DNA of 64,000 nucleotides from an uncultured Chloroflexia bacterium (lineage in GTDB: Bacteria > Chloroflexota > Ktedonobacteria > Ktedonobacterales > Ktedonobacteraceae): contig CAVSWA010000001.1 of NCBI GenBank assembly GCA_963731605.1, positions 439,242 through 503,241 on the forward strand, given 5' to 3'. Below are positions 1 through 64,000 of this stretch, piece by piece. The stretch's first letter is position 1, and every line of letters starts with the position of its first letter. The notes under the pieces were generated by a model. The model made no database searches. It was not told where the DNA came from and worked only from the letters and a program-made list of their open reading frames with translations. Both the position numbers and the translations under genes were made by a program.

Positions 1-681
1 CTATCAGGCGAAAGCTGGCATATTCAGATGATACTGGATGCTGGTGATAAGCCACAGGGATACCTGATTACCCCGACCATGCGCTGGAAGGATAGTTTTC
101 GGGTTATCGATCTGGCAGTTGCGAGCGGGACGAATGTCCAGGCGATGATGCCGTCATTACTACGCGCGTTAGCCAGGCAGGGAGCGCAAATACCGGCGAG
201 AGAAAGCGACGCGGAACCCTTTAGCCGGATCAGCTTTAACCTGGGACGCTCCCACCCGGCCATAGACGTGCTGGAAAAAAGTATGCCAACTACGAAAGTG
301 GCTCCTTATGCCTGGTATGTCCGCGTCCCCCACCTGCCGCGATTTATGCAACGGATCGCGCCTGCCCTGGAGCGGCGGCTCGCTGATTCTGTAGTGGCGG
401 GATACAGCGGCGCGCTCACGTTTGATTTTTATCGTGACGGTTTGCGCATAGTCTTCGAGCAGGGAAAATTAGTAACGGCGGAGCATTGGCGACGCCCCAT
501 CTGGAACGCGAATGAAGATGGTGGTTTCCCGCCGCTGGTTTTCTTACAATTGCTGTTTGGCTATCGAAGCCTGGATGCGTTACGTTCAGCTTTTCCCGAT
601 GTATGGGTAAATGATAATGTGGAGGTGCTGGTAAAAGCCCTGTTTCCATGCAGGCCCTCGTGGGTGCTGCCACTGGGGTAA
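1..681 (+). CDS. 3' part of a gene truncated by the window edge; possibly the C-terminal sterol-carrier-like domain of an Eis/GNAT-type acetyltransferase
   Basis: Frame 1 is open from nt 1, so the ATG at 28 in the ORF track is internal. TAA stop at 679-681. The functional call rests only on remembered resemblance of FDFYRDGLRIVFEQGKL...LLFGYRSLDAL to Eis-type C-terminal domains. Confidence 0.3.
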   Translation, partial: LSGESWHIQMILDAGDKPQGYLITPTMRWKDSFRVIDLAVASGTNVQAMMPSLLRALARQGAQIPARESDAEPFSRISFNLGRSHPAIDVLEKSMPTTKVAPYAWYVRVPHLPRFMQRIAPALERRLADSVVAGYSGALTFDFYRDGLRIVFEQGKLVTAEHWRRPIWNANEDGGFPPLVFLQLLFGYRSLDALRSAFPDVWVNDNVEVLVKALFPCRPSWVLPLG

Positions 682-809
682 CGTGTCAAACTGCTGCATA
701 AGATATACTGAAGACATGCCGGGAAAAAGTATAGGGGGCCTTCAGAGCGCAAGGATTCAGGATTCAGGATTTGCCAGTTAACAATCCGGAGAGATGGAGG
801 AATAGACGA

Positions 810-1619
810 ATGCAGATGCAACAACGTTTTAGCAACAAAGTCGTGATCGTGACGGGGGCCGCGCATGGTATTGGACGTGCCATCGCCATGCGTTTTGGAA
901 GCGAGGGCGCGCAAGTCATTGTCAATGATGTCAACGCCGCCGGAGTCGAGAGTACTGTTCAGGAAATTATTGCTCTGGGAGGGCTGGCCGTTGCTGGCAT
1001 AGCTGATGTGTCGCAAAAGAGCGAGGTTGATGGCTTATTTGATACCGTGCTTGAACGTTTCGGAACAGTGGATGTGCTGGTCAATAATGCCGGGTTAATT
1101 AACGTCGAACGGCATTTTCTGCAAGGGGATGAAGATTGGTGGGACCGTGTGCTGACGGTAAACCTCAAAAGCGTTTTCCTCTGTTCGCTGCGCGCAGCGC
1201 ACGTGATGGCCCGCAATCATACGGGCGTGATTATCAACATGTCCAGCGGGGGAGCCACGCATTCACACCGGGGCATGGCGGCTTATGATGCATCGAAAGG
1301 CGGCATTGAGGCGCTAACGCGTGCTATGGCGCTCGATCTTGCGCCGTATGGTATTCGCGTGAACGCGCTCATTCCCGGCTCGATTGATACGCAGGGCATG
1401 AACCCGGAGATCAAGCGAGAGCGGGGCCAGTCCATACCGCTCGGACGTATGGGAGAGCCAGAGGAGATGGCCGGGCCAGCCGCTTTTCTCGCCTCTGATG
1501 ATGCCAGCTATATTACGGGCCATATCTATGCCGTTGATGGCGGCCTCCTCTCGCAACAGCGCTCGCCGCAGGTAGATATTTTTCCGTTGAGCCGCTTCCC
1601 TAAACTGGAGGATGAGTGA
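810..1619 (+). CDS. SDR-family oxidoreductase (FabG-like short-chain dehydrogenase)
   Basis: TGAAHGIGRA dinucleotide-binding motif, NNAG, and catalytic Y-D-A-S-K (YxxxK). GGAGG at 796-800 precedes the ATG at 810. The ORF-track start at 771 is probably too far upstream. Confidence 0.85.
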   Translation: MQMQQRFSNKVVIVTGAAHGIGRAIAMRFGSEGAQVIVNDVNAAGVESTVQEIIALGGLAVAGIADVSQKSEVDGLFDTVLERFGTVDVLVNNAGLINVERHFLQGDEDWWDRVLTVNLKSVFLCSLRAAHVMARNHTGVIINMSSGGATHSHRGMAAYDASKGGIEALTRAMALDLAPYGIRVNALIPGSIDTQGMNPEIKRERGQSIPLGRMGEPEEMAGPAAFLASDDASYITGHIYAVDGGLLSQQRSPQVDIFPLSRFPKLEDE

Positions 1620-3712
1620 TGACAGGTTCCTCCCATCATCACAGGATAGGGGTGGATATTGGAGGCACGTTCACAGACCTGGTGGTGTTCGACGACGTTA
1701 CCGGCAGCTTCGCGGTCGGTAAGACGCTTACCACCCCTGGCGATCCCTCCCAGGCAGTTGAGGCACTGGTGATTGAAACGTTGAAGCGCGAGGGCATCGC
1801 GGCAAGCGAAGCTCGGCAGCTTATACACGGCACCACACTGGTGACGAATGCCATTATCGAGCGCACAGGCTCGCGTACCGCGCTATTGGCGACGCAGGGC
1901 TTTCGCGACTCCATTGAAATTGGGCGGGAGAACCGCTACGAACTCTACGACCTGATGCTGGAAATGCCGCAACCACTGGTGCCGCGTTACCTGCGTTTTG
2001 GCGTGCCGCAGCGCACGCTGTCCGATGGTACGACGCTCCAGGAACTGGATGGGACATTCGTCGAACAATTGACCCGCGAGCTGGTGACGAACAGGATTGA
2101 GGCCGTCGCGATTGCCTTTCTGCATAGTTTTACCAATCCCACCGCCGAACGGGAAGCGCGTGCCATCGTGCAGCGTAGCGCGCCGGATATGCGCGTCTCC
2201 ATTTCCTCAGAGGTGGTGCCTGAGATACGCGAATTTGAACGCACGTCTACCACGATTGCCAATGTTTACGTGCAGGAGCGCGTTGAGAAGTACCTGCGCG
2301 AGTTGCAGGTACGCCTGGAACGCTTCGGATTTTCGGGCAGCCTCTTTCTGATGATTTCCAGTGGCGGCATTGTGACGGTGGATACAGCGGTGCGCTTTCC
2401 GGTGCGCCTGCTCGAATCCGGCCCGGCGGGCGGCGCGCTGGCTGCTGCCAGCTATGGCGCGGCCTGTGGCTATAGCGACCTGCTCTCGTTCGATATGGGG
2501 GGTACCACCGCCAAGTTCTGCATCATCGACCAGGGCCAACCGCTCATCGCCCATGAATTTGAAGTTGACCGCCGCTATCGCCTGAAAAAAGGGTCGGGAC
2601 TGCCCATCAAACTACCGGTGATCGAGATGATCGAGATCGGCGCGGGTGGTGGCTCGATAGCCCGGATAGACGCGCTGGGGCTATTGAAAGTGGGGCCGGA
2701 ATCGGCGGGCGCTGAACCAGGCCCGGTCTGCTATGGCAATGGCGGAAGCGAGCCGACGGTGACGGACGCTGACCTGGTATTGGGCTATTTGGACCCGGAC
2801 TATTTCCTGGGCGGCCAGCTCAAGATTGACCTGGCTGCCGCGCGCCGCGCCATTTTGGAACGCATCGCTAAGCCATCCGGTCTCTCACTTGAAGAGGCGG
2901 CCTGGGGCATTCACCAGGTTGTGAACGAAAGTATGGCGAATGCTGCGCGCATCCATACCCTGGAACGCGGCAAAGACCCGCACCGTTTCCCCGTGTTTGC
3001 CTTCGGAGGAGCCGGGCCGGTGCATGGCTTTCGCATCGCGAAGGCGCTGGGTTCGCCCGCCTTAATTGTGCCGTTTGGAGCAGGCGTCATGAGCGCGGTT
3101 GGCTTTCTCACCGCGCCGCTCGCCTTTGATTTCGTGCGCTCCTGGCCGGGTCGTATCGACGCGATGGACTGGCAGAGGGCCAATGCGCTGCTGGGTGAAA
3201 TGGAGGCAGAAGGTCAGGCGCTGTTGGAGCAATCGGGCGCATTACCAACGCATATTCGTCACCGGCGGGTGGCGGATATTCGCTATGTCGGTCAGGGCCA
3301 CGAGATACAGGTGCCATTACCAGAAGGTCGGCTTGATAGCGACAGAATCCCCGCCATACTGCGCTCGTTTGAAGAGACGTACCGGCGTCTCTACGAACGG
3401 CTCAGCGAGTCGGTGCCGGTGGAGATCATCAACTGGCGCGTTATCTCGTCCAGCCCGGCTCCCCAGGTACGTTTGCAAGTATCCCAGGGTGAGACGGCAG
3501 TTGCTTCCGCCGCTCGCAAGGGAAGCCGCAGGGCCTATTTTCCGGAGTTGGGAGGCTACTCCGAAACACCGGTTTATGACCGCTATGGGCTGCTGCCCGG
3601 CGCAGATTTGAACGGGCCGGCCATTATTGAAGAACGCGAATCGACCGTGATCGTGGGGCCAGATTGCCGTTTCCATATAGACGAGCAGTTGAACTTGATA
3701 GTCGAACTATAA
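1616..3712 (+). CDS. hyuA: Hydantoinase/oxoprolinase family protein, A subunit (HyuA-like)
   Basis: 698 aa. N-terminal IGVDIGGTFTD ATPase motif and a second DMGGTT motif. Its start overlaps the SDR stop (GTGATG; ATG at 1619 is an alternative start). Confidence 0.85.
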   Translation: MMTGSSHHHRIGVDIGGTFTDLVVFDDVTGSFAVGKTLTTPGDPSQAVEALVIETLKREGIAASEARQLIHGTTLVTNAIIERTGSRTALLATQGFRDSIEIGRENRYELYDLMLEMPQPLVPRYLRFGVPQRTLSDGTTLQELDGTFVEQLTRELVTNRIEAVAIAFLHSFTNPTAEREARAIVQRSAPDMRVSISSEVVPEIREFERTSTTIANVYVQERVEKYLRELQVRLERFGFSGSLFLMISSGGIVTVDTAVRFPVRLLESGPAGGALAAASYGAACGYSDLLSFDMGGTTAKFCIIDQGQPLIAHEFEVDRRYRLKKGSGLPIKLPVIEMIEIGAGGGSIARIDALGLLKVGPESAGAEPGPVCYGNGGSEPTVTDADLVLGYLDPDYFLGGQLKIDLAAARRAILERIAKPSGLSLEEAAWGIHQVVNESMANAARIHTLERGKDPHRFPVFAFGGAGPVHGFRIAKALGSPALIVPFGAGVMSAVGFLTAPLAFDFVRSWPGRIDAMDWQRANALLGEMEAEGQALLEQSGALPTHIRHRRVADIRYVGQGHEIQVPLPEGRLDSDRIPAILRSFEETYRRLYERLSESVPVEIINWRVISSSPAPQVRLQVSQGETAVASAARKGSRRAYFPELGGYSETPVYDRYGLLPGADLNGPAIIEERESTVIVGPDCRFHIDEQLNLIVEL

Positions 3713-3736
3713 CTTCGGTCGCGAGGATGCTTTGCC

Positions 3737-5473
3737 ATGACGGATACACTTGACCCGATAACCCTGGAAGTGCTGTGGAACCGTTTGCTCTCGGTGGTGA
3801 ATGAGCAGCAGGTAACGTTGATGCGCACCGCCTTCAGTACCGTTGTACGCGAGTCGCAGGATTTGGCCTGCGGCGTCTTCGATACACGCGGCTCCATGAT
3901 CGCGCAGTCACTCACCGGCACCCCCGGTCATATCAACGCCATGGCGACCGGCGTGCGTCATTTTTTGCGCGCCTATCCGGCGGAAACATTGCAGCCGGGC
4001 GACGTGTTGATTACCAACGATCCCTGGCAAACCGCCGGGCAGATCAATGATATGACCATCCTGACGCCAGTTTTCAAAGATACGCGACTGGTTGCCTATT
4101 TTGCCAGCACCTGCCACGCCCCCGATATCGGTGGGCGTATTTTCTCCGGCGAGGCGCGCGAGGTTTACGAAGAGGGCCTGCGCATTCCCATCACGAAATT
4201 GTTCATCCGCGACGAGCCGAACGCCGAGCTTTTTAAGATCATCCGCGCCAATGTGCGCACTCCCAACGAAACCATCGGCGATCTGTACGCCCAGACTTCG
4301 TCAAACGCGGTTGGGGCGCGCGAACTGCTGCACTTTATGGGTGAATTCGCGCTGGACTCGATTGACCCGCTGGCTGATGAAATCATTATGCGTTCGGAAC
4401 GCGCCATGCGCGAAGCCATCCGCGCCCTGCCCAACGGACGCTACGAGAACGAGTCCTGGAGCGACGGCTATGACGAGCCGATCCATATCAAGGTAGCCGT
4501 GACCGTCGAGGATGAAGATCTGTTCATCGATTTCGCCGGTTCGTCGCCCCAGAGTTCGCGCGGCATCAACGTGGTGCTGAACTACACGCACGCCTACGCC
4601 TCGTTCGCTATCAAGGCGGCGGTGAGTCCCGACGTGCCGCATAACGAGGGGGCCTTTCGCCCGGTGCATGTGACCGCGCCTCCGGGTTCGATTCTGAATT
4701 GCCTGGAACCTGCGGCGGTGGCTTCGCGTCACCTGATCGGGCATTTCCTGCCCGGCGTAATCTTTGGGGCGTTAGCGCCTGCCATGCCGGGAAAGCTCAT
4801 TGCCTGCGGGGCCGACCCCATCTGGATTTCCGTCTTACATGGGAAATGGCCGGGATCACAGGAATCCTTTACCTTCAGCCTGTTTCAATGTGGCGGCACC
4901 GGGGCGCGCGCTATTAAAGATGGCCTGAATAGCACGGGTTTCCCCAGTGGGGTCGCGGGGGTGCCAGCCGAAATAGTGGAAAGCCTGACCCCGCTGGTGC
5001 AATACAGGCGCGAGTTGCGTACCGATTCGGGTGGCGCAGGCGCCTTTCGCGGCGGGTTGGGGCAATGGACGGAGATCGGTTCTCCGGGGAATGCAGCGTG
5101 GGGCATTTCGGCGCTGGTTGACCGCACGCGCTTCCCGGCCAACGGACTAGCAGGCGGCGGCTACGGCGCGGCGGGCGAATATCTCGTGAACAAGAGCATT
5201 CGCCCGCAGCCGAAGGCGCTTTATTCCGTTGCGCCTGGCGATCGCGTCCAACTTAACCCTGCCGGTGGCGGTGGCTATGGCAACCCGTTTCAACGCGCTA
5301 CGGAGATGGTGCTGCGCGATGTTGTCAACGGCTATGTATCGCTTGAGGCGGCTGAACGCGAATATGGCGTGGTCATCCGTTACCTGGGGAGCGCCGATCA
5401 GCTAGTGCGACCACCGGAACTATACGTGGTTGATGAAGCGACAACGCGAGCGTTGCGGGGCCAACGTTCTTAA
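3737..5473 (+). CDS. hyuB: Hydantoinase B/oxoprolinase family protein (HyuB-like)
   Basis: 578 aa. DPITLEVLWNRL...ESQDLACGVFD N-terminus typical of HyuB. Lies 24 nt downstream of hyuA. Confidence 0.85.
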   Translation: MTDTLDPITLEVLWNRLLSVVNEQQVTLMRTAFSTVVRESQDLACGVFDTRGSMIAQSLTGTPGHINAMATGVRHFLRAYPAETLQPGDVLITNDPWQTAGQINDMTILTPVFKDTRLVAYFASTCHAPDIGGRIFSGEAREVYEEGLRIPITKLFIRDEPNAELFKIIRANVRTPNETIGDLYAQTSSNAVGARELLHFMGEFALDSIDPLADEIIMRSERAMREAIRALPNGRYENESWSDGYDEPIHIKVAVTVEDEDLFIDFAGSSPQSSRGINVVLNYTHAYASFAIKAAVSPDVPHNEGAFRPVHVTAPPGSILNCLEPAAVASRHLIGHFLPGVIFGALAPAMPGKLIACGADPIWISVLHGKWPGSQESFTFSLFQCGGTGARAIKDGLNSTGFPSGVAGVPAEIVESLTPLVQYRRELRTDSGGAGAFRGGLGQWTEIGSPGNAAWGISALVDRTRFPANGLAGGGYGAAGEYLVNKSIRPQPKALYSVAPGDRVQLNPAGGGGYGNPFQRATEMVLRDVVNGYVSLEAAEREYGVVIRYLGSADQLVRPPELYVVDEATTRALRGQRS

Positions 5474-5519
5474 TGATCTTTGACAACCCAATAGGGGAAT
5501 TACGAGAAACGTTTGCCCT

Positions 5520-5687
5520 CGTCCTGTAGGGACAAGGGGTAGATGCGGGGACGGGTGGGGGCCTTGTGCTTGTCCTCGTGACGACGCGATTCGTTGGGGT
5601 TCCGTGAGGCGTGATGGTCGCACTTCGACGAGGACAAGCACAAGGCCCCCTCATCCACCCAACCCTTCCCCTTGTCCCTACAGGACG
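5520..5687. repeat. Two inverted copies of a G-rich REP/MITE-like element (family 2) forming a long imperfect hairpin
   Basis: Copy 1 is 5520-5578: CGTCCTGTAGGGACAAGGGG...GGGGGCCTTGTGCTTGTCCTCG. Copy 2 is 5629-5687 and is its reverse complement, with identical 20-nt and 22-nt flanks and a different centre. Related copies occur at 18754-18828 and 36541-36620. Confidence 0.8.
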
Positions 5688-5748
5688 TGGCAACGCTATA
5701 ACCCCATTCGGTCGTTAATATTCATCAAGACGTGGCAACGTTATTACC
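5684..5748 (+). repeat. 20-nt direct repeat (GACGTGGCAACG-yTATwACC) occurring twice with a 45-nt period, upstream of the FAD oxidoreductase gene
   Basis: GACGTGGCAACG is perfect at 5684-5695 and 5729-5740. It is followed by CTATAACC in the first copy and TTATTACC in the second. Possible operator or promoter-associated sites. Confidence 0.55.
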
Positions 5749-5793
5749 ACACAGGGTCGTCTAAAATCACTTCATCGGAAAAGGCGGACAGGT

Positions 5794-6948
5794 ATGTCTA
5801 TGACAACAAAAGCTGATGTGTTGATAATTGGCGCAGGAATTATGGGCGCATCCTGCGCGTTCCGCCTGAGCGAGCGAGGATTAAAAGTAGTGGTGTTGGA
5901 GGCGCAAATAGCCCCGGCTATGGGTTCAACAGGTCGCAGCGCCGCCGGAGTGCGCGTTCAGTACACCGAAGAGGTCAACACGCGCCTGTCGTGGGAGAGC
6001 ATTCAGGAATACCAGCATTTTCAGGATTTGTATGGAGACGATGCCGGTTATCGCCCTATCGGCTATCTTTTCCTGGTGCCACCAGAACGATGGGGCGAGC
6101 ACCTGGAAAGCGTCGCATTGCAGGAACGCCTGGGCGCGCCGGTGAAAGTGCTCACCGTTGAGGAGGCGCAGAGCCTGGTTGTCTTTGATACTACTGGTAT
6201 TGCTGGCACAACGCACGGACCTGCCGACGGGATAGTAGACCCGCACAGCGTGACTTTTACCTATCTGAGGCTGGCAAAGGAGAGGGGCGCTTCGGTACAC
6301 GTGCAGGCTCCCCTTAGCAGCGCGAAACGGACCGGAAATACCTGGCAGGTGGAGACGCCAAAAGGTACTTTTGAGGCTGAGTACCTGGTGAACGCTGGCG
6401 GGTCATGGGCTGGTGAAATCGCAAGGCGGGCTGGATTGGAGACAGAAGTACCGGTCCAACCGGTGAGACGCATGGTGTATGTGACAGCTCCTATTCCCTG
6501 GCAGCATGTCTACCCTTTGACTATCGACCTGGTGAGTGGTTTCTATTTACGCAGCGAGGGACAGCGTATCCTGTTTGGAAAGTCGAACCCTGACGAGCCA
6601 CCTGGATTTTCGGAAGGGATGGATTGGGATTGGTTTGAGCCGACGATCAGCGTAGGACTGGAACGTTTCCCCTGGTTGGGGGAAACGAGGCTGGATAGAC
6701 AGGCCTGCTGGTGGGGCTATTATGAAGTCACGCCCGACCATAACCCAATTCTGGGACGGCTTCCCGGCAACGAAAATTGGATTAATGTGGCCGGGTTTTC
6801 GGGACACGGCGTGCAGCAAGCGCCAGCCGTAGGGCGCATGATGGCTGAAGAAGTCGTGCTGGGGAGGGCACAGTCGATCAATATCGATCCCCTGCGCATT
6901 ACACGCTTTGCTGCTGCTCAGCACGGCCGGGAACGCAATATTATTTGA
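5794..6948 (+). CDS. FAD-dependent oxidoreductase (DAO family, glycine/D-amino-acid/sarcosine oxidase-like)
   Basis: 384 aa. N-terminal DVLIIGAGIMGASCAFRL...VVVLE beta-alpha-beta FAD fold. Confidence 0.8.
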   Translation: MSMTTKADVLIIGAGIMGASCAFRLSERGLKVVVLEAQIAPAMGSTGRSAAGVRVQYTEEVNTRLSWESIQEYQHFQDLYGDDAGYRPIGYLFLVPPERWGEHLESVALQERLGAPVKVLTVEEAQSLVVFDTTGIAGTTHGPADGIVDPHSVTFTYLRLAKERGASVHVQAPLSSAKRTGNTWQVETPKGTFEAEYLVNAGGSWAGEIARRAGLETEVPVQPVRRMVYVTAPIPWQHVYPLTIDLVSGFYLRSEGQRILFGKSNPDEPPGFSEGMDWDWFEPTISVGLERFPWLGETRLDRQACWWGYYEVTPDHNPILGRLPGNENWINVAGFSGHGVQQAPAVGRMMAEEVVLGRAQSINIDPLRITRFAAAQHGRERNII

Positions 6949-7005
6949 GCCTGCTTGATTTCTATTGACAGCAACAAATCTGATCGATACAATGCGGCGA
7001 GATAG

Positions 7006-9340
7006 TTGCGCTTAAAGGATAGGTATATGCAGACAGGCTCGCGTTCCGGTACTTCTTCTCTTTCGAGCGTGAGCGTGCAGAAGGCTATTACTATCCTGGG
7101 CAGCGGCTTTCTGACTCATCCTGCCAATGCCGATTTGCAACAGAAATTGCGCTCCGGGGCGTTAAGCGTACAGGACTACTACGCCCAGGTATTGCGCTTT
7201 GTCTATCGTCTGATGGCGCTGTTTGTGGCGGAAGAACGCGACATTCTTTTTCATGCTCAGGCCGCACAAGCTGCGCGAAATCGCTACACCGCCCGTTATG
7301 CCACGGCTCGTTTGCGCCGCCTGGCGGTACAGCGTGCCGGAACAAACCGTTCCAACCTCTATCGTGACCTCTGGCTGGTTATGGAAAAACTGGCCTGCGA
7401 TGCCGGTTATCCCGAACTGGGATTATCCTCGCTTAGCGGTCTGTTTTTATCAAGCGCAACGATGCCCGACCTCGCGGGATGCGAACTGACCAACCGCGAA
7501 CTGCTCAAATCTGTGAGCTACCTGGCCTTCACCTCTGAGGGTGTGATACGTCGCGCAATTGATTATAAGAACCTGGGCGCGACAGAACTGGGCAGTATCT
7601 ATGAATCGCTGCTGGAAATGCGGCCAGAAGTCAATATTGATAGCGCTATCTTTGAACTCAAGTTCGCCAGTGGCAATGCGCGTAAAACCTCTGGCAGCTA
7701 CTACACGCCGGGCAGCCTGATCGATTGCTTGCTCAACGCTGCCCTGGAACCGGCGCTGGCTGCAGCCTGTGCCAACGTCGATCCACAGCGGGCTATCCTT
7801 CAACTTACTGTATGCGACCCGGCCTGTGGCAGTGGTCTATTTCTTATAGCCGCAGCCTCTCGCATTGCGAAACGCCTGGCTGTCGCGCGCGCGAGAAGTG
7901 AGGAGCCGGGACCGGAGGCGTACCGCGCTGCCCTGCGCGATGTCGTGAGTCACTGTATCTATGGCGTGGATATCAATCCAATGGCGGTAGAACTGTGCCG
8001 GGTTAACCTGTGGTTGGAGGCGGTTGAACCTGGCAAGCCGCTTTCCATCTTCGACTTGCATATCCAGTGCGGAAATAGCCTGCTCGGCGCGACTCCCGCG
8101 TTGCTGGCGCAGGGCATTCCCGCCGATTCCTTGCAAAACCAGTTCTTTCTACTGGCACCAGGCTTTTCCCGATGTATTTCGCCTTCCCGACAATGGCGAG
8201 CGGCCCAACAATGAGCAGACCGGCTGGAACGGGGGATTTGATGTGGTGTTGGGGAACCCGCCCTATATTTTTGGAGAGAACCTTCAACAAGACGTAAAGC
8301 AAACATTTACGGCGATATTTTCTCTTGCTCGCGGTCAATATGATACCTACTGGCTCTTTATCGAAGAGAGTCTGAAACTGGTCAACTCTACAGGAAGATG
8401 CGCCCTGGTCGTACCAGATACATTGTTAGCCCGGGATGAGACTCGCACTGTGCGCGAGTTGCTGTTAAGAGAAGGGCTGGAACGTTTATATTATTGTGGG
8501 ACAGCGTTTAAGGCCAATGTTTCTACCATTATCTTTGCGGTGGCTAAGGGAAGTGTGGCGCGTGAAGTCCTGTGTGAAGCAATCGATGGGTCAGCGGCAC
8601 CGGCGCGCTATTCGTGCAGCAAGGAGCGTTTTTTGTCAGATCCAAAACGCCGCTTTCTTATGCACCTTTCTGATGAAGAAGCTTTGCTGCTCGCTCGCGT
8701 TGAAAAGGAATGCGAACCTTTGCAAAATCTGGTGAAGATTTCGCGGGGCGAAGAGCTTGGGAAAAAGGCTGTTCTATCTCAGGGGCCTGTGCCTATCCTG
8801 GTCGGCGAAGATATTGCGCGTTATTTTGTGCAACCGCCCTCCCGTTTCCTCCAGACTTTCAAGAAAGATGCCCGAAGGTATGTGTCTCCAAAGATCATCA
8901 TGCTGAAAACGGGGTATAAATGTATCGCAGCCCTGGATAGCGAGGGCTATGTGACGATGCAGTCGGTCTATAATCTGCATGTCACCCGAACTGAAATAAC
9001 GTATGAGGCGATCCTCGCTTTGCTGAACAGTCGCTTTGCGCACTGGTTCGTCTACAAAATATTTACTTCATATAAAGGACTTTTCCCACAGCTCAATCAA
9101 TCCACCATCCAGGCGATTCCAGTTCCGCTCATTATTGGTAGCAGGCAGCATGAACTGGTGAGTTTAGTGCAAGAAATACTGCGCTTAAAGGCGGAAAAAA
9201 AGTACACAAAGACAGATCACGAACAGAACTTTTATGAAGTTCAGATCGAACGAATAGACCGAGAGTTAGATCGTGTGATTTATGCGCTCTATGGACTATG
9301 TGATGATGAAATCACCATGATCGAGCAGGGTAAGCGGTGA
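7006..9340 (+). pseudogene. Gamma-class N6-adenine DNA methyltransferase (Eco57I/type IIG/PglX-like methylase module), frame-broken
   Basis: ORF 7006-8214 carries GSYYTPGSL and motif I VCDPACGSGLFL. ORF 8024-9340 is in the +1 frame and carries FYWHQAFPDVF, motif IV VLGNPPY and the C-terminal LYGLCDDEITMIE. The frames must join near 8131-8150, where there is an A4 run at 8135-8138. The likely start is the ATG at 7027. No nuclease or specificity partner gene is adjacent. Confidence 0.8.
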
Positions 9341-9362
9341 GATATTTCTGAAATAATGTTTT

Positions 9363-9431
9363 GTCACCCTGAGCAAAGCGAAGGGTCTGATCCTCCAGGT
9401 ACCGAGATTCTTCGCTTTCGCTCAGGATGAT
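9363..9431. repeat. Palindromic REP-like element, family 1 (GTCAyyCTGAGCrAAGCGAAGr...), also a likely terminator hairpin
   Basis: GTCACCCTGAGCAAAGCGAAGGGTCT ... AGATTCTTCGCTTTCGCTCAGGATGA forms an imperfect inverted repeat just after the methyltransferase stop. It belongs to the same family as the perfect copy at 27597-27667. Confidence 0.75.
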
Positions 9432-9492
9432 AAAAACTGGCTGTAGTTGTTCAAATTCAGTATGGTATAATTTCAAGCCAGGAAGGACGCCT

Positions 9493-10002
9493 ATGTACGA
9501 ATCATCCGAAGATATGCAAAATCTCCAGACACTGCTTGATAGAAGTATTGAGCAGGCAGGAGCTTTTTTACGCGCATCGTTTGAGATGCCCGCTCATTCC
9601 TTGTCGGCGCGGCAACTGGCGCATCTCTGGCAGGGATTGCAGACGGTTGCGTTTGCAACGGCGACAAAAAAAGGCGATCCCCTGGCGGCTCCCATCGGCG
9701 CCTTGCTCTTGCACGGGCGTTTTTACATTCCAACCGTAGCGTCAGCTTTGCGTACCAGACATGTTATGCAGCGTTCTGCTATCAGCTTCACCTTCTACCA
9801 GGGGAATGATGTGGCTGTCATTGTACACGGAGAGGCTACTGTCGTGCGGTCCGCTGACGCGGATTTTTCCGCTTTAGAAACGTTCCAGCGCGAGGTGAGC
9901 GGAAGTAGTGTGCTGGATTGGGGCGAGGGCGTGTTTTTGCATATCGTTCCTAGAGTCATTTACACGTATGTTCGTTTCCCTGATATTCATCTTGAAAGCT
10001 AA
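9493..10002 (+). CDS. Pyridoxamine 5'-phosphate oxidase (PPOX) family / FMN-binding split-barrel protein
   Basis: 169 aa counted from the ATG at 9493, which is preceded by GGAAGGA at 9481-9487. The size and pattern fit small PPOX-fold proteins. The family call is from memory. Confidence 0.55.
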   Translation: MYESSEDMQNLQTLLDRSIEQAGAFLRASFEMPAHSLSARQLAHLWQGLQTVAFATATKKGDPLAAPIGALLLHGRFYIPTVASALRTRHVMQRSAISFTFYQGNDVAVIVHGEATVVRSADADFSALETFQREVSGSSVLDWGEGVFLHIVPRVIYTYVRFPDIHLES

Positions 10003-10134
10003 ACGCTGCCATCGAAACTGTGAGCAAAATTGTGTTAACATGCATAACGGATTAAAAGCTGTTGATCTGTTTATGCAGAAGAGCGGATGCTCTGTGCCTG
10101 AGATAATTCATTTGGAGAAAGTAGAACATACAAC

Positions 10135-10569
10135 ATGGCATTTCAACTTCCAGACCCGGCGACGCCTTTTGGCGAGCGGGTGGCCCGCCGGCTGCGGGAC
10201 GAGCGTCTCATCTGGTTGACAACTGTTGATGCGAAGGGAACGCCACAGCCCGCGCCGGTCTGGTTCTGGTGGGATGAGGCTACGTCAACTATTCTCGTAT
10301 ATAGCCGGGCCGATGCGAAACGCCAGGGGCATATCTCGCGCAACCCTCGAGTGGCTTTCAATCTGGATGGCAATGGAAATGGGGGAGATATTATCGTTAT
10401 TATTGGCGAGGCACAATTGAGTCCGAACGATCCTCCGGCGGATCGATTGCCCGTTTACGTGGAAAAGTATCGTGATTTCATCACCAGGAGCTTTCAAACG
10501 CCTGAAAGATTCGCAGAGATGTATCCGGTGGCGCTGCGTGTTCGCCCCATTGCCATTCGCGGGCATTGA
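10135..10569 (+). CDS. PPOX-class probable F420-dependent oxidoreductase
   Basis: 144 aa. LIWLTTVDAKGTPQPAPVWFWWD...VAFNLDGNG pattern is typical of the small actinobacterial/Chloroflexi PPOX-class F420 enzymes. Confidence 0.65.
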   Translation: MAFQLPDPATPFGERVARRLRDERLIWLTTVDAKGTPQPAPVWFWWDEATSTILVYSRADAKRQGHISRNPRVAFNLDGNGNGGDIIVIIGEAQLSPNDPPADRLPVYVEKYRDFITRSFQTPERFAEMYPVALRVRPIAIRGH

Positions 10570-10573
10570 AGAT

Positions 10574-12038
10574 TTAAGAAAAGCTTTTTTTCAGGGCTGT
10601 AGTGGCGGCGTAGTAGCCGCATAATCCATGTACGCCGCCTCCGGGGGGTGTCGATGAGGAGCAAAGATAGACACCTTCAAGAGGAGTGGCATAGGGATTG
10701 ACCTGGATGGTCGGGCGGGTGAAGAGTTGCCCGATATCCTGCACGCCGCCGTTGATGTCGCCGCCGATGTAGTTAGCGTTGTAATGTTCAAGCTGTGCCG
10801 CTGTGAAGGTATGGCGGGCCAGGATGCGGTCGCGAAAGCCGGGGGCGAAACGTTCGATCTGGGCTTCGATGCGCTCGCTCATGTCGAGGGTTGAGCCAGC
10901 CGGGACGTGACAATAGGCCCAGGCGGTGTGTTTTCCCTCTGGGGCGCGTGTCGTGTCAAACAGGCTTTGTTGCGCCAGCAGCACGAAGGGCTTTTCGGGA
11001 TGTTCGCCGCGCCAGACCGCAGCTTCGGCGGAGGCGATTTCTGGCAGCGTGCCGCCGATGTGGACTGTTCCGGCGCGCTCACAGGCTGTCGCTCGCCAGG
11101 GGATGGGGCCATCCAGCGCCAGGTCGAGTTTGAAGACGCCAGGACCATAGCGGTAATGGCGCAATTTGCGCTGGTAACCAGATGGCAGGCGCGTTCCCGC
11201 TATTCGCAGCAATTGCCGGGGGGTGATGTCGCATAACACGGCGCGAGCAGGAGGAAGTATATTCGAGCGATTTGACTTCCGCGCCTGTGACGATTTCTCC
11301 TCCAAGCGAGCGCAAATAGGCTGCCATGGCATCCACAATGTTTTGAGAGCCGCCGCGTGGCAGAGGCCAACCAATGGCGTGTCCCATCGTTCCTAACGCC
11401 AGCCCCGCCGCCGCGCTAATAGAGCGGTCAAGAGGCAACATCCAGTGACCGCACATACCGGCGAAGAGGGCGCGCGCTTGCGGCTCCTTGAAGTGGCTTT
11501 CGGCGAAACCACGCGCTGAACGAAGCGCTTTGAGTCCGAATGAGGCCAGCGCGAATGGGTGAGGAAGCAGTGGTTGCAGGCGCAAGGGGCCAAAAAAGGC
11601 GTTGGAGATGGCATCCCAGCGAGCGACCAGAGGCTCCATCAGCTTCTGGTATGCGCGCGCATCTCTGCCCAGTGTTGCCCCGGTCGCTTCAATAGAGCGT
11701 TCAAGTACCGCGACAGTATCGTTATCAAGTGGGTGCGCCAGGGGAGCAGGCGGTTGAATCCATTCCAGGCCATAGTGTTCAAGCGGCAATGAGCGAAAGA
11801 ATGTTGAACCCAGCCCGAGTGGGTGAATTGCTGAGCAGACATCGTGTACAAAACCGGGCAAGGTGAGTTCCATCGAGCGCGAACCGCCCCCAATGGTCTC
11901 TTTGGCCTCGTATACTATGACCGATTTGCCCGCGCGCGCCATTGTGATAGCCGCCGCCAGGCCATTTGGACCGGCGCCAACAACGATTGCGTCGTACTTA
12001 TCATGTGTTGACATGCTTTGCCCAGACTGGACACCCAC
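10574..12038 (-). pseudogene. CrtI/phytoene-desaturase-family NAD(P)/FAD-dependent oxidoreductase (COG1233-like), frame-broken
   Basis: N-terminal ORF 11079-12038 has YDAIVVGAGPNGLAAA and remains family-like up to GGEIVTGAEVKSLEY. The family sequence then continues in another frame (ORF 10574-11374) from ILPPARAVLCDITPRQLL to the C-terminal CSSSTPPGGGVHGLCG. The shift is near 11255-11265. The likely start is the ATG at 12014. Confidence 0.75.
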
Positions 12039-12067
12039 AAGAGGTATCCCTACTTCAGATTGACTTA

Positions 12068-12748
12068 CTAAGCCAATCGCTTTTGCAGATAGTGAACGGC
12101 GCTTTCTTCCCAGCGCGTCTCGATGTAGGCGTACAACTTTGTTTTAGCTTCCGCGTGAGACAGTTGCGCTTTCACGATCCCATGTCGTGCCATCCAATTG
12201 TCAGCCAGCATATAGCAGGTGCTGTTCCAGCCATTTTTATTGCCCTGCAAGTTGAGCCTTTCAGAGATGCCCGCTATGACGACTTCGGCTGTATTTTGCA
12301 GTTCGTTCAAAGAGCGATCGAACGCGCTTTTGTCGGAAGGGTGCTGCATACCTGTGAGCGTTCGAAGCGTCCTGACATCGATATCGTCGTTCTCCCGGAT
12401 GCAGTTGTACATGCGCAAGGTAGCTTTCGCCACTAAACCCGCCGCGTAGCGTTCTTCCACCGTCTCCGTTTGAGCAAGCAGACAACTTATGACTGGAAAG
12501 ATTGCCCTGGAGATGAGAAGTGGTTTGTCGCCAAGAAATCTGCCGTAGGCGGCGATGCCTTCGCTGGCAAAGCGATCTCGCCAGAGCCAGGGGTCGGTGT
12601 CGGCTCCTGTGTGCCAGGCTTCGGGCCGCGTGATAGAAGCGAGGGAGGGATGACCGGGAACGAAACTCGATAGAGGCAAGATGCCGAGGTGTTCCACAAC
12701 ATCACTGGCCTCCTCATACGTGATAATGGTTGGATGCGCCAAGAGCAT
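12068..12748 (-). CDS. Hypothetical protein (weak, unverified resemblance to short AlkZ/YcaQ-related winged-helix proteins)
   Basis: Clean 226-aa ORF, divergent from the TPR gene. No diagnostic motif recognised. Confidence 0.45.
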   Translation of the reverse strand: MLLAHPTIITYEEASDVVEHLGILPLSSFVPGHPSLASITRPEAWHTGADTDPWLWRDRFASEGIAAYGRFLGDKPLLISRAIFPVISCLLAQTETVEERYAAGLVAKATLRMYNCIRENDDIDVRTLRTLTGMQHPSDKSAFDRSLNELQNTAEVVIAGISERLNLQGNKNGWNSTCYMLADNWMARHGIVKAQLSHAEAKTKLYAYIETRWEESAVHYLQKRLA

Positions 12749-12962
12749 ACTCCTTTCAATTTACTATTTCTTATAGTCTAGTGGAATACAAGTGGATATA
12801 TATTTTTAATGTGTACCTTTTCCCCAAGTGACGTGGGTACAAGCCTCAGTATAGCATAGCTTGGTGAAACGCGATAAAAAGTTGCGCGTTTTTCTCAATA
12901 GGCGTAAAATGAGCGTGAAGCAAGGGTATTGTTTCATTGTAGTGTAAAGAGGACAGCTGGTT

Positions 12963-15344
12963 ATGGCGAAGAAAAAAACCGGGCAAGTTCCTATCTCGCA
13001 GGATGCGCAGGCGCAGTCACAACAGGTATTTGAGCAATATCATGAGGTGGTGAATAAAGTGCGCGCAAGCACGGAGCGACAGGTGGCTGCAGCGGCGCTT
13101 GCCGAGATCAACGATTTATCTGAAGCTGCCCAGTTTGCTTTACTTAAATCACTGGCGCGAGAAAAGTCCATCGATTCCGCCGATCTGCTTCTGGCTATCA
13201 ATGAGTTGAGTTCCCTGAAAAGTGTGCGCAAGGAAGCCAAACGCGCTTTGATACAACTGGCGGGGGCGAGGGTTTATCCGCAGTGGAAACCGCCCGTTGA
13301 ACAGTCACTTGTCTCTCATACGCAGTTTACGAATATTCCCCGCCGCTTCTGGAAGGGAATCATTACCGATACTCGCGTGACAGGTTCGATGCAACTAATA
13401 CTGGCCTGGGAGCAGGGAGAAAATTATAAAGAGGTGCAGATGCTCGGCTTCATGCTAGACTTTTGGGATGATGGCGTCAAAGAATTCTTTAGCCAGGTAA
13501 TGAGTAAACGCAGCTATGAGAACACTGCTGCGCGCATAGAAATGACTATGCCAGGAATCAAATGGAAGAGTAGCTCGTTAGCTCGCAGTCGCCGTCTTCT
13601 GTTGGATGCGCTCGCTGTCAATAGAAAAAAAGGGACGCAGCCGCACATTGAATACCGCAGGCATCTTTCGCTCATCAATCAATTGATTTTAGAAAATCCA
13701 GATATCGATGAGGATGTATTGGATGGTGAAGAAGAGGAAGAAGAGTATCAGGAGGGACAGATTCGGGATTTTGATGATGATGACGATCTGGATGACGACT
13801 TCGAGGAAGATGATATAGAGTACGAGACACAGGATTTAACTCCGGAAGTCGTAGTCAGCACTTTTGTTCAGGCGTATTTTGAAGGAAAGTTTGAAACGTC
13901 CTATACATTACTCGCTGCTGACAGCCCCTTGCGCGATGGTCTTATTGAAGAAGCCTGGGCTGAAGGTCGTGACGTCTGGTTCAACGCGGCCAATCCTGAT
14001 TACCTGGAAACCTATATTCTGTGGGAACGCACGGTGCAGAAATCTGTCCTGTGGTTGCCCAATATTGTAAGCGCCAATCGCAAGGGTGCAGAAAAAGTGA
14101 TTGAGGCGAGCTGGTCTGTTGAAATGGATGAAACCAGCGAGGGTGAAGAGTTTCCGGAGTTGCCCCGACCAAGCACCATATATAGCGAGACTGGTCGGCA
14201 TTGGTTCTGGACAAGTTATATCCTGGTTAAAGAGAAAGGCCAATGGCGCATCCACTATATGGTCGATGAAGCAACCCAGGCCCTCAACCTGCCCAGTGAA
14301 GAATTATTTAACAAGATTAAAGAACACACGGTCACCATCAACGAAATTTCAAACAAGCATAAACCGACCGATGCCGATTTTCCCAGGTACGCGATCGAGT
14401 TGCAGCGTTACTTGTTCCAGTCGGCGAGTTATATCGATGCGTTTCTAGCGCGGGCGTATGATGATCGCGCGTTGTACCGGGAAGCTGCTTCGAGAATGAA
14501 GATCTTTGGATTTTGGGAGCGTAGCCTTGTCTACCTGGAGGAACTGACGCAGCGCTTTGAAGAGGGTCGTGCCGCCGACCTGCGAACGAAGGCCGCGGTA
14601 CAGCAGTCGCTTGGCCGGATTTTCTTAGAGAAGAGAGGTGACGAAGAACGCTCGAACCGCTTCCTGGAACTGGCCGAGGAAGCGTTGCGCGAATCTCTAA
14701 ACCTGGAGGATCAATTCGAGACACGTATCTCTCTGGCAGAGGTTCTTATTCACCGCACTGTCAATCTCAACGAGGCAGAAGATCACCTGTTGCAAGCGAA
14801 GACCATGATAGCCAGTACTGCTTTTGCTGAAGAAGCTCATATTGAGATGCATTTGGGCGAGATCGCTATGGAGCAGGATAGAGACGAGGAGGCGTTGCGT
14901 CATTATCTGCGCGTAGCTGAACTCGAGCCAGATTTCGTCGATACCTGGGCTGATCTGGGCGTTATCTATGGAAAGCTCAATAATCTTGAAGAGGCTGATG
15001 CCAGCTTCAGGCGCGCTATCGCAATACAGCCGCAAAATATTGATCTCTACTTCGATCTTCACCTCATATACAGCGAGCATGGCCGGGGTGATGACGGTAT
15101 TGAAATCCTGGAAGAAGGTCTGCGCGCCAATCCTACTGCTGGTCTGCTGAACATGTACCTGGTAACTGCATATATAGAGAACGGTAACTATCGTCAGGCT
15201 GAAATCAATCTTGATAAAGCAGAACGGCTTGGTGTAGAGATACCTTTGATTGAGATGATTCGAGAGATGTTGAAAGAGAGAAAGAATACTTTGCCGACGC
15301 CTATTAGCCTCAGACCTGGAAAAGCGAAGAAAAAGCACAGGTAA
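12963..15344 (+). CDS. Tetratricopeptide-repeat protein with an internal poly-acidic tract
   Basis: 793 aa. The C-terminal third has clear TPR units (ALRHYLRVAELEPDFVDTWADLGVIYGKLNNLEEADASFRRAIAIQPQN...). A D/E-rich tract (GEEEEEEYQEG...DDDDDLDDDFEEDD) lies near 13720-13830. The gene is visibly more AT-rich than its neighbours. Confidence 0.8.
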   Translation: MAKKKTGQVPISQDAQAQSQQVFEQYHEVVNKVRASTERQVAAAALAEINDLSEAAQFALLKSLAREKSIDSADLLLAINELSSLKSVRKEAKRALIQLAGARVYPQWKPPVEQSLVSHTQFTNIPRRFWKGIITDTRVTGSMQLILAWEQGENYKEVQMLGFMLDFWDDGVKEFFSQVMSKRSYENTAARIEMTMPGIKWKSSSLARSRRLLLDALAVNRKKGTQPHIEYRRHLSLINQLILENPDIDEDVLDGEEEEEEYQEGQIRDFDDDDDLDDDFEEDDIEYETQDLTPEVVVSTFVQAYFEGKFETSYTLLAADSPLRDGLIEEAWAEGRDVWFNAANPDYLETYILWERTVQKSVLWLPNIVSANRKGAEKVIEASWSVEMDETSEGEEFPELPRPSTIYSETGRHWFWTSYILVKEKGQWRIHYMVDEATQALNLPSEELFNKIKEHTVTINEISNKHKPTDADFPRYAIELQRYLFQSASYIDAFLARAYDDRALYREAASRMKIFGFWERSLVYLEELTQRFEEGRAADLRTKAAVQQSLGRIFLEKRGDEERSNRFLELAEEALRESLNLEDQFETRISLAEVLIHRTVNLNEAEDHLLQAKTMIASTAFAEEAHIEMHLGEIAMEQDRDEEALRHYLRVAELEPDFVDTWADLGVIYGKLNNLEEADASFRRAIAIQPQNIDLYFDLHLIYSEHGRGDDGIEILEEGLRANPTAGLLNMYLVTAYIENGNYRQAEINLDKAERLGVEIPLIEMIREMLKERKNTLPTPISLRPGKAKKKHR

Positions 15345-15389
15345 AATAGATGATATTACACACAGAGATGTTGTGTAATATCATCTATT
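15345..15389. terminator. Perfect 18-bp inverted repeat with a 9-nt loop, between or overlapping the convergent TPR and jetD 3' ends; candidate bidirectional terminator
   Basis: AATAGATGATATTACACA (15345-15362), loop CAGAGATGT, then TGTGTAATATCATCTATT (15372-15389). Most of the structure (from the jetD stop at 15356-15358 onward) lies inside jetD, and the 3' arm encodes its last codons. Confidence 0.5.
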
Positions 15390-16759
15390 AGAAAGTGCGT
15401 AATGCCCTCTTGATAGGCCCACATGGCTTTCTCTTTCATCACGGCAACCAGGGGCGCGAAGATTTCGGGCAGTGTGTCAAGCAATGCCAGGTCGGTGGCG
15501 GAAGCCGGAATGCCGCCCTGCCGCAGGATGGAGCTATAGGTATCGCGGTCGAAACGCCAGAGGTGACAGCGACCAGGGTATCGCGCCAGCATGTAGGCGG
15601 CAATTTGCAGTCCCTTGATGTCGAAGTCTCCACTGTAACACAGGGTGTAGGTGGGAGACGCGCTTAACAACAGGTTGAGCAGGGTCAGGGCCGCGACGCT
15701 GGGCCAACCGGATGTACAAACGAGCGTCGGAGGCTCATTCTCTGCTTGCGCGCTGGCGATGATTTCTTCAAATACCTGGGGATTTTCCACGATATAGATG
15801 ACCGTGCTGCTCGATGTCACACTTTTCCATGCCTGTAGCTGCCGCAAAGGAAGCAACATGACACGCGCGCCCGCCGCGTGTGGCATAGGGTCAGGGGTGC
15901 CATCGAGATAGAGTGCGCTGGCCAGGTTGTACGCGGCAACGTTGGTTGAGATGGTGTCAACCAGTAGCCCGGCATTCCTGTACAGCAAGAGTTCATGTTC
16001 CCGGTCTCCCATTACGTTTTCGAGTGCGACAGTCGCGTATTCGAGAGTATCCGTTATGTTTTCGAGTGCGACCGCGAGGGTCGCCCCTACAATATTCGAA
16101 TCGGCCAGGGCGAGTAAGAAGAGACGCCCTGCGGCTCTCCCCGTATTGAGCATATGGGGGTCGCCGCTGGTGCGCTGGGCGAAAAGGGCCAGGCGTTCGG
16201 GCGTATCGGGCCGGGGCAGTTGATCGAGCAAACCTGCGATGTAGGCGACCAGTTTCAGTTGTCTTTGCTGCTCTTCCAGAGGGGCATTTTTATAACGCGC
16301 GTAAAGCCATAGTTCTCCGTGCGAGCCATGCTCTAACCAGTGTCGCCCATGCGCGTTAGGTGGTAGGTGCGCGATGAGCGATGCCAGCGCCGCGCGAAAA
16401 TCTGACTGGCGTTGTGAATGTTGCGCCTGTCGTTCTACCCGTGTCACTAATGCGCGGTCGGGATAGTAAGCGCGTAACAGATCTGGCAAAGTGCAGTTGA
16501 AGCTGTGGAGTAAAGCCTTTTCGACATCTCCCAGTTTTACCCTGATGTTGATATCAGCGTAGAGGGGTTTGCCGAGAAAGCTGGCGATTTCGCGCCGTTC
16601 GTCAGAGGTGCAGTCTGGTAGGGTGATCTGACCGCGCACCTGGCTTTCTTCTATGTATTTCTCGTAAAGTTTCATTCCCAGGCGCGATAAACCGGGCCGG
16701 TGGAAAAACATGGCGGCCTTGTGCGCGTTCTGATGTGCCGGGTCTGGCAGGTTGCTCAC
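15356..16759 (-). CDS. jetD: Wadjet JetD-type nuclease subunit (TIGR02679 / DUF2399-like, Toprim-like C-terminus)
   Basis: 467 aa with a GTG start 19 nt after the jetC stop. C-terminal VIYIVENPQVFEE ... LCYSGDFDIKGLQIA supplies the acidic E and DxD residues of a Toprim-like fold. It is the fourth gene of the cassette. Confidence 0.8.
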   Translation of the reverse strand: MSNLPDPAHQNAHKAAMFFHRPGLSRLGMKLYEKYIEESQVRGQITLPDCTSDERREIASFLGKPLYADINIRVKLGDVEKALLHSFNCTLPDLLRAYYPDRALVTRVERQAQHSQRQSDFRAALASLIAHLPPNAHGRHWLEHGSHGELWLYARYKNAPLEEQQRQLKLVAYIAGLLDQLPRPDTPERLALFAQRTSGDPHMLNTGRAAGRLFLLALADSNIVGATLAVALENITDTLEYATVALENVMGDREHELLLYRNAGLLVDTISTNVAAYNLASALYLDGTPDPMPHAAGARVMLLPLRQLQAWKSVTSSSTVIYIVENPQVFEEIIASAQAENEPPTLVCTSGWPSVAALTLLNLLLSASPTYTLCYSGDFDIKGLQIAAYMLARYPGRCHLWRFDRDTYSSILRQGGIPASATDLALLDTLPEIFAPLVAVMKEKAMWAYQEGITHFLIDDITQHLCV

Positions 16760-16778
16760 TCTTACTTCCGTCCTTTGA

Positions 16779-18833
16779 TTAGAGCGCTTTGCTATCGCTC
16801 CAGAACGAAGCTGATGCAGTTGCGATGGGTGAACCTTTTTCGTGGATCATCAGGTAGCGGGCGCAGGCGGGAATTTTCGCGCCGGTGCCGCTGATTTGCG
16901 GCCCGGTCATGATCCACTGGAAGTCTTGCGAGACGAGAAATTCCATGATGCGTTGCGTATTGGCTACGCTGACTTTATCAAAGGCCTCGTCAAGGGCGAG
17001 CAGGCGGGGCGCGCCGGGAGCTGCGCTGCGATAGAGCGCGCCGAGGGCGGCGAAAAGCGGGACATAGAGCGCGAAAAGCTGCTCCGCGCCACTGCGCGTA
17101 CCGGCCACGCGATCCGTCAGACGCTGGCGCTGCCCGCCGGGCTGGGAGACCAGCACTTCGAATTGGAACCACTCGCGATAGTCAAAGACCTGTTCCAGGG
17201 CATCCAGGAAGTTCATATCGGCACGCTCCTGCTGCCGCAGGCGCACAGCATCGATTTCCTGGCGGAAAGCGTTCATCAAGGTTTCGGTCTCTTCCGCGGT
17301 TAAAGCCTGGGTTGGTTTGCGCAGCAGGCGGTAGTGCTGCGCAAGATGGCTGCCCGGCTTGTTCAGGTCGTATTCGGTTTGTGGTTTCCATTGTAGCGCG
17401 TAGTGTTCGCCGATCATGGGCAGGCCGCTCAACACCTTGTTAATTTGCTGCACCCATTCTTCTGCCTCGAAGATAGCGCTGCGGATGGCTTCGGCGATTT
17501 CGTGCAGCAGGAAATCCTCAAACAGCTTCGTCTCTTCCTGATTGAGCAGCATTTGTTGCATCTTAATGCGTTCGCTCAACAGTTCAAGCAGTTCGATAGC
17601 CCGGCTTTTGTTTTCGTTCAGGAAAAGCGCCAGTCCCTGCTCGTCCAGGTCTGGCCCGTATTCCAAAAGTAGAGGCTGCTCGCGATTGAAAACGCGCATA
17701 ACGGTATTAAATGCCTCGCGATAGGCTTCATTCAACTGTTCCCTGCGCGCCGGAATATCCGCCTCGCGCAGTGTTTCTCCCAGCACTCGCCGTGCGGCAC
17801 CGAGATAGTGGCCCTCCAACATGTGCTGGTGCGCGGCGATTAGTTCTTCGACTGGATATGCGGCCAGTAAATTCGCAAATTGCGTTCTCTTTTCGCCTGC
17901 TAACTGCATAGCACCTTGCAGGCGTTCATCTACTTCGACTAATTGCTCTGTGATAGTTTCGGCACGCTGGTTTGCCAGGCTGTAGGTGACGCGCGCGTTG
18001 TTCAATTCTTTGTTGACCGTCTCGCTGCGCTGGCGTAAGGTCAGTAATCGCTCGCTTAGCTCGCTGGCGTCGGTTGTTTCCGCGATATGTTGTAGTTCGT
18101 TTTCCTCGGCGCGTGCTGAAATGGCCTGCGAGCGCAAACGCTCGTACAAGTTTGCCACGTTTGCCTCGTTGGCGGTTGCCTGTTGCTGCGCTTCGCGAGC
18201 GCTATGACACTCGTCCCAGGTGTGATTGAGGCTGCTTAGTTGCGTTTGTAGCGAACGGGCCGAGTTTTGTAACTGGATTACTCCCAGTAATGCACCCTGG
18301 ACGCGCTGCCGCTCGCTGGCAAATGCGGCGTTGCCGTTGCTTTCTCGCTCTAGTTGGACCACCAGCGAATTGAAACGCTGCCACGCCGCCTGTGTCTGGA
18401 GGCGCGCTTTTTGATAGGTGTTCTGGATGCTTTCCAACGTGACCCTGATCTGCGCCAGTTCGGCAAACACAGGCTCGATGCCACTGGCTGCCAACGCCTT
18501 GCGTACATGCGCGGTTTGCTCCTCTATGCTGGCGAGCTGCCCTTCGTGGAGTTCAATCTGCCGGGCCAGCACAGTCAGCGTTTCAGCAAGTTGCGCTTGA
18601 CTTTGCTGGATCGCTGCGAGTTCGCGTTGTTGCGCGCGCAGGCGGGTGGTTTTGCCGATGCAGCGGGCTGTGCCGCCGCTCGCATATCCGCTCAATATAC
18701 CATGCGTCCAGGCGCCATCTTGTTCAAACAGCACACCGGCATAGTCATTGTAAGGGCGTGGGTGTGGGTGTGGGTGTGGGTGTGGGCTGGGGTAGATGCG
18801 GGGCGGGGACCCTTGCGGTCGCCCTCTCGCCAT
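16779..18833 (-). CDS. jetC: Wadjet JetC SMC-like ATPase, C-terminal half (coiled coil plus C-terminal head)
   Basis: Long Q/E/A/L/R-rich coiled coil. This is followed by TRSGAEQLFALYVPLF (signature-like) and PRLLALDEAFDKV (Walker B). The ORF-track ATG at 18833 lies inside the inserted repeat. Genuine JetC sequence resumes around 18750 (YNDYAGVLFEQDGAWTHG). Confidence 0.85.
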   Translation of the reverse strand: MARGRPQGSPPRIYPSPHPHPHPHPRPYNDYAGVLFEQDGAWTHGILSGYASGGTARCIGKTTRLRAQQRELAAIQQSQAQLAETLTVLARQIELHEGQLASIEEQTAHVRKALAASGIEPVFAELAQIRVTLESIQNTYQKARLQTQAAWQRFNSLVVQLERESNGNAAFASERQRVQGALLGVIQLQNSARSLQTQLSSLNHTWDECHSAREAQQQATANEANVANLYERLRSQAISARAEENELQHIAETTDASELSERLLTLRQRSETVNKELNNARVTYSLANQRAETITEQLVEVDERLQGAMQLAGEKRTQFANLLAAYPVEELIAAHQHMLEGHYLGAARRVLGETLREADIPARREQLNEAYREAFNTVMRVFNREQPLLLEYGPDLDEQGLALFLNENKSRAIELLELLSERIKMQQMLLNQEETKLFEDFLLHEIAEAIRSAIFEAEEWVQQINKVLSGLPMIGEHYALQWKPQTEYDLNKPGSHLAQHYRLLRKPTQALTAEETETLMNAFRQEIDAVRLRQQERADMNFLDALEQVFDYREWFQFEVLVSQPGGQRQRLTDRVAGTRSGAEQLFALYVPLFAALGALYRSAAPGAPRLLALDEAFDKVSVANTQRIMEFLVSQDFQWIMTGPQISGTGAKIPACARYLMIHEKGSPIATASASFWSDSKAL

Positions 18834-21273
18834 CTAACGCGTTATCACTCGCCGGGGCCATTAGCAGCGCGTTGATAACCGGTTCCCAATTCACATTGCC
18901 TGCTTCAGGCAGAGCATTGATCGACTCATCAAAGCGCAATCCGTAGAAACTGGGTGTAGTCTGTTGCGCGGGGTTCGATCCAGCTTGATCGAAAATTGCT
19001 TTGATGCTTTCGAAATCTACACGGCGGTCGCTTAAACCCTCGCTTGCCAGCAGCGCATCGGCACGGTCGGCCTGAGCAGGCGAGACAACCAGCGCGTCCA
19101 GTAAGCCGGCATCTTCCAGCATATGTTCTATGCGGCCAGCCTCCGCGCTTTCGCAATCGATTTCAGGAATGAAATCGAGCAGCATGTAGAGTGGCAGCGC
19201 GGTAATGCCATGTTCTGCCAGTTTTGCGCGAGCAAGCGTGTGGCGTGCTTGACGCGCTGGTGTGAACTCGGGTTCTGCGCGTTTCTGTTCAAAAAGCGCT
19301 GTGACTTCATCAAAGGCGCGTTGCACTCCGCCGCGCTCAACCTGAAAATCGTTGAGACGCGCCTGCGCCTCTTGCGCCGATTGGTGTAGTAGGCGTTCGA
19401 TGCTTTCGATTGTCTGGCGATACTGCTCCAGCGAGCGGGCGCATTGTTCGATGACGCGAGCGGGTTGAGCTTCATCTTCTGCCAAATCATCTTGTAGCAG
19501 CAACGATGTATGCATTGGCTGGACAACTTCCGGCGGCGCGAATTGTTCCAGCGTGCTGTTGAGCGAGGCAAGGGCATCATAAAAGCGATCGCGAGCGGAT
19601 TGGAAACGGCGGCGCGTCTCGTCCAATTCCTGAAAGCGCGTTGTCTCATATTCGCGCGCGTTTTGCACCTGCGCGTCCAGTTTTTCGCGCTCTTGATGTA
19701 ACGTCTCAAGCCGCTGTAACCAGGCGATGCGCTCCTCTGACAACATGCCAGACAGGGCGGCGATGTTCTGGTGAACAGATGCCGGGTAGGGTGATGTTAA
19801 TGAAATGGAGGCGAGCAAACGCTGCGTCTCTTGTAGTTGGAGGGCGGCTACTTCCCACTGGCTTTCCTCTATAGCGATGCGGCCCAGTTCTCGTGTATGC
19901 GCCCCGCTCTCGGTTTTGATGTTTTCAAAGCGCGCCAGTTGGCGTTGCAGGCTTTCCGTGCTGGCCTGTTTTGATCGACGGGCGGCAGCGAGGCTTTGTT
20001 CTTGCAGTTGCGCCTGCTCATGCGCTTCGCGAGCGCGTTCGCGCGCGGCAGCCAGTTGTTTTGCGGCTTGCAGCCCCTCGCTTGATTCCAGCGTGGTAAT
20101 CTGTTTGCTCACCTCGTATTGTTCCACCTGCAACGTTTGCGTCAGAGATTCTGCAAGTGAACGTTCCTGTTCTGCGGCTTGCAGTTCTTTGCGCAGCTTC
20201 GTGACGCGATGTTGCGCGCTATCTTCGCTCGCTTGCGCGCCGGTATACTCGCAGGCTGCCAGTTGCGCCCTGCTCATCGCCAATCGCTGCTGGGCGCGAT
20301 GCAGGCGGTCAGCAGCGCCGTAGGCCTCCTGGCTGCGCTCTTTCTCGATCTGGATAGCGTCGATGCGTTCTATGGTACCGATCACATGCGAGGTGGTTTC
20401 CCCGGAAATTTTGCGCAGCGATTGTTTGAGGTAGTCATGCACACGCGAAAAGCTTAACTCGCTGCTCAGGTTCGGGCGGCGCAGCACCAGTAAGAGGTTG
20501 ATGAGTTTCTGGAATTCTTTCACATCGTTGAAGCCGAACAGGTAGCGCGCCACCTGGCGTTCGTACTCGGCCTGGGTTTCACAGATAATGCCATGCCCCT
20601 CCATCTGTTGCTTGAAGCGTGGGTGATCGAAAGCATGTTTTTCGTGCCTGCTGCCCACTTCATAGATGGTGTGCATCTCGTGACCGAAGCGCGAGCCATC
20701 GGTAATCAGGAAGCGTAGCGGGCGGATGCGCTCGCTGGCATTGATATTGCCCGCCAGGCTGACGCCGATGGTCAGGAAACGCGCCTTCTCTCGCTCGCCG
20801 TTTTCCCAGAGGCGCCGTAGTTCGGGGGTGAAAGGCGGGGTATCCGCGTCGCACCACTCGAACTCCAGCGCGATGTAGGAGGTGCGCCGCTCGTGGTTAT
20901 AGGGCGTGGCGGATTCGCTGCCACCCAGGATATAGTACTCAATGTGGCGTTCGCGCCCGCCAAAGGTATCGAGGCGATGCGGGCGGATGTCGCCGTCCAG
21001 AGCCAGGGGCAGCGCCGCCGTCAGGACGGTAGATTTGCCACTGGCATTTTCGCCTGCCAGGAAGAGTCGCCCGTGTGGTATCTCAAATTCTTGCGTGCCG
21101 TAAAGCCAGAAGTTGGTCAACAGGATGCGGCGCAGGCGGTAGCCGTGTGGCCCTCCGGCCTCGCCCTGTAACACTTCGACAAACATTTCAAGCTGGCGCG
21201 CCAGTCGCTCCTCAGCCGTTAGCCCATCTTGCGCTTCAGGCCATTGCGTCAAACTATCGAGTGTGTACTGCAT
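18745..21273 (-). CDS. jetC: Wadjet JetC SMC-like ATPase, N-terminal half (N-terminal head plus coiled coil)
   Basis: LTNFWLYGTQEFEIPHGRLFLAGENASGKSTVL provides the Walker A motif, followed by several hundred residues of coiled-coil-type sequence. The ORF ends in the repeat insertion (..PTPTPTPTPLQ stop at 18745-18747). Confidence 0.85.
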   Translation of the reverse strand: MQYTLDSLTQWPEAQDGLTAEERLARQLEMFVEVLQGEAGGPHGYRLRRILLTNFWLYGTQEFEIPHGRLFLAGENASGKSTVLTAALPLALDGDIRPHRLDTFGGRERHIEYYILGGSESATPYNHERRTSYIALEFEWCDADTPPFTPELRRLWENGEREKARFLTIGVSLAGNINASERIRPLRFLITDGSRFGHEMHTIYEVGSRHEKHAFDHPRFKQQMEGHGIICETQAEYERQVARYLFGFNDVKEFQKLINLLLVLRRPNLSSELSFSRVHDYLKQSLRKISGETTSHVIGTIERIDAIQIEKERSQEAYGAADRLHRAQQRLAMSRAQLAACEYTGAQASEDSAQHRVTKLRKELQAAEQERSLAESLTQTLQVEQYEVSKQITTLESSEGLQAAKQLAAARERAREAHEQAQLQEQSLAAARRSKQASTESLQRQLARFENIKTESGAHTRELGRIAIEESQWEVAALQLQETQRLLASISLTSPYPASVHQNIAALSGMLSEERIAWLQRLETLHQEREKLDAQVQNAREYETTRFQELDETRRRFQSARDRFYDALASLNSTLEQFAPPEVVQPMHTSLLLQDDLAEDEAQPARVIEQCARSLEQYRQTIESIERLLHQSAQEAQARLNDFQVERGGVQRAFDEVTALFEQKRAEPEFTPARQARHTLARAKLAEHGITALPLYMLLDFIPEIDCESAEAGRIEHMLEDAGLLDALVVSPAQADRADALLASEGLSDRRVDFESIKAIFDQAGSNPAQQTTPSFYGLRFDESINALPEAGNVNWEPVINALLMAPASDNALDGERATARVPAPHLPQPTPTPTPTPTPLQ
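18754..18828. repeat. G-rich REP-like element (family 2) plus a (GTGGGT)n hexanucleotide microsatellite, inserted inside jetC
   Basis: GTGGGT occurs 4 times plus GTGGGC (18758-18787). This is followed by TGGGGTAGATGCGGGGCGGGGACCCTTGCGGTCGCCCTCTC, which shares GGGGTAGATGCGGGG.CGGG...CCTTG.G with the copies at 5520-5578. It is translated as PTPTPTP in one frame and PHPHPHP in another. Confidence 0.7.
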
Positions 21274-21311
21274 GAATATTTCCCTTTTTCAGCCGCGCAT
21301 CTTCTGGCCGG

Positions 21312-22751
21312 CTATGCCTGCTCTTCCTCGTTCCAACCCGGCAAGGCTGCGGTTGTGGCTTTACGCGTTTCTTTTTTCTTCGCTTTCGACTCCTGGGCTG
21401 CGAGATCGTAGGCGACACGATAGCGCGCGGCGGTCGGCAAGATCAGTATGTTGCCCTTGCTATCGGGTCCGCGTAGCAGCCCGATCTGGCGCATCTTTTT
21501 GTACACTTCGTTCAGCAGGCTGCGCACGCTGCGGGTGCGCGCATCGCTGCCCCAGTTGTCGCCGTAGCGCTCGCGCAATGAATAGAAGAGCGCGTTCATG
21601 TCCTGGGTGGTAGCGTGCAGGCAGCCATAGCTATCGGGTGCAGGCCACGCGCCTGCCTGCACCTGTTCTCGCATGGCGGTACAGAGCAACATAGCAATCT
21701 GGTCAATCGCGCCGAAAGGGGTGAGGCTGGTAACAGGGCCGGAAGACATGCCGCTGGCGCGTGTCACACAGGCGTAATCGCGTTTGACATCCAGTTGCCA
21801 GCCAAAGGTTTCGAGTAGTTCGTTGGCTATTACTTCAGCGTGTATGACCAGTTCAGCGAAAGCTTCGGCGTCGTCAAACCGAAATAATGCCGGGCCGAGC
21901 AGTAATGCGCGCCACGCTCGCGATAATGGGCGGATATGCGCGGCGTATAAGCTTTCCCCTGCCTGTAATAACGTGGGCTGGAGCGCTTGCTCTTTCTCGC
22001 TATTGTTGAGGCGATCTGCAACGACGGCCAGCAACTGGGGATTGAAGGCGGAAACAAGCGAGCGGATCACATCTGTAAATTCGTACAACACATCAGCGCC
22101 GGAAGCCTGCTCGACCCATTGGCGCGTTTGCCCATCGACGAGGCGCAGGCCGCCCAGTTCTTCGAGATAAAGCAGGGCGCGCTGGATGCTATAGCGGTCG
22201 GCCTGCCTGCGAAAATCGAAGGCCGCTTCTTCGTCAAGTGCTGCGAGCGATTGTTCCTGTATCTGTTCCGCCAGTTGGGAGAGCAGAAACTGCTGGTCGT
22301 TGCCGCGCCCGCTCAACTGGCGCGTCTCGGCATACCAGAGAATCCAGGTCAGACAGGCGAAGTCTCCCGGCTCTTTCAGGCGATCGTAGAGATAGCCCGG
22401 CGTGACCGCGCTGAGCTGGCGCACCAGGCGAATCACCGTTGCGCTGCGCTGAATGCGCCAGCCGGTATGCAGGTCATGCCAGTTCTGTAAGGCGAAATAG
22501 TGGCGATTCACCAGCCGGAATAGCTCGGACTGCTGCGACAGGATGATTTCGCGTTCCATCAGGCCGGTGTGCGCTTTCAACAACTCGGCTGTGCTGGTGC
22601 GCTGGCGGGCGAGCGCGGCGCGATTGACGTATCCATTGTTCGATGCCTGCGACGCATCCGCAATGTCTGAAGATATGGCTGTTTCGGGCAAATATGCCAT
22701 CTCAGCATTGCCTGAAGATGACTTCGCCAGCATTTCATGCTCTTCGATCAT
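21312..22751 (-). CDS. jetB: Wadjet JetB-type subunit (TIGR02678 / DUF2398-like)
   Basis: 479 aa. Its start overlaps the jetA stop (ATGA at 22748-22751). The position and the pattern ELFRLVNRHYFALQNWHDLHTGWRIQRSATVIRLV fit the second gene of the TIGR02677-80 cassette. Confidence 0.7.
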   Translation of the reverse strand: MIEEHEMLAKSSSGNAEMAYLPETAISSDIADASQASNNGYVNRAALARQRTSTAELLKAHTGLMEREIILSQQSELFRLVNRHYFALQNWHDLHTGWRIQRSATVIRLVRQLSAVTPGYLYDRLKEPGDFACLTWILWYAETRQLSGRGNDQQFLLSQLAEQIQEQSLAALDEEAAFDFRRQADRYSIQRALLYLEELGGLRLVDGQTRQWVEQASGADVLYEFTDVIRSLVSAFNPQLLAVVADRLNNSEKEQALQPTLLQAGESLYAAHIRPLSRAWRALLLGPALFRFDDAEAFAELVIHAEVIANELLETFGWQLDVKRDYACVTRASGMSSGPVTSLTPFGAIDQIAMLLCTAMREQVQAGAWPAPDSYGCLHATTQDMNALFYSLRERYGDNWGSDARTRSVRSLLNEVYKKMRQIGLLRGPDSKGNILILPTAARYRVAYDLAAQESKAKKKETRKATTAALPGWNEEEQA

Positions 22752-24427
22752 GCCTGTTCCTCCTCTCCACTGTCACGCTGCAAGCGGTAGCGTGGTAAAA
22801 GCAGTATTCCATCGGGCGCGCGCAGGATGGTGTAGCTCTGCTCGTCATAGTTGAGTAATGTAATTGTGGAGCCATCGGGTGCGCGGTACTGGTGGCGTGT
22901 ATCGCCCAGGCATCCATCGATGACGGTCAACAAAATCGCGCGCTCGTCAGCCGTGATGTGTTTGAGCCCGCCAAGATCGAGCAGCGCCGTAGCGAAGAGG
23001 TTGGCGAAACGCAAGGTTTCTTGTTGCAGTTTTTCCTCGTACTGTTTGATGAGTTCGCGCGCGCCATCGTTGCGCACAATCACCGGGTCTTCCAGGCTGT
23101 GTTCCCCGCGATAGGAACGACTGACCGGGCGCAAACGCAGGCTGGCGGTAGGCGGTTGCTGCCATACGTTGGCTTCGGCGACATCATGGCGGGCGCTGGC
23201 TCTGCCCGCCAGGCTCTCCGGCAGATGCACGGGAAGCATGTTGGCAAAGGCCAGGCTGAAAAGCTGTTGGGCGGTATCGCCGTCTCTCGCCTGGAGCAAT
23301 TGCATGGCCAGGGTATGCAGGTTGGCGGCATAGTTGGCGTTGGGACGCGCCGAGGCTGCCAGCACGGAGGCGCGGCGCACAACTTTATCTACCTCAGCCA
23401 GGGCGTTGCGGCGGAAGGAATTGGCATTTTTTCCCAGCGCAAACCAGTTCATCAGCGCGTTCAACTGGTTATCGGCCTCCTGAAGCAGCTCCTCCTGGGA
23501 TGATCTATTTTCCAGGGTTGGCGATGGCGGCTCAAGGTGTTCTGCCACGATCTTGATGAGGCGATCTTTCTTGCCTGTCTCGATCCATTCTGCCAGCAAT
23601 GCGCGTATGCGGCGGCTGTAAAGTGTGAGCGATTGCGCGAAACCGTGTACGTAAGCCACAACTGCCGCTTTATAGGCCTGGTAGGCGTCGAAATCGGGTC
23701 GTCCCTGTTGCGCGGCCTGCATCATATTGGCCAGGTATTGCGCGGCCTCGCGCGCCATGGTATTCCATATTTCGAAAGCGCGCTGCCATTGCTCGGTCAT
23801 GGCGCGCCCGTGCTCGGGGGAGTATTCTTCCGGTAGGTTACGTAAATCTTCGTCCAGCGATTGCAGGGAATTCCACAGGTGCGGCAAGTCTCCCTGGCGC
23901 AGCGCGCCTTTGCCGGTGTTGGCTCTCATCTGTTCATCGAGGAAAGTTTCGATGGCGATGGCTTCCGGCGTGGCCTGGTAGAGCAGGGCCGGGGCAAGGA
24001 AACTGGTGATGGATGTGGCGCGGCTGGAATCGTAAATGGTAGTTATATTGCCCCATTCTTTGAGGGCTGCCAGGTCGTTCTGGCATTGTTCCAGCGTGTA
24101 TTCTGCTTCTAATGTGTCGCGTATCTCGTCGCGCACTTCTTGCGCGGTCAACTGGTAGCGATACAACTCACGATGGGAGTGGAAAAAGTAGCGCATAATG
24201 ACGCGATACCAGCGAATGCGATTGGAAGCGACCAGGTAGCTGAAAATCGGCAGGCGGTCGGTGAGTTGGAAGACAGCAGATGTTGAGATGGGTTCGGGCA
24301 TTAGGTCCGCGCCGATCATGCGCGTTTCTGGCATGTTAAATGCGCGATGCTGGTCTTCATTTACTACAGCCGAATTATCTGGCCGGTATCCATTGTGCAT
24401 CAACTGGCGCTCTCCGAGGCTTTTCAT
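22748..24427 (-). CDS. jetA: Wadjet JetA-type subunit (TIGR02677 / DUF2397-like)
   Basis: 559 aa and first gene of the cassette. FSYLVASNRIRWYRVIMRYFF...QLTAQEVRDEI...DLAALKEWGNI matches my memory of the TIGR02677 N-terminal pattern. Confidence 0.7.
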   Translation of the reverse strand: MKSLGERQLMHNGYRPDNSAVVNEDQHRAFNMPETRMIGADLMPEPISTSAVFQLTDRLPIFSYLVASNRIRWYRVIMRYFFHSHRELYRYQLTAQEVRDEIRDTLEAEYTLEQCQNDLAALKEWGNITTIYDSSRATSITSFLAPALLYQATPEAIAIETFLDEQMRANTGKGALRQGDLPHLWNSLQSLDEDLRNLPEEYSPEHGRAMTEQWQRAFEIWNTMAREAAQYLANMMQAAQQGRPDFDAYQAYKAAVVAYVHGFAQSLTLYSRRIRALLAEWIETGKKDRLIKIVAEHLEPPSPTLENRSSQEELLQEADNQLNALMNWFALGKNANSFRRNALAEVDKVVRRASVLAASARPNANYAANLHTLAMQLLQARDGDTAQQLFSLAFANMLPVHLPESLAGRASARHDVAEANVWQQPPTASLRLRPVSRSYRGEHSLEDPVIVRNDGARELIKQYEEKLQQETLRFANLFATALLDLGGLKHITADERAILLTVIDGCLGDTRHQYRAPDGSTITLLNYDEQSYTILRAPDGILLLPRYRLQRDSGEEEQA

Positions 24428-24621
24428 TGCTTTTGCTTGAACATACGTGGTAGACGAATGTTATTGTAACACGCACAGTCCACCCAGAGTACCAGCATGG
24501 TACTGATTGACTGCTTAAACTCTCTCTCGAAGCAGTTATTCTTTATGACAATGTGGAAAACGGATTCAATCTTACGATTTTTTCGTAAACTTGGTCATAG
24601 CCCTCGGCAAGAAGTTTCCGA

Positions 24622-25845
24622 TCAGCGGCCGGTGACGGCATTGGCATGGGCCGGGAAGCCTTCGAAATCTGCCAGGGCGCGCGTCGTTTTGCTCAAGGAG
24701 GGGTAGCCCTCTGCTGTGACGTAGGCAATGCCGGTGCGTTTCAGGAAGTCGAAAACCGACGTGCAGGAGAAGGTATGGGCGAAGCCGCCGGTGGGCAGCA
24801 CAGCGTTGGTTCCGACACAGTAGTTGCCGAGGCAGAAGGGCGTGTGCGGCCCGATCAGTATCTCGCCCGCGTTTTTCAGATGCGACAACAGGGCGAAGGG
24901 TTCGCGCACCTGCACTTCAAGATGTTCGGGCGCGTATTCGTTGACGAAGTCGATGGCGTCTTGCATATTATCGGCCAGCACGATGCCGCCGGTTCCCTGG
25001 GGCGATTCAAAGACGGTCTGGACGAACTCGCGCCGCCACTCTGGCAGCGCGGCGATTTTCTCCGGCAGGGCTGCTACGACCGCTTCGGCCAGCTTGCGAT
25101 CGTCTGTTACCAGCAGGCTTGAGGAATCGGGGCCATGTTCGGCTTCGATAAGCAGGTCGCGGGCTAACAATTCGACGCTGGCGCTGCCATCGGCCAGGGT
25201 AATCGATTCGCTGGGTCCGGCTGGTAATCCGACATCCACGACGCCGTACAGGATGCGTTTAGCGGCGGCTACGTAGCCACTGCCGGGGCCGGTGATCTTG
25301 TACACGCGGCGAATGGTGTCCGTGCCATAGGCCAGCGCGGCGATGGCTTGCGCGCCGCCAAGGCGATAGATTTCATGCACGCCGCACAAATCGGCTGCTA
25401 CCAGCGAGGCCGGGTCAACACTGCCGTCGGGCGCGGGCGGAGTGCAGACGACGATGCGTGGCACACCCGCGATACTGGCAGGGGTGCTGAGCATGTACAT
25501 TACCGATGGGAAGGCGCCCTTGCCGCGTGGCACGTAGAGGCCAACCGAACTGATGGGAGTAATTTTCTCCCCGGCCATCACGCCCGGCTCTACCTCTGTG
25601 AACCACAGTTCTTGCGGCATCTGGCGTTGGTGAAAGGCGCGCACGTTAGAGATGGCGTGTTGAATAGCGGCATAGACATCTTTATCGAGTTTGCGGTGCG
25701 CCTCTTCGATTTCGGTGGGGCTGACGCGCAGTTGGGCAGGCGTCAGTTGCACGCGGTCGAAACGAGCGGTCAATTCGATGAGCGCTTCATCGCCGCGTTC
25801 GCGCACCGCCCGCACGATGGGGGAGACGCGCTCGAACGAGTTCAT
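24622..25845 (-). CDS. hisD: Histidinol dehydrogenase family protein (HisD), with a displaced 5' end and non-canonical residues
   Basis: Carries RGDEAL..FD, PASIAG, GGAQAIAALAYGT, PAGPSE, EAEHGPD, APEHL, GTNAVLPT and AHANAV. A HisD-like N-terminus (MIHFYELTHLDAARRARLIRRAELQIDEL) is encoded from the ATG at 25924 in another frame, which implies a frame shift near 25826-25846. Confidence 0.85.
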   Translation of the reverse strand: MNSFERVSPIVRAVRERGDEALIELTARFDRVQLTPAQLRVSPTEIEEAHRKLDKDVYAAIQHAISNVRAFHQRQMPQELWFTEVEPGVMAGEKITPISSVGLYVPRGKGAFPSVMYMLSTPASIAGVPRIVVCTPPAPDGSVDPASLVAADLCGVHEIYRLGGAQAIAALAYGTDTIRRVYKITGPGSGYVAAAKRILYGVVDVGLPAGPSESITLADGSASVELLARDLLIEAEHGPDSSSLLVTDDRKLAEAVVAALPEKIAALPEWRREFVQTVFESPQGTGGIVLADNMQDAIDFVNEYAPEHLEVQVREPFALLSHLKNAGEILIGPHTPFCLGNYCVGTNAVLPTGGFAHTFSCTSVFDFLKRTGIAYVTAEGYPSLSKTTRALADFEGFPAHANAVTGR

Positions 25846-25931
25846 CGATTTGCAGTTCCGCGCGGCGTATGAGGCGCGCGCGACGGGCCGCGTCCAGATG
25901 TGTAAGCTCGTAGAAATGTATCATGGTGTAA

Positions 25932-26822
25932 TTACGCTAAACCTTTCCGTTTCATCTGTTCCAGGTCAAATTCTGCCGGAGCAAGAGGGCTGATCTGCGC
26001 GTCGGCGCAGGCCCAACCGATCAGTTGAAATCCAATCTCCAGCCCCTGGACGACGTGGAGTGGATCGTAGGTGGTGAGCAGGTTCAGACAGCGTTGGCGC
26101 AATTCCATCGATTGCTCGGCGCTGACGTGTTCCGCATAGCCTTGCAAAAGAGGCTTGTGCGGCAGAAATTCCGCATATTGTAGCTTATATGTAGATGCCA
26201 GCAAGAGCAGCCAGTAACCTACCTGGCTGCTTTCCAATGTGGTGTCCGATTGGCGGTCGCTATGCGCGTGCTCGCCGGTCTGCACCTCGGCCAGTTCTTG
26301 CAGCTCGTCGGCCAGGCGCGCGGTGAGGTACGCGGGACTGTGTTCCTGTAAGAGGCGCGAGGTATTGGACTCCTCGCTCATATCGTGTTCGCGCAGGTAG
26401 ATGTAGACGCCGTACAACTGGCGCATGGCCTTTTCGAGCGGAGCGGCCAGTTGCGCGCTGTATACCTCATCGGGGTCAAAGACACGCTCCGCTATGGTCT
26501 CGTATGAGCCGTCGGGGAGCAGGCGTCGGTAGTAGCAACTGCGATAGCCAGTGTGGCAGGCCGCGCCGCCGTGCTGGGTGACGCGAATGAGCAGGCTGTT
26601 CTCTTCGCAATTGACGTAGATCGAGCGCACTTCCTGCGTATTGCCGGACTGTTCCCCTTTGCGCCAGAGCGCGTTTCTTGAGCGGCTATAGAAGTGGGTA
26701 TAGCCGGTAGCGCGTGTGCGGTCAAAGGCGGCCCGGTTCATAAAGGCGACCATCAACACTTCGTGTGTAGTATCGTCCTGGATGACGGCGGGAATCAACC
26801 CTTCGCGATCAAAGTTCAGCAT
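25932..26822 (-). CDS. hisIE: Bifunctional phosphoribosyl-AMP cyclohydrolase / phosphoribosyl-ATP pyrophosphatase (HisIE) with an extended C-terminal MazG-like part
   Basis: The N-terminal HisI part has LIPAVIQD..., WRKGEQSGN and [14 protein letters not shown]. The C-terminal HisE-like part is about 170 aa (ELQELAEV...[12 protein letters not shown]), longer than a usual HisE. Confidence 0.85.
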
Positions 26823-27582
26823 GGCGTATCGTTACTCCTTTCGCGGCTAAAAACGCTTTGGCCTCGGAAATACGAATCTGTCCAAAGTGGAAAATCGAGG
26901 CTGCCAGGACTGCGTCGGCCTCGCCGGATGTCAGGCCCTCGTAGAGATGCTCCAGCGTTCCCACGCCGCCTGACGCGATGACCGGCACGGAGACGGCCTG
27001 GGCAATGCGAGCGGTGAGCGTGAGTTCGTAGCCTTGCCGCGTGCCGTCGCGATCCATGCTGGTGAGCAGAATTTCGCCCGCGCCCAGTTCTACGCCGCGC
27101 CGCGCCCACTCAACGGCGTCTTTGCCGGTGGGAGTGCGCCCGCCGTGAATGAAGACTTCGTAGCCGCACGGCATGGCCGCATTGGAACGGGCGTCGATAG
27201 CCAGGATGATGCACTGCGCCCCAAATTGTTCGGCTCCAGCGCGCAGCACGTCGGGATGCTGGACGGCGGCGGTATTCAACGATGTCTTGTCCGCCCCTGC
27301 GGCCAGGGTTGCGCGGATGTCTTCCACGCTGCGTATGCCACCGCCCACCGTCACGGGAATAAACACCTGTTCGGTGGTGCGGCGCACCACATCGAGCATG
27401 GTGGCTCGATTTTCGACCGAGGCGGTGATGTCCAGAAAAACGAGTTCATCCGCGCCTTCATCATTATAAAACTTCGCAAGCTCAACCGGGTCCCCCGCGT
27501 CGCGCAGGTTGACGAAGTTGATGCCCTTGACGACGCGCCCGGCGGTAACATCGAGGCAGGGGATGATACGTTTAGTCAGCAT
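26809..27582 (-). CDS. hisF: Imidazole glycerol phosphate synthase cyclase subunit HisF
   Basis: [41 protein letters not shown] and IASGGVG. Confidence 0.95.
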
Positions 27583-27596
27583 AATCTTCCCTTTCT

Positions 27597-27667
27597 GTCA
27601 TTCTGAGCGAAGCGAAGAATCTCACTTTCGCCGCGATGCAGAGATTCTTCGCTTCGCTCAGAATGAC
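27597..27667. repeat. Perfect 27-bp-stem palindromic REP-like element (family 1) in the hisA-hisF intercistronic gap
   Basis: GTCATTCTGAGCGAAGCGAAGAATCTC (27597-27623), a 17-nt loop, then GAGATTCTTCGCTTCGCTCAGAATGAC (27641-27667). It fills the space between the hisA stop (27670) and the hisF start (27582). Confidence 0.9.
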
Positions 27668-27669
27668 AA

Positions 27670-28407
27670 TTAGAACTCCAGTTCACAGGTTTGAATTGCT
27701 TCCGCCAGGTCGATAGCGCCGGTATACAAAGCCTTGCCAACGATGGCTCCCTCAATGCCTAATTTCGCGATTGCTTGCAGGTCGTCGATGGCGCTGATGC
27801 CGCCAGATGCGATCAACGCGCCGCGGGGAGAAATGTTGGTGATGGTTGCCTGCATGGCTTGCAGAGCGGGCAGATTTGGCCCGCGCAACGCGCCATCACG
27901 CGCGATGTCGGTGTATATAAAGCGCTGCACGCCGCTGGCACACAGTTCGCTTGCCAGCGTGGTCGCTTGCGCCTGTGAGGTTTCGCGCCATCCCGCGATG
28001 GCGACGCGACCATCTCGCGCATCCAGGCCAACGACGATGCGCTCAGGCCAGCGTTGTAACGCCTCTAGCAAAAGGTCGCGGTCGGTGATGGCGATGGTAC
28101 CGAGTACGATGCGATCGATGCCCATATCGAGCATACGTTGCATAGAAGCCAGCGTTCGCATACCGCCGCCGCACTCGATGTGGAGCGACACTGCCCTGCG
28201 TATACGGTGGATAACCTCGAAATTCGCGGGGTGGCCGTTGAGCGCGCCGTCCAGGTCAACCACGTGCAGCCAGCTCGCGCCTGCATCTTGCCAGCGCCGT
28301 GCGACCTGCGCGGGGTCGGCGTCATAGGTGGTGAGCCTGTCAAAATCGCCCTGGTAGAGACGCACGCATTTACCATCTTTGATATCGATGGCCGGGAGTA
28401 TTTTCAT
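27670..28407 (-). CDS. hisA: ProFAR isomerase HisA
   Basis: MKILPAIDIKDGKCVRL, VVDLDGA, GGGMRT, VGLDARDG and IYTDIARDG. The ATG at 28407 overlaps the hisH TGA, so the ORF-track start at 28431 is probably too long. Confidence 0.9.
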   Translation of the reverse strand: MKILPAIDIKDGKCVRLYQGDFDRLTTYDADPAQVARRWQDAGASWLHVVDLDGALNGHPANFEVIHRIRRAVSLHIECGGGMRTLASMQRMLDMGIDRIVLGTIAITDRDLLLEALQRWPERIVVGLDARDGRVAIAGWRETSQAQATTLASELCASGVQRFIYTDIARDGALRGPNLPALQAMQATITNISPRGALIASGGISAIDDLQAIAKLGIEGAIVGKALYTGAIDLAEAIQTCELEF

Positions 28408-29024
28408 CCTTTTTTCCCTTCCTGCGTCCACTTCACAAAATTATCGAGCAGGCGCAGGCCTGCCGCGCCGCTTTTCTCCGGGTGAAACTGCGTTCCCCAG
28501 ACGCGCTCGGTGACGATGACACTACAAAAGGGCGAGCCATACTCGGTGACGGCGGCTACTCCTCTGGTGTCCTGTGGCTCGACATAGTAAGAGTGCGCGA
28601 AATAGAAATACTCCTGCGGCGAGATACCAGCGAAGATGGGTAGATTGTCGCGCAGTGGCGCTACCGAATTCCATCCCATATGCGGTATTTTGGGGCCATG
28701 GGGGATGCGCCGCACCTCGCCGCGAAACAGGCCCAATCCAGCAACTTCGCCCTCGGAGTGGTGATCTGCCAGCAGTTGCATTCCCAGGCAGATGCCCAGA
28801 AAGGGCTTGCCCTGCTGCGTGGCCAGGCGTATGGCGTCGTCTAATCCGCGCTCGATCATACGCGCCATAGCAGCGCCGCCCGAACCGACGCCCGGTAAGA
28901 CAATGGCACGCGCCTCTGCCACGACCTGTGGGTCGTCGGTGACTTGCGCGCGCGCGCCGAGGTAGGCTAAGGCTTTGGCGATGCTGCGTATATTGCCCGC
29001 ACCGTAGTCAATGATGGCAATCAT
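28404..29024 (-). CDS. hisH: Imidazole glycerol phosphate synthase glutamine amidotransferase subunit HisH
   Basis: IAIIDYGAGNIRS, LPGVGS, GICLGMQLL (catalytic Cys) and QFHPEKS. The ATG at 29024 overlaps the TGA of the upstream gene. Confidence 0.9.
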   Translation of the reverse strand: MIAIIDYGAGNIRSIAKALAYLGARAQVTDDPQVVAEARAIVLPGVGSGGAAMARMIERGLDDAIRLATQQGKPFLGICLGMQLLADHHSEGEVAGLGLFRGEVRRIPHGPKIPHMGWNSVAPLRDNLPIFAGISPQEYFYFAHSYYVEPQDTRGVAAVTEYGSPFCSVIVTERVWGTQFHPEKSGAAGLRLLDNFVKWTQEGKKG

Positions 29025-31381
29025 GAGATAGCCCCCCATATACCTGGTCCGCTATTGCCCATTTGTAGCGCGTGCGCCAGGCCCAGCCAGGTTATGGCGG
29101 GTGAATAGCGCGTCTCGTCTAGCAAATTGATGGTGAGTAACGGACAACACATCAATGCCAGTTGCATAATTTCCTGCCAGTTTCCGGGTAACGCATGTTG
29201 TTTGCGCAGTTCAGCTAGCAAGGGTTGTAGTAAGTGTTCCAGCTTGGTGGCTACAATTGCCTGACGCACAGGCGCGAGCGTGTAGTCATGTTCAATGATG
29301 ATGGTCGCGTCGCGTACTGTCACTGTGAGATGCAGGTCGCGCGCGATTTCATGCGGAAAGTACATCCAGGTCGCGTATACATTGTGATACAGGGGCTTCA
29401 CTACGTCAAGTAGTGGAGAGTGCTTACCGGCGAAGGCCGGGTCAAAGTAGAGGTAATCGCGCTGGTTCTCGAGGAAGATATTGCCGAAATGGGCGTCGCC
29501 ATGTCCGATTACCGTCATGGTCGCTTGAGCGGGATGAAGTGCTGTCTTACCGCGCTCGATCAGTTCGCCCAGCGTATGTGGTTGTTGCTTCCCCTGGATG
29601 ATCCAGCGATAGCGCAACAGGTCATCGAATGCGATGGTTTGCTGCTCGCCTGTGTTGATAGCGTTACCCGGCAAAGGAACCGGTTTGCCAGCATAGAAGC
29701 TGTTGAGGCGGCTTCCGGCCAGGCGGTGCCAGAATAGCTGGTGAATGGGCGCCTGGGCGTGCTCTTCTGCTGTCGCTGGCGCGAGGGTTGCGCGATAGAT
29801 GGCGAGCAAACGCTCGCATTCTCTGCGCTCGGCAGAAACGAGCATATCGATGGTAGCGTTGCTGGTCTGACCTGTCTCAAGCTCGCGCATCAGGTCAAAC
29901 ATGACAGGCCATTTTACGACGGGGTAAATAACCATCTGCTGCTCTTTTTTCTGCACGAGACGCAGCGGATTGACGATAGTATACCCGGCCTGTTGCAGTA
30001 AAGCGGCATGGTAGTATTCTTCCAGGATGCCCTTGTCTTCAACGTGCGTTTTGAAGAAGTAATCCTGCCCGTCGCTGCGGTAGATGCCGTTGAAGGAATT
30101 GAGCGAGACGGCTTTGGGCGTCAGGCTTACCTGTTGCGTTGACAGGCTCATGTGACGCGCAAACCAGAGGCGTAGGAGGCGTTCGGCCTTTTCGCGATCT
30201 TGAAATTGCAGATGCTGGATGGTCAAAAGACTATCCATGTGTGAAAGAAGCTCTGGAAGATGTGTTATGTCATCGATGGTGAAATCGGGCTGGCTGCGGG
30301 CGAGTAACTGACGCGCTTCATCTGTGCGCGTTCCGGTCAGCACGGCAACGGTTAAAGCCCCGGCTGCGCGTCCTCCCAGCATATCACTGGTGGAATCGCC
30401 GATCACAATACAGGGTGCGGCCGGTTGAGGGGTGTTGCCCTGTACGATGGCCTCTTCGTAGCTATGATCTAGCGCGTAGAGAAATGGGAAGGCATGGGGT
30501 TTGCTCAGTAATGTCTGGTCGCCGCGCGCGCGTAGCTGTGCCTCGGCGCGTTCGACCGCGTCGTAGGTGGAGATATGGCGCTCGTCGAAGTAAGCCAGCA
30601 GGCCGCACACGCGCAACGGGTAGGCCGCTTCCAGGAAGTCGCGGCCTGTGGCAATACCCAGGGTGTACTGTTGTTGATTCAATGTCTCAAGGATCGCGCT
30701 TATCTGTGCGATGGGTAGCAGAGGCTGTTCAAAGTGGATGCAACCGGGCTTGCCAGGTTGCGCCGGGGCGCGTCGATAGCTTTGTTCATAGAGTTCGTCA
30801 CCCAGGAACCATTCCTGGAATATGGAGCGACAAAATTCCCAGAAGGGGCTGTAGCGCGTGAATACATCTTCGATGGGGTAGCCTAATTGGTCGCTGGCAT
30901 AAGCATCGAGGCGGTTAATCAATTGCAATCCGACGGCATCGCGAAAAACGGGCTGCGCGAAAATCCGCGCCATGTCCAATTGCTCCGCGCGTCCCGTCAC
31001 ATGCTGCCGGAAGTTCGCCAGCCAACCAGCATCCCAGGGCAACAGAGGAAAGATGTTGGTATCTGCTCGCTCAAGTTGTGTTTTGTCGCTTTGCCACGCG
31101 CTCAAAATCGAGATCAAGTGCAGGCATACCGCAGCGTAGCAGGTGTCCCAGTTTGAGTTGATGGCGCGGCCCTTGAGCGCCAGGATTTGCGCCTCTGGCA
31201 TGGTGGCGCGGCTGATATGGCGGCTCTCTGCTGCGGTTTGGGCGGGATGATAATGAATCTCATGTAACCCCCAATAGCGAAAACTATACAACATCTCGTG
31301 CAGGGTGAGACCGGCGGCGTCCCAGTAGGCTTCTTCGCTGGTAATTACGCCATCGAGGTCAAAGATAATCAGGTTGTTCAA
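29021..31381 (-). CDS. Fusion protein: N-terminal HAD-superfamily phosphatase with a very large cap, plus a C-terminal APH/choline-kinase-fold phosphotransferase-like domain
   Basis: 786 aa. HAD motifs are: I, IIFDLDGV (aa 5-12); II, LGIATGR (about aa 245); III, LLSKP (about aa 294); IV, VIGDSTSD (about aa 328). The kinase-like catalytic loop is VIGHGDAHFGNIFL, followed by LYFDPAFAG. The TTG start overlaps the hisG stop (TTGA) and the stop overlaps the hisH start (ATGA). Confidence 0.7.
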   Translation of the reverse strand: MNNLIIFDLDGVITSEEAYWDAAGLTLHEMLYSFRYWGLHEIHYHPAQTAAESRHISRATMPEAQILALKGRAINSNWDTCYAAVCLHLISILSAWQSDKTQLERADTNIFPLLPWDAGWLANFRQHVTGRAEQLDMARIFAQPVFRDAVGLQLINRLDAYASDQLGYPIEDVFTRYSPFWEFCRSIFQEWFLGDELYEQSYRRAPAQPGKPGCIHFEQPLLPIAQISAILETLNQQQYTLGIATGRDFLEAAYPLRVCGLLAYFDERHISTYDAVERAEAQLRARGDQTLLSKPHAFPFLYALDHSYEEAIVQGNTPQPAAPCIVIGDSTSDMLGGRAAGALTVAVLTGTRTDEARQLLARSQPDFTIDDITHLPELLSHMDSLLTIQHLQFQDREKAERLLRLWFARHMSLSTQQVSLTPKAVSLNSFNGIYRSDGQDYFFKTHVEDKGILEEYYHAALLQQAGYTIVNPLRLVQKKEQQMVIYPVVKWPVMFDLMRELETGQTSNATIDMLVSAERRECERLLAIYRATLAPATAEEHAQAPIHQLFWHRLAGSRLNSFYAGKPVPLPGNAINTGEQQTIAFDDLLRYRWIIQGKQQPHTLGELIERGKTALHPAQATMTVIGHGDAHFGNIFLENQRDYLYFDPAFAGKHSPLLDVVKPLYHNVYATWMYFPHEIARDLHLTVTVRDATIIIEHDYTLAPVRQAIVATKLEHLLQPLLAELRKQHALPGNWQEIMQLALMCCPLLTINLLDETRYSPAITWLGLAHALQMGNSGPGIWGAIS

Positions 31382-32466
31382 TGGGACCTCTTTAATCGTT
31401 CGCGCAGGGCACGGACACTGGAGGACTCTTCCGCGAAGCGGTAGGTCAGCGGCGTGACGTGGATGTGTGTCGCTCCGGCGGCGCGTAAGAGGGCGATGAT
31501 GGCGAGCAAGTCCGAGGCCGAATCCCTGGCGTTGATCACGCCCGATATGGTGTGTGTGGATGCGGATACGGATGCCGGATGTTCCCCGGTTATACTGCTG
31601 CTGACCAGGCGGAACTCAGCGCCGGGCTGAAGCTCCTGGATGTGCTGGTTGAGGTGGGAACAGGCAAGCTGGATGGTGGATTGTTCGCCCTGCAACTGGG
31701 CTGTGAGCAGCGAGCAGTTACGCGCCTGCATGCGCGCTTCGATCAGTTCAAGCATGGTCGATACCATACTCAAGGCTGCTTCGCTCTCGCGTACCAAACG
31801 AGCGTTGGCTATCAAGCAGGCTTGCGAGCGCAAAACCACGCCATCGTCCAGCAGTTTGAGGTGGTTTTCGCGCAGGGTGGTGCCTGTCTCGGTGAGGTCA
31901 ACGATCAAATCGGCGGTATCGGTCAGAGGAGCGGCTTCCAACGCGCCGTGCGGCGAGACGAGTTTGTAGTGCGTGATGCCGCGCTGCCGCAGGAAGTGCG
32001 TGGTCAGGCGCGGGTATTTGGTGGCGATGCGCAGGTTTTGTCCCTTGCGCGAGCGATAGTAACCGGCCAGGTGCCAGAGGTCGGCGGGCGTGCTGATATC
32101 GACCCATGTTTCGGGCACGGCAACCACCAGGCGACATTGACCATAGCCCAGATTGCGTTCCAGCATCAGCAGTTCGTCGCTGCTGTCTTCTTCGCCCTGG
32201 TCGTCGTCGCCGTAGCCCCGGTGTTCGGCCAGGATGTCGTAGCCGGTGATGCCAAGCGTGGCGTCGCCATCCTGCACCAGCGTGGGAATATCGGCGGCGC
32301 GTTGAAATACGACTTCTATGCCGGGCATACTGTGCATATGCGCCAGGTACTGACGTGGATTGCTGCGATTGACTTTCAATCCGCATTCGGCCAGAAAGGC
32401 CAGGGTGGCGGATTCTAATGCGCCCTTGCCGGGCAGAGCCAGGCGAATTTCGCGGGTGGGGTTCAT
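31378..32466 (-). CDS. hisG: ATP phosphoribosyltransferase HisG, long form with C-terminal regulatory domain and an acidic insertion
   Basis: IRLALPGKGAL, LGITGYDIL, CRLVVAVPE and IVDLTETGTTLREN form the catalytic core. The C-terminal ISGVINARDSASDLLAIIALLRAAGATHIHVTPL resembles the HisG_C domain. There is a GDDDQGEEDSSDE insert. The ATG overlaps the upstream stop (ATGA). Confidence 0.85.
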   Translation of the reverse strand: MNPTREIRLALPGKGALESATLAFLAECGLKVNRSNPRQYLAHMHSMPGIEVVFQRAADIPTLVQDGDATLGITGYDILAEHRGYGDDDQGEEDSSDELLMLERNLGYGQCRLVVAVPETWVDISTPADLWHLAGYYRSRKGQNLRIATKYPRLTTHFLRQRGITHYKLVSPHGALEAAPLTDTADLIVDLTETGTTLRENHLKLLDDGVVLRSQACLIANARLVRESEAALSMVSTMLELIEARMQARNCSLLTAQLQGEQSTIQLACSHLNQHIQELQPGAEFRLVSSSITGEHPASVSASTHTISGVINARDSASDLLAIIALLRAAGATHIHVTPLTYRFAEESSSVRALRERLKRSH

Positions 32467-33998
32467 CGGTTGGTCTCCTGTGCGAGTAGATAGCGGATGG
32501 CTGTGTCTTGAGCGAGATGCTGCTCTTCACCGCTGTCCAGGTTGCGCAGGGTGACACGCTGTTCGCGCGTTTCATTCTCGCCGACGATCAAGGCGCGAGA
32601 GATGCGCTTTTTCCCTGCCAGTTTCAGGCCCGCGCTCAATCCGTGCCCACTTATATCGACTTCGCTGCGGATGCCCTGCGAACGGGCGGCGCGGGCGACT
32701 TGCAGGGCGTATGGCATATCCTGCGAGCTGATGGGGATGATGATGACCGAAGTCGTGCCAGCAGTAGCTTCCTCTTTTCCCGGCATAAGAGCGAGCAGGC
32801 GTTCGACGCCAAAGGCGAAGCCACAGGCTTTGACGGCGCGCGTTCCACCGATGACCTGCACCAGGGAGTCGTAACGGCCACCGCCGCAGATCTGCGTTTG
32901 GTTTCCATCAACATCTTGCGCGTGGATTTCAAAGACCAGGCCGGTATAGTAGCTAACGCCGCGCCCCAGCGCAAGGTTCAAGCTGATGCATTCGCGTGGA
33001 ACGCCGCTTTGCTCAACCACTGCGACCAGTTGTTCCAGTTCGGCGAGAGGCGCGGCGTCGATCTGGTAGCGGGCCAGGATGTCGCGTAGGGCTTCAAACG
33101 CTTGAGGAGGCGAACCGGCGGCGCTATGCAGTTCGCGCAGCAGGTCGAGGGCGCGCAAAATCTGGCGACGTTGCTCGCCGCGTCCCATTTTCCACAGGAA
33201 ACGAGCGATGATTTCCTGGCGGCTTTCATCGTTGCTGTTCAGGGCGGTCATGCCGTTTAACAGCGATGTGAGGAAGCGTTCGTCGGTTTTTTGCGCTGAA
33301 GAAGAGCTACTTTGCGCTTCGGCTATTTCAGCAGGGTAGAGCATCTCCAGCCGGGAATGGGCCGCCTGTTCGCCTTCCGGCGAGCGGCTGATTTGTTCCA
33401 TGAGGCTGAGCAAGAGGTGAGCAGCCTGTTCGTCCAGGCGCAGGCGCTGGATAAAGCCACTGGCAACTCCTACATGGCCCAGTTCTAATCGATAGGAGGG
33501 GATGTTTAGATCGTTGAGCGCGTCACAGGCCAGTTGCAATATTTCGCAATCGGCGCTGACGGCGTGGCCTCCCAGGAGCTCGATGCCAAGCTGGGTATGC
33601 TGGCGGTAGCGTCCGCGTCCGGGCGTTTCGTAGCGAAAGACCGGTCCGGCGTACTGAAAGCGCAGCGGCAAGGGGTTATGCTGGTAATGGTCAAGATAGA
33701 GGCGGCAGATAGAAGCGGTATATTCGGGTCGCAAGCACAAATCCCGATTATGCAGGCGAAAGGTATAGAGGTTTTGCCAGAGTTCCTGCCCGAAGCTGGC
33801 TAAAAAGAGGTCGCTGTTTTCCAGCAATGGCGCGTCTACCCGGTCATATCCAGCCCGCGCTAAAAATGCGCCCAGGCGTTCTATTATATGTTGCTGGTTC
33901 AGGTAGGCATCTGGTAAGAGGTCGTGCATCCCACGCAACCGCTCAACACGTTTCTTCATAAGTAAGTGCTCCCGTGGTGTTTTTCCGATTTTCTGCAA
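32463..33998 (-). CDS. hisZ: Histidyl-tRNA-synthetase-like protein (HisZ-type regulatory subunit or HisS paralogue) that retains an anticodon-binding-like C-terminal domain
   Basis: RGMHDLLP, LRPEYTASICR, FRYETPGRGRYRQHTQLGIELLG (motif-2-like) and GGGRYDSLV...GFAFGVERL (motif-3-like). A C-terminal alpha/beta domain follows (SVIIIPIS...ALIVGENE...VTLRNL). It is translationally coupled to hisG. The probable true start is the ATG at 33959, since 33998 is a TTG. Confidence 0.65.
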   Translation of the reverse strand: MQKIGKTPREHLLMKKRVERLRGMHDLLPDAYLNQQHIIERLGAFLARAGYDRVDAPLLENSDLFLASFGQELWQNLYTFRLHNRDLCLRPEYTASICRLYLDHYQHNPLPLRFQYAGPVFRYETPGRGRYRQHTQLGIELLGGHAVSADCEILQLACDALNDLNIPSYRLELGHVGVASGFIQRLRLDEQAAHLLLSLMEQISRSPEGEQAAHSRLEMLYPAEIAEAQSSSSSAQKTDERFLTSLLNGMTALNSNDESRQEIIARFLWKMGRGEQRRQILRALDLLRELHSAAGSPPQAFEALRDILARYQIDAAPLAELEQLVAVVEQSGVPRECISLNLALGRGVSYYTGLVFEIHAQDVDGNQTQICGGGRYDSLVQVIGGTRAVKACGFAFGVERLLALMPGKEEATAGTTSVIIIPISSQDMPYALQVARAARSQGIRSEVDISGHGLSAGLKLAGKKRISRALIVGENETREQRVTLRNLDSGEEQHLAQDTAIRYLLAQETNR

Positions 33999-34144
33999 CG
34001 ATACAAGGGCGGGGCAAGCCCGGCCCGTACCCTGTACGATTTGACACGGCTACTAGTGTGCCACATGGGAACTACCACGGTGTAGTAATGTGATAACCAG
34101 GGCAGGGGCCAGCCCTGGTCGTGTAGCTGTCATTCTTAATATTT

Positions 34145-34173
34145 AGGATATCAGTGTGGGTTTGAAAAGTCAA
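34145..34173 (-). promoter_or_regulatory. Candidate sigma-70-type promoter of the his operon
   Basis: On the minus strand: TTGACT (34173-34168), a 17-nt spacer, then TATCCT (34150-34145). This would give a 5' UTR of about 180 nt containing two GC-rich hairpins (34096-34119 and 33999-34040). Confidence 0.3.
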
Positions 34174-34309
34174 TCTTAATTTGTGAAGCAGTTCACAGAA
34201 AAACATCTTCGTATCTGCTAAAGTGCCTGTGGAAAGCCTTCTCTTATCTCGATTTCTTCGATTCTGCGAAAAACCACTAATTGCTCCGAGTAGCCATAAG
34301 GGAGTGACT

Positions 34310-35719
34310 ATGCAGCACAATTCGCGGCGCGTACATTGCTTTTGCGTTCTTTTCTGCTTTCTCATCATGCTCAGTGCCTGTAGTTCATCACCGGGAAATG
34401 ATACAGCAGCTACGCCTTCTCCTGCTAAAACGTCCGCGCTAATTTCTGCGACTCCTACTGCCACGATTGGACAAATTGTGGCCGCACAGACCTGTCCGGC
34501 TGCGGGAAGCGCGCGGGCCGCCATCATGCCGCCTATGACAGTAGAGAATCATGCAAATGTGGTGTTTCTTGCTCAGCAAGGCGAGAACACCCTGTTGCAA
34601 CGCTATGATGTTACTACCGGCGCGATACATACTATTCTTCAGTTACAGGCTGGACCGGATCTAGGGACGAATGTTTCGCCAGATGGTCAATGGGTGCTTT
34701 TTGAAGCATCGATCCAGAGCCAATCGGCCATCCAGCTTGTGCGGATGGATGGCCTGCAGTTGCAGACGCTTTACTGCGCCCCTCCACAGACTGGTGCTAG
34801 CAACCTGGTGCTATCGCCCGATCAGCATTACCTCGTGTTTAGCCAGGGGAATACCGATGAGACCGAGAGCAGCGTGTACCTGCTTAATATGAGGACTGGC
34901 AAGCTGCAAACCGAGATGTCGTCGCTACAGCCAGGCTATCCAGTGTTCGGGCAATATGCCGCGCAAAGCTCGTCCCTGTCGTTACTTTCGTCTCCTTTTT
35001 CTCATAGGAATGAGGCAAGCGACGGTTTACCGGCGCAGCCCTCGTCTCCTTTGGGATCGAAGCACTATCCAATCTATGTTCCCATGAAATGGGCGACGAA
35101 CAGCAGCGTGTATCTACTTGGGGGGGTAATTGCTACTCCCTCTCCGCCGCCTCAGCTCGTTCTTTTGCGCGACATTGCTAAGGATGTGACGCAGCAGGGA
35201 AGCAATGTGCAGCCCATGGTTGTTACGCCTGAGACGAACAATTGCCAGGACGTTGACGTGACGCCTGATAACAGGCAGGTGGTGTGCAGTTCTTATGCAC
35301 AATTCGGACCGGGCAACCCCAGTTCGATTTTGCTGCAATCCACTACTGGCGGCGCGTTTCACTCGATATACCGCGACGAGGCGAGGGGATCGCTTACGGC
35401 TCGCGCGTTCTCCAACTCGGCCATCATCTTTATCCGGTACGGGCCCAACGCGCCACCCGCGCTATTCAAGGTCAATACCGATGGCAGTGGGTTGAGCCAA
35501 CTGATGGTTGTTGCGACGACAGAAATATTGCTTAACCCTGCTGCCAGCTATCTCCCCTGGTCAAGCGCTTCGCGAGATGGTTCGCTCTATGCTTTTCAGC
35601 TTTACAACCTGACGACGAATAAGCAAACGCTCGTTTTCGGTCATATGATCGGTGGTATGCCCGTGACCTTTGCTTCAAGCTCCGACGCATTAGAGGTCGT
35701 GGGTTGGACGGAGCTTTGA
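34310..35719 (+). CDS. Lipoprotein with TolB-like beta-propeller repeats
   Basis: The ATG at 34310 is preceded by AAGGGAG. The signal peptide has a lipobox (FLIMLSAC-SSS). Repeated VSPDGQWVLFEA / LSPDQHYLVFSQ motifs are present. Confidence 0.7.
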   Translation: MQHNSRRVHCFCVLFCFLIMLSACSSSPGNDTAATPSPAKTSALISATPTATIGQIVAAQTCPAAGSARAAIMPPMTVENHANVVFLAQQGENTLLQRYDVTTGAIHTILQLQAGPDLGTNVSPDGQWVLFEASIQSQSAIQLVRMDGLQLQTLYCAPPQTGASNLVLSPDQHYLVFSQGNTDETESSVYLLNMRTGKLQTEMSSLQPGYPVFGQYAAQSSSLSLLSSPFSHRNEASDGLPAQPSSPLGSKHYPIYVPMKWATNSSVYLLGGVIATPSPPPQLVLLRDIAKDVTQQGSNVQPMVVTPETNNCQDVDVTPDNRQVVCSSYAQFGPGNPSSILLQSTTGGAFHSIYRDEARGSLTARAFSNSAIIFIRYGPNAPPALFKVNTDGSGLSQLMVVATTEILLNPAASYLPWSSASRDGSLYAFQLYNLTTNKQTLVFGHMIGGMPVTFASSSDALEVVGWTEL

Positions 35720-35732
35720 GTCTATTGTGTCG

Positions 35733-35810
35733 GATGTTGCTGATGTTGCTGATGTTGCAATGTAGTTTTGTTCAGAAGTTGCAGAAGTTGCAGAAGTTGC
35801 AGATGTTTCA
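35733..35810. repeat. Seven copies of a 9-nt motif (GAwGTTGCw) in two tandem blocks
   Basis: GATGTTGCT twice plus GATGTTGCA (35733-35759). After a 15-nt gap, GAAGTTGCA three times plus GATGTTTCA (35775-35810). Intergenic, between the lipoprotein gene and a membrane-protein gene. Confidence 0.85.
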
Positions 35811-36011
35811 TGCGTTATACTGGTTGTATTGTATACTAAGGGGTGAGCCGTGATAGATGTAGCAAGCAAGCAGACTATGTAGATAGTATAGCTTCTTGCG
35901 GATGAAAATGCAATGGTTAGAAAGAATGGTTTTTTGTGGAGCTCAAAAGAGAGCAATGGAGCGGAAGAGTAACATTGAGCTCATCAAAGCTAAATGCAGA
36001 AGGAGGAGAAC

Positions 36012-36533
36012 ATGTCACGCTTGTTTTCACATGTCACAGATACCTGGTTTAAGCTTTGCGCGATTGGCATAGGTGCAGCACTTGCAGGGATCTTGACGGC
36101 GTTGATAGCCCTCAACGCTCCCTTTGGCTACACTTTGCTTCGTGATAAGCCGTTATTCTATTTTGGTGCCACGCTTGCCTCTCTGCTAATCGGTCCTCTC
36201 TTCTGGTGGTTTTTCATTCTCAAGCCAGATCGCACTACTTTGCGCCGTGGGATTGTCATAGGAATGCTTGGCAGTTTCGCGGCGCATCCCTTCGCCTGGT
36301 TTATAGCTGATCTAACGGCTTACCTGATGGGAAGACAACTGTGGATGGGATCTACTTTTGTGGATAGTCCTCTTGTGGCCATTCTGGGAAGCCCGATCTA
36401 TGCTGTATTCAGCCTGATTTATGTAGGCTGGATTACAACGCTTGCCGGCGGTGTAGTCGGAGGGACGTTCATCTATGCCCAACGCTTCTGTCTGCGCTGT
36501 CAAAGGGTTTCTCTCTCAATTCCAGAACACTAA
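36012..36533 (+). CDS. Hypothetical integral membrane protein (about 4-5 TM segments)
   Basis: Hydrophobic segments throughout. GGAGGAG at 36001-36007 favours the ATG at 36012 over 35994. Confidence 0.6.
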   Translation: MSRLFSHVTDTWFKLCAIGIGAALAGILTALIALNAPFGYTLLRDKPLFYFGATLASLLIGPLFWWFFILKPDRTTLRRGIVIGMLGSFAAHPFAWFIADLTAYLMGRQLWMGSTFVDSPLVAILGSPIYAVFSLIYVGWITTLAGGVVGGTFIYAQRFCLRCQRVSLSIPEH

Positions 36534-36540
36534 CTAAAGG

Positions 36541-36620
36541 TGTAGAGGAGCGTGACCCCACCCTGCCCCGGTCGCCCACAAGGGGCCACCCGCCCGCTCC
36601 TCACCACCCGCGTCCCTACC
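36541..36620. repeat. G-rich REP-like element (family 2) filling the gap between two convergent genes
   Basis: The minus-strand reading GTAGGGACGCGGGTGGTGAGGAGCGGGCGGGTGGCCCCTTGTGGGCGACCGGGG aligns with GTAGGGACAAGGGGTAGATGCGGGGACGGGTGGGGGCCTTGTGCTTGTCCTCG at 5526-5578. It has an internal inverted repeat, GAGGAGCG/CGCTCCTC. Confidence 0.7.
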
Positions 36621-37865
36621 TTATTTCTTGCCCAGTCCGCGTTCGGGCGCGCCAACCAGAATGGCGGTGTTTCCGGCGGCGTGGGTGCCTTCGCCCATGT
36701 TCTGGTGAACCTGGGGGATGTCTTCAAAGCGGCCTACGTGTGTGAGGCAGGGGTCGATGACGCCGTCGCACACGAGCTGGTTGTAGGCGTAGGCTTGCTG
36801 GTCGTTGGTGCCGTGCGAGCCTTGCAGGCGTTTCTGGCGCGTCCAGAGGTAGCGCAGATCGACCATGGCCGAGTAGCCCGTGGTGCCGGCGCAGATGACG
36901 ACCATACCGCCCTGCTCGCAGACGAAAATGGAGGTGGGGATGGTTTCTTCGCCGGGGTGTTCAAAGACGATGGCGGGGCTGCGGCGCTCGCCCAGGATAT
37001 CCCAGATTTTTTTGCCGAAGGCTCGCGCGCTTTTCGACCATTTTTTCTGGCCTTCGGTATCTGTCCAGTGCGGCGGGATGCCCCAGTGATCGAACTCTTT
37101 GCGGTTGATGTAACCGGCTGCTCCTAACTTTTTACAGTATTCGCCGCGCTCGTCGCTTGAGACGACGGCGATAGGCAGTCCGCCTTGCGATCGTACAAGC
37201 TGGATGGCAATGGAGCCAAGCCCGCCGGAGCCGCCCCAGACCAATACCACATCGTTTTTCTGGAGCGTGTTGCCCTGCCAGCCGAAGAGCATACGGTAGG
37301 CGGTTGTGCCGACCAGCGTGCTGGCGGCGGCCGCTTCCCAGGTGAGGTGCGCGGCTTTGGGCATACACTGGTGGGCCTGCGCGATGGTGAATTGACCGAA
37401 GGAGCCGTAATTGGTTTCGTATCCCCAGATTTTGGCGGAAGGCGCGATGATGGGGTCTTTGCCAGCCAGCACCCAGGGGTCGTTTTTATCCCACCAGCCG
37501 TGATGGATGACGACCTCGTCGCCGATCTTGACGTTAGTGACTTCGCTGCCGGTGGCATAGACGATGCCGGAGGCGTCGCTGCCGCCAATGTGGAAGTTGC
37601 GCGTATCGCCTGCGCCCTGGCGAGCGGCGATGACATCGATGGGCACGCCGCGCGCGGCCCAGACGTTATTATAGTTGATGCCAGCCGCCATTACCGCTAC
37701 CAAAACCTGATCCGGCGCGACTTCTGGCACCTCCATTTCTTCGATCTGAAACGCATCGCGCGGCTCGCCGAGCCTGTCCTGGCGTATGACCTGCGCGTAC
37801 ATGTATTGCGGCACTTCGCCGAGCGGCGGCAAAGCGCCAATGGGAAAAATATTCTTGCTTGCCAT
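36621..37865 (-). CDS. ccr: Crotonyl-CoA carboxylase/reductase (MDR superfamily)
   Basis: 414 aa. [43 protein letters not shown] and the C-terminal [10 protein letters not shown] match the Ccr family as I remember it. Confidence 0.8.
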
Positions 37866-37910
37866 AACTACTCCTTGTTTGAACGTTATGGCATTATTTT
37901 ATCACAGCGT

Positions 37911-38765
37911 CTAACCTAGCATATCGGCTAACTGGTCGATTTGATCGAGGTCGGCAGTGGTTGTCCAGAGGATCAGTTCGTCAGTTCCGATGTCAGCATA
38001 GGCTTGTATGACTTCCTTGATGGCTTCGAGGGTGGTGGGCAGAGATTTGGCGATCATCTCGCCCCAGGCTCCGTAATAGTGACGGATGTAGTTGCTGCCG
38101 CGTGTCTGGGCGTCTGGCCCCAGGGCGATGTATGTGCATCCGACCAGGCGCGGTTGGCCTGCTCTGCCAGCCTCGCGCCAGACTTTTTCGGCCATTCTAA
38201 AACCCTGGTTGGCTCCCTGGGGGCCACCGCCGCCGGAAATGAAGCCATGACCCCACGTTCCCAGGCGCTGGATAGCGGCGGGGGCGCGTCCGCCAATCAG
38301 TATTTCAGGCCCGCCAGCCTGCGCGGGCGCGGGTCCGACGGGGCCTACGGCGTCGCTCAGGCGCTCGCCAGACCAGAGGCGCTGCATGGTTGCCAGCTGC
38401 TCGTCAAAGATTTTGCCCCGGCTGTGGAAGGGTACTGATACCGCTTGATAGTCGTCCTCGCGCGAGCCGATACCCAGGCCGAGCGTGAAGCGGCCTCCCG
38501 AAAGGGCATCCAGGCTGGCGGCTTGCTTGGCGAGTTGGGCAGCGCTGCGCAGCGGGGCCAGTAAGACGGTGGTCATCAGGTGAATGCGTTGCGTCGCCCC
38601 TGCGGCGGCTGCGAAGGCAATGAGCGGGTCGTAGTTATCGTAGACCAGGCGGTCGATGAGGCCCAGGCTTGAGAACGGCCCCGCGTCGGCCTTCTTTGCC
38701 CAATTGAGCAGGTGCTGGCCCTGAACGCCGGGAATGTTGGCAGGGAAGCCGATACCAATTTTCAT
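37911..38765 (-). CDS. LLM-class (luciferase-like) flavin/F420-dependent oxidoreductase
   Basis: 284 aa. The FSSLGLIDRLVYDNYDPL...LDALSGGRFTLGLGIG pattern is typical of LLM-class F420-dependent enzymes. Confidence 0.75.
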   Translation of the reverse strand: MKIGIGFPANIPGVQGQHLLNWAKKADAGPFSSLGLIDRLVYDNYDPLIAFAAAAGATQRIHLMTTVLLAPLRSAAQLAKQAASLDALSGGRFTLGLGIGSREDDYQAVSVPFHSRGKIFDEQLATMQRLWSGERLSDAVGPVGPAPAQAGGPEILIGGRAPAAIQRLGTWGHGFISGGGGPQGANQGFRMAEKVWREAGRAGQPRLVGCTYIALGPDAQTRGSNYIRHYYGAWGEMIAKSLPTTLEAIKEVIQAYADIGTDELILWTTTADLDQIDQLADMLG

Positions 38766-39127
38766 GCTAAAGCTCCTTGTTATTTTACTTTTTGCTGGCA
38801 GAAAGTGCTAAGTTGATGTAAGTATCATATCATATAGTTAGTAGTGGTTTTATAAAAAAATCCTGGTAAGTCAATTTGGGCGCAACTTCCTTTGCCATGA
38901 TAGAATTACACATAATAGACTACTATTCGATAAATCTTTTCTGGCCCCTTTATTATGGCTTAAGAAAGGTCAATGAGTGTTGGGTACGCCGGTTGAACGA
39001 ATCAAATTGGGCTTGCTCTGCCTGCTCTTGCTCCTCATGCTGGGGATCGTGTGCTTCACTGCTGTAGATACATACCAGGCAGTGCGAAGTTTCCAGCAGC
39101 AGAATAACGCGCTCGAAAAAGGGTGAT

Positions 39128-39469
39128 GTGAGCACAATTAGCGGCTGGATGACAATTCATGTGATCGCGCGCCTCTATCATATACCTGAAGAGTACCTCT
39201 CCCAAACGCTAGCGGTCGGCAATCCTGAGCAGCTTCGTCATTTTACACTCAACCAGATCGCGAGCAATAAACGACAGCCTGTTAACAAGCTTATCCATAC
39301 CTTGCAACATGCTATTCTGGATTACCGTAAAGTTCATCACGTGAAAACACCTGCGCTGAAACCGAAGCAGCAAAGTATGTCTAAAAAGTCTCGATCCGTA
39401 AAGCCTGTGTCGGAGCGTATGTTGAGTAGCGGCACGAAATCTCATGTAGCTACGACAGGGAGAACGTAA
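39128..39469 (+). CDS. Hypothetical protein; may be the C-terminal part of a single-pass membrane protein beginning at about 38977
   Basis: The GTG-initiated ORF starts 1 nt after the stop of an unlisted 49-codon ORF (38977-39126) that encodes a TM helix (LGLLCLLLLLMLGIVCF). Removing one A from the A5 run at 39116-39120 fuses the two ORFs in frame. Confidence 0.35.
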   Translation: MSTISGWMTIHVIARLYHIPEEYLSQTLAVGNPEQLRHFTLNQIASNKRQPVNKLIHTLQHAILDYRKVHHVKTPALKPKQQSMSKKSRSVKPVSERMLSSGTKSHVATTGRT

Positions 39470-39472
39470 TAA

Positions 39473-40180
39473 TTGAGCGCTTTCTTTGTCGATGCAATGC
39501 AGCAATATGGGTATCCGGTTCTCTGGTTAGTCGTTTTCTTAGCTGCCGCCGGAGTTCCCATTTCTGGTTCATTGTTGCTCTTTGCTGCCGGTGCGTTTGC
39601 CGCGCTGGACGATTTCAGTATCTTCATTCTGTTCCCCGTCGCTTTAAGCGCAGCCGTACTGGGGGATAATCTTGGCTATTTTATTGGCAGGCGCGTGGGA
39701 TTGGCGCTCATAGGCTGGCTTGAGGGACAAAAGCGTTTTCGTTTCATTACGCCGCAAGCTATGGAGCGAGGGCGCATGTATTTCAGGCGCAGAGCCGGTT
39801 GGACGATCTTTATTACGCGCTTTCTCATCGTTGTGCTTGGCGGCCCGGTCAATATCGTAGCAGGGTTGGAACTCTACCCATATCCTAACTTTTTGTTCTG
39901 GGATATCAGTGGACAGATATTGAGTGTCATCATTTCGCTGGGTCTGGGCTTTATCTTTGCGAGAAGCTGGGAAGAAGTTGCGGCTGTCTTTGGCTCTCTA
40001 TCAAGCTTCGCGCTTGCGCTGCTGGTCGTGCTATTCCTCTTTACCAGGCTGATGCGAAGTATACGTCAGAGAAGGCTTGCCCGGCGCGCCAAAGTTGTTC
40101 AGTTAGAGGTGATCGAGATGCCACAATCCCAGGACGCTATAGCAAGACATACTACTGGCCCCATGCTTATCCCTGAGTAG
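39473..40180 (+). CDS. DedA-family membrane protein
   Basis: YGYPVLWLVVFLAAAGVPISGSLLLFAAG...LGDNLGYFIGRRVG is the typical DedA/SNARE-associated pattern. 39473 is a TTG, and the ATG at 39497 is an alternative start. Confidence 0.8.
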   Translation: MSAFFVDAMQQYGYPVLWLVVFLAAAGVPISGSLLLFAAGAFAALDDFSIFILFPVALSAAVLGDNLGYFIGRRVGLALIGWLEGQKRFRFITPQAMERGRMYFRRRAGWTIFITRFLIVVLGGPVNIVAGLELYPYPNFLFWDISGQILSVIISLGLGFIFARSWEEVAAVFGSLSSFALALLVVLFLFTRLMRSIRQRRLARRAKVVQLEVIEMPQSQDAIARHTTGPMLIPE

Positions 40181-40197
40181 AAGGTGATAGTGTAACA

Positions 40198-41292
40198 ATG
40201 AAATCCACTATTCTTATACTGACAACTCATACCGGTGGCGGGCATTTGAACCTCGCGAAGTCTCTCAAAGAGATGCTCGGAACTCAATATGAAGTGGTGA
40301 TTGATGATCCACAGTCCAGGCTCGTTGAGAAGGGGTATACGTTGACGAGCCGACATTTTTTGCAGTATTTAAGCTGGCTATATACCTTCACAGACAATGT
40401 ACGAGCCTCGTTATGGTTGCAACGGGCGCTTACCCTTGTGGGCCACAGGCGATTGCTCGCTATCATAAAGCATATCCGTCCGCAGCTTATCATTACAACC
40501 CATGCGATGATTGCCTATACGACGGCGCGGGCTATTGAACACCTGGCAGACCCAGTCCCGTTGGTCTTTCAGCTTACCGACCTGGGGCAGGTGCATATGA
40601 GCTGGTTTAGCGAGAAACGAGCTGATGCCTACCTCGCTCCAACACGCGAAATCTTCGACCAGGCCCTGGCCGAGGGTATCGATAAGCATCGCCTCTATCT
40701 TACCGGAAGGCCGGTGCGGCGTCAGTTTTCAGAAATCTCTACCGGCGGCAAAAGCGAAACGCTGGCTGCTCTGGGGTTGGATCCCTCAGTTTTCACCATC
40801 TTTCTCCAGGGAGGCGCGAAAGGGTCGGCTGGAGTTGATGGGACTATTGAGAGCCTGTTAAACGCGGGTATACCGGCGCAAATATTGCTGGCGACAGGCA
40901 ATAATAAGAGCATGGCCGCGCGTTTTGCCGGCAACAAACAGGTATACACTCTTCCTTTTACTGAAAGCATTGCACCTTACATGGCCGCAGCCGATGTGAT
41001 AGCCGGAAAAGCCGGGGCAAGCTTCATATCCGAAGCGTTCACGTTGGAAAAACCGTTCCTCGTCACTTCCTATATTCCAGGCCAGGAGCTCGCCAATCTG
41101 CAATTCATCGAGCGACATAAGCTTGGTTGGGTGTGCCTGGAACCGACCTCCGTGCAAGAACTGCTGGTGCAGGTAGCACGCAGCCCGGAGCTGATTGCCG
41201 AAAAGTTGAGCAGCATTCGGGCTTATAAAGCCTGGAATAGGCAGGCGAACGCGGCTATTTGTCCAATTATCGACCGCTTACTTTCTCAATAA
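40198..41292 (+). CDS. GT28-family glycosyltransferase (MGDG-synthase/UgtP-like diacylglycerol glycosyltransferase)
   Basis: N-terminal ILILTTHTGGGHLNLAKSL. The C-terminal half (ADVIAGKAGASFISEA) is typical of the MGDG synthase/MurG-like fold. Confidence 0.75.
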   Translation: MKSTILILTTHTGGGHLNLAKSLKEMLGTQYEVVIDDPQSRLVEKGYTLTSRHFLQYLSWLYTFTDNVRASLWLQRALTLVGHRRLLAIIKHIRPQLIITTHAMIAYTTARAIEHLADPVPLVFQLTDLGQVHMSWFSEKRADAYLAPTREIFDQALAEGIDKHRLYLTGRPVRRQFSEISTGGKSETLAALGLDPSVFTIFLQGGAKGSAGVDGTIESLLNAGIPAQILLATGNNKSMAARFAGNKQVYTLPFTESIAPYMAAADVIAGKAGASFISEAFTLEKPFLVTSYIPGQELANLQFIERHKLGWVCLEPTSVQELLVQVARSPELIAEKLSSIRAYKAWNRQANAAICPIIDRLLSQ

Positions 41293-41298
41293 GATGAG

Positions 41299-43554
41299 CT
41301 AACTATGGCCCTGGTAATCAAGGGCATTTTTCGTCACGCGCCAGTTGACGGTGGGTAAAATCAGGTTCTCGTCGATGTGTTCGCGGTGTTGGATAGCAAG
41401 ATCGATCAGCGATGCGAGTACTGTTCCGTTCAGCAGATGCGGCTCGAGTCCCAGTTCGATAAGACGGGTATGAGAAGCATGATAATAGTGCTGTTCGGCT
41501 TCAACACGCGGATTCGGGTGGAAGCGAATCTGAGCCTCTAGCCCGAAGCGTTTGCTTTGATCGACGACCATCTCTGCCAGTTGAATGAGCGAGAATTGTT
41601 CGGTGAACTGGTTGAAAACGCGGTACTCTCCTTCTGCAGGCGGCGCGGTGATTGCCAGTTCGATGCACCTGATGGTATCGCGCAAATTGATGTAGCCGCG
41701 AGTTTGCTGGCCTTCGCCATAGACGCTGAGAGGGTAGCCGGCGGCGGCCTGGACGCAGAAGCGGTTGAGCGCGGTGCCGTAGATCTGGTCGTAGTCGAAG
41801 CGGGTCGCCAGGCGTACATCTTGCTGGGTCTGCTCGGTCTCTACGCCATAGACGATGCCCTGATTCAGGTCGGTAGCGCGCAGCCCCCAGATTTTGCAAC
41901 AAAACATGATGTTATGGCTATCATGCACTTTGGAGTTGCCGCACCATACAGGCTTGCCGTTGCGTCGTACCAGAATAATGCCATCGCCTGGAACTTCACA
42001 GCAATAAACCATGCCAGCGTAATCTTCTATCCAGTCATTAGGATCATCTGGTAGTTGGTTAACCTGTAAAACGGTAGTTTTTGTGATATTTACACGATAC
42101 TCTCTATGTTTTGTCCAGGCTGCACTATCGATCCGATCAAGGTGAGAGACGTTGGCAGAAAGCCCCAGTTTTAATGCCATTTCCTGCACATCGTCGGCGA
42201 GTTGCTTCGATGATGTATAGTAGCGACCATACTGGCGATCGCGATTCATCCATATTCCGTCACCTGACATCATAGCCTTGAAAAGAATGCCTAACTGTCG
42301 CTGCGATAGGCCTAGTAGTTCACGGGGTATATGTTTGGTGATGCTATGGCCGAGCTGGGCGAGATAAACAGCTAGCTGAGTGCAGAACAGGTAATGGCAT
42401 TCCTGATCGCGATCTTTAAATAAATAGATGCTATGTGTGCATCCCAGGGCAGCGGCTATATTATCGAAGACAGCATTTACCTCCTCGGAGTTAGCGCCAA
42501 TTTTTTGGGTAATATAGATGCGGTTTGGCGCTTTTTTGCGCCACTCTCCATCGACACTTCCTTCTGCGAGATACCATCCCAGAAACCGGAGCCAATCATC
42601 CATCGGTAATTCGATTGCCGGTATTGGAACCTGATATTTCCATAGAGAATAATAAGCAGGCAAGGTAAATGTTTCACGCTCCTCACCCTCCCACTCTGAG
42701 GTAATGTGGTAGCGGTTATACTTACCGAGAATGTCTCTTGCCTCTTCAAATCGTAGTGCCTCAGTGCCGTCGCGACGTTTATATGAAGTCAGCATGCGAT
42801 GGTTGGGTGTTACGCAAAGATCAATGCGGCGTTGCTCAAGGCAGTACATGGGGCCCTCGTAGAGATATGTTGTGCGTGCTGTTGGTTTAGCATAAACAAT
42901 ATGAGGATCGTCAAGCTGTCTTGTGGCTAACTCATCTTCATCTGTTAGTTCATTGAAGAGTTTCCAGCCGACTCGTGTCAACACTTCGGTTTGGTCATCA
43001 TAACATAAATGATAGAACGATCCTGGTTGTTTTGGATAGGGAAGTGTATCAGTGCGGCCTTTGTGGTGGATTTCGATAAAGCCTTCTTCGATGTCGATAT
43101 TGGGCGTACCGTATTCGCCCATAGTGCCGAGTTTCACCAGGTGGCAGTGCGGTGCGAACTCTTTGATGGCGTAGAGGACGTTAAGCGTGCCAATGACGTT
43201 GTTTGTTTGCGTGTAGACGGCGTGTTGGCGATCAATCATGGAATAGGGCGCGGAACGCTGTTCGGCGAAGTGTACGACTGCTTCGGGTTGGAAAGCTTGA
43301 AAGACAGAAGCGAGTGTTTCGTATTCCAGCGTGTCACCGGTATAGACCTGTATGTTGTGCCCAGAGATTTCATGCCATGCCGCGACCCGTTCGTATATGC
43401 TCTCGATGGGTGTCAGGCTGTTGAAGCCGCGTTCGAGGTCGAAGTGCCTGCGCGATAGATTATCGAATATGGCGACATCGTGTCCTTTGCTGGAAAGGTA
43501 GAGCGATTGCGGCCAGCCCAGGTAGCCGTCACCCCCCAGTACGAGAATACGCAT
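41299..43554 (-). CDS. sqdB: UDP-sulfoquinovose synthase (SQD1/SqdB) interrupted by an intein
   Basis: The exteins (183 + 211 aa) resemble plant and cyanobacterial SQD1, as far as I recall that sequence, along their whole length: LGGDGYLGWP, FAEQRSAPYSMIDR, VKLGTMGEYGTPNIDIEEG, TDTLPYPKQPGSFYHL|SKVHDSHNI, TDLNQG, FGTALNRFCVQAA, RVFNQFTEQFS. GGAGG precedes the ATG at 43554. Confidence 0.9.
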   Translation of the reverse strand: MRILVLGGDGYLGWPQSLYLSSKGHDVAIFDNLSRRHFDLERGFNSLTPIESIYERVAAWHEISGHNIQVYTGDTLEYETLASVFQAFQPEAVVHFAEQRSAPYSMIDRQHAVYTQTNNVIGTLNVLYAIKEFAPHCHLVKLGTMGEYGTPNIDIEEGFIEIHHKGRTDTLPYPKQPGSFYHLCYDDQTEVLTRVGWKLFNELTDEDELATRQLDDPHIVYAKPTARTTYLYEGPMYCLEQRRIDLCVTPNHRMLTSYKRRDGTEALRFEEARDILGKYNRYHITSEWEGEERETFTLPAYYSLWKYQVPIPAIELPMDDWLRFLGWYLAEGSVDGEWRKKAPNRIYITQKIGANSEEVNAVFDNIAAALGCTHSIYLFKDRDQECHYLFCTQLAVYLAQLGHSITKHIPRELLGLSQRQLGILFKAMMSGDGIWMNRDRQYGRYYTSSKQLADDVQEMALKLGLSANVSHLDRIDSAAWTKHREYRVNITKTTVLQVNQLPDDPNDWIEDYAGMVYCCEVPGDGIILVRRNGKPVWCGNSKVHDSHNIMFCCKIWGLRATDLNQGIVYGVETEQTQQDVRLATRFDYDQIYGTALNRFCVQAAAGYPLSVYGEGQQTRGYINLRDTIRCIELAITAPPAEGEYRVFNQFTEQFSLIQLAEMVVDQSKRFGLEAQIRFHPNPRVEAEQHYYHASHTRLIELGLEPHLLNGTVLASLIDLAIQHREHIDENLILPTVNWRVTKNALDYQGHS
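41935..43005 (-). mobile_element. 357-aa intein with a LAGLIDADG homing-endonuclease domain, inserted in the SqdB YxxxK motif
   Basis: Starts with Cys (CYDDQTEVLT; TGT at 43005-43003). Block B is VTPNH. The LAGLIDADG motifs are LRFLGWYLAEGSVDG and LGILFKAMMSGDGIW. It ends ...GIILVRRNGKPVWCGN (AAC at 41937-41935), followed by the +1 Ser of SKVHD. The region is visibly more AT-rich than the exteins. Confidence 0.85.
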
Positions 43555-43825
43555 AGTTCCTCCATGATTGACCTTACAGTCATGAGATGTTTATTTGTTG
43601 CGGACCGCTTATGAGAGCGATGCTTTAGCTAAGCCCCGCGGGGACATTGCTATTAGTAATAAATCATACAGCACATATTTGGTTACGGGCAAATGTATAC
43701 AGATACGTGACCTTTGGGATGATGTGTAGGGCGCGGGATTTCTTCTTGATTACTATCTCACCGGCAATGTTATACTGAGGATGCTTCAATACAGGCCTGA
43801 ATTCAAGCAACCTGCTGGCGGTTAT

Positions 43826-44635
43826 TTACAAAGGGGATTGATAAAGAGCGGGCGAAAAGTGAAGATCGTAACGCTGTGCTAGAACATGCTCGAAGGTTGC
43901 AATCAGCGTTTCGGCGGGAATCACTTTTCTGGCAAGAGTGTCCAGCCCGATGGCTCGCTGGAGCAGACCATCGCGCAGGATGGTTTGTTCCTGTGGGGTG
44001 TGGCCGAGGGTGGCGGCCAGCTTTTCGGTGTCCCAGTGGAGCAGGAGGCCGGCCTGGAGCAGGGTGCCTGCGCGGCGGCGAATCATGTTGAGTCCAACTA
44101 TTTTGAGGTTTTCATGTGTGGTGATTACTTCGTAGGGGGAGAGAGAGCCATAGCAGGCGCGGCGGAGGATGGATTCGCGCTCGCGAGTTGCCGGGTGCTT
44201 GAGGCGGTCGCGCTGAGCGTGGGCTTCGGTGGGCGTGATTGCGCGGGTTTCGATGTCCAGTTCGCGTAAGGCGGCGACCCAGGTTTCGCCCAGCCAGCGA
44301 TAGCTTTCTACCAGGTCGGGCAAGGCTAAGGGATGACCGGCGGGCAGCAGTACATCCAGGCTGAGCAGGTGCGGCCCGACCAGCACGGCTGTGCCGCCCG
44401 CGCGCCGGTGGTAAATGGGTAGTGGTTGATACGCGAGAGTCTGGGCGTTGAGGATGGCGGGCTGCTGAGAAAAGCCCAGCACAAGGCCCTCCGGCTCTGC
44501 CTGTGACCAGTAGAGTGTTGGAGGGTCGCCGGGTTGCGTTGTGGCGAGCAGTTGCTCACTGAAATCGATGTGTGTTTGCTGGTCGCCGATGGCGAGCGGC
44601 AGTACCAGCCAGTTGTTAATCGAGACTGGTTGCAA
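43826..44635 (-). CDS. Biotin/lipoate A/B protein ligase family protein (LplA/LipB-like)
   Basis: 269 aa. HRRAGGTAVLVGPH and KIVGLNMIRRRAGTLLQAGLLLH resemble the BPL_LplA_LipB catalytic module. Confidence 0.6.
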   Translation of the reverse strand: MQPVSINNWLVLPLAIGDQQTHIDFSEQLLATTQPGDPPTLYWSQAEPEGLVLGFSQQPAILNAQTLAYQPLPIYHRRAGGTAVLVGPHLLSLDVLLPAGHPLALPDLVESYRWLGETWVAALRELDIETRAITPTEAHAQRDRLKHPATRERESILRRACYGSLSPYEVITTHENLKIVGLNMIRRRAGTLLQAGLLLHWDTEKLAATLGHTPQEQTILRDGLLQRAIGLDTLARKVIPAETLIATFEHVLAQRYDLHFSPALYQSPL

Positions 44636-45938
44636 GGTCTTTCTCCGCGGATGAGCGTTTGATCCAGCCTACGATGGCGGCAATGAGGGCCAGGCTGGCT
44701 CCCACGAGCAGCGATACGGGCGCGCCGTAGAGGTGCGCGAGGCCACCGGCGAACAGGTTGCCCAGTGGAACACTGCCCGCGAAAACCATCATATAGACGC
44801 TCATGACCCTGCCGCGCAGGTGGTTGGGCGCGATGCTCTGGATGATGGTGTTGGCAACGGCGGACAGGGCGATTTGGGCGAAGCCGACGCTGGCGATCAA
44901 TAGCAGCGAGAGCGGGTAGATAGGCGAGAGGGCAAACAGGATTTCCAACGCGCCAAAGGCCAACGCTCCCAGGAGCATGAAGCGGATACTCGGCTTATTG
45001 TTGCCCCAGGCGATCCACAGCGCCGAGAAGAGCGAACCCAGTCCGAAAGCGGCGGAGAGGAAGCCGAACCCTGCCGGGCCTGAATGCAGCACATCGGTGG
45101 CGAAGAGCGGCAACATGACGTTGAAGTTGATGCCGAACAGGGAAACCACGCCGATGACGGCGATTACCAGAAACAAGGCGGGCGTGCGTTTGACGTAGGA
45201 AAGTCCCTCGCCCAGGCTCTGCCAGGTGCTTTGCTTTGGCATGTCTCCGAGTTTGTTTTTCAGGTAGGATATGCCATGCAGGCTTTTCATGTCGATCAGG
45301 GCCAGTCCGATAATGACGGCGATGAAGCTGATGGCGTTCATCAAGAAGAGCGGCGCGACGCCCAGCCAGGCGATGATAAGCCCGCCCAGTCCGGGGCCAA
45401 GCACGCGCGCCATGTTGAAAAGCGATGAGTTGAGCGCGATGGCGTTGGTCAGGTCTTCACGCCCTACCATCTCACCTACGAAGGCCTGGCGCGTGGGCAT
45501 ATCGATAGAGTTGGTGAGGCCCAGCAGGCTTGCCAGTACCAACACATGCCAGATTTGCACATGTCCTGTGGCAACCAGCACCCACAATATGGTGGCCTGG
45601 ATCATGGCAGAAGTCTGTGTAAAAAGCAGCACTTTGCGTTTGGGCAGGCGGTCGGCCAGCACGCCGCCGAAAAGTGAGAGAAACATGACGGGTAAGAATT
45701 GCAGCGCGCCTACAATTCCCAGCATCCAGGCGCTGTGGGTCAATGATAATACCAGCCACGCCTGTCCGATGCTTTGCATCCAGGTGCCGATGAGAGAAAT
45801 CATCTGGCCGAACCAGAAAAGGCGGAAGTTGCGATGTCGCAGGGCAATAAATGTGCGCAAGAAGCTATGCACCTGGTGCGGTTTGGCGATGATTTCGGGA
45901 AGCGAACTCTTTTTGTCTCCCGAAGTGATAGTTTGCAT
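44616..45938 (-). CDS. MFS transporter (EntS/MFS_3-like)
   Basis: 440 aa with about 12 TM segments. The N-terminal FRLFWFGQMISLIGTWMQSIGQAWLVL is typical of this MFS subfamily. It overlaps the downstream gene by 20 nt. Confidence 0.8.
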   Translation of the reverse strand: MQTITSGDKKSSLPEIIAKPHQVHSFLRTFIALRHRNFRLFWFGQMISLIGTWMQSIGQAWLVLSLTHSAWMLGIVGALQFLPVMFLSLFGGVLADRLPKRKVLLFTQTSAMIQATILWVLVATGHVQIWHVLVLASLLGLTNSIDMPTRQAFVGEMVGREDLTNAIALNSSLFNMARVLGPGLGGLIIAWLGVAPLFLMNAISFIAVIIGLALIDMKSLHGISYLKNKLGDMPKQSTWQSLGEGLSYVKRTPALFLVIAVIGVVSLFGINFNVMLPLFATDVLHSGPAGFGFLSAAFGLGSLFSALWIAWGNNKPSIRFMLLGALAFGALEILFALSPIYPLSLLLIASVGFAQIALSAVANTIIQSIAPNHLRGRVMSVYMMVFAGSVPLGNLFAGGLAHLYGAPVSLLVGASLALIAAIVGWIKRSSAEKDLATSLD

Positions 45939-45953
45939 AAAAGTCCAATCTAG

Positions 45954-46448
45954 TTATGGCATGTTTGATGATACGTTATCCGATAATTGCTGGCGAATAC
46001 GCTCGTGTCGCTCGATAGTGGCCTGCAGCGTGGTGCGCATCTGCTCGAGGCCCGCCATTTTTTGCTCGATCATTTGCAGTTGACGGCGGATAAGTTCGTC
46101 GCCTCTATCTAACTGGGCAATTTTAGCGTCAGCTTCGGTTTCGTGCTGGTAGGCTACTTTCAGCATCCCCCGTTCGTCGTCTACGTCTAACATGGCGCGG
46201 ATGTCCGCCAGGGAAAAGCCCAGCAGGTCACGCAGCTTTTTAATATGATCTATGCGGTGAATGTCTTCATCGCTATAACGCCGGTAGTTTCCTCCGGTGC
46301 GATCAGTGGGCGGCAGCAGGCCCATTTCTTCGTAGTAGCGCAGGGTGCGTTTCGTCAACCCGGTCTGCGCCGCAACCTGGTCGATAGAATAAGCATGTAT
46401 TTCATCTATATTTTCTGAAGGAAAGTGTTCATTTGTGGCAATCATCAA
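45954..46448 (-). CDS. MerR-family transcriptional regulator
   Basis: The YSIDQVAAQTGLTKRTLRYYEEMGLL HTH motif is followed by a coiled-coil dimerisation helix. It lies upstream of and on the same strand as the MFS gene. Confidence 0.85.
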   Translation of the reverse strand: MMIATNEHFPSENIDEIHAYSIDQVAAQTGLTKRTLRYYEEMGLLPPTDRTGGNYRRYSDEDIHRIDHIKKLRDLLGFSLADIRAMLDVDDERGMLKVAYQHETEADAKIAQLDRGDELIRRQLQMIEQKMAGLEQMRTTLQATIERHERIRQQLSDNVSSNMP

Positions 46449-46578
46449 TGCGATATCCTCTCCAAAAATAGTTAGAGACAGCGCTAACGCGGGGGTCTAT
46501 TAGTAGTATACACCAGGATTACCGTTTACGTCAATGTGAGGGTGAGCATAATTGCTGAGTTATGCTGTGGTCTATTGT

Positions 46579-47556
46579 CTATGGCTTGATGGTAATGGTT
46601 GTGGTAGCCATGCTATAGTTCAACGCGCCATCCACCGCGAAGACCAGGATTGTGTGCGTGCCGGGTGAGAGATGCTTCGTATCAAGCGTCAGGTCAGGGC
46701 CGATATGTGGTTGGCTGCCGACGTGATCAAGGAACCAGGTTATGCGCACTACACCCACGTTATCAGTAGCCAGCGCGCGGAAGGTGAGGATCGGATTATC
46801 CGGGGAAGATTGCTCCATGACCACGTGGGGAGAGATAGTATCGGGGGAAGGGTGAGTATAGGGATTCGAGAAGGCAGGCGCCAGAAATTCCTGCGCTGAA
46901 ATACTGCCGTATACTTTGTCACGTACCCAGTTGATACCCACCAGTGTCAGTTCATGATCGAGGATGTTCATGCGGTGTCCGCAGTTCTCTGACGAGTCAT
47001 CGTACATATATTCATAGATTGGCCCGGCGCCCGCAACAGGATTGCCCGCGAGGTTTTCCGCGGCCAGGGTGTAATGATTGGCTGTAGCCGGATTATTCTC
47101 AATGCGATCTGCGAAAGTGCCGCTAATGGGGCTGGTATGTGAGAAGAAGTGTAAATTAGCCATTTGTCTGCTATATCCCAGGGCCATTTGTGAAAGCGAT
47201 GCATCCATTGTCAGGGGCGGCAGTTTGCGATCGGTGCGCTCAAGGTTGATCAAAATAAATTGCTGTTGCGCGGGTCCGAGATGATAATAATTTGCTGGAA
47301 GGCGTAGCGAAGGCAGGTTTTCCTGCGCGCGGGCATTATCAATGGCAGCGATTGCATCGCTCTCGCTATTTGAACTCAGATAATCAGGAGAAGCCGGGAT
47401 GTCCACACACGCGCCTCTCGCTGCAACACCGGGTTGCCTGTGGCCGATCAACCAGGCTCCAGCTGCCAGCATTAAAAGTATGCATAACAATACTGTTATT
47501 TTGCGCATCGCCACTTTCCCTTTTAGATACTTGTATTTACACTTCTCTATCGGCAT
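46579..47556 (-). CDS. Secreted CAP/SCP (PR-1-like) domain protein with a C-terminal Ig-like domain
   Basis: The signal-like MRKITVLLCILLMLAAGAWL makes the ATG at 47508 the likely start. CAP signature region: ...LSQMALGYSRQMANLHFFSHTSP...YTLAAENLAG. Confidence 0.7.
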   Translation of the reverse strand: MPIEKCKYKYLKGKVAMRKITVLLCILLMLAAGAWLIGHRQPGVAARGACVDIPASPDYLSSNSESDAIAAIDNARAQENLPSLRLPANYYHLGPAQQQFILINLERTDRKLPPLTMDASLSQMALGYSRQMANLHFFSHTSPISGTFADRIENNPATANHYTLAAENLAGNPVAGAGPIYEYMYDDSSENCGHRMNILDHELTLVGINWVRDKVYGSISAQEFLAPAFSNPYTHPSPDTISPHVVMEQSSPDNPILTFRALATDNVGVVRITWFLDHVGSQPHIGPDLTLDTKHLSPGTHTILVFAVDGALNYSMATTTITIKP

Positions 47557-47765
47557 AAGCGGGTGCGGTGTGTAACAAGCAAGTCCCCAGGCGCGGGGCC
47601 ACGCGGTTTGGAGATGAGGGCTATACTACTGGTAACACAAACGTCACGCGCATGGAAGTTGCTGGTAAACAAGGACGAGATGTTGAAAGTGCGGCGAAGT
47701 ACGCAGTGGCGCGTCGCGTGTCTTCGTGGGAAGCGGCAGCGACCGAGAAAAGGAGAAGCGAGAGA

Positions 47766-48125
47766 ATGAAGCCTAAACTGGTTATTGTCGATGATGAGGC
47801 AGACATCCGTCGCCTGATCGTCTTTTTGTTGCGTTCCTACGAACTTTATGAGGCCCAGAACGGCAAGCGCGCCCTGGAATTAATTCGCGAGGTGCAGCCG
47901 GACCTGGTGCTGCTTGATGTCATGATGCCGGAAATGTCGGGGCTGGAGGTGCTCGAGGCGATGCGCGCGGATGTACCAATCGCGTCCATTCCCGTTATCC
48001 TGCTCTCCGCCAAGGGCCAGGCAGCCGAAATCGAACAGGGTTTGCGCAGTGGCGCTACCCAATATCTGGTCAAACCTTTCGAGTCCCAGTCATTGCGCAC
48101 CTGTATAGCAGAAGTGTTGCAATAG
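47766..48125 (+). CDS. Single-domain response regulator (CheY-like receiver)
   Basis: KLVIVDDEADIRRL, LVLLDVMMPEMSG and LLSAKG..YLVKPF. AGGAGA at 47751-47756 precedes the ATG at 47766. Confidence 0.85.
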   Translation: MKPKLVIVDDEADIRRLIVFLLRSYELYEAQNGKRALELIREVQPDLVLLDVMMPEMSGLEVLEAMRADVPIASIPVILLSAKGQAAEIEQGLRSGATQYLVKPFESQSLRTCIAEVLQ

Positions 48126-48157
48126 CTCGCCAGCTTTCCAGTGAAAGTGTAACGTTT

Positions 48158-50122
48158 ATGCACTCGATTGTTCGCAAGCAAAGCCACACGCGCGTCGTGG
48201 ATTGGCTCAACACGCGACTTACCGTCATATTTCTCCTGATCCTGGTCGTGTTTCTCCTCGCTATCGGGGCAAGTTTGTACGCTTTTAATACCCAGCGCCA
48301 CCTGGATGACCAGAAAGTGTTGCTACGCGAGGATGCGGATGGCATTCTACAGGCGATGATTGACCAGCAGAGTGGCTTGCGGGACTATATCAGCAACAAT
48401 AACCCGGCGTACCTGGCGCTTTTTCACCAGGGGCGATCAACCTATAGGGCTTCAGTGCAGGATCTTATCACTCAGCTGCAGCCCAGCCCCTTTCGCCATA
48501 CCCTTGTCGGGTTGACGGTAGTGCAGGAAGCAGCCGATAACTGGTACAGCGATTATGCTCTGACCCAGGAGAATGAAATGCAGGCCGGCAATCTGACTGG
48601 CCCGCGCTCCCAGGCGAGCATTCTGCGAGGCAGCGCCCTCTTCGACCTGTTCCGCGCGTCGATTACCCATGTCGAACAGACCATCGAGCTAGACCTGGCT
48701 GGATACCAGAGCCAGGTGGATACCATCAACCTCATCTTGTTGTTCGGGGGTCTGGCGATCGCCTTCGCCGCGAACGCCGCCTTCCTGTTGTTGCTGCGCA
48801 GCTTTACGAAGACGCTGCAGGGGCAGATCGCGAGCTTGACGAGCACGACCGAGCGGTTGGCTCAAGGGGAGAAAACTGCCCGGGTTGTTGCCCTGCCCTT
48901 TGCCGATCTAGACCAGGTCGGCCAATCACTCAATCACATGGCCGGAGCGATCGAGCTGCACGAGCGCGCCATCGAAGAGTCTATGCGCGCTCTAGAAACC
49001 CAGTATGCCCTGGTAGAGCGCGCTCAGAGCGAGAGCCGGGCCATTTTCGATGCTTCCAGCGAGGCGTATATTTTCATCTCTGCCAGCGGGCAGGTGAATG
49101 CCATCAATCGTCCATTTCGCGAGTTTTTTGCCATGTCTGCTAATGAAGTCGTGGGAAAGTCCTTTGCCGACCTGCGACCCCGGTGGGAGGCGCTTTTCAT
49201 CAATATGTCTGCTTTTCAAGCGGAGCTGGGGCAGGATGTCACAAATCAGGAGCGCCGCTATATGACGGTGGTGATCCAGAAGGAACCGCAGTATCGAGAA
49301 CTGGCCGTCACTTCGACGCCGGTACCCAGTTCCACCAATGCCTACCTGGGTCGCCTGTACGTCCTGCGCGATATCACGCGGGAGCGGGAGGCGGAGCGCC
49401 TCAAAGCCGATTTTAATGCCCTGGTCTCGCATGGGCTGCGCTCTCCGCTGACCTCCATCATGGGCTATACGGACCTGCTGGTGCAACAGGAAGAGACCGG
49501 GCCGCTGACCGACCTGCAGAAGGAGTTTCTGGAGATCGTCCAGAGTAATACGCGTCGGCTGCTGGCGCTCGTCAACGACTTGCTCGATATGGCGCGGCTG
49601 GAAGCACAGACTATGGTGGTGCGCGCGGTTCCGCTCAACCTGCACGCTCTCATCAACGATGTTATGCGGAGCATGCGCCCGCAGGTCGAGGAGCGGCGCC
49701 AGCGCCTCTCCCTGCACCTGGCAGCTTTGCCGATCACAGTGCTGGGTGACGAGAATCGCGTGGGGCAAATCTTAACCAATCTCCTGACCTTTGCTGCCAA
49801 TCATACGCCAGTGGGAGGACACATAGACTGGCAAACGCAGCAGGAAGACGGCATGGCCCGCATTGCCTGCACCAGCGGTGGCAACCTTTCCGCCGAGGAT
49901 CTGGCGGCCTTTACCCATCCCTTCTTTCAGGATTTCGCCCTTGCTCCGTCAGCAACGGTGGGAAGCGTGCTGGGGCCATCCATTACGCGTTCGTTGGTGG
50001 AACTGCAAGGCGGCACACTGCAGGTGAGCACCGAGGGGGAAGAGGGCTGCATCTTTACGTTTACGCTGCCGCTTACTCCGTCCCAGGCACCCGAGCGCGA
50101 GGCAATCGCTCAGTTGTTGTGA
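48158..50122 (+). CDS. Sensor histidine kinase (CHASE3-like sensor, HAMP, PAS, HisKA, HATPase_c)
   Basis: 654 aa. An N-terminal TM segment is followed by a CHASE3-like region (QQSGLRDYISNNNPAYLALF). A second TM segment and a HAMP domain follow. The H-box is ALVSHGLRSPLTSIMGY, and an ATPase domain is present. Confidence 0.8.
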   Translation: MHSIVRKQSHTRVVDWLNTRLTVIFLLILVVFLLAIGASLYAFNTQRHLDDQKVLLREDADGILQAMIDQQSGLRDYISNNNPAYLALFHQGRSTYRASVQDLITQLQPSPFRHTLVGLTVVQEAADNWYSDYALTQENEMQAGNLTGPRSQASILRGSALFDLFRASITHVEQTIELDLAGYQSQVDTINLILLFGGLAIAFAANAAFLLLLRSFTKTLQGQIASLTSTTERLAQGEKTARVVALPFADLDQVGQSLNHMAGAIELHERAIEESMRALETQYALVERAQSESRAIFDASSEAYIFISASGQVNAINRPFREFFAMSANEVVGKSFADLRPRWEALFINMSAFQAELGQDVTNQERRYMTVVIQKEPQYRELAVTSTPVPSSTNAYLGRLYVLRDITREREAERLKADFNALVSHGLRSPLTSIMGYTDLLVQQEETGPLTDLQKEFLEIVQSNTRRLLALVNDLLDMARLEAQTMVVRAVPLNLHALINDVMRSMRPQVEERRQRLSLHLAALPITVLGDENRVGQILTNLLTFAANHTPVGGHIDWQTQQEDGMARIACTSGGNLSAEDLAAFTHPFFQDFALAPSATVGSVLGPSITRSLVELQGGTLQVSTEGEEGCIFTFTLPLTPSQAPEREAIAQLL

Positions 50123-51367
50123 CGGGGGAGGGTGAAGAGAAAGGTGGACCCGTGGCCAGGCTCACTTGTCACCTGGACCTTTCCTCCCTGCATTTCCACC
50201 AGGGAACGGACAATCGAGAGGCCCAGGCCAGTCCCACTGACAGTCTCGGTCAGTTTGTTGTGCGCCCGGTAGAAGCGGTTGAAGAGTTGAGCCTGTTCCT
50301 CTATAGACAACCCAATGCCGTTATCGGTGATCGACACACGCGCAACGGGTCCATCCGCCTCGAACAGAGAGGTCGATGTGACCTCCTTCGGGGGTATATT
50401 TGTGGGCGTTGGAGAGCAAGTTGGTGAGGATTTGCGTCACGAGACCTGCATCACCGAGCACGATGGTAGCTTCAGCAGGCATGCGCAGGGCGAACGTCTG
50501 GCGTTTTGCCTCCCAGCCAGGTTGAAAGGAGGGTACCAATTCAGCAATGAGCAGATTGATATTGAGAGGTTCGCTGTGCCACTCGATCTTGCCGGACTCC
50601 AGGCACGAGAGGTCTAACATGTTATTGATGAGGCTCGCCAGGCGGTGAACATTGTTGCGGGAAATTTCCAGAAATTCGCGCTGTAACTCGTTCAGATCAC
50701 CTACGGTGTCATCGGTTAAGACGAGATCGATATACCCTTTGATGGAGGTCAACGGGGTGCGTAATTCGTGCGAGACGAGGGAGACAAATTCGGATTTCAT
50801 CCGATCCACGGCATGAATTTGTGTTACGTCATGCCAGACATAGAGCCTGCCAATGTAGGTATGGTCTGCATTCATGACGGGCAGGGATGAGAGATCGAAC
50901 TCTCGGCCCGCTGCTATCGCGAACGCATGGTGTTCTCGAAAGATGTGTTCCTCGTCTCGAGTGCTCCAGGCCAGCCATTGGTCTAGCGAGTCGGAGGCTT
51001 CGAACAATCCTTTCAGCAAGGCAATTAGCTGACTGGGAGACTGTGAAAGCACAGTTGTGTCGTCAAGCCCAAAGAAGTCGGTAAAGCGCTTGTTCACCCG
51101 TATGGGGCGTCCACCAGGGGTGAGCAAGAGCATAGCTTCTTGAGAGGCATCGATGATGGCACGCAGTTGACTTTGCGTCCGTTCGAGCTGGGCATAATTG
51201 GTTTCCGCGCGACGCAAAGCCTCCTGCAAACGGTCTTCGCTGAAACGAAACATTTCTTCAGAAGCGCTTAGACGCCCATCCATATTTTCTGTCTTCCTTG
51301 TTTGTTCGAAGCTCTGTGATTGTTTTAACTCACTGGCACTCTGCTGTGATGTGTGTTTCCTGGCCAT
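50110..51367 (-). pseudogene. PAS-domain sensor histidine kinase, frame-broken in the ATPase domain
   Basis: ORF 50321-51367 has a PAS domain, the H-box SLVSHELRTPLTSIKGY and the N-box LLSNAHKYTPEGGHIDLSV. The G-boxes (ITDNGIGL, GTGLGLSIV) are in ORF 50110-50337, in another frame. The shift is near 50358-50366. Confidence 0.8.
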
Positions 51368-51372
51368 GCACT

Positions 51373-51771
51373 CTATTTCCCGTCTATTAACAGGTCAGCT
51401 ATACGTTGTAACAAGACTTTGCCACTGAACGGTTTGCCGATATGAGCAGTACAACCAACAGCCATGGCGCGCTCTTCATCAAAGGGAGCAATATGAGCGG
51501 TGACGGCAATGATGGGGGTGGCGCGAAACTCACTCATTTTGCGCAAGTGTCCTACGGCTTCCCACCCGTCGATATCCGGTAATGATAGGTCCATCAGGAT
51601 GAGGTCCGGGTGGTGTAGTTTGGCCTGGGTCAGGGAAGCTTGTCCGTCTTCGGCAAGCACCACCCGGTAACCGGACCTTTCCAGAAGCTTTTTCAGCAAC
51701 ACGCGAATATCCTCGCTATCATCTACCACCAGGATTTGTTTTTTCTGTTCGGCGCTGGTCTGTTGGTCCAT
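51373..51771 (-). CDS. Single-domain response regulator (CheY-like receiver)
   Basis: ILVVDDSEDIRVLL, LILMDLSLPDIDG and AVTAH...HIGKPF. Its stop is 5 nt before the downstream kinase start. Confidence 0.85.
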   Translation of the reverse strand: MDQQTSAEQKKQILVVDDSEDIRVLLKKLLERSGYRVVLAEDGQASLTQAKLHHPDLILMDLSLPDIDGWEAVGHLRKMSEFRATPIIAVTAHIAPFDEERAMAVGCTAHIGKPFSGKVLLQRIADLLIDGK

Positions 51772-51840
51772 ACTGCTCCTTGTCTTCGTATCTGTCGATA
51801 TTATTGATACTGTCTCTCTCGTCTCTATGCTGGCCAGGTC

Positions 51841-53924
51841 TCAGGCCTGGCTGGTGGCTTGAAATGAACTTTGCCTGGATGCCACAAGGCGATGCAAGGT
51901 ACTGACCAGAGTATCCCGATTAAAAGGCTTGATCAAGTAATCGTCTGCACCCAACACATAGCCTGTTGTAGGTTCGGAGAGCACCGAAAGCACGATGATC
52001 GGTATGGAAGCAACTACCGGGTTGTTCTTCAAGCGATGGAGAATTTGCCAGCCATTTAATTTCGGCATCATCACATCAAGTGTGATGGCACAGGGTCGCA
52101 ACTTTTGTATGCTTGGCATTACTTTTGAGGGATCTGTCACTCCAACGATCTTGTAGGGCGTATTCTTGAAGGCCGCTTTGATGAGGTCGATGACGTCCGG
52201 GTTGTCGTCCACGGCCAGCACCAGGTTGATCTGTCCATCGTTGGCTTCTGGATTGGCGGAAGCTGTCAATGACTCAAGGAGCAAGGCAGGTTCGAAATCC
52301 GCAGAATTGGGAGTGGTCGTGGGGACTTCGAATAGCTGTGGTGGATACAAACGCGGGAAAGGCTGCTCAACTTGTAGCTGAGTTGCCTTGAGGGGCAGAA
52401 ACACCGTAAAGGTGCTGCCCTGGCCTAATGAGCTTTTGACCTGGACAGTGCCACCCAGGAGCGTCGTCAACTGCATGACAATGGCAAGACCGAGTCCCGT
52501 TCCACCGATTTTGCGCGTGTGACTTCCATCAGCCTGGAAAAAAGCTTCAAAGACACGTTCTTGAAGGTCCTCAGGGATGCCGATCCCGGTATCTGCCACG
52601 GCAATGGCAATATGCTCTCCCTCCGTATGTGAGGATTCCACCCGCCTTGCCGATAGCGTGACTTCCCCATTCTTCGCGAACTTGAGGGCATTGGAGACAA
52701 GGTTGAGCAGGATCTGGTGTAACTTTAGCTCGTTGGTTTCCAGGAGATCAAGCCTTTCTTCCACTTCAACTCCCAGGGTGATGTTTTGCGCAAGAGCAAT
52801 TGATTGGGTTTCCTCGACAACCGAGGTCAGCAGTTTTCTCACGTTCACCTGGATAAAGGTGATATCCATACGACCAGCCTGAATTTTCGAAAGGTCCAGT
52901 ACATCGTTAATCAGACAAAGCAAGTGTTGAGCGTTTTTGAGGATGCGCCTCTGATTGTCTAACAGTGCTGAGTTCATGTCGGCTTGTGTTATATCATCCA
53001 ACTGCATTTCGCTGAAGCCAATAATCGAAGTCAGCGGTGTGCGCAATTCGTGTGACATGGTGGCAAGGAACTGGTCGCGAGTTTTATTCGCCTCTACCAG
53101 GGCTGCATTTAAGGTAATGAGTTCTTCGATCATGCGTTTCTGCTCGGTAATGTCATGGACAATCGTCGAAGCTGCGATGATTTTCCCTGTGGGGTCTCGG
53201 ATGGGGGAGACCGTGACTGACACCTCTATGAGGGTGCCATCCTTGCTCATCCGCGTCGTTTCATAATTCTTAACTACTTCACCCTCCATGAGCCGTTTGG
53301 ATATTTCCACCACCTCTTTTGGCGGTCAGGCGGTATCATGAAAGAGACAGATTTTCCGATAACCTCATCAGCAGTAAATCCAAAAAGTTTCTCTGCAGCG
53401 CTATTCCAACTGGTAATCACGCCTTGCGGGGTATCGCCAATAATAGCGGCTCCTGAGGACTCTACTATAGATGCCAGCCGGTGCAGTTCCTCTTCTATGC
53501 GCTTCTGTTCGGTCATATCACGAACGGCCGCAATGACGTGGAGCGCGTCATCGACCAGCAGGGGCCTCAGACTGATGTCCGCTGGAAACTCCGAACCATC
53601 CTTACGCTTTCCAGATAACTGGAGTCCTGTACCCAACTGGCGTGTGCGCGGCGCAGAGAAAAAGTACTCCCGGTAGGCAAAATGGGCATCGCGAAAGCGC
53701 TCGGGCAGGAGGATTTCGATCTGTTGGCCCGGCAATTCCTGGGGCGCAAATCCAAAGAGTGCTTCCATCTGCTCATTGACAGCTGTGATAGTTCCAGCCT
53801 GATCGATCACCAGTAGAGCATCTGGTGAAATTTGCAGTAACGGGAACAAGCCCATAGACGTAACTCTTACTGGTGCAGGGGAGGTACGAGGCTGTTGTTC
53901 GTTGAATACCAAGAAATCCTCCAT
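51841..53924 (-). pseudogene. Hybrid sensor histidine kinase (2 PAS, HisKA, HATPase_c, receiver), frame-broken between or within the PAS domains
   Basis: ORF 53274-53924 holds PAS 1 and the start of PAS 2. ORF 51841-53313 holds the rest of PAS 2, the H-box MSHELRTPLTSIIGF, GTGLGLAIV and the receiver (LAVDDNP...TLDVMMPKLNG). On the coding strand, CAAAAGAGG would read ..DRQKEVVEISKRL.. if the A4 run (T4 at 53317-53320 on the plus strand) were A5. Confidence 0.8.
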
Positions 53925-54123
53925 TTGACTACTGTCATCTGTCTATCTTCTAGTATACTCAGCCAGACAAACAGCCATTCAGCGCTGCCTCTTACTTCAA
54001 AACCAACCAGGGACAACGCTGCGCTGCCGTACAAAATTTGTTACAGTACGAGGAGTTAGAGGTTCAAACGCGCATGACGAATGCCGTCGATATGTCATAA
54101 TAAAGCTACGTTTGAATCCATTC

Positions 54124-54152
54124 TTGACAGAGAAAGGGAAATTGGTTACACT
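54124..54152 (+). promoter_or_regulatory. Candidate sigma-70-type promoter placing the TSS at or next to the IclR start codon (leaderless candidate)
   Basis: TTGACA (54124-54129), a 17-nt spacer, then TACACT (54147-54152). The ATG at 54159 lies 7 nt downstream of the -10 element. Confidence 0.35.
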
Positions 54153-54158
54153 GTTCTT

Positions 54159-54992
54159 ATGAATGAACAATCAGTTCAATATAGCGAACAAAGCGAAGCA
54201 GGTGAAGCGACCATTCCGGCGCAGGTAGCGCCAGCGCCGATGGTAGAGCGCGCTTTTCGCCTACTCGACCTTTTGAGCGTGACGGAAGAGGGTTTGACGT
54301 TGTCGGACCTGGCGCGCGCGCTCGGTATGAGCAAAGGCAGTATTCATGGGCTGCTCAAAACGATGGAGAATAGTGGGGCCATAGAGCAGGTGGAGGACAG
54401 GCGCTTTGTGCTGGGGCCGCGCATCTATGATCTGGCGCAGACCTATATCCAGCGCGCGGGGCTGCGCCATTTTGCGCTGCCGTCCATGCGTCGTCTGGCG
54501 AGCAGCACAGGCGAGACTGTGTGCCTGGGCAGGGTTGAGCAGAAGGGCGTGCGTATCATTGAGTGCGTGGAAGGTGAAGGTGAGCAGGGAGGATTTCATA
54601 TAGCCGCGAGACGAGGAATGCGTATACCGTTGCTGGCTGGCGCCTGCGGTGTGGTCGTGCTGGCATCATGGCCGGTGGCGCAGCGCGAGCAGTATTTGCG
54701 CGCGCACCCGTTACCGCGTTTCACAGTGCATTCGATTACAGATGCGCAGCAGTTCCTGGCGCGTGTGGAAGAGGTCGCGCGCACTGGCGTCAGCATTGAT
54801 TCCGAGGAATATCTGGATGGCGTCAATGCGGTATCGACGCCGGTATATGGCGCGGGAGGTGTACTGGTGGCCCTGCTGTGGATCGTCGGCTTTGCTTCGC
54901 GTTTTAAGGATGAGGTACTGGAGCGTGCTGCCGGGCAATTGCGGGAGGAAGCGATAGCGATTTCGCGGTCGCTGGGAGCGAAGTCGGAATAA
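54159..54992 (+). CDS. IclR-family transcriptional regulator
   Basis: The N-terminal wHTH is VERAFRLLDLLS...LTLSDLARALGMSKGSIHGLL. The C-terminal IclR effector domain has GETVCLG...GVNAVSTPVY. Confidence 0.85.
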   Translation: MNEQSVQYSEQSEAGEATIPAQVAPAPMVERAFRLLDLLSVTEEGLTLSDLARALGMSKGSIHGLLKTMENSGAIEQVEDRRFVLGPRIYDLAQTYIQRAGLRHFALPSMRRLASSTGETVCLGRVEQKGVRIIECVEGEGEQGGFHIAARRGMRIPLLAGACGVVVLASWPVAQREQYLRAHPLPRFTVHSITDAQQFLARVEEVARTGVSIDSEEYLDGVNAVSTPVYGAGGVLVALLWIVGFASRFKDEVLERAAGQLREEAIAISRSLGAKSE

Positions 54993-55017
54993 GATGGTTT
55001 CGTGAGAGGAGGCTGCG

Positions 55018-55503
55018 ATGCGCGAGCTTATTACCCTGCGTGTCAATGGTGAAAGCCACGAAATAGCGGTGTTAGCGCATCATACCTTGCTGGAGGTGCT
55101 GCGTGAAGACCTGGGATTGATAGGAACCAAGCATGGCTGCGAACTGGGCGAGTGCGGAGCCTGCACCGTGCTGATCGATGGTTTGCCGTCGCTTTCGTGC
55201 CTGGTCTTGCCAGTCGAAATGCAGGAGAGCGAGATTACGACTATCGAGGGAGCGGAAGCAAATGGTAAACTGCACCCCTTGCAGGAGACCTTTGCCGAAC
55301 TGGGAGCGGCTCAATGCGGTTATTGCACACCAGGGATTTTGCTGTCCGGCATCGCGCTCTTACGCGACCATCCCCAGCCGACGCGAGCGGAGATGCAGGA
55401 AGCCCTATCTGGCAACCTGTGTCGCTGTACCGGGTATACTAAAATCTACGAAGCGGTGGAAGCCGCTGCGCAACGCATGGCCCGGAATGGAGGCGCGCCA
55501 TGA
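55018..55503 (+). CDS. (2Fe-2S)-binding small subunit of a xanthine-dehydrogenase-family molybdoenzyme (HcrC/CoxS-like)
   Basis: 161 aa. The first cluster motif is GCELGECGACTV. The second is CGYCTPG...CRCTGY. Confidence 0.9.
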   Translation: MRELITLRVNGESHEIAVLAHHTLLEVLREDLGLIGTKHGCELGECGACTVLIDGLPSLSCLVLPVEMQESEITTIEGAEANGKLHPLQETFAELGAAQCGYCTPGILLSGIALLRDHPQPTRAEMQEALSGNLCRCTGYTKIYEAVEAAAQRMARNGGAP

Positions 55504-57989
55504 GCAAGCAACAATCTTTGAGCGAACCAGCGGTTCCCATCTCCCACGCGGCCTACAAGGTGATTGGCACGCCGCGTCCTAAAGTTGACGCCTATGCCAA
55601 AGTGACTGGACGCGCCCTCTACGCTGACGATATTATGTTGCCGCGCATGGCCTATGGACGCCTGTTGCGCTCTCCCCACGCGCACGCGCGCATCCTCTCT
55701 ATCGATATAAGCCGGGCGCTAGCGCTGCCGGGCGTGCTGGCGGTGATTACTGGCGAGGATTTGCCGCGCAGGTATGGTATTTTGCCTTCGAGCCAGGATG
55801 AATACGCGCTGGCGGTTGAGAAAGTGCGCTATGTTGGCGATCCGGTGGCGGCGGTCGCCGCGCTCGATCCCGATATTCTGGACGAGGCATTGAAGCTGGT
55901 ATATGTCGAGTACGAGATATTACCGGCGTTGATGAGTATCGACGAGGCGCTGGCGCACCCGGAGAATAAGATCAACGACGAGGCGCGCACCGGTAACATC
56001 CATAAGGCCGTCTCGTATGAATTTGGCGAAGTTGAGGCGGGTTTTGCTGCGGCTGATTATGTGCGCGAAGACTGGTTTTATTACGAGGGGAACAATCACG
56101 CGCCGATGGAAGAGCACGCCTGCGTCGCCAGTTGGGAACCGAATCCAGCCGATCCGGTGGGCGGCAAGCTCACCCTGTGGTCTTCGACGCAGACGCCGCA
56201 CTATGTGCATCGCGAGGTGAGCAAGGTATTGAACCTGCCGCGCTCGCACGTGCGTGTGATTGCTCCCAATGTCGGCGGCGGTTTTGGCGGGAAGAGCGAC
56301 CCGTTCTCGCACGAAATCTGCGCCTGCGAATTGTCGCGCCGCACCGCGCGTCCCGTCAAGATTACCTGCACGCGCGAGGAGGTCTTTTTGAATCACCGGG
56401 GACGCCATCCCGTCAAGATGTGGATTAAGACCGGAGTGAAGCGGGATGGCACGCTCACGGCCATGCATTTCCGCTCGTTTCTGGATGGCGGCGCGTATGG
56501 TTCGTATGGCATTGCCAGCACCTATTACACAGGCGCGTTGCAAACCGTGACGTATACGCTGCCTGCGTATAAGTTCGAGGGGATGCGCTTGTTTACCAAT
56601 AAGCCGCCCTGCGGTCCCAAACGCGGGCATGGCACCACGCAGCCGCGCTACGCTGTGGAGGCGCACCTCGACAAAATCGCGCAGGATCTCGGCATCGATC
56701 CCGTTGAACTGCGGCGGCGCAACCTGATCGAACCGTATACGCGCACAGTGAATGGCCTGCGCGTCACCAGTTGCGCGCTGAGCGAATGTCTCGATGCGGT
56801 TGTTGAACGCTCTGGCTGGTATGCATTCCATGCCATGTCGCGTAATGGGAAGAGCGCCGTGAATGGAAATGCTGCTATCCGGCGCGGTATGGGTATTGCC
56901 GCGTCGTCGTATATTTGCGGCGCGGGCAAGCCAATCTACTGGAACGACCTGCCGCATTCAGCCGTGCAGATCCGGCTTGACCGGGGCGGCGGTGTGATCG
57001 TCTATTGTGGGGCGACCGATATTGGCCAGGGATCAACTTCCGTGCTGGCCTATATTGTGGCGGAGGAGCTTGGCATAGAGCCTGAAGAAATACACCTGGA
57101 AACGGCGGATACCACGCTGACACCCGTTGATCTCGGCTCGTATTCCAGCCGCGTGACCTTTATGGCAGGCAACGCTGCTATTGCCGCGGCGCAGAAACTG
57201 AGAGGGCACCTCTTTGAAGTGGCAGCCGAGCATTTGCGCGTGCCTGGCGAGCGGCTGCAGGCTGCCGGGGGCGTGATTTATGACGAAAGCGATCCAGGGG
57301 CGACGCTGCCATTCGCGCAGGCTATTGAACTGGCGGAGGCGCGTTTTGGGGCGTTAGTCTCGACGGGTTCGTATGCCCCGCCGGATGATATTCACGGCGA
57401 TTATAAGGGTGCAGGAGTGGGACCGTCGCCAGCCTATTCTTACTCGACGTGCGTGGCCCAGGTGGCGGTGGATGTAGAGACGGGCGAGGTGGTGGTTGAA
57501 AAACTGTGGATGGCGCATGACGTGGGGCAATCCATTAACCCTCTGCTGGTGGCCGGACAGGTCGAAGGGGGCGCGTACATGGGCTATGGCGAGGCGGTAA
57601 TGGAGCAGCAGGTATTTCGTAAGGGGCGGCATAAGATTCCGTCGCTGCTGGATTATAAACTACCTACTACGCTCGATACGCCTGACATCGAAACCATCCT
57701 GATCGAGATTCCCGACCGCGAAGGGCCTTTTGGGGCCAAGGAGGCCGGACAGGGACCGCTTAATCCGGCCATTCCAGCCATTGCTAACGCTGTCTACGAC
57801 GCGATTGGCGCGCGCATTGACGAGGTTCCCATCACGCCGGATAAAGTGCTGAAGGCGTTGAAGGCTGCATCAACGACGGCTGGCGCGACGACTCGCCCGC
57901 AGATTGCGGCGGTGCAAGCGCCTTCTCCCTGGCCCACGCGCCTTATCCGGTGGAAGCCAGAAGCGACGGCACAAGGAGGGCAAGCCTGA
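55500..57989 (+). CDS. Molybdopterin-binding large subunit of a xanthine-dehydrogenase-family enzyme (HcrA-like)
   Basis: 829 aa. GRALYADDI, HAHARILSID, GGGFGGK, ATDIGQGS, GSYSSRVTFMAGNA and the C-terminal GAKEAGQGPLNPAIPAIANAV. The CODH-type AYRCSFR/AYRGAGR loop is not seen. Its start overlaps the small-subunit stop. Confidence 0.85.
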   Translation: MSKQQSLSEPAVPISHAAYKVIGTPRPKVDAYAKVTGRALYADDIMLPRMAYGRLLRSPHAHARILSIDISRALALPGVLAVITGEDLPRRYGILPSSQDEYALAVEKVRYVGDPVAAVAALDPDILDEALKLVYVEYEILPALMSIDEALAHPENKINDEARTGNIHKAVSYEFGEVEAGFAAADYVREDWFYYEGNNHAPMEEHACVASWEPNPADPVGGKLTLWSSTQTPHYVHREVSKVLNLPRSHVRVIAPNVGGGFGGKSDPFSHEICACELSRRTARPVKITCTREEVFLNHRGRHPVKMWIKTGVKRDGTLTAMHFRSFLDGGAYGSYGIASTYYTGALQTVTYTLPAYKFEGMRLFTNKPPCGPKRGHGTTQPRYAVEAHLDKIAQDLGIDPVELRRRNLIEPYTRTVNGLRVTSCALSECLDAVVERSGWYAFHAMSRNGKSAVNGNAAIRRGMGIAASSYICGAGKPIYWNDLPHSAVQIRLDRGGGVIVYCGATDIGQGSTSVLAYIVAEELGIEPEEIHLETADTTLTPVDLGSYSSRVTFMAGNAAIAAAQKLRGHLFEVAAEHLRVPGERLQAAGGVIYDESDPGATLPFAQAIELAEARFGALVSTGSYAPPDDIHGDYKGAGVGPSPAYSYSTCVAQVAVDVETGEVVVEKLWMAHDVGQSINPLLVAGQVEGGAYMGYGEAVMEQQVFRKGRHKIPSLLDYKLPTTLDTPDIETILIEIPDREGPFGAKEAGQGPLNPAIPAIANAVYDAIGARIDEVPITPDKVLKALKAASTTAGATTRPQIAAVQAPSPWPTRLIRWKPEATAQGGQA

Positions 57990-58973
57990 TGCTGCGTCTG
58001 CCGCCATTTCGCTACCTGGCCCCGCGCACGGTGGAGCAGGCTGTACATATGCTGGCCGGTGAAGGAGAAGGGGCTATGCTGGTCGCGGGCGGCACCGACC
58101 TGTACCCCAATATGAAGCGGCGGCAATTTACGCCCGTGGCGCTGATCGGGTTGCGCGGCATTGCATCCTTGCAGGGGCATTGCAGGCTCACCTGAGCAGG
58201 GGATGCGCATAGGCGCCGCTGTGACGCTTTCTACCCTGGCAGAGCATCCTGTCATACAACGCCATTATGCCGCGCTCGCTACGGCTGCCGGGGTGGTATC
58301 GACGCCTCAATTGCGCAATATGGGCACGATTGGCGGGAATGTGCTGCTGGATACGCGCTGCAACTACTACAATCAAACCGAGTTCTGGCGTCAATCCATC
58401 GGCTATTGCATGAAGAAGGATGGGGATGTGTGCCTGGTTGCGCCGGGGAGTCCGCGTTGCTGGGCTATTGCCTCGGCGGATAGTGCGCCCGTGCTGGTGA
58501 GCCTGGGGGCGCAGGTGCGTCTGGTGAGCGAGCGTGGCGAGCGCGTGCTGCCCGCGCGCGAGCTATTCCGCGATGATGGCATGAACCCCTATACGATGGA
58601 GAGGGATGAACTGCTGACAGAAATTCTCTTGCCGCCGGCAGATGGCTGGCGAAGTTCGTATATGAAGCTGAGGCGGCGCGGCTCTTTTGATTTCCCTATC
58701 CTGGGGGTAGCGGCGGCGCTGCGTTTTAACGATGATGGCACGGTGGCGAATGCGCGTTTGACGCTGGGCGCGGTAGCCTCGCACCCGGTTGAGGCAAACG
58801 AAGCTGCCGCGTTATTGCTGCGCCAGCCACTCAGCCGCGAACTGATCGACGCGGTTGCGGTAGCAGCCGCTAAACGCGCCAAACCGTTAGACAACGCGGA
58901 CCTGACCATCAATTATCGCAAACAGGTGACACCCGTTTTTGTGCGCCGCGCACTGGAACAATTGATGCCATAA
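57989..58973 (+). pseudogene. FAD-binding medium subunit (HcrB/CoxM-like) with a four-Cys insertion loop, frame-broken near the N-terminus
   Basis: The ATG at 57989 overlaps the large-subunit TGA. MLRLPPFRYLAPRTVEQA...LVAGGTDLYPNMK runs to a stop at 58193-58195. The family sequence continues in ORF 58161-58973 (IAGSPEQGMRIGAAVTL...). Reading the G4 run at 58174-58177 as G3 restores ..LQGIAGSPEQ... Confidence 0.8.
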
Positions 58974-59006
58974 AATAGAACGAGCCAGAAGGAGGCGAAA
59001 ATTTTT

Positions 59007-60278
59007 ATGTCTCAACTGGAAACTGCTGATCGCTCGCGCATAGAGGCTCACCAACTTGCGCGATTGCAGAAGGGATTAGAGCGCATTCTTCCGCACAATC
59101 GTTTTTACCAGCAGAAACTCTTACATGGTGAAGAGGCCCTTGCAATTGAGCGGCTGGAAGACCTGGCGCGTTTGCCATTTACCACGAAGCGAGAACTGGT
59201 TCAGGACCAGGAAGAGCATCCATTATTTGGCACGAATTTGACATATCCACTGAGCGAGTATGTGCGTTTCCATCAAACGTCGGGTACTTCTGGTCGTCCG
59301 CTGAACATACTTGATACGCAGGAAAGTTGGGACTGGTGGGCCGCTTGTTGGACGAGCGTCTATAGAGCAGCAGGTGTGGGCAGGGATGATATCGTGTACC
59401 TGGCCTTTGGTTTTGGGCCGTTCATCGGTTTCTGGTCGGCTTATGAGGGAGCGAAGCGGGTGGGTGCGCTGACTGTGCCAGGTGGCGGCATGGATTCGCT
59501 GCAACGGCTGCGCGCCATACAGGAAATAGGGGCGACTGCGCTAGTTTGCACGCCGAGCTACGCCTTACGATTAGCGGAGGTTGCGCGGGAACATGGGATC
59601 GACCTGCAAGAATTGAGCGTGCGCGTTACCATACACGCGGGCGAACCGGGGGCCTCTATTCCGGCCACGCGCGAGCGCATTGAGCAGGCGTGGGGCGCGA
59701 GGACTTTCGATCATACGGGCATGACGGAGATGGGCGCGTTTGGATTCGCCTGCTCCGAACAGCAAGGGGTGCATGTCAACGAAGGCGAATTTATCGCGGA
59801 GATTCTTGACCCGACGAGCGGCCAACCGGCGCTAGAAGGCCAGGCGGGCGAACTGGTATTAACCAACCTGGGCCGCTGGGGAAGTCCCGTCGTGCGCTAT
59901 CGTACCGGCGATCTTGTGCGACACGGTGGCTATTCCTGCGATTGTGGCCGCTCTTTTCTGATGCTGCCCGGCGGCGTGCTGGGGCGGGCGGACGATATGT
60001 TGATTGTGCGCGGCGTTAATGTCTACCCCTCGGCGCTGGCGAACATCCTGCATCGTTTCCCCGAAGTTACCGAGTATCGCGTGATCGTCACGAAAAATGG
60101 CTCTTTAGATGAAATTGCTTTGCAGGTGGAATGCCCGGCAGCGCTGGTTGCGAGCATTATGGAAGAAATGCACGTTGCTCTGAATTTGCGGGTTCCAATT
60201 GAAGCAGTTGAGTTGGGGACGTTGCCGCGTTTTGAGTTGAAAGCGAAGAGGGTAATCGACCGCAGGACACGCACTTGA
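59007..60278 (+). CDS. Phenylacetate-CoA ligase family (PaaK / F390-synthetase-like) aryl-acid adenylating enzyme
   Basis: 423 aa. FHQTSGTSGRPL (P-loop-like AMP motif), YRTGDLV and the overall PaaK-like length. Confidence 0.75.
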   Translation: MSQLETADRSRIEAHQLARLQKGLERILPHNRFYQQKLLHGEEALAIERLEDLARLPFTTKRELVQDQEEHPLFGTNLTYPLSEYVRFHQTSGTSGRPLNILDTQESWDWWAACWTSVYRAAGVGRDDIVYLAFGFGPFIGFWSAYEGAKRVGALTVPGGGMDSLQRLRAIQEIGATALVCTPSYALRLAEVAREHGIDLQELSVRVTIHAGEPGASIPATRERIEQAWGARTFDHTGMTEMGAFGFACSEQQGVHVNEGEFIAEILDPTSGQPALEGQAGELVLTNLGRWGSPVVRYRTGDLVRHGGYSCDCGRSFLMLPGGVLGRADDMLIVRGVNVYPSALANILHRFPEVTEYRVIVTKNGSLDEIALQVECPAALVASIMEEMHVALNLRVPIEAVELGTLPRFELKAKRVIDRRTRT

Positions 60279-60307
60279 TGTAGGCGCGTGTCTTTTATGG
60301 TAAATAC

Positions 60308-60336
60308 TTGACACCTTGATCTCAACCAATTATACT
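60308..60336 (+). promoter_or_regulatory. Near-consensus sigma-70-type promoter upstream of the MFS transporter gene
   Basis: TTGACA (60308-60313), a 17-nt spacer, then TATACT (60331-60336). This implies a leader of about 190 nt before the ATG at 60531. Confidence 0.45.
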
Positions 60337-60530
60337 GTTCACAAGAAAGAACAGCTTGTTCGATATGAAGAACTTGCTGTAGATTAGGAGGTGAAACGGG
60401 CAGCGTTCTATTCTTCTTCTTCCTGAATGGACAGGAGAAAAATTACCCCATCGTACACCAGGCATGATACGCGATTCCACCAGTATTACGGCTTTTCTTT
60501 AACGAAACAGGCGTATGAAAGGAGTATCTC

Positions 60531-62039
60531 ATGGCGTCCGAAACAGAATCTGGCGCGCGCAGCACAGGCGCAAGCGTGATTGCTCGCCAGGATCGTATCC
60601 CCATCTGGTCGCTTTCCTACTTGTTCATTGGTATCATCGGCATCGGCTTTCTCTTCACGTTCTTCGACATCTTCGACATCAACGTGTCGTTCATTCAAAC
60701 TTGCACGCAGATTGTGACAGGGTGTTTGCCTGGACCGCCTCCGGGTCTGACATCCGCACCTCCGGGATTGGTACTGGCTTCAGACAAGCTAGGCCTGGCG
60801 GTGCTGTTGAACCTGGTCGGTTATGTCATCGGGGCGCTCATCCTCAGCCCGCTCGCTGACCGCTTTGGGCGGCGAGATATCTTGCTGCTCACCCTCGTCA
60901 TTACCGGAGTTGGTTCGCTCTTTAACGCCTTTGTGCAGGACTACACCACTTTCATCATCGCCCGCGTCATCACCGGCATTGGCGTGGGTGCTGACCTGGC
61001 GCTGGTTGCCACCTATATCAACGAGGTGGCTCCAAGTAACGGGCGCGCCAAATACACCTCGCTCGTCTTTATTATGTCGTCGCTTGGCGCTTTCCTGGGC
61101 ATCTGGCTGGGTTTATGGCTGACCACTCCGGCGGCCAATTTCCCCGAAGGCTTGTCGTTTGCGCAGGCGACGGTGCAAATCGTGCATGGGCTGCCGCAGT
61201 TTGCCGGTAATGGCTGGCGCTGGATGTATGGCATCGGCGCGCTGCTGGCCCTTGTCGGTATTGTGCTGCGCTTCCGCCTGCCGGAATCACCGCGCTGGCT
61301 GATATCCCAGGGACGCATTGAGGAGGCCGACCAGATCGTGACCGACATGGAGCAGCGGGCTATGAAGAAGCTGGTCAATCTGCCGCCGGTCGGCTCGGAA
61401 CTGCATCTCCACACTACTGAGAAGCGCGCGACCTACATGGAAGTGCTGGGCAATCCCATGTACCTGCGCCGCACGCTTTTGCTATTCAGTATGTGGTTCA
61501 TCGCTTTTATTACGGTCTACACGATTGGTTCAGGATTGACGACTATCCTGGCGGGCCTGGGTTATCCGGCGCCCGAAGCGGGACTGATCGCCGCCTTCGG
61601 CACCTTTGGCTTTATCGCGGTGGCGCTGTTTGATTACGGTTTTGGCGAGGCGCTGGAGCGCAAGTACTGGTTGCCTATATCGGCGGTGCTTACCATTATC
61701 GGAGGGTTGATTATCGCGGTGAGCGGGTCGGGCAATTTCTGGGTGACGGCCATCGGATCGATTATCCTGTTCATCGGCTTCAATCTGTTTGTGCCGATGG
61801 CCTGGGCATGGTCGGCTGAGAACTATCCGACGCGGGCGCGCGCGACGGGCTTTGCGCTGGTAGATGGTATCGGGCATATCGGTGGAGGCGTGGGTATTAT
61901 CCTGATCGCGGGCAACATCTCGACGCTTGGCACTGTTGGGACTTTCCTGGTGATTGGCGGGTGCCTGGTGGTGGCCGCGATCATTGCCCAGTTTGGCACC
62001 TCGACCAAGGCGTTGCGCCTGGACGAAGTTTCACCGTAG
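60531..62039 (+). CDS. MFS transporter (metabolite/aromatic-acid:H+ symporter-like)
   Basis: 502 aa with about 12 TM segments. LSPLADRFGRRDILL (the D-R-x-G-R-R loop) and ESPRWL are present. AAGGAG precedes the ATG. Confidence 0.8.
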   Translation: MASETESGARSTGASVIARQDRIPIWSLSYLFIGIIGIGFLFTFFDIFDINVSFIQTCTQIVTGCLPGPPPGLTSAPPGLVLASDKLGLAVLLNLVGYVIGALILSPLADRFGRRDILLLTLVITGVGSLFNAFVQDYTTFIIARVITGIGVGADLALVATYINEVAPSNGRAKYTSLVFIMSSLGAFLGIWLGLWLTTPAANFPEGLSFAQATVQIVHGLPQFAGNGWRWMYGIGALLALVGIVLRFRLPESPRWLISQGRIEEADQIVTDMEQRAMKKLVNLPPVGSELHLHTTEKRATYMEVLGNPMYLRRTLLLFSMWFIAFITVYTIGSGLTTILAGLGYPAPEAGLIAAFGTFGFIAVALFDYGFGEALERKYWLPISAVLTIIGGLIIAVSGSGNFWVTAIGSIILFIGFNLFVPMAWAWSAENYPTRARATGFALVDGIGHIGGGVGIILIAGNISTLGTVGTFLVIGGCLVVAAIIAQFGTSTKALRLDEVSP

Positions 62040-62050
62040 AGGCGGTTTGC

Positions 62051-62118
62051 GCCATGTAAAGAATATGAGTGAGCGGATTTACTCGCGTAAATCCGCTCAC
62101 TCATATTCTTTACATGGC
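62051..62118. terminator. Perfect 32-bp inverted repeat with a 4-nt loop between convergent genes
   Basis: GCCATGTAAAGAATATGAGTGAGCGGATTTAC (62051-62082), loop TCGC, then GTAAATCCGCTCACTCATATTCTTTACATGGC (62087-62118). AT-rich relative to its surroundings, with no U-tract. Confidence 0.5.
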
Positions 62119-62149
62119 GTTGTTGACACTTTTAGGACGAGGGCGACCG

Positions 62150-62794
62150 CTATCTCATACGGGCAGCTTCTGGCCGACGCTGTTGCGATGTGCTCGTAAC
62201 TGGCATACCGCGCGCGGGAACGGGAGCAGGGGGTCGGGCGGGAACGTGATTGTTCTTCTGTTTGGAGAAGAACATTCTCCTGTAGAGGAGTACGCTTACC
62301 AGGGTGATGCTGACGAGGTAGATAGCCAGCGCCCAGGGGGTCTGTGTATCGCTGCCGGTGCCGATGCCATGGATGGCCGTGAGCGCGAAGATGGCTAGTG
62401 TCAATACGTGCAGTTTCCTCCACCATTTGTAGCCGATCTGTTTGCGCAGCAGGGTGCTGATGCCGATGGCGATGCCCAGGTAGAAGCCGACGATGCCGAG
62501 CGCCATCCATTCCGGGCGATAGTGGCTGGCGAGCGGGATGAGGATTTCGTTCAATCCGAAATGGGTAAATGGATCGAGAATGACGGCTAGCACATGCACG
62601 CCGAGAAAAATTGTGCTGAGCAGGGTCAGAAAGTTGTGTAGTTCGCTATTGATTATACGCGGCCAGAAGCTGGGCGATTGGATTTGCGTTGAGAGCGCGA
62701 GGCCCACGACGACTGCCAGGGTGAGTAATATATATGCGGTAAAGCCGCCCGCCCGCGCAACATCCCAGGTGACAGTTTGCCAGATGGTATTCAT
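62150..62794 (-). CDS. Ferric-reductase-like transmembrane (di-haem b, MsrQ/YedZ-like) domain protein
   Basis: 214 aa with about 6 TM segments. Conserved His residues lie in TM helices (SELHNFLTL, LGVHVLAVI, KLHVLTLAIFALTAIHG). It overlaps the apbE stop by 4 nt. Confidence 0.65.
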   Translation of the reverse strand: MNTIWQTVTWDVARAGGFTAYILLTLAVVVGLALSTQIQSPSFWPRIINSELHNFLTLLSTIFLGVHVLAVILDPFTHFGLNEILIPLASHYRPEWMALGIVGFYLGIAIGISTLLRKQIGYKWWRKLHVLTLAIFALTAIHGIGTGSDTQTPWALAIYLVSITLVSVLLYRRMFFSKQKNNHVPARPPAPVPARGMPVTSTSQQRRPEAARMR

Positions 62795-63780
62795 ATGTTT
62801 TCTTTTTCTTTCATAATATGTGTAGGCCAGGGTTCGACAGTTTCCCAGGCGCCATCTTCATGTACCAGTAGTCCGGCGATGCGGTGTTCCCGCAGAAAAT
62901 TGGCTCCCTGACGAGAACCCAGAATAAAGGCGACCTTTGCCGCTACTTCGGCCTGTTCGCAGCGGTCGGCCACGACCGTTACTGACCAGAGATCGCTCTG
63001 TGCCGGTAAGCCTGTGCGCGTGTCAAGCAGGTGGTGCCGTAGTATATTGCCTTGCCGCCAGTGACGATGAGCAACGCCGGAGGTGGCGACGGCTCCGTGA
63101 TGCAGCGGGAGCGACCAGTGGCGCTCTTGCCCTGGCACGGCGATAAGCCATGTATCATCAGCAGGAGGAAGTCCCGATACGGCCAGATCGCCTCCGGCGT
63201 TGACCATAGCCGGGCTTATGCCGTTTTGACGCAGGCGTTCGAGGGCGGTATCGACCGCCATACCTTTCGCGATCCCTCCGAAATCGAGCTTGACGCCAGT
63301 AGGGAGGGTGACTTCTCGATATATTGGGTTGACTTTGATGCCGCGCCAGCGTCCTCCCGGCTCACCAGGGATAATGGGGTCAAAATCGACTGCCGCGATA
63401 GTGTCGAAGGTGCGGTCGTAGCCGATCTTCACCAACTGGTCCAGCATGGCCGGGTCATAGACGCCTGCGGTAGCCTGGGCCGCTGTGAGGGCGGTTGCCA
63501 GGACGGTATAGAGCAGGTCGCTTACAGCAACGGGTGTGCCCGCCTGTTGGTTGAGTCGTGAAAGCTCGCTCTCCGGTATGAAACGGCTCAGGGTCTGTTC
63601 CCACTCGGCAAAAAGGTCGCGCACGATTTGTGCTCCTGCCTCTGCCTGGTCTGCGGGAAGCAGCATGGAAATGGTTGTTCCCATGGCCCTGAATTCCTCG
63701 CGGCGCATTCCGGCAGGAGTGTTATAATCAGGAGGTTCTGGTTCGGGTGACGGTTGATGATGAACTGCTGCTGGTTCCAT
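62791..63780 (-). CDS. apbE: FAD:protein FMN transferase (ApbE family)
   Basis: FRAMGTTISMLL, DLFAEWEQTLSRF, FDFGGIAKG, AMVNAGGDLAV and VATSG. A strong SD (AAGGAGG, 63796-63790) lies 9 nt upstream of the ATG at 63780. Confidence 0.8.
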   Translation of the reverse strand: MEPAAVHHQPSPEPEPPDYNTPAGMRREEFRAMGTTISMLLPADQAEAGAQIVRDLFAEWEQTLSRFIPESELSRLNQQAGTPVAVSDLLYTVLATALTAAQATAGVYDPAMLDQLVKIGYDRTFDTIAAVDFDPIIPGEPGGRWRGIKVNPIYREVTLPTGVKLDFGGIAKGMAVDTALERLRQNGISPAMVNAGGDLAVSGLPPADDTWLIAVPGQERHWSLPLHHGAVATSGVAHRHWRQGNILRHHLLDTRTGLPAQSDLWSVTVVADRCEQAEVAAKVAFILGSRQGANFLREHRIAGLLVHEDGAWETVEPWPTHIMKEKENI

Positions 63781-63994
63781 TGGTGTTTCCTCCTTGCTGA
63801 TTTAAGAAAGTATTGCTATTTTGAGAAGATGAGCTTGAAGTGTTCGTCGAGTTCGATGAAGAAGACCCGGTAGACGTAGTACCGACCTGGTGCAGGGCAA
63901 CCAGCCCGCCGAAGGCGCCGAAGCCTATAAACGAGGCAATGGCAAGTCCTCTCTTAATTTTGTTCGCCAGGTTCATCGCTTGCGCCTTTGGCAT
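63728..63994 (-). CDS. Small membrane-anchored Ser/Thr/Asn-rich protein (hypothetical)
   Basis: 88 aa. One TM helix (GLAIASFIGFGAFGGLVAL) is followed by a low-complexity S/N/T tail. It overlaps the apbE start by 53 nt. Coding status is uncertain. Confidence 0.35.
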   Translation of the reverse strand: MPKAQAMNLANKIKRGLAIASFIGFGAFGGLVALHQVGTTSTGSSSSNSTNTSSSSSQNSNTFLNQQGGNTNGTSSSSSSTVTRTRTS

Positions 63995-64000
63995 CTTCTC

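What the first reader, a model, noticed from the sequence alone, without database searches (positions are those of the whole stretch)
29021..31381. 786-aa HAD-phosphatase::kinase-fold fusion translationally coupled inside the his operon. It may be the missing histidinol-phosphate phosphatase or a new activity.
The gene sits between hisG and hisH with overlapping stop/start codons on both sides (TTGA and ATGA), so it is almost certainly co-translated with histidine enzymes.

The N-terminal 385 aa or so have all four HAD motifs (FDLDGV, IATGR, SKP, GDSTSD). About 230 aa of cap lie between motifs I and II, which makes it unlike the capless HisB-N type.

The C-terminal 390 aa or so have an aminoglycoside/choline-kinase-type catalytic loop (GHGDAHFGNIF) and a metal-binding YFDPAFAG.

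The known histidinol-phosphate phosphatases are the HisB-N HAD type, the PHP type (HisJ/K) and the IMPase-like type (HisN). I know of no his-operon enzyme with this fusion architecture. hisB (IGP dehydratase) and hisC are absent from this operon, so the role of a phosphatase plus a putative kinase here is open.
Basis: partly seen in the sequence, partly recalled or inferred. Interest (0 to 1): 0.7.

Follow-up and report, generated by a model that had tools for sequence, protein, structure and literature searches.

The report
Phosphatase–kinase fusion standing in for HisB
A two-domain phosphatase–kinase gene sits in histidine operons exactly where the dehydratase gene hisB normally lies, and it probably replaces that supposedly universal enzyme with an ATP-driven step.

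Summary
Window 29021-31381 (minus strand) encodes a 786-aa protein. Its N-terminal half is a large-cap HAD phosphatase and its C-terminal half is a small-molecule kinase of the APH/choline-kinase fold (KIN). It is translationally coupled to hisG and hisH.

KIN, not the phosphatase, is the constant histidine-linked element. Of 108 KIN-bearing loci, 79 have KIN directly upstream of hisH and 17 directly downstream of hisD. They come from Ktedonobacteria, Anaerolineae, cyanobacteria and a Parcubacteria (candidate-phyla-radiation, CPR) genome.

KIN has paired independently with different phosphatases: a large-cap HAD fused on either side, a small HAD, and possibly a PTP-like protein.

One operon reads hisG-D-C-[HAD::KIN]-H::A::F-IE. 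That is the E. coli order hisGDC[NB]HAFIE with KIN in the dehydratase position. No imidazoleglycerol-phosphate dehydratase (IGPD) gene occurs in any locus.

Hormoscilla carries KIN-HAD-hisC, and a published study reports IGPD as its only missing histidine enzyme.

Best reading (about 0.6): a non-homologous analogue of bifunctional HisB. KIN phosphorylates a hydroxyl so that phosphate elimination replaces dehydration, and HAD is the pathway phosphatase. There is no biochemistry, and genome-wide absence of IGPD in Ktedonobacteria could not be tested.

The parts
29021..31381 (-). Gene X: 786-aa HAD::kinase-fold fusion protein, TTG start, stop codon included
   Evidence: ORF. There are 469 homologues and the best 120 are full length at 57-92% identity. 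The exact sequence is on record.
30227..31381 (-). N-terminal HAD phosphatase domain with a large helical cap (aa 1-385)
   Evidence: Pfam HAD_2, Hydrolase and Hydrolase_like hits. PDB 1qyi matches at E 6.5e-39 over aa 5-390. AF2 model pLDDT 92; Foldseek gives 1qyi at TM 0.80 and otherwise only small HAD-IA cores.
31346..31363 (-). HAD motif I, FDLDGV (aa 7-12; nucleophile D8, acid/base D10)
   Evidence: Invariant in alignments A1 and A3.
30677..31345 (-). Cap insertion of about 220 aa between HAD motifs I and II (aa 13-235), with conserved K70, N77-W78-D79 and F188-Q189-x-W191
   Evidence: Alignment A3 invariant columns. All-helical in the AF2 model.
30641..30655 (-). HAD motif II, IATGR (aa 243-247)
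   Evidence: G246 and R247 are invariant and T245 nearly so.
30497..30505 (-). HAD motif III, SKP (aa 293-295, K294)
   Evidence: K294 and P295 are invariant.
30383..30400 (-). HAD motif IV, GDSTSD (aa 328-333, D329 and D333)
   Evidence: Invariant. The coordinates were checked against the sequence.
29024..30226 (-). C-terminal kinase-fold domain KIN (aa 386-786), a member of an uncharacterised family of about 400-aa proteins
   Evidence: The Pfam APH hit is weak (E 0.009, below the cut-off) and there is no NCBIfam hit for a cyanobacterial KIN homologue (L081). AF2 pLDDT 93.5. Foldseek matches APH(9), Mph, APH(3'), APH(4), MTR kinase, homoserine kinase II, ethanolamine kinase and aminopropanol kinase. 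Stand-alone homologues are listed.
30044..30058 (-). FFKTH (aa 442-446), putative ATP-binding beta-3 lysine K444
   Evidence: Nearly invariant in 55 sequences. Conserved in every context group.
29480..29506 (-). Catalytic loop GHGDAHFGN (aa 626-634; H627, D629, H631, N634)
   Evidence: H, D, H and N are invariant in A2. This is the region that matches Pfam APH. Coordinates were checked.
29426..29449 (-). YFDPAFAG (aa 645-652), metal-binding Asp D647, equivalent to the DFG motif
   Evidence: Conserved.
31378..32466 (-). hisG (362 aa); its TGA stop overlaps the TTG start of X (TTGA at 31381-31378)
   Evidence: Pfam HisG, and TIGR00070 at 192.6 bits. Sequence.
32463..33998 (-). HisRS-like gene in the hisZ position (511 aa, with anticodon-binding domain), 4-nt overlap with hisG
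   Evidence: TIGR00442 hisS scores 313 bits, above its cut-off. hisZ scores 258.7 bits, below its cut-off.
28404..29024 (-). hisH; its probable ATG at 29024-29022 overlaps the stop of X (ATGA)
24622..28431 (-). hisA (27670-28431), hisF (26809-27582), hisIE (25932-26822) and hisD (24622-25845): the rest of the operon
   Evidence: Pfam and NCBIfam hits.

Best explanation
Gene X is a non-homologous analogue of the bifunctional HisB (HisNB) enzyme of E. coli. Together with HisC, its two domains carry imidazoleglycerol phosphate (IGP) to histidinol.

- **Kinase domain (inferred).** KIN uses ATP to phosphorylate the hydroxyl next to the imidazole ring of IGP, or of dephosphorylated imidazole glycerol. 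This is the hydroxyl that IGPD expels. Phosphate then leaves and the enol tautomerises to imidazole acetol (phosphate). A kinase step thus achieves the formal dehydration of step 6 at the cost of one ATP.
- **HAD domain (inferred).** It is the pathway phosphatase. Most simply this is histidinol-phosphate phosphatase (step 8). Alternatively it acts on IGP or imidazole-acetol phosphate immediately before or after KIN.

Shown here:
- the fold and intact catalytic residues of both domains;
- strict linkage of KIN to his genes, in the hisB position, in several phyla;
- repeated independent pairing of KIN with phosphatases;
- the absence of IGPD genes from all these operons.

Inferred: the substrate, the elimination step, and the order in which the two domains act.
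For: **1. Position.** Of 108 KIN-bearing loci (111 loci in all, 1.66 Mb), 79 have KIN directly followed by hisH and 17 have hisD directly followed by KIN. Only 6 have no his neighbour.

**2. A complete operon.** One operon reads hisG-hisD-hisC-[HAD_2::KIN]-hisH::A::F-hisIE with 4-nt overlaps from hisC onward. A Parcubacteria genome has hisG-hisC-hisD-HAD_2-KIN-hisH::A. This is the E. coli hisGDC[NB]HAF[IE] order (PMC1963479) with KIN in the place of IGPD.

**3. No IGPD.** tblastn with E. coli HisB finds nothing in the window or in any locus. The same query detects plant IGPD at 1e-58 and M. tuberculosis IGPD at 1e-40.

**4. Independent genome evidence.** Schorn et al. 2019 found IGPD to be the only histidine enzyme missing from both Hormoscilla genomes, even when they searched the whole metagenome. 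Two other Hormoscilla assemblies (L083, L084) carry KIN-HAD-hisC.

**5. Phosphatase partners recruited independently.**
- Large-cap HAD fused N-terminally (this gene).
- The same HAD type fused C-terminally (P0266) or encoded as a separate gene.
- An unrelated small HAD_2, fused or adjacent.
- A PTP-like phosphatase overlapping hisD.

**6. Domain swap.** That small HAD is 43% identical (E 1e-56) to the HAD of proteins whose other domain is IGPD-family.

**7. KIN without a phosphatase.** KIN alone lies between hisG and hisH in one Ktedonobacteraceae lineage.

**8. Intact kinase machinery.** It is conserved in all groups, and the fold is that of small-molecule kinases.

**9. Chemical precedent.** APH-type kinase domains of ACAD10/11 and LvaA phosphorylate a hydroxyl as the requisite step in a formal dehydration.
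Against: - There is no biochemical or genetic test.
- Genome-wide absence of IGPD could not be checked for Ktedonobacteria, the group this window belongs to. Their operon also lacks hisC, so hisB could simply lie elsewhere with hisC.
- The Hormoscilla evidence comes from metagenome-assembled genomes. The two genomes analysed in the paper (GUM007_hs, GUM202_hs) were not themselves checked for KIN, so the complementarity holds at genus level only.
- KIN homologues with the same conserved residues also occur away from his genes (paralogues in Ktedonobacterales).
- In Komagataeibacter diospyri, KIN lies in a histidine-utilisation (hut)-type cluster next to a hisD-like gene. From general knowledge that organism should have a normal hisB. 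A salvage kinase for imidazole glycerol, imidazole acetol or histidinol would fit this context too.
- Spending an ATP on a dehydration is costly.
- Whether elimination is spontaneous or enzyme-catalysed is unknown.
- The IGPD-family domain of the HAD::IGPD-like proteins is divergent and those genes are not in his operons.
Confidence: 0.58

Rival explanations
1. Ordinary pathway plus an accessory kinase. IGPD and HisC are encoded elsewhere in the genome, and the HAD domain is the missing histidinol-phosphate phosphatase. KIN is a salvage or repair kinase that re-phosphorylates imidazole glycerol or imidazole acetol released by a promiscuous phosphatase, or that captures external imidazole compounds.
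For: - hisC is also absent from the Ktedonobacterial operon, so his genes are scattered there.
- In Komagataeibacter, KIN lies with a hisD-like gene, hutF, hutG, two dehydrogenases and an NCS1 transporter. This looks like uptake and catabolism of an imidazole compound.
- Non-his-linked paralogues exist.
- The nearest folds include kinases of small amino alcohols: ethanolamine, aminopropanol and homoserine kinase.
Against: - It does not explain why KIN takes the exact hisB position in operons that contain every other his gene, hisC included.
- It does not explain why none of 108 KIN loci has IGPD.
- It does not explain why Hormoscilla, which has KIN, lacks IGPD altogether.
- A fused phosphatase and kinase acting on the same metabolite pair would form a futile cycle inside a biosynthetic operon.
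Confidence: 0.25
2. Histidinol kinase/phosphatase pair. KIN phosphorylates histidinol and HAD dephosphorylates histidinol phosphate. Together they buffer free histidinol, which from general knowledge inhibits histidyl-tRNA synthetase, in step with HisD capacity.
For: - Tight hisD-KIN adjacency, including 4-nt overlaps, in Anaerolineae, cyanobacteria and Komagataeibacter.
- Histidinol is an amino alcohol like the substrates of several structural neighbours.
- The operon starts with a HisRS-like gene.
Against: - It is a futile cycle with no known precedent in amino-acid synthesis.
- It leaves step 6 unexplained in the complete operons and in Hormoscilla.
- The invariant residues beyond the catalytic core are basic (R553, R558, K662). 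Amine-binding kinases would be expected to show acidic residues instead; this is an inference.
Confidence: 0.06
3. Regulatory protein kinase/phosphatase that modifies HisG, HisZ or another his enzyme.
For: The protein-kinase-like fold, the pairing of a kinase with a phosphatase, and the location next to hisG and hisZ in this window.
Against: - All the structural neighbours listed are small-molecule kinases, except TvaE, which was solved in complex with a leader peptide.
- The linkage persists where hisG and hisZ are absent from the neighbourhood: the Dictyobacter group and the cyanobacterial hisD-KIN-HAD-hisC modules.
- The partner phosphatases are metabolite-type HADs.
Confidence: 0.03
4. Hitch-hiker with an unrelated function, for example an antibiotic or xenobiotic phosphotransferase that happens to lie in the operon.
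For: The weak Pfam APH match and the top Foldseek hits to aminoglycoside and macrolide phosphotransferases.
Against: The position inside translationally coupled his operons is conserved across at least three phyla, with sequence identity down to about 34%. Chance or hitch-hiking cannot account for that.
Confidence: 0.02

Closest known systems
Bifunctional HisB (HisNB) of E. coli and Salmonella: histidinol-phosphate phosphatase fused to IGP dehydratase
   Same: - An N-terminal HAD-superfamily phosphatase is fused to a second catalytic domain.
- The gene lies immediately upstream of hisH, in the order hisG-D-C-[fusion]-H-A-F-IE.
- It accounts for the two his steps that have no other gene in the operon.
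   Different: - The second domain is an ATP-dependent kinase fold, not the Mn-dependent IGPD fold (no similarity).
- The HAD here is a large-cap 1qyi-like type, or a HAD-IA type in CPR bacteria. It is not the capless DDDD/HAD-IIIA HisB-N type.
- The proposed chemistry consumes ATP.
ACAD10/ACAD11 of animals and LvaA/LvaC of Pseudomonas putida
   Same: - An APH-type small-molecule kinase phosphorylates a hydroxyl so that phosphate, not water, is eliminated.
- ACAD10 also carries an N-terminal HAD phosphatase domain acting at another step of a related pathway.
   Different: - There is no acyl-CoA dehydrogenase domain here and no detectable sequence relationship beyond the superfamily.
- The substrates there are 4-hydroxyacyl-CoAs and alkylglycerols.
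- Elimination there needs the ACAD domain, whereas no lyase partner is evident here.
PDB 1QYI, Staphylococcus aureus Q8NW41 (structural-genomics protein of unknown function)
   Same: The only solved structure with the same large-cap HAD architecture: E 6.5e-39 by sequence, 26% identity in the Foldseek alignment and TM 0.80. The catalytic motifs are the same.
   Different: It is a stand-alone 384-aa protein with no kinase domain, no known function, and no his linkage that I could examine.
APH/choline-kinase-like small-molecule kinases (APH(9), Mph, APH(4), MTR kinase MtnK, homoserine kinase type II, ethanolamine and aminopropanol kinases)
   Same: The bilobal kinase fold, the H-x-D-x-x-x-x-N catalytic loop, the metal-binding Asp, the beta-3 Lys and the alpha-C Glu.
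   Different: - Only 9-15% identity, with TM 0.35-0.5 over the query.
- Below the Pfam APH gathering score (16.2 against 23.2 bits); no NCBIfam family for the cyanobacterial KIN tested.
- Family-specific invariant residues: SLNSxNG, R553, R558, K662, H666, Y674, C745-C746.
Imidazoleglycerol-phosphate dehydratase (IGPD, PF00475)
   Same: The proposed net reaction (IGP to imidazole acetol phosphate) and the genomic position.
   Different: An unrelated fold and cofactor. [quoted passage not shown]

Membership tests
HAD superfamily phosphatase | Four catalytic motifs (DxD nucleophile and acid/base, T/S, K, and an acidic motif IV) on a Rossmannoid core | tested here: met
   D8/D10, T245, K294 and D329/D333 are conserved in 31 and 34 sequences. 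Pfam HAD_2, Hydrolase and Hydrolase_like score above their cut-offs. The Foldseek core matches HAD-IA enzymes.
1qyi-like large-cap HAD family | A helical cap of about 220 aa inserted between motifs I and II, with full-length similarity to 1QYI | tested here: met
   phmmer E 6.5e-39 over aa 5-390. Foldseek TM 0.80/0.81 at E 1.3e-24.
HisB-N type histidinol-phosphate phosphatase (HAD-IIIA/DDDD, TIGR01261/TIGR01656 type) | A capless HAD of about 165 aa related to GmhB | tested here: not met
   NCBIfam gives only a sub-threshold HAD-IIIA subfamily hit (20.2 against 44.6 bits) and no HisB-N model. A large cap is present.
Histidinol-phosphate phosphatase activity (any family) | Hydrolysis of L-histidinol phosphate | not testable with these tools
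   Supported only by context: a phosphatase of one family or another accompanies KIN in his operons.
PHP-type (HisJ/HisK) and IMPase-type (HisN) histidinol-phosphate phosphatases | A PHP or inositol-monophosphatase fold | tested here: not met
   No Pfam or NCBIfam hit of either kind in X.
APH/choline-kinase-like (protein-kinase-like) small-molecule kinase fold | A bilobal fold with beta-3 Lys, alpha-C Glu, an HxDxxxxN catalytic loop and a metal-binding Asp | tested here: met
   AF2 model pLDDT 93.5. Seventy-nine PDB matches with E <= 0.001; the 50 listed are nearly all from this fold. K444, E455, H627/D629/N634 and D647 are conserved.
Pfam PF01636 APH family (sequence membership) | A score above the Pfam gathering threshold | tested here: not met
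   16.2 bits against a cut-off of 23.2, matching the catalytic loop only. A few homologues pass it.
MTR kinase (MtnK) and homoserine kinase type II | A match to the curated equivalog models | tested here: not met
   No NCBIfam family at E <= 1e-5 for a cyanobacterial KIN homologue (L081), and none of these models among the hits of X itself at E <= 1. The structural matches are at ranks 11 and 16, with 10-11% identity.
IGP dehydratase (PF00475) | The IGPD fold with the D-x-H-H-x-x-E Mn-binding motifs | tested here: not met
   No Pfam hit, no PROSITE motif and no tblastn hit. Any functional equivalence would be analogy, not homology.
ACAD10-type HAD-kinase-ACAD proteins | A C-terminal acyl-CoA dehydrogenase domain after the kinase | tested here: not met
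   The protein ends after the kinase domain and has no ACAD Pfam hit.
Functional analogue of HisB in his operons (proposed here) | KIN-bearing, histidine-synthesising genomes lack IGPD | tested here: inconclusive
   Met at locus level: 0 IGPD in 108 KIN loci. For Hormoscilla the published genomes lack IGPD and other Hormoscilla assemblies carry KIN.

The most novel reading that the evidence does not exclude
KIN is the first non-homologous replacement of imidazoleglycerol-phosphate dehydratase. It would be an ATP-dependent 'dehydrating kinase' that phosphorylates the hydroxyl next to the imidazole ring, after which phosphate is eliminated.

In Ktedonobacteria, some cyanobacteria, Anaerolineae and CPR bacteria the late histidine pathway would then run without IGPD. 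It may even run through dephosphorylated intermediates (IGP to imidazole glycerol to imidazole acetol to histidinol). That route would explain two observations: KIN is always paired or fused with a phosphatase, and the module-linked HisC proteins lack one of the two phosphate-binding arginines.
Probability: 0.55. Interest if true: 0.92.

Novelty: new variant of a known kind. Interest (0 to 1): 0.85.

Why it matters
Histidine biosynthesis is a textbook pathway thought to be enzymatically uniform. The phosphatase step is the only recognised exception. IGPD is described as the same in all histidine-synthesising organisms (PMC1963479, PMC9798254) and it is a herbicide and antimicrobial target.

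A kinase-based substitute would have several consequences.
- It would be a second, unexpected case of non-orthologous displacement in the pathway.
- It would explain published 'histidine auxotrophy' calls that rest on a missing hisB, as for Hormoscilla sponge symbionts, and similar gaps in metabolic reconstructions of Chloroflexota, cyanobacteria and CPR genomes.
- It would extend the 'phosphorylate, then eliminate' logic of ACAD10/11 and LvaA to central amino-acid metabolism.
- It would give a function to a widespread uncharacterised kinase family and to the 1QYI-type HAD family.
- It predicts organisms that are intrinsically insensitive to IGPD inhibitors.

The hypothesis is directly testable by complementing hisB or his3 mutants and by a simple coupled assay.

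Tried and rejected
**Family assignments**
- TIGR01548 (HAD-SF-IA-hyp1) as the HAD family: a weak hit only (17.8 against 140.2 bits). Rejected.
- MTR-kinase relationship, suggested by HGDxHxGN resembling the MtnK motif I recalled from memory: only a distant structural match and no NCBIfam hit. Rejected as membership.

**Searches for IGPD**
- Searched in the window and all loci with PROSITE patterns, with tblastn using E. coli HisB, and with the divergent IGPD-like domain of P0481. Nothing was found.
- A genome-wide test in Ktedonobacteria was not possible. A protein search with an IGPD query would list only the 120 hits closest to the query, with no taxon filter.

**Literature**
- Searches for Ktedonobacter or Ktedonobacteria together with hisB or histidine, and for phrases such as 'missing hisB', returned nothing useful.
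- A search for a described kinase-type IGPD substitute found none.

**Regulatory RNA**
- An Rfam scan of 24000-35000 found no T-box or his leader, only chance miRNA-model hits on a hairpin between hisA and hisF. Promoter and terminator scans did not differ from shuffled sequence.

**Contexts and related proteins**
- Contexts of the 54-56% identical Ktedonobacterales paralogues were uninformative.
- P0242, an 867-aa 'fusion', looks like a frameshifted or misassembled gene and was ignored.
- HAD::IGPD-like proteins (P0479, P0481) were expected to lie in his operons, but they do not. They count only as weak support.

**Structure**
- A full-length structure prediction to examine domain packing was not run, because coordinates are not returned by the tool.

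Full report
**1. The observation**

Window 29021-31381 (minus strand) is a 786-aa ORF with a TTG start. On the minus strand, 31381-31378 reads TTGA, so the TTG start overlaps the hisG stop. 29024-29021 reads ATGA, so the stop overlaps an ATG that gives HisH its usual N-terminus.

The operon on the minus strand is: HisRS-like gene in the hisZ position, hisG, X, hisH, hisA, hisF, hisIE, hisD. Neither IGPD nor a hisC-like gene was detected in the window. For IGPD the tests were PROSITE patterns and tblastn with E. coli HisB. For hisC the test was tblastn with a cyanobacterial hisC only.

The exact protein is on record on a 2.45-Mb contig. Its closest relatives, and those of its neighbours, are Ktedonobacteraceae (Chloroflexota).

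**2. The two halves**

*HAD half (aa 1-385).* This is a HAD hydrolase with D8/D10, T245, K294 and D329/D333, and about 220 aa of helical cap between motifs I and II.
- Pfam sees only the C-terminal part of the core.
- The whole domain matches PDB 1QYI, an S. aureus structural-genomics protein of unknown function (E 6.5e-39).
- An AF2 model (pLDDT 92) superposes on 1QYI at TM 0.80. Every other hit covers only a small HAD-IA core.
- Catalytic and cap residues (K70, N77-W78-D79, F188-Q189-x-W191) are conserved in 34 family members down to 29% identity.

*Kinase half, KIN (aa 386-786).* It matches Pfam APH only weakly (E 0.009, below the cut-off). A cyanobacterial KIN homologue (L081) matches no NCBIfam model.
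- An AF2 model (pLDDT 93.5) matches small-molecule kinases of the APH/choline-kinase fold at 9-15% identity. These are APH(9), Mph, APH(3'), APH(4), MTR kinase, homoserine kinase II, ethanolamine kinase and aminopropanol kinase.
- K444, E455, H627/D629/H631/N634 and D647 are conserved in 55 homologues down to 30% identity. So are the family-specific S429, R553, R558, K662, H666 and Y674.

Both halves therefore look catalytically competent.

**3. The kinase domain is the his-linked element**

An exhaustive search showed that each half belongs to its own large family of stand-alone proteins of about 400 aa. I collected neighbourhoods from GTDB species genomes, from metagenome contigs and by exact look-ups. 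I annotated them with tblastn.

Of 111 loci (1.66 Mb), 108 carry KIN:
- 79 have KIN directly followed by hisH;
- 17 have hisD directly followed by KIN;
- 6 are cut off by a contig end;
- 6 have no his neighbour.

The contexts fall into these groups.
- **Ktedonobacteria, fused.** Large HAD::KIN upstream of hisH-A-F-IE. hisZ-hisG lie upstream in most. In the Dictyobacter/Tengunoibacter/brp13 group argC-argB lie there instead.
- **One Ktedonobacteraceae lineage.** KIN alone lies between hisG and hisH, with no HAD.
- **Hot-spring lineages.** hisZ-G-D-HAD-KIN-H-A-F-IE, with HAD and KIN as separate genes.
- **Cyanobacteria** (Symploca, Xenococcaceae, Prochloraceae, Hormoscilla and others). (hisD)-KIN-HAD-hisC, with hisD and hisC above their NCBIfam equivalog cut-offs.
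- **Anaerolineae.** hisD-KIN beside a divergent hisG-hisZ pair. In one case a PTP-like phosphatase overlaps the hisD start.
- **CPR/Parcubacteria and relatives.** hisG-C-D-HAD_2-KIN-H::A, and the fused form described in section 4.

**4. Rosetta-stone evidence**

KIN is fused to phosphatases in three independent ways:
- large HAD::KIN (this gene);
- KIN::large HAD (P0266);
- small HAD_2::KIN (P0261 and P0276).

The small HAD is unrelated to the large one beyond the superfamily (E 0.14).

The P0276 contig reads hisG-hisD-hisC-[HAD_2::KIN]-hisH::hisA::hisF-hisIE, with 4-nt overlaps from hisC onward. This is the E. coli arrangement hisGDC[NB]HAF[IE], in which hisNB encodes HAD phosphatase::IGPD (PMC1963479). 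Every histidine gene is present except IGPD and a recognised phosphatase, and the only unexplained gene product is HAD::KIN.

The small HAD is also 43% identical (E 1e-56) to the HAD of proteins of about 640 aa whose remainder belongs to the IGPD family by Pfam (49-63 bits against a cut-off of 27). Those genes are not in his operons, and the domain is divergent.

**5. No IGPD nearby, and none at all in one KIN-bearing lineage**

tblastn with E. coli HisB found nothing in the window or in any locus. As a control, the same query detects plant IGPD at 1e-58 and mycobacterial IGPD at 1e-40.

Independent evidence comes from Schorn et al. 2019 (PMC6520454). They reported that both Hormoscilla spongeliae genomes encode every histidine step except HisB/IGPD. 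PF00475 and a Moorea hisB query found no cyanobacterial hit even in the whole metagenomes. [quoted passage not shown] The Hormoscilla assemblies held in GTDB (L083, L084) carry KIN-HAD-hisC. The paper's own genomes were not checked for KIN.

**6. Mechanism proposed**

From established knowledge, IGPD removes the hydroxyl adjacent to the imidazole ring through a diazafulvene-type intermediate (PMC4509728 and PMC6272695 were listed but I did not read them in detail). A phosphate ester at that position would be a far better leaving group.

APH-type kinase domains are known to do exactly this kind of job. ACAD10/11 and LvaA phosphorylate a 4-hydroxyl as the requisite step in converting hydroxyacyl-CoA to enoyl-CoA. 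ACAD10 also carries a HAD phosphatase domain that acts elsewhere in a related pathway.

I therefore propose that KIN phosphorylates IGP, or imidazole glycerol, and that phosphate elimination gives imidazole acetol (phosphate). HAD would provide the phosphatase step. All of this is inference.

The order of the steps is open. Three observations would fit a route through dephosphorylated intermediates:
- the recurrent pairing of KIN with a phosphatase;
- the Komagataeibacter cluster hutF-hutG-ADH-SDR-hisD-like-KIN-transporter;
- the loss in module-linked HisC proteins of the arginine equivalent to E. coli R322. By position this corresponds to M. tuberculosis R337, one of the two phosphate-binding arginines.

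The invariant basic residues of KIN would instead fit a phosphorylated substrate.

**7. Weaknesses**

- There is no experiment.
- IGPD absence could not be tested genome-wide in Ktedonobacteria, whose operon also lacks hisC.
- KIN paralogues with the same conserved residues exist away from his genes.
- A KIN gene lies in a catabolic-looking cluster in an alphaproteobacterium that presumably has hisB.

The main rival is therefore a normal pathway with HAD as histidinol-phosphate phosphatase and KIN as a salvage or repair kinase. I give the HisB-analogue reading about 0.58 and this rival about 0.25.

**8. Comparison with the known, and novelty**

- X is a member of the HAD superfamily and of the 1QYI-like large-cap family.
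- It has the APH-like kinase fold, but it is not a member of any curated kinase family.
- It is not homologous to IGPD, to HisB-N, or to PHP-type or IMPase-type phosphatases.
- It resembles E. coli HisNB in operon position and logic. It resembles ACAD10 in domain types and in the proposed chemistry.
- I found no description of this family or of a kinase-type IGPD substitute in the searchable literature.

I rate it a new variant of a known kind: the histidine pathway with a non-homologous enzyme at step 6. Interest is high.

Noticed in passing
window 15356-24427 (minus strand): A complete type II Wadjet anti-plasmid system lies directly downstream of hisD: JetA2 (22748-24427), JetB2 (21312-22751), JetC2 and JetD2 (15356-16759). 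JetC2 is split into two overlapping ORFs (18745-21273 and 16779-18833) that match the N- and C-terminal halves of the model. This is either a frameshift or a genuinely split gene.
   Followed up: partly
window 41299-43554 (minus strand): A 751-aa NAD-dependent epimerase/dehydratase whose Pfam match stops at residue 156 and which contains a LAGLIDADG_3 match (aa 438-472). It is probably an intein-interrupted gene.
   Followed up: no
window 31378-33998 (minus strand): The gene in the hisZ position (511 aa) keeps an anticodon-binding domain. It scores above the hisS equivalog cut-off (313 bits) but below the hisZ cut-off. The hisG overlapping it is 362 aa, with an insertion and about 120 C-terminal residues that match no HisG_C model. 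Whether this gene is HisRS, HisZ or both is unclear.
   Followed up: partly
L081:12397-13467, L077, L084, L110:6824-8020: The hisC genes linked to KIN modules in cyanobacteria and Parcubacteria lack the arginine equivalent to E. coli HisC R322. It is replaced by A, Q or V. By position it corresponds to M. tuberculosis R337, one of the two ligands of the substrate phosphate, and the second arginine is kept. This hints that these aminotransferases may use a non-phosphorylated substrate.
   Followed up: partly
L108:3787-12082 (Komagataeibacter diospyri, GCA_006538165.1): A KIN homologue (32% identical to the window's, all key residues kept) lies in an apparent operon hutF-hutG-Zn-ADH-SDR-hisD-like-KIN-NCS1 transporter, next to a hutI-like gene. 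This suggests uptake of an imidazole compound that is converted to histidine and then degraded.
   Followed up: partly
L089:7573-8316 (Anaerolineae MAG): A Y_phosphatase3 (PTP-like) protein of 247 aa overlaps the start of hisD by 4 nt, upstream of hisD-KIN. It is a candidate for yet another type of histidine-pathway phosphatase. It was seen in only one locus.
   Followed up: no
L105:9569-11488 (proteins P0481 and P0479): Proteins of about 640 aa combine a HAD_2 phosphatase with a divergent, double-length IGPD-family region. They lie in contigs with planctomycete-type domains and not in his operons. They may be an undescribed form of bifunctional HisB.
   Followed up: partly
P0276 contig (JGI 3300043331), L095:3385-4866, L110:11308-12546: Unusual his gene fusions occur in CPR-like operons: hisH::hisA::hisF (724 aa), hisA::hisF (493 aa) and hisH::hisA (412 aa). 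A TrpR-like repressor gene lies upstream of hisG.
   Followed up: no
window 27594-27668 (minus strand): A hairpin of about 75 nt fills the hisA-hisF intergenic gap. It is strong enough to draw chance hits from two miRNA models in Rfam (E 0.002-0.01, far below the gathering scores).
   Followed up: no
L066, L068, L092-L094: Ktedonobacterales genomes carry a second, stand-alone KIN paralogue (54-56% identical, all key residues kept) that is not near his genes. No consistent neighbourhood was seen.
   Followed up: partly

Follow-up and report, generated by a model that had tools for sequence, protein, structure and literature searches.

In the genome of an uncultured member of the Ktedonobacteraceae, a gene for UDP-sulfoquinovose synthase (SqdB) encodes an additional 357 residues in the middle of its active site. 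What is this element, can a functional enzyme be made around it, and how did it come to lie there? The stretch of DNA analyzed here, referred to as the window, spans 64,000 nucleotides, and the gene lies on its reverse strand (41299..43554) as a single uninterrupted frame of 751 codons plus a stop codon. The frame comprises a 183-aa N-extein (43006..43554), the 357-aa insert (41935..43005), and a 211-aa C-extein (41302..41934), all on the reverse strand, as are the features of this gene given below. Its junctions read FYHL/CYDDQTEV upstream and VWCGN/SKVHDSHNI downstream, where the slash marks the splice point. The position and length of the insert, and its location within the YxxxK motif of SqdB, were given in a preliminary description of this DNA, and are borne out by the translation and by alignment to the plant enzyme SQD1.

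The host protein can be recognized from both of its halves. The N-extein aligns without gaps to SQD1 of Arabidopsis (chain 1qrr), and carries the Rossmann GxxGxxG motif, the region around Thr144 (GTMGEYG), and the catalytic Tyr181 (codon 43012-43014). The C-extein opens with the +1 Ser (codon TCC, 41932-41934), directly followed by the catalytic Lys (41929-41931). Joined together, the exteins form a protein of 394 aa, of which residues 2-382 align to residues 3-383 of SQD1 (E-value 1.1e-171, 574 bits; 381 residues, no gaps), in agreement with the collinearity that had been proposed. As the alignment is ungapped, Tyr181 and Lys185 correspond to Tyr182 and Lys186 of SQD1, two members of the SDR catalytic triad (PMC4388408). 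The insertion lies between Leu183 and Ser184, within the catalytic Tyr-His-Leu/Ser-Lys; in the spliced exteins, SFYHLSKVHDSHNI is re-formed as aligned to SQD1, and the catalytic Thr, Tyr, and Lys of SQD1 are all conserved. The NCBIfam model UDPsulfquin_syn matches both extein halves. Against the NCBIfam equivalog NF041015, the spliced protein scored 482.4 bits, below the curated cut-off of 575; despite this, NF041015 was by far its best family, with coverage of the full length, and near-identical homologs have been named UDP-sulfoquinovose synthase by JGI.

The insert itself carries the marks of a class 1 intein, namely Cys1, a block B TxxH, a C-terminal Asn, and Ser at position +1, but lacks the penultimate His. 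Among 74 members of the intein family, Cys1, the N-terminal splicing nucleophile of block A (43003..43005), was present in 73, as were the Thr of block B (T66-P-N-H69; 42799..42810) and the terminal Asn (Asn357; 41935-41937), while the His of block B was found in all 74. The residue at +1 was Ser in 51 members, Cys in 13, and Thr in 8. Splicing blocks F and G, placed by family column counts, cover residues 329-357 (YAGMVYCCEVPGDGIILVRRNGKPVWCGN; 41935..42021). They contain Cys335 at position 4 of block F, where Cys occurs in 71/74 members, and end in Gly356 and Asn357, followed by Ser+1. The LAGLIDADG homing-endonuclease domain (approximately residues 131-300; 42106..42615) was delimited by Pfam LAGLIDADG_3, model helices, and Foldseek. 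It contains 2 motifs: LGWYLAEGSV at residues 142-151 (42553-42582), where the position of E148 is occupied by Glu in 70 and by Asp in 3 of the 74 members, and MMSGDGIW at residues 245-252 (42250-42273), where D249 is Asp in 73. All motifs listed in the preliminary description (Cys1, VTPNH, both LAGLIDADG motifs, and VWCGN followed by Ser) were thus recovered.

Matches to Hint and LAGLIDADG models had been anticipated as well, and this expectation held in part. LAGLIDADG_3 matched the insert with 31.2 bits (cut-off 22.5), whereas the Pfam Intein_splicing and Hint models gave no match at E ≤ 1; the other matches in Pfam and NCBIfam were to Hom_end (weak) and to models of intein-bearing DnaB and GyrA. 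This led to searches by fold and by profile, the former of which found the Hint domain. An AlphaFold2 model of the intein (pLDDT 95, pTM 0.93) places the LAGLIDADG helices at residues 135-148 and 235-249. Its best Foldseek matches in the PDB were the inteins TliVMA, PhoVMA, PI-SceI, PI-PfuI, and PI-PkoII, with E-values of 8e-19 to 1e-10. The middle domain matched I-DmoI (TMt approximately 0.7) as well as I-SceI, while the Hint part matched Hedgehog autoprocessing domains, and the model accordingly predicts a Hint fold. The endonuclease fold is pseudo-dimeric and alpha-beta, with 2 LAGLIDADG helices that each end in an acidic residue. A profile of the family likewise matched TliVMA (3e-17) and PI-PkoII (1e-16), and the KlbA and RecA inteins were also matched by sequence. 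The sqdB intein shares the layout of Hint plus double LAGLIDADG with the VMA inteins (TliVMA, 7qsu/7qss; PhoVMA, 7qst; PI-SceI, 1vde), PI-PfuI (1dq3), and PI-PkoII (2cw7), with TMq values of 0.57-0.67 and with Cys1, TxxH, and the terminal Asn in common. Sequence identity to these is only 10-17%, however, and the sqdB intein differs from them in having Gly rather than His as penultimate residue, in lacking the block F His, and in its host, a lipid head-group enzyme where theirs are ATPases or polymerases. Motifs, family, fold, and host alignment together support the insert as a genuine bifunctional intein, consisting of a Hint domain and a double-motif LAGLIDADG endonuclease, and with it the original proposal of a full-size LAGLIDADG intein in UDP-sulfoquinovose synthase.

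Our reading of the element as a whole is that of a class 1 intein with a LAGLIDADG endonuclease, which splices itself, homes, and was acquired horizontally; we assign this a probability of roughly 85%. We infer the individual steps of splicing and DNA cleavage as follows. The 751-aa precursor would be translated, after which Cys1 would form a thioester at the N-terminal junction. Attack of Ser+1 on this thioester would give a branched intermediate, cyclization of Asn357 would release the intein, and an O-to-N shift would restore the Leu-Ser peptide bond, yielding the active SqdB of 394 aa. As 357 residues part the catalytic Tyr from the Lys before splicing, the precursor should be inactive. 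The endonuclease, in turn, is predicted to cut intein-less sqdB at the highly conserved sequence encoding FYHL/SKVHD, upon which recombinational repair would copy the intein into the empty allele.

One point against a standard intein is that the sqdB clade has neither a penultimate His nor a His at the block F position. The penultimate Gly, which the preliminary description had singled out, is indeed present, but it is no peculiarity of this copy: it is found in 72/74 members and is therefore not to be read as a defect. The block F His is present in 46/74 members, with Gly in its place in the sqdB clade. Inteins lacking the penultimate His do splice (Chen et al. 2000, as cited in PMC4031507). 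According to the same paper, the inteins studied by Chen, Benner, and Perler (2000) and Ssp DnaE resemble the sqdB intein in having no block G His while retaining Asn and the +1 nucleophile; theirs were biochemically tested, whereas splicing of the sqdB intein is something we infer. A word-indexed search gave 870 homologs of the intein, and a full search gave a family of 9,630 representative clusters at 50% identity. The family, recognizable by the pattern CYDxxTE...VRRNGKxxWCGN, occurs in ThyX, MCM, DNA methylases, gp37-like proteins, and many other hosts in archaea, bacteria, and viruses, and is homologous to the sqdB intein over its full length at 30-47% identity. The sqdB inteins share the penultimate Gly and the block F Cys with this family. 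Ranked by identity on the HMM alignment, they nevertheless form a group of their own, with 66-81% identity among themselves, no more than approximately 45% to any other intein, and Gly at block F where most members have His. Members of the family also turned up in viral contigs (at least 80, some of them from giant-virus bins); none of these exceeded 36% identity to the sqdB intein over the full length, and none pointed to a vector for the sqdB clade.

The conserved block F Cys raises the question of whether splicing could follow a class 3-like route, in which Cys335 attacks the N-terminal junction first, instead of or besides Cys1. This idea arose from a search of the PDB with the single sequence, in which the only match was the class 3 AceL NrdHF intein; the match was weak (E-value 0.005), and reached 5e-10 with the family profile. 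The class 3 signature also includes a Trp in block B and a Thr at the penultimate position, where the sqdB intein has Met71 and Gly356. Moreover, Cys1 is retained family-wide, whereas class 3 inteins lack a Cys1 or Ser1 nucleophile, and among inteins in general only one residue is more frequent than Cys at F:4 (PMC4031507). Identification as a class 3 intein was dropped given the conserved Cys1 and the frequency of F:4 Cys among class 1 inteins (PMC4031507), and we regard the route itself as highly improbable.

A survey of related sqdB alleles, as had been suggested, yielded both occupied and empty sites. The same site is occupied in MAGs of Chloroflexia/Ktedonobacterales (L001, L003, and P0245, with intein identities of 81%, 75%, and 79%) and in the cyanobacterium Argonema antarcticum (L002; 66-69%), and the ORF is intact in all 4. 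By contrast with these, 119 of the 120 best SqdB homologs (79-96% identity, 389-416 aa) are free of the intein, including one of 96% identity; the closest intein-less relatives have 96% amino acid identity and a dS of 0.15-0.19. Other intein-bearing alleles are in various states of disruption. P0213 has kept its splicing blocks and lost part of its endonuclease, as predicted by the homing cycle, while P0005/P0028, P0122, P0004, and L004 are truncated or frameshifted, which could reflect assembly errors or frequent decay of intein-bearing sqdB. Purifying selection is strong on intein and exteins alike: the dN/dS of the intein was 0.063 between the window and L001, a pair with saturated dS, and that of the exteins was 0.13-0.18 relative to the intein-less L032.

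These alleles also bear on the question of whether the intein splices at all. If it does not, sqdB would be inactivated and an incipient pseudogene, possibly with a second sqdB copy elsewhere in the genome. The absence of both His residues and the several truncated or frameshifted relatives would fit this, and our view of the genome is confined to 64 kb, within which tblastn found no second copy of intein or extein, so that another sqdB could lie beyond it. The 2.25-kb frame is intact here and in 4 other lineages, however, despite saturated synonymous divergence, and all nucleophiles are present. With the strong selection on both exteins and intein and the known splicing of inteins without penultimate His, we consider inactivation very unlikely. 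The same selection lends indirect support to autocatalytic splicing, which we consider the probable fate of the precursor.

How the intein arrived can be read from its composition and its junctions, with different weight. The intein has a GC content of 0.469 against 0.525 and 0.549 for the exteins, and a GC3 of 0.445 against 0.61 and 0.66. This is lower than the GC3 of each of 36 long ORFs of the window (mean 0.645, sd 0.064, minimum 0.519) and of each of 101 in-frame windows of the intein's length (minimum 0.501). The AT-richness on which a recent invasion had been proposed is therefore real, but the same deficit is found in the orthologous inteins of L001 and L003, whose synonymous sites have reached saturation relative to the window copy, and GC3 thus cannot date the invasion.

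The junctions are more telling. The stretch of the N-extein next to the insertion (43006..43063) holds 12 of the 31 nucleotide differences that separate the N-extein from the closest intein-less allele; 14 differences from that allele fall in the 60 nt ending at the junction, a number reached in 3 of 20,000 permutations. This stretch looks like a co-conversion tract. It could instead be a locally variable region: empty alleles differ from one another at residues -4, -6, +3, and +4, and by nucleotide sequence the tract of the window is no closer to that of any intein-bearing allele in the sample. In addition, the +1 Ser codon is TCN in 4/4 intein-bearing alleles and AGC in both of the sequenced empty alleles. 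Horizontal gain is better supported by the empty close relatives, the cluster of differences at the junction, and this codon switch than by AT-richness. Judging from these sequences, the intein probably came from a donor outside the sample, through homing or recombination, and probably after the split from the closest sampled intein-less relatives. Between the window and Argonema, the intein (69% identity) is more similar than the exteins (64% and 55.5%). Site-specific cleavage by the endonuclease, too, receives indirect support from the sporadic distribution, the junction cluster, and the Ser codon switch, and appears plausible on these grounds.

It is conceivable that splicing has been kept while the endonuclease is inactive, the intein being a resident element late in its homing cycle that is inherited vertically or through ordinary recombination. 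Among the window, L001, and L003, intein identity (75-81%) is close to extein identity (72-84%), as it would be under long co-residence, and the degenerate endonuclease of P0213 and the disrupted P0005/P0028 are among the relatives. Here, however, the endonuclease still has its 2 catalytic acidic residues and a complete two-lobed fold, the dN/dS of the whole intein is 0.063, the nearest relatives have empty sites, and the tract described above adjoins the insertion. We therefore consider an inactive endonuclease rather doubtful, though a serious candidate, and favor the complete, homing-competent intein.

Could the intein have been recruited as a conditional switch, for example through a redox disulfide among Cys1, Cys334/335, and Cys355 that gates sulfolipid synthesis post-translationally? 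The conserved Cys residues (C1, C335, C355) do cluster at the splice site, and with the catalytic dyad parted, activity strictly needs splicing. Yet the intein is missing from nearly all of the closest SqdB proteins and is thus dispensable, and the identical Cys pattern recurs family-wide in unrelated hosts, which makes such a switch quite improbable. On a wider scale, UDP-sulfoquinovose synthases of the SqdB/Agl3 family may be an unrecognized intein hot-spot, in which one related lineage occupies 3 active-site positions: directly before the catalytic Thr (KLG/T; site a), at GEYG/TP (site b), and inside YxxxK (site c). This lineage may span Chloroflexota, Cyanobacteria, and archaea. With neither the penultimate nor the block F His, the clade at site c might rely on other, non-canonical residues to catalyze Asn cyclization, with the invariant Arg347-Arg348-Asn-Gly as one possible helper, and it might act as a conditional (e.g. 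redox-gated) switch on sulfolipid synthesis. Taken jointly, the 3-site hot-spot with non-canonical cyclization and/or a switch strikes us as unlikely.

Inteins in enzymes of this general type have precedents. InBase has the entries Ter Ndse-1 and Ter Ndse-2, reportedly in an NDP-sugar epimerase of Trichodesmium. Literature searches for inteins of sqdB, sulfoquinovose, epimerase, or Ktedonobacter returned nothing relevant, and a sqdB intein is listed neither in the allele table of Soucy 2014 (PMC4071816) nor in the main text of Novikova 2016 (PMC4760082), according to which catalogued inteins reside mostly in proteins of replication, repair, and nucleotide metabolism. A counterpart is known from Halobacteria and M. 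jannaschii, whose UDP-glucose 6-dehydrogenase carries the udp intein allele (PMC4071816). Both hosts are enzymes of sugar-nucleotide metabolism rather than DNA or ATPase proteins, but enzyme family and insertion site differ. The kind of element is ordinary, while we found no description of sqdB as host or of the YxxxK site. The earlier impression that sqdB is not a catalogued host stands in that no describing paper was found, with the qualification that many such sequences are public, annotated as epimerase/dehydratase.

While the general understanding of inteins is unchanged by this case, it extends the list of hosts with a well-preserved, apparently mobile intein in the catalytic dyad of a membrane-lipid enzyme. 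It also offers a natural system for homing, with intact, endonuclease-degenerate, and empty alleles among close relatives, a visible tract resembling co-conversion, and orthologous inteins in 2 bacterial phyla. The intein-bearing SqdB proteins of approximately 750 aa are labeled only as NAD-dependent epimerase/dehydratase, and are sometimes called as 2-3 fragments; as a result, sulfolipid capacity can be missed in genomes of Ktedonobacteria and cyanobacteria. Being compact and without a penultimate His, the sqdB intein could be of some use in protein engineering.

An Rfam scan of the window gave no matches. The convergent neighbor of sqdB on the forward strand (40198..41292) encodes an MGDG-synthase-like GT28 glycosyltransferase, a candidate glycolipid or sulfolipid synthase. 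The MGDG_synth/GT28 gene adjoins sqdB in L001, L032, and L033 as well. In Argonema, a 370-aa ORF lies downstream of sqdB, the product of which resembles, from its sequence, a GT4/SqdX-like glycosyltransferase.

On the minus strand of the window, a single open frame of 2,256 nt (41299-43554) encodes a 751-aa product, which consists of an N-terminal part of 183 aa ending in PGSFYHL, an insert of 357 aa (CYDDQTEV to VWCGN), and a C-terminal part of 211 aa starting with SKVHDSHNI. Translation of this frame placed the insert at exactly 41935-43005 (minus strand), as the preliminary description had it. The outer parts joined form a protein of 394 aa, 381 residues of which align without gaps to Arabidopsis SQD1 (PDB 1qrr; E 1.1e-171), and SFYHLSKVHDSHNI of the spliced protein is identical in SQD1. 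With an alignment offset of one residue, its Tyr181 and Lys185 correspond to Tyr182 and Lys186 of SQD1, which form the SDR catalytic triad of that enzyme together with Thr145, as stated in PMC4388408 (citing Mulichak 1999). The insert therefore lies between residues 3 and 4 of Y-H-L-S-K, inside the catalytic YxxxK of UDP-sulfoquinovose synthase, where it had been proposed to be. This enzyme is by far the best NCBIfam family of the spliced protein, matched over its full length at 482 bits, below the curated cut-off of 575, and near-identical homologs carry the same name in JGI annotations. Directly downstream of sqdB and convergent with it lies a gene for an MGDG-synthase-like glycosyltransferase (40198-41292), whose position is kept in related loci, consistent with a glycolipid locus.

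The insert matched LAGLIDADG_3 in Pfam above the gathering score. As no Pfam Hint model matched it, its membership among inteins was tested by homologs, conserved residues, fold, and profile. Queried by itself, the insert found 870 homologs, and when 1.84 billion representative proteins were scanned exhaustively, 9,630 clusters passed E <= 0.001, of which 1,256 also passed E <= 1e-30. In nearly all of the homologs, the matching segment lies within a host protein of an unrelated kind; ThyX, MCM, DNA methylases, gp37-like proteins, and an RNA polymerase are among these hosts. Across an alignment of 74 of these homologs (A1), the intein-defining residues are near-invariant: Cys1 (73), Thr66 (73) and His69 (74) of block B, Asn357 (73), and the acidic residues of the first and second LAGLIDADG motifs, Glu148 (Glu in 70, Asp in 3) and Asp249 (73); the +1 residue is Ser in 51, Cys in 13, and Thr in 8. 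An AlphaFold2 model built from the same alignment was very confident (pLDDT 95, pTM 0.93), and in it beta-rich regions at both termini flank an alpha/beta middle. The top 16 Foldseek matches to this model in the PDB were intein-endonucleases, comprising TliVMA, PhoVMA, PI-SceI, PI-PfuI, and PI-PkoII (E 8e-19 to 2e-8), while the middle domain resembled the free-standing LAGLIDADG enzymes I-DmoI and I-SceI, and the Hint part resembled Hedgehog autoprocessing domains. The family profile likewise matched TliVMA (3e-17) and PI-PkoII (1e-16), as well as the inteins of KlbA and RecA. By its motifs, its homology, and its predicted fold, these results show the insert to be a member of the LAGLIDADG inteins, as first proposed. 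In mechanism and architecture it would be a textbook example of the known bifunctional inteins, and its place in a catalytic motif is the one at which inteins are typically inserted.

The penultimate Gly noted earlier is present (Gly356), but it is not peculiar to this copy: 72 of the 74 family members have Gly here, within a conserved tail ...VRRNGKxxW(C/S)GN. Splicing is known for inteins that lack the penultimate His (Chen et al. 2000, as cited in PMC4031507). The block F His column, which we equated with the canonical His from its spacing after F:4, holds His in 46 of 74 members and Gly in the sqdB clade, so that this clade would lack both histidines that usually assist Asn cyclization. 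A class 3 pathway was considered, since Cys335 (block F position 4) is Cys in 71 of 74 members and a class 3 intein was the sole intein detectable in a single-sequence PDB search. Class 3 inteins, however, lack the position-1 nucleophile (PMC4031507), which disfavors this assignment given the conserved Cys1, and Cys is the second most frequent residue at F:4 of inteins generally (PMC4031507). The conserved Cys1 makes the standard class 1 pathway the economical interpretation. We infer that the SqdB intein is competent for splicing, and its endonuclease is probably active.

The same intein was found at the same sqdB site, in intact precursor frames, in a Chloroflexia MAG (L001; 81% amino acid identity), in a 750-aa representative protein (P0245; 79%), in a Ktedonobacterales MAG (L003; 75%), and in the cyanobacterium Argonema antarcticum (L002; 66-69%). 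As the latter is cultured, it would offer a practical organism for splicing and homing tests. In its locus (L002, 3392-7595), a 370-aa ORF downstream of sqdB resembles, as read from its sequence alone, a GT4/SqdX-type glycosyltransferase. The best 120 homologs of the spliced protein are 79-96% identical to it, many of them named as Ktedonobacteraceae, and 119 of these are 389-416 aa long with an uninterrupted YHLSK; the intein is thus polymorphic for presence and absence. The closest empty allele (P0125 at locus L032) matches both exteins at 95-96% identity, with a dS of only 0.15-0.19. The sole long protein among the 120 (P0213, 678 aa) retains every splicing block, has lost ~70 aa from the first endonuclease lobe, and carries a ruined second motif (SGNDMEM), which is the state that the homing cycle predicts after fixation.

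Many Ktedonobacteraceae sqdB-intein alleles look damaged, P0213 and P0002 among them. P0005 and P0028, on one 163-kb contig, show a frameshift within the endonuclease; P0122/P0123 have a stop directly after block B and a small deletion; P0004 has a C-extein deletion and reads VWCVN; and L004 (3889-5272) joins the intein's second half to an out-of-frame C-extein-like stretch. These may reflect either real decay or assembly and sequencing errors in the MAGs.

The AT-richness of the intein had been taken as a sign of recent invasion. It was borne out at GC3, as a first indication of horizontal gain: 0.445, against a mean of 0.645 (sd 0.064, minimum 0.519) for 36 long ORFs of the window, with none of 101 in-frame segments of intein length below 0.50. 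The dating was not, since the deficit recurs in L001 (0.451 versus 0.67-0.70) and L003 (0.406 versus 0.52-0.54), which makes it a trait of the intein lineage and no clock for this invasion. Sequence differences at the junction are more informative. Twelve of the 31 N-extein nucleotide differences from L032 lie upstream of the insertion point at distances of 9-54 nt, and 14 of the 66 differences fall into a 60-nt scan window that ends at the junction, a clustering reached in only 3 of 20,000 codon-position-preserving permutations. In addition, the four intein-bearing alleles encode the +1 Ser as TCC, TCT, TCA, and TCT, and both sequenced empty alleles encode it as AGC, a change that takes two substitutions. 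Homing that co-converts flanking donor sequence would produce both features, and they suggest that this genome gained the intein horizontally. They could equally arise if the empty alleles are those that make poor endonuclease targets. Under co-conversion, the donor would lie outside the sampled alleles, as within this tract the window is not closer in nucleotides to L001, L003, or L002.

Among intein-less Ktedonobacteraceae SqdB proteins (P0125-P0244), the insertion flanks (around SQD1 178-190) vary more than is usual in an active site (-6 G/S/N/A; -4 F/M/I/W/L/V; +3 V/T/A/I; +4 H/F/Y), and every allele with an intein has PGSFYHL|SKVHDSHN. This variability could represent escape from endonuclease recognition.

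Both intein and exteins are under strong purifying selection, with a dN/dS of 0.063 for the intein between the window and L001, where dS is saturated, and of 0.07-0.18 for the exteins. Inteins normally evolve faster than their hosts. Between the window and Argonema, however, the intein is 69% identical and the exteins 64% and 55.5%, which suggests that it moved between phyla after the host genes had diverged.

Inteins of the same family occupy three active-site positions in SqdB/Agl3-family proteins of diverse bacteria and archaea: KLG|T, immediately ahead of the catalytic Thr (site a; P0336, P0330, P0272, P0020, P0085); GEYG|TP (site b; P0265, P0294, P0007, P0008, P0013); and YHx|SK in more distantly related SqdB-like proteins (site c; P0282, P0295, P0302, P0308, P0013), with P0013 carrying two, at sites b and c. 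When 334 full-length inteins, the present one included, were ranked by identity on an HMM alignment, 11 of its 13 nearest neighbors had SqdB-family hosts, compared with 16 of the 333 others overall, at a small identity margin (41-45% versus 39-41%). The ranking gives a hint that inteins have moved from site to site in this gene family. In another family of extended-SDR sugar epimerases (P0014, P0021, P0023), a same-family intein interrupts the YxxxK (SPYGC|...SGN|SKGAG), at a site structurally equivalent to that in sqdB. The family is also frequent in viral contigs of IMG/VR (L034-L113), including giant-virus MAG bins, at 24-36% full-length identity; no copy above 36% was found among these contigs.

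InBase has listed "Ter Ndse" inteins from a Trichodesmium NDP-sugar epimerase, whose gene and site may or may not be those described here. We found no paper mentioning an intein in sqdB/SQD1 or in Ktedonobacteria, and an sqdB host is not listed in the text of the bacterial and archaeal survey of Novikova et al. (PMC4760082) or among the halobacterial alleles tabulated by Soucy et al. (PMC4071816). Soucy et al. do list UDP-glucose 6-dehydrogenase, an enzyme different from SqdB. The YHL|SK insertion allele is thus apparently undescribed, in line with the view that sqdB is not a catalogued host, although sequences carrying it were already public under generic epimerase names.

Elsewhere in the window, a complete Wadjet type II anti-plasmid operon, JetA2-JetB2-JetC2-JetD2, is encoded on the minus strand (15356-24427). 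Two overlapping ORFs, 18745-21273 (profile ~6-650) and 16779-18833 (profile ~700-1348), make up its split JetC, pointing to a frameshift or a sequencing error around 18745-18833.
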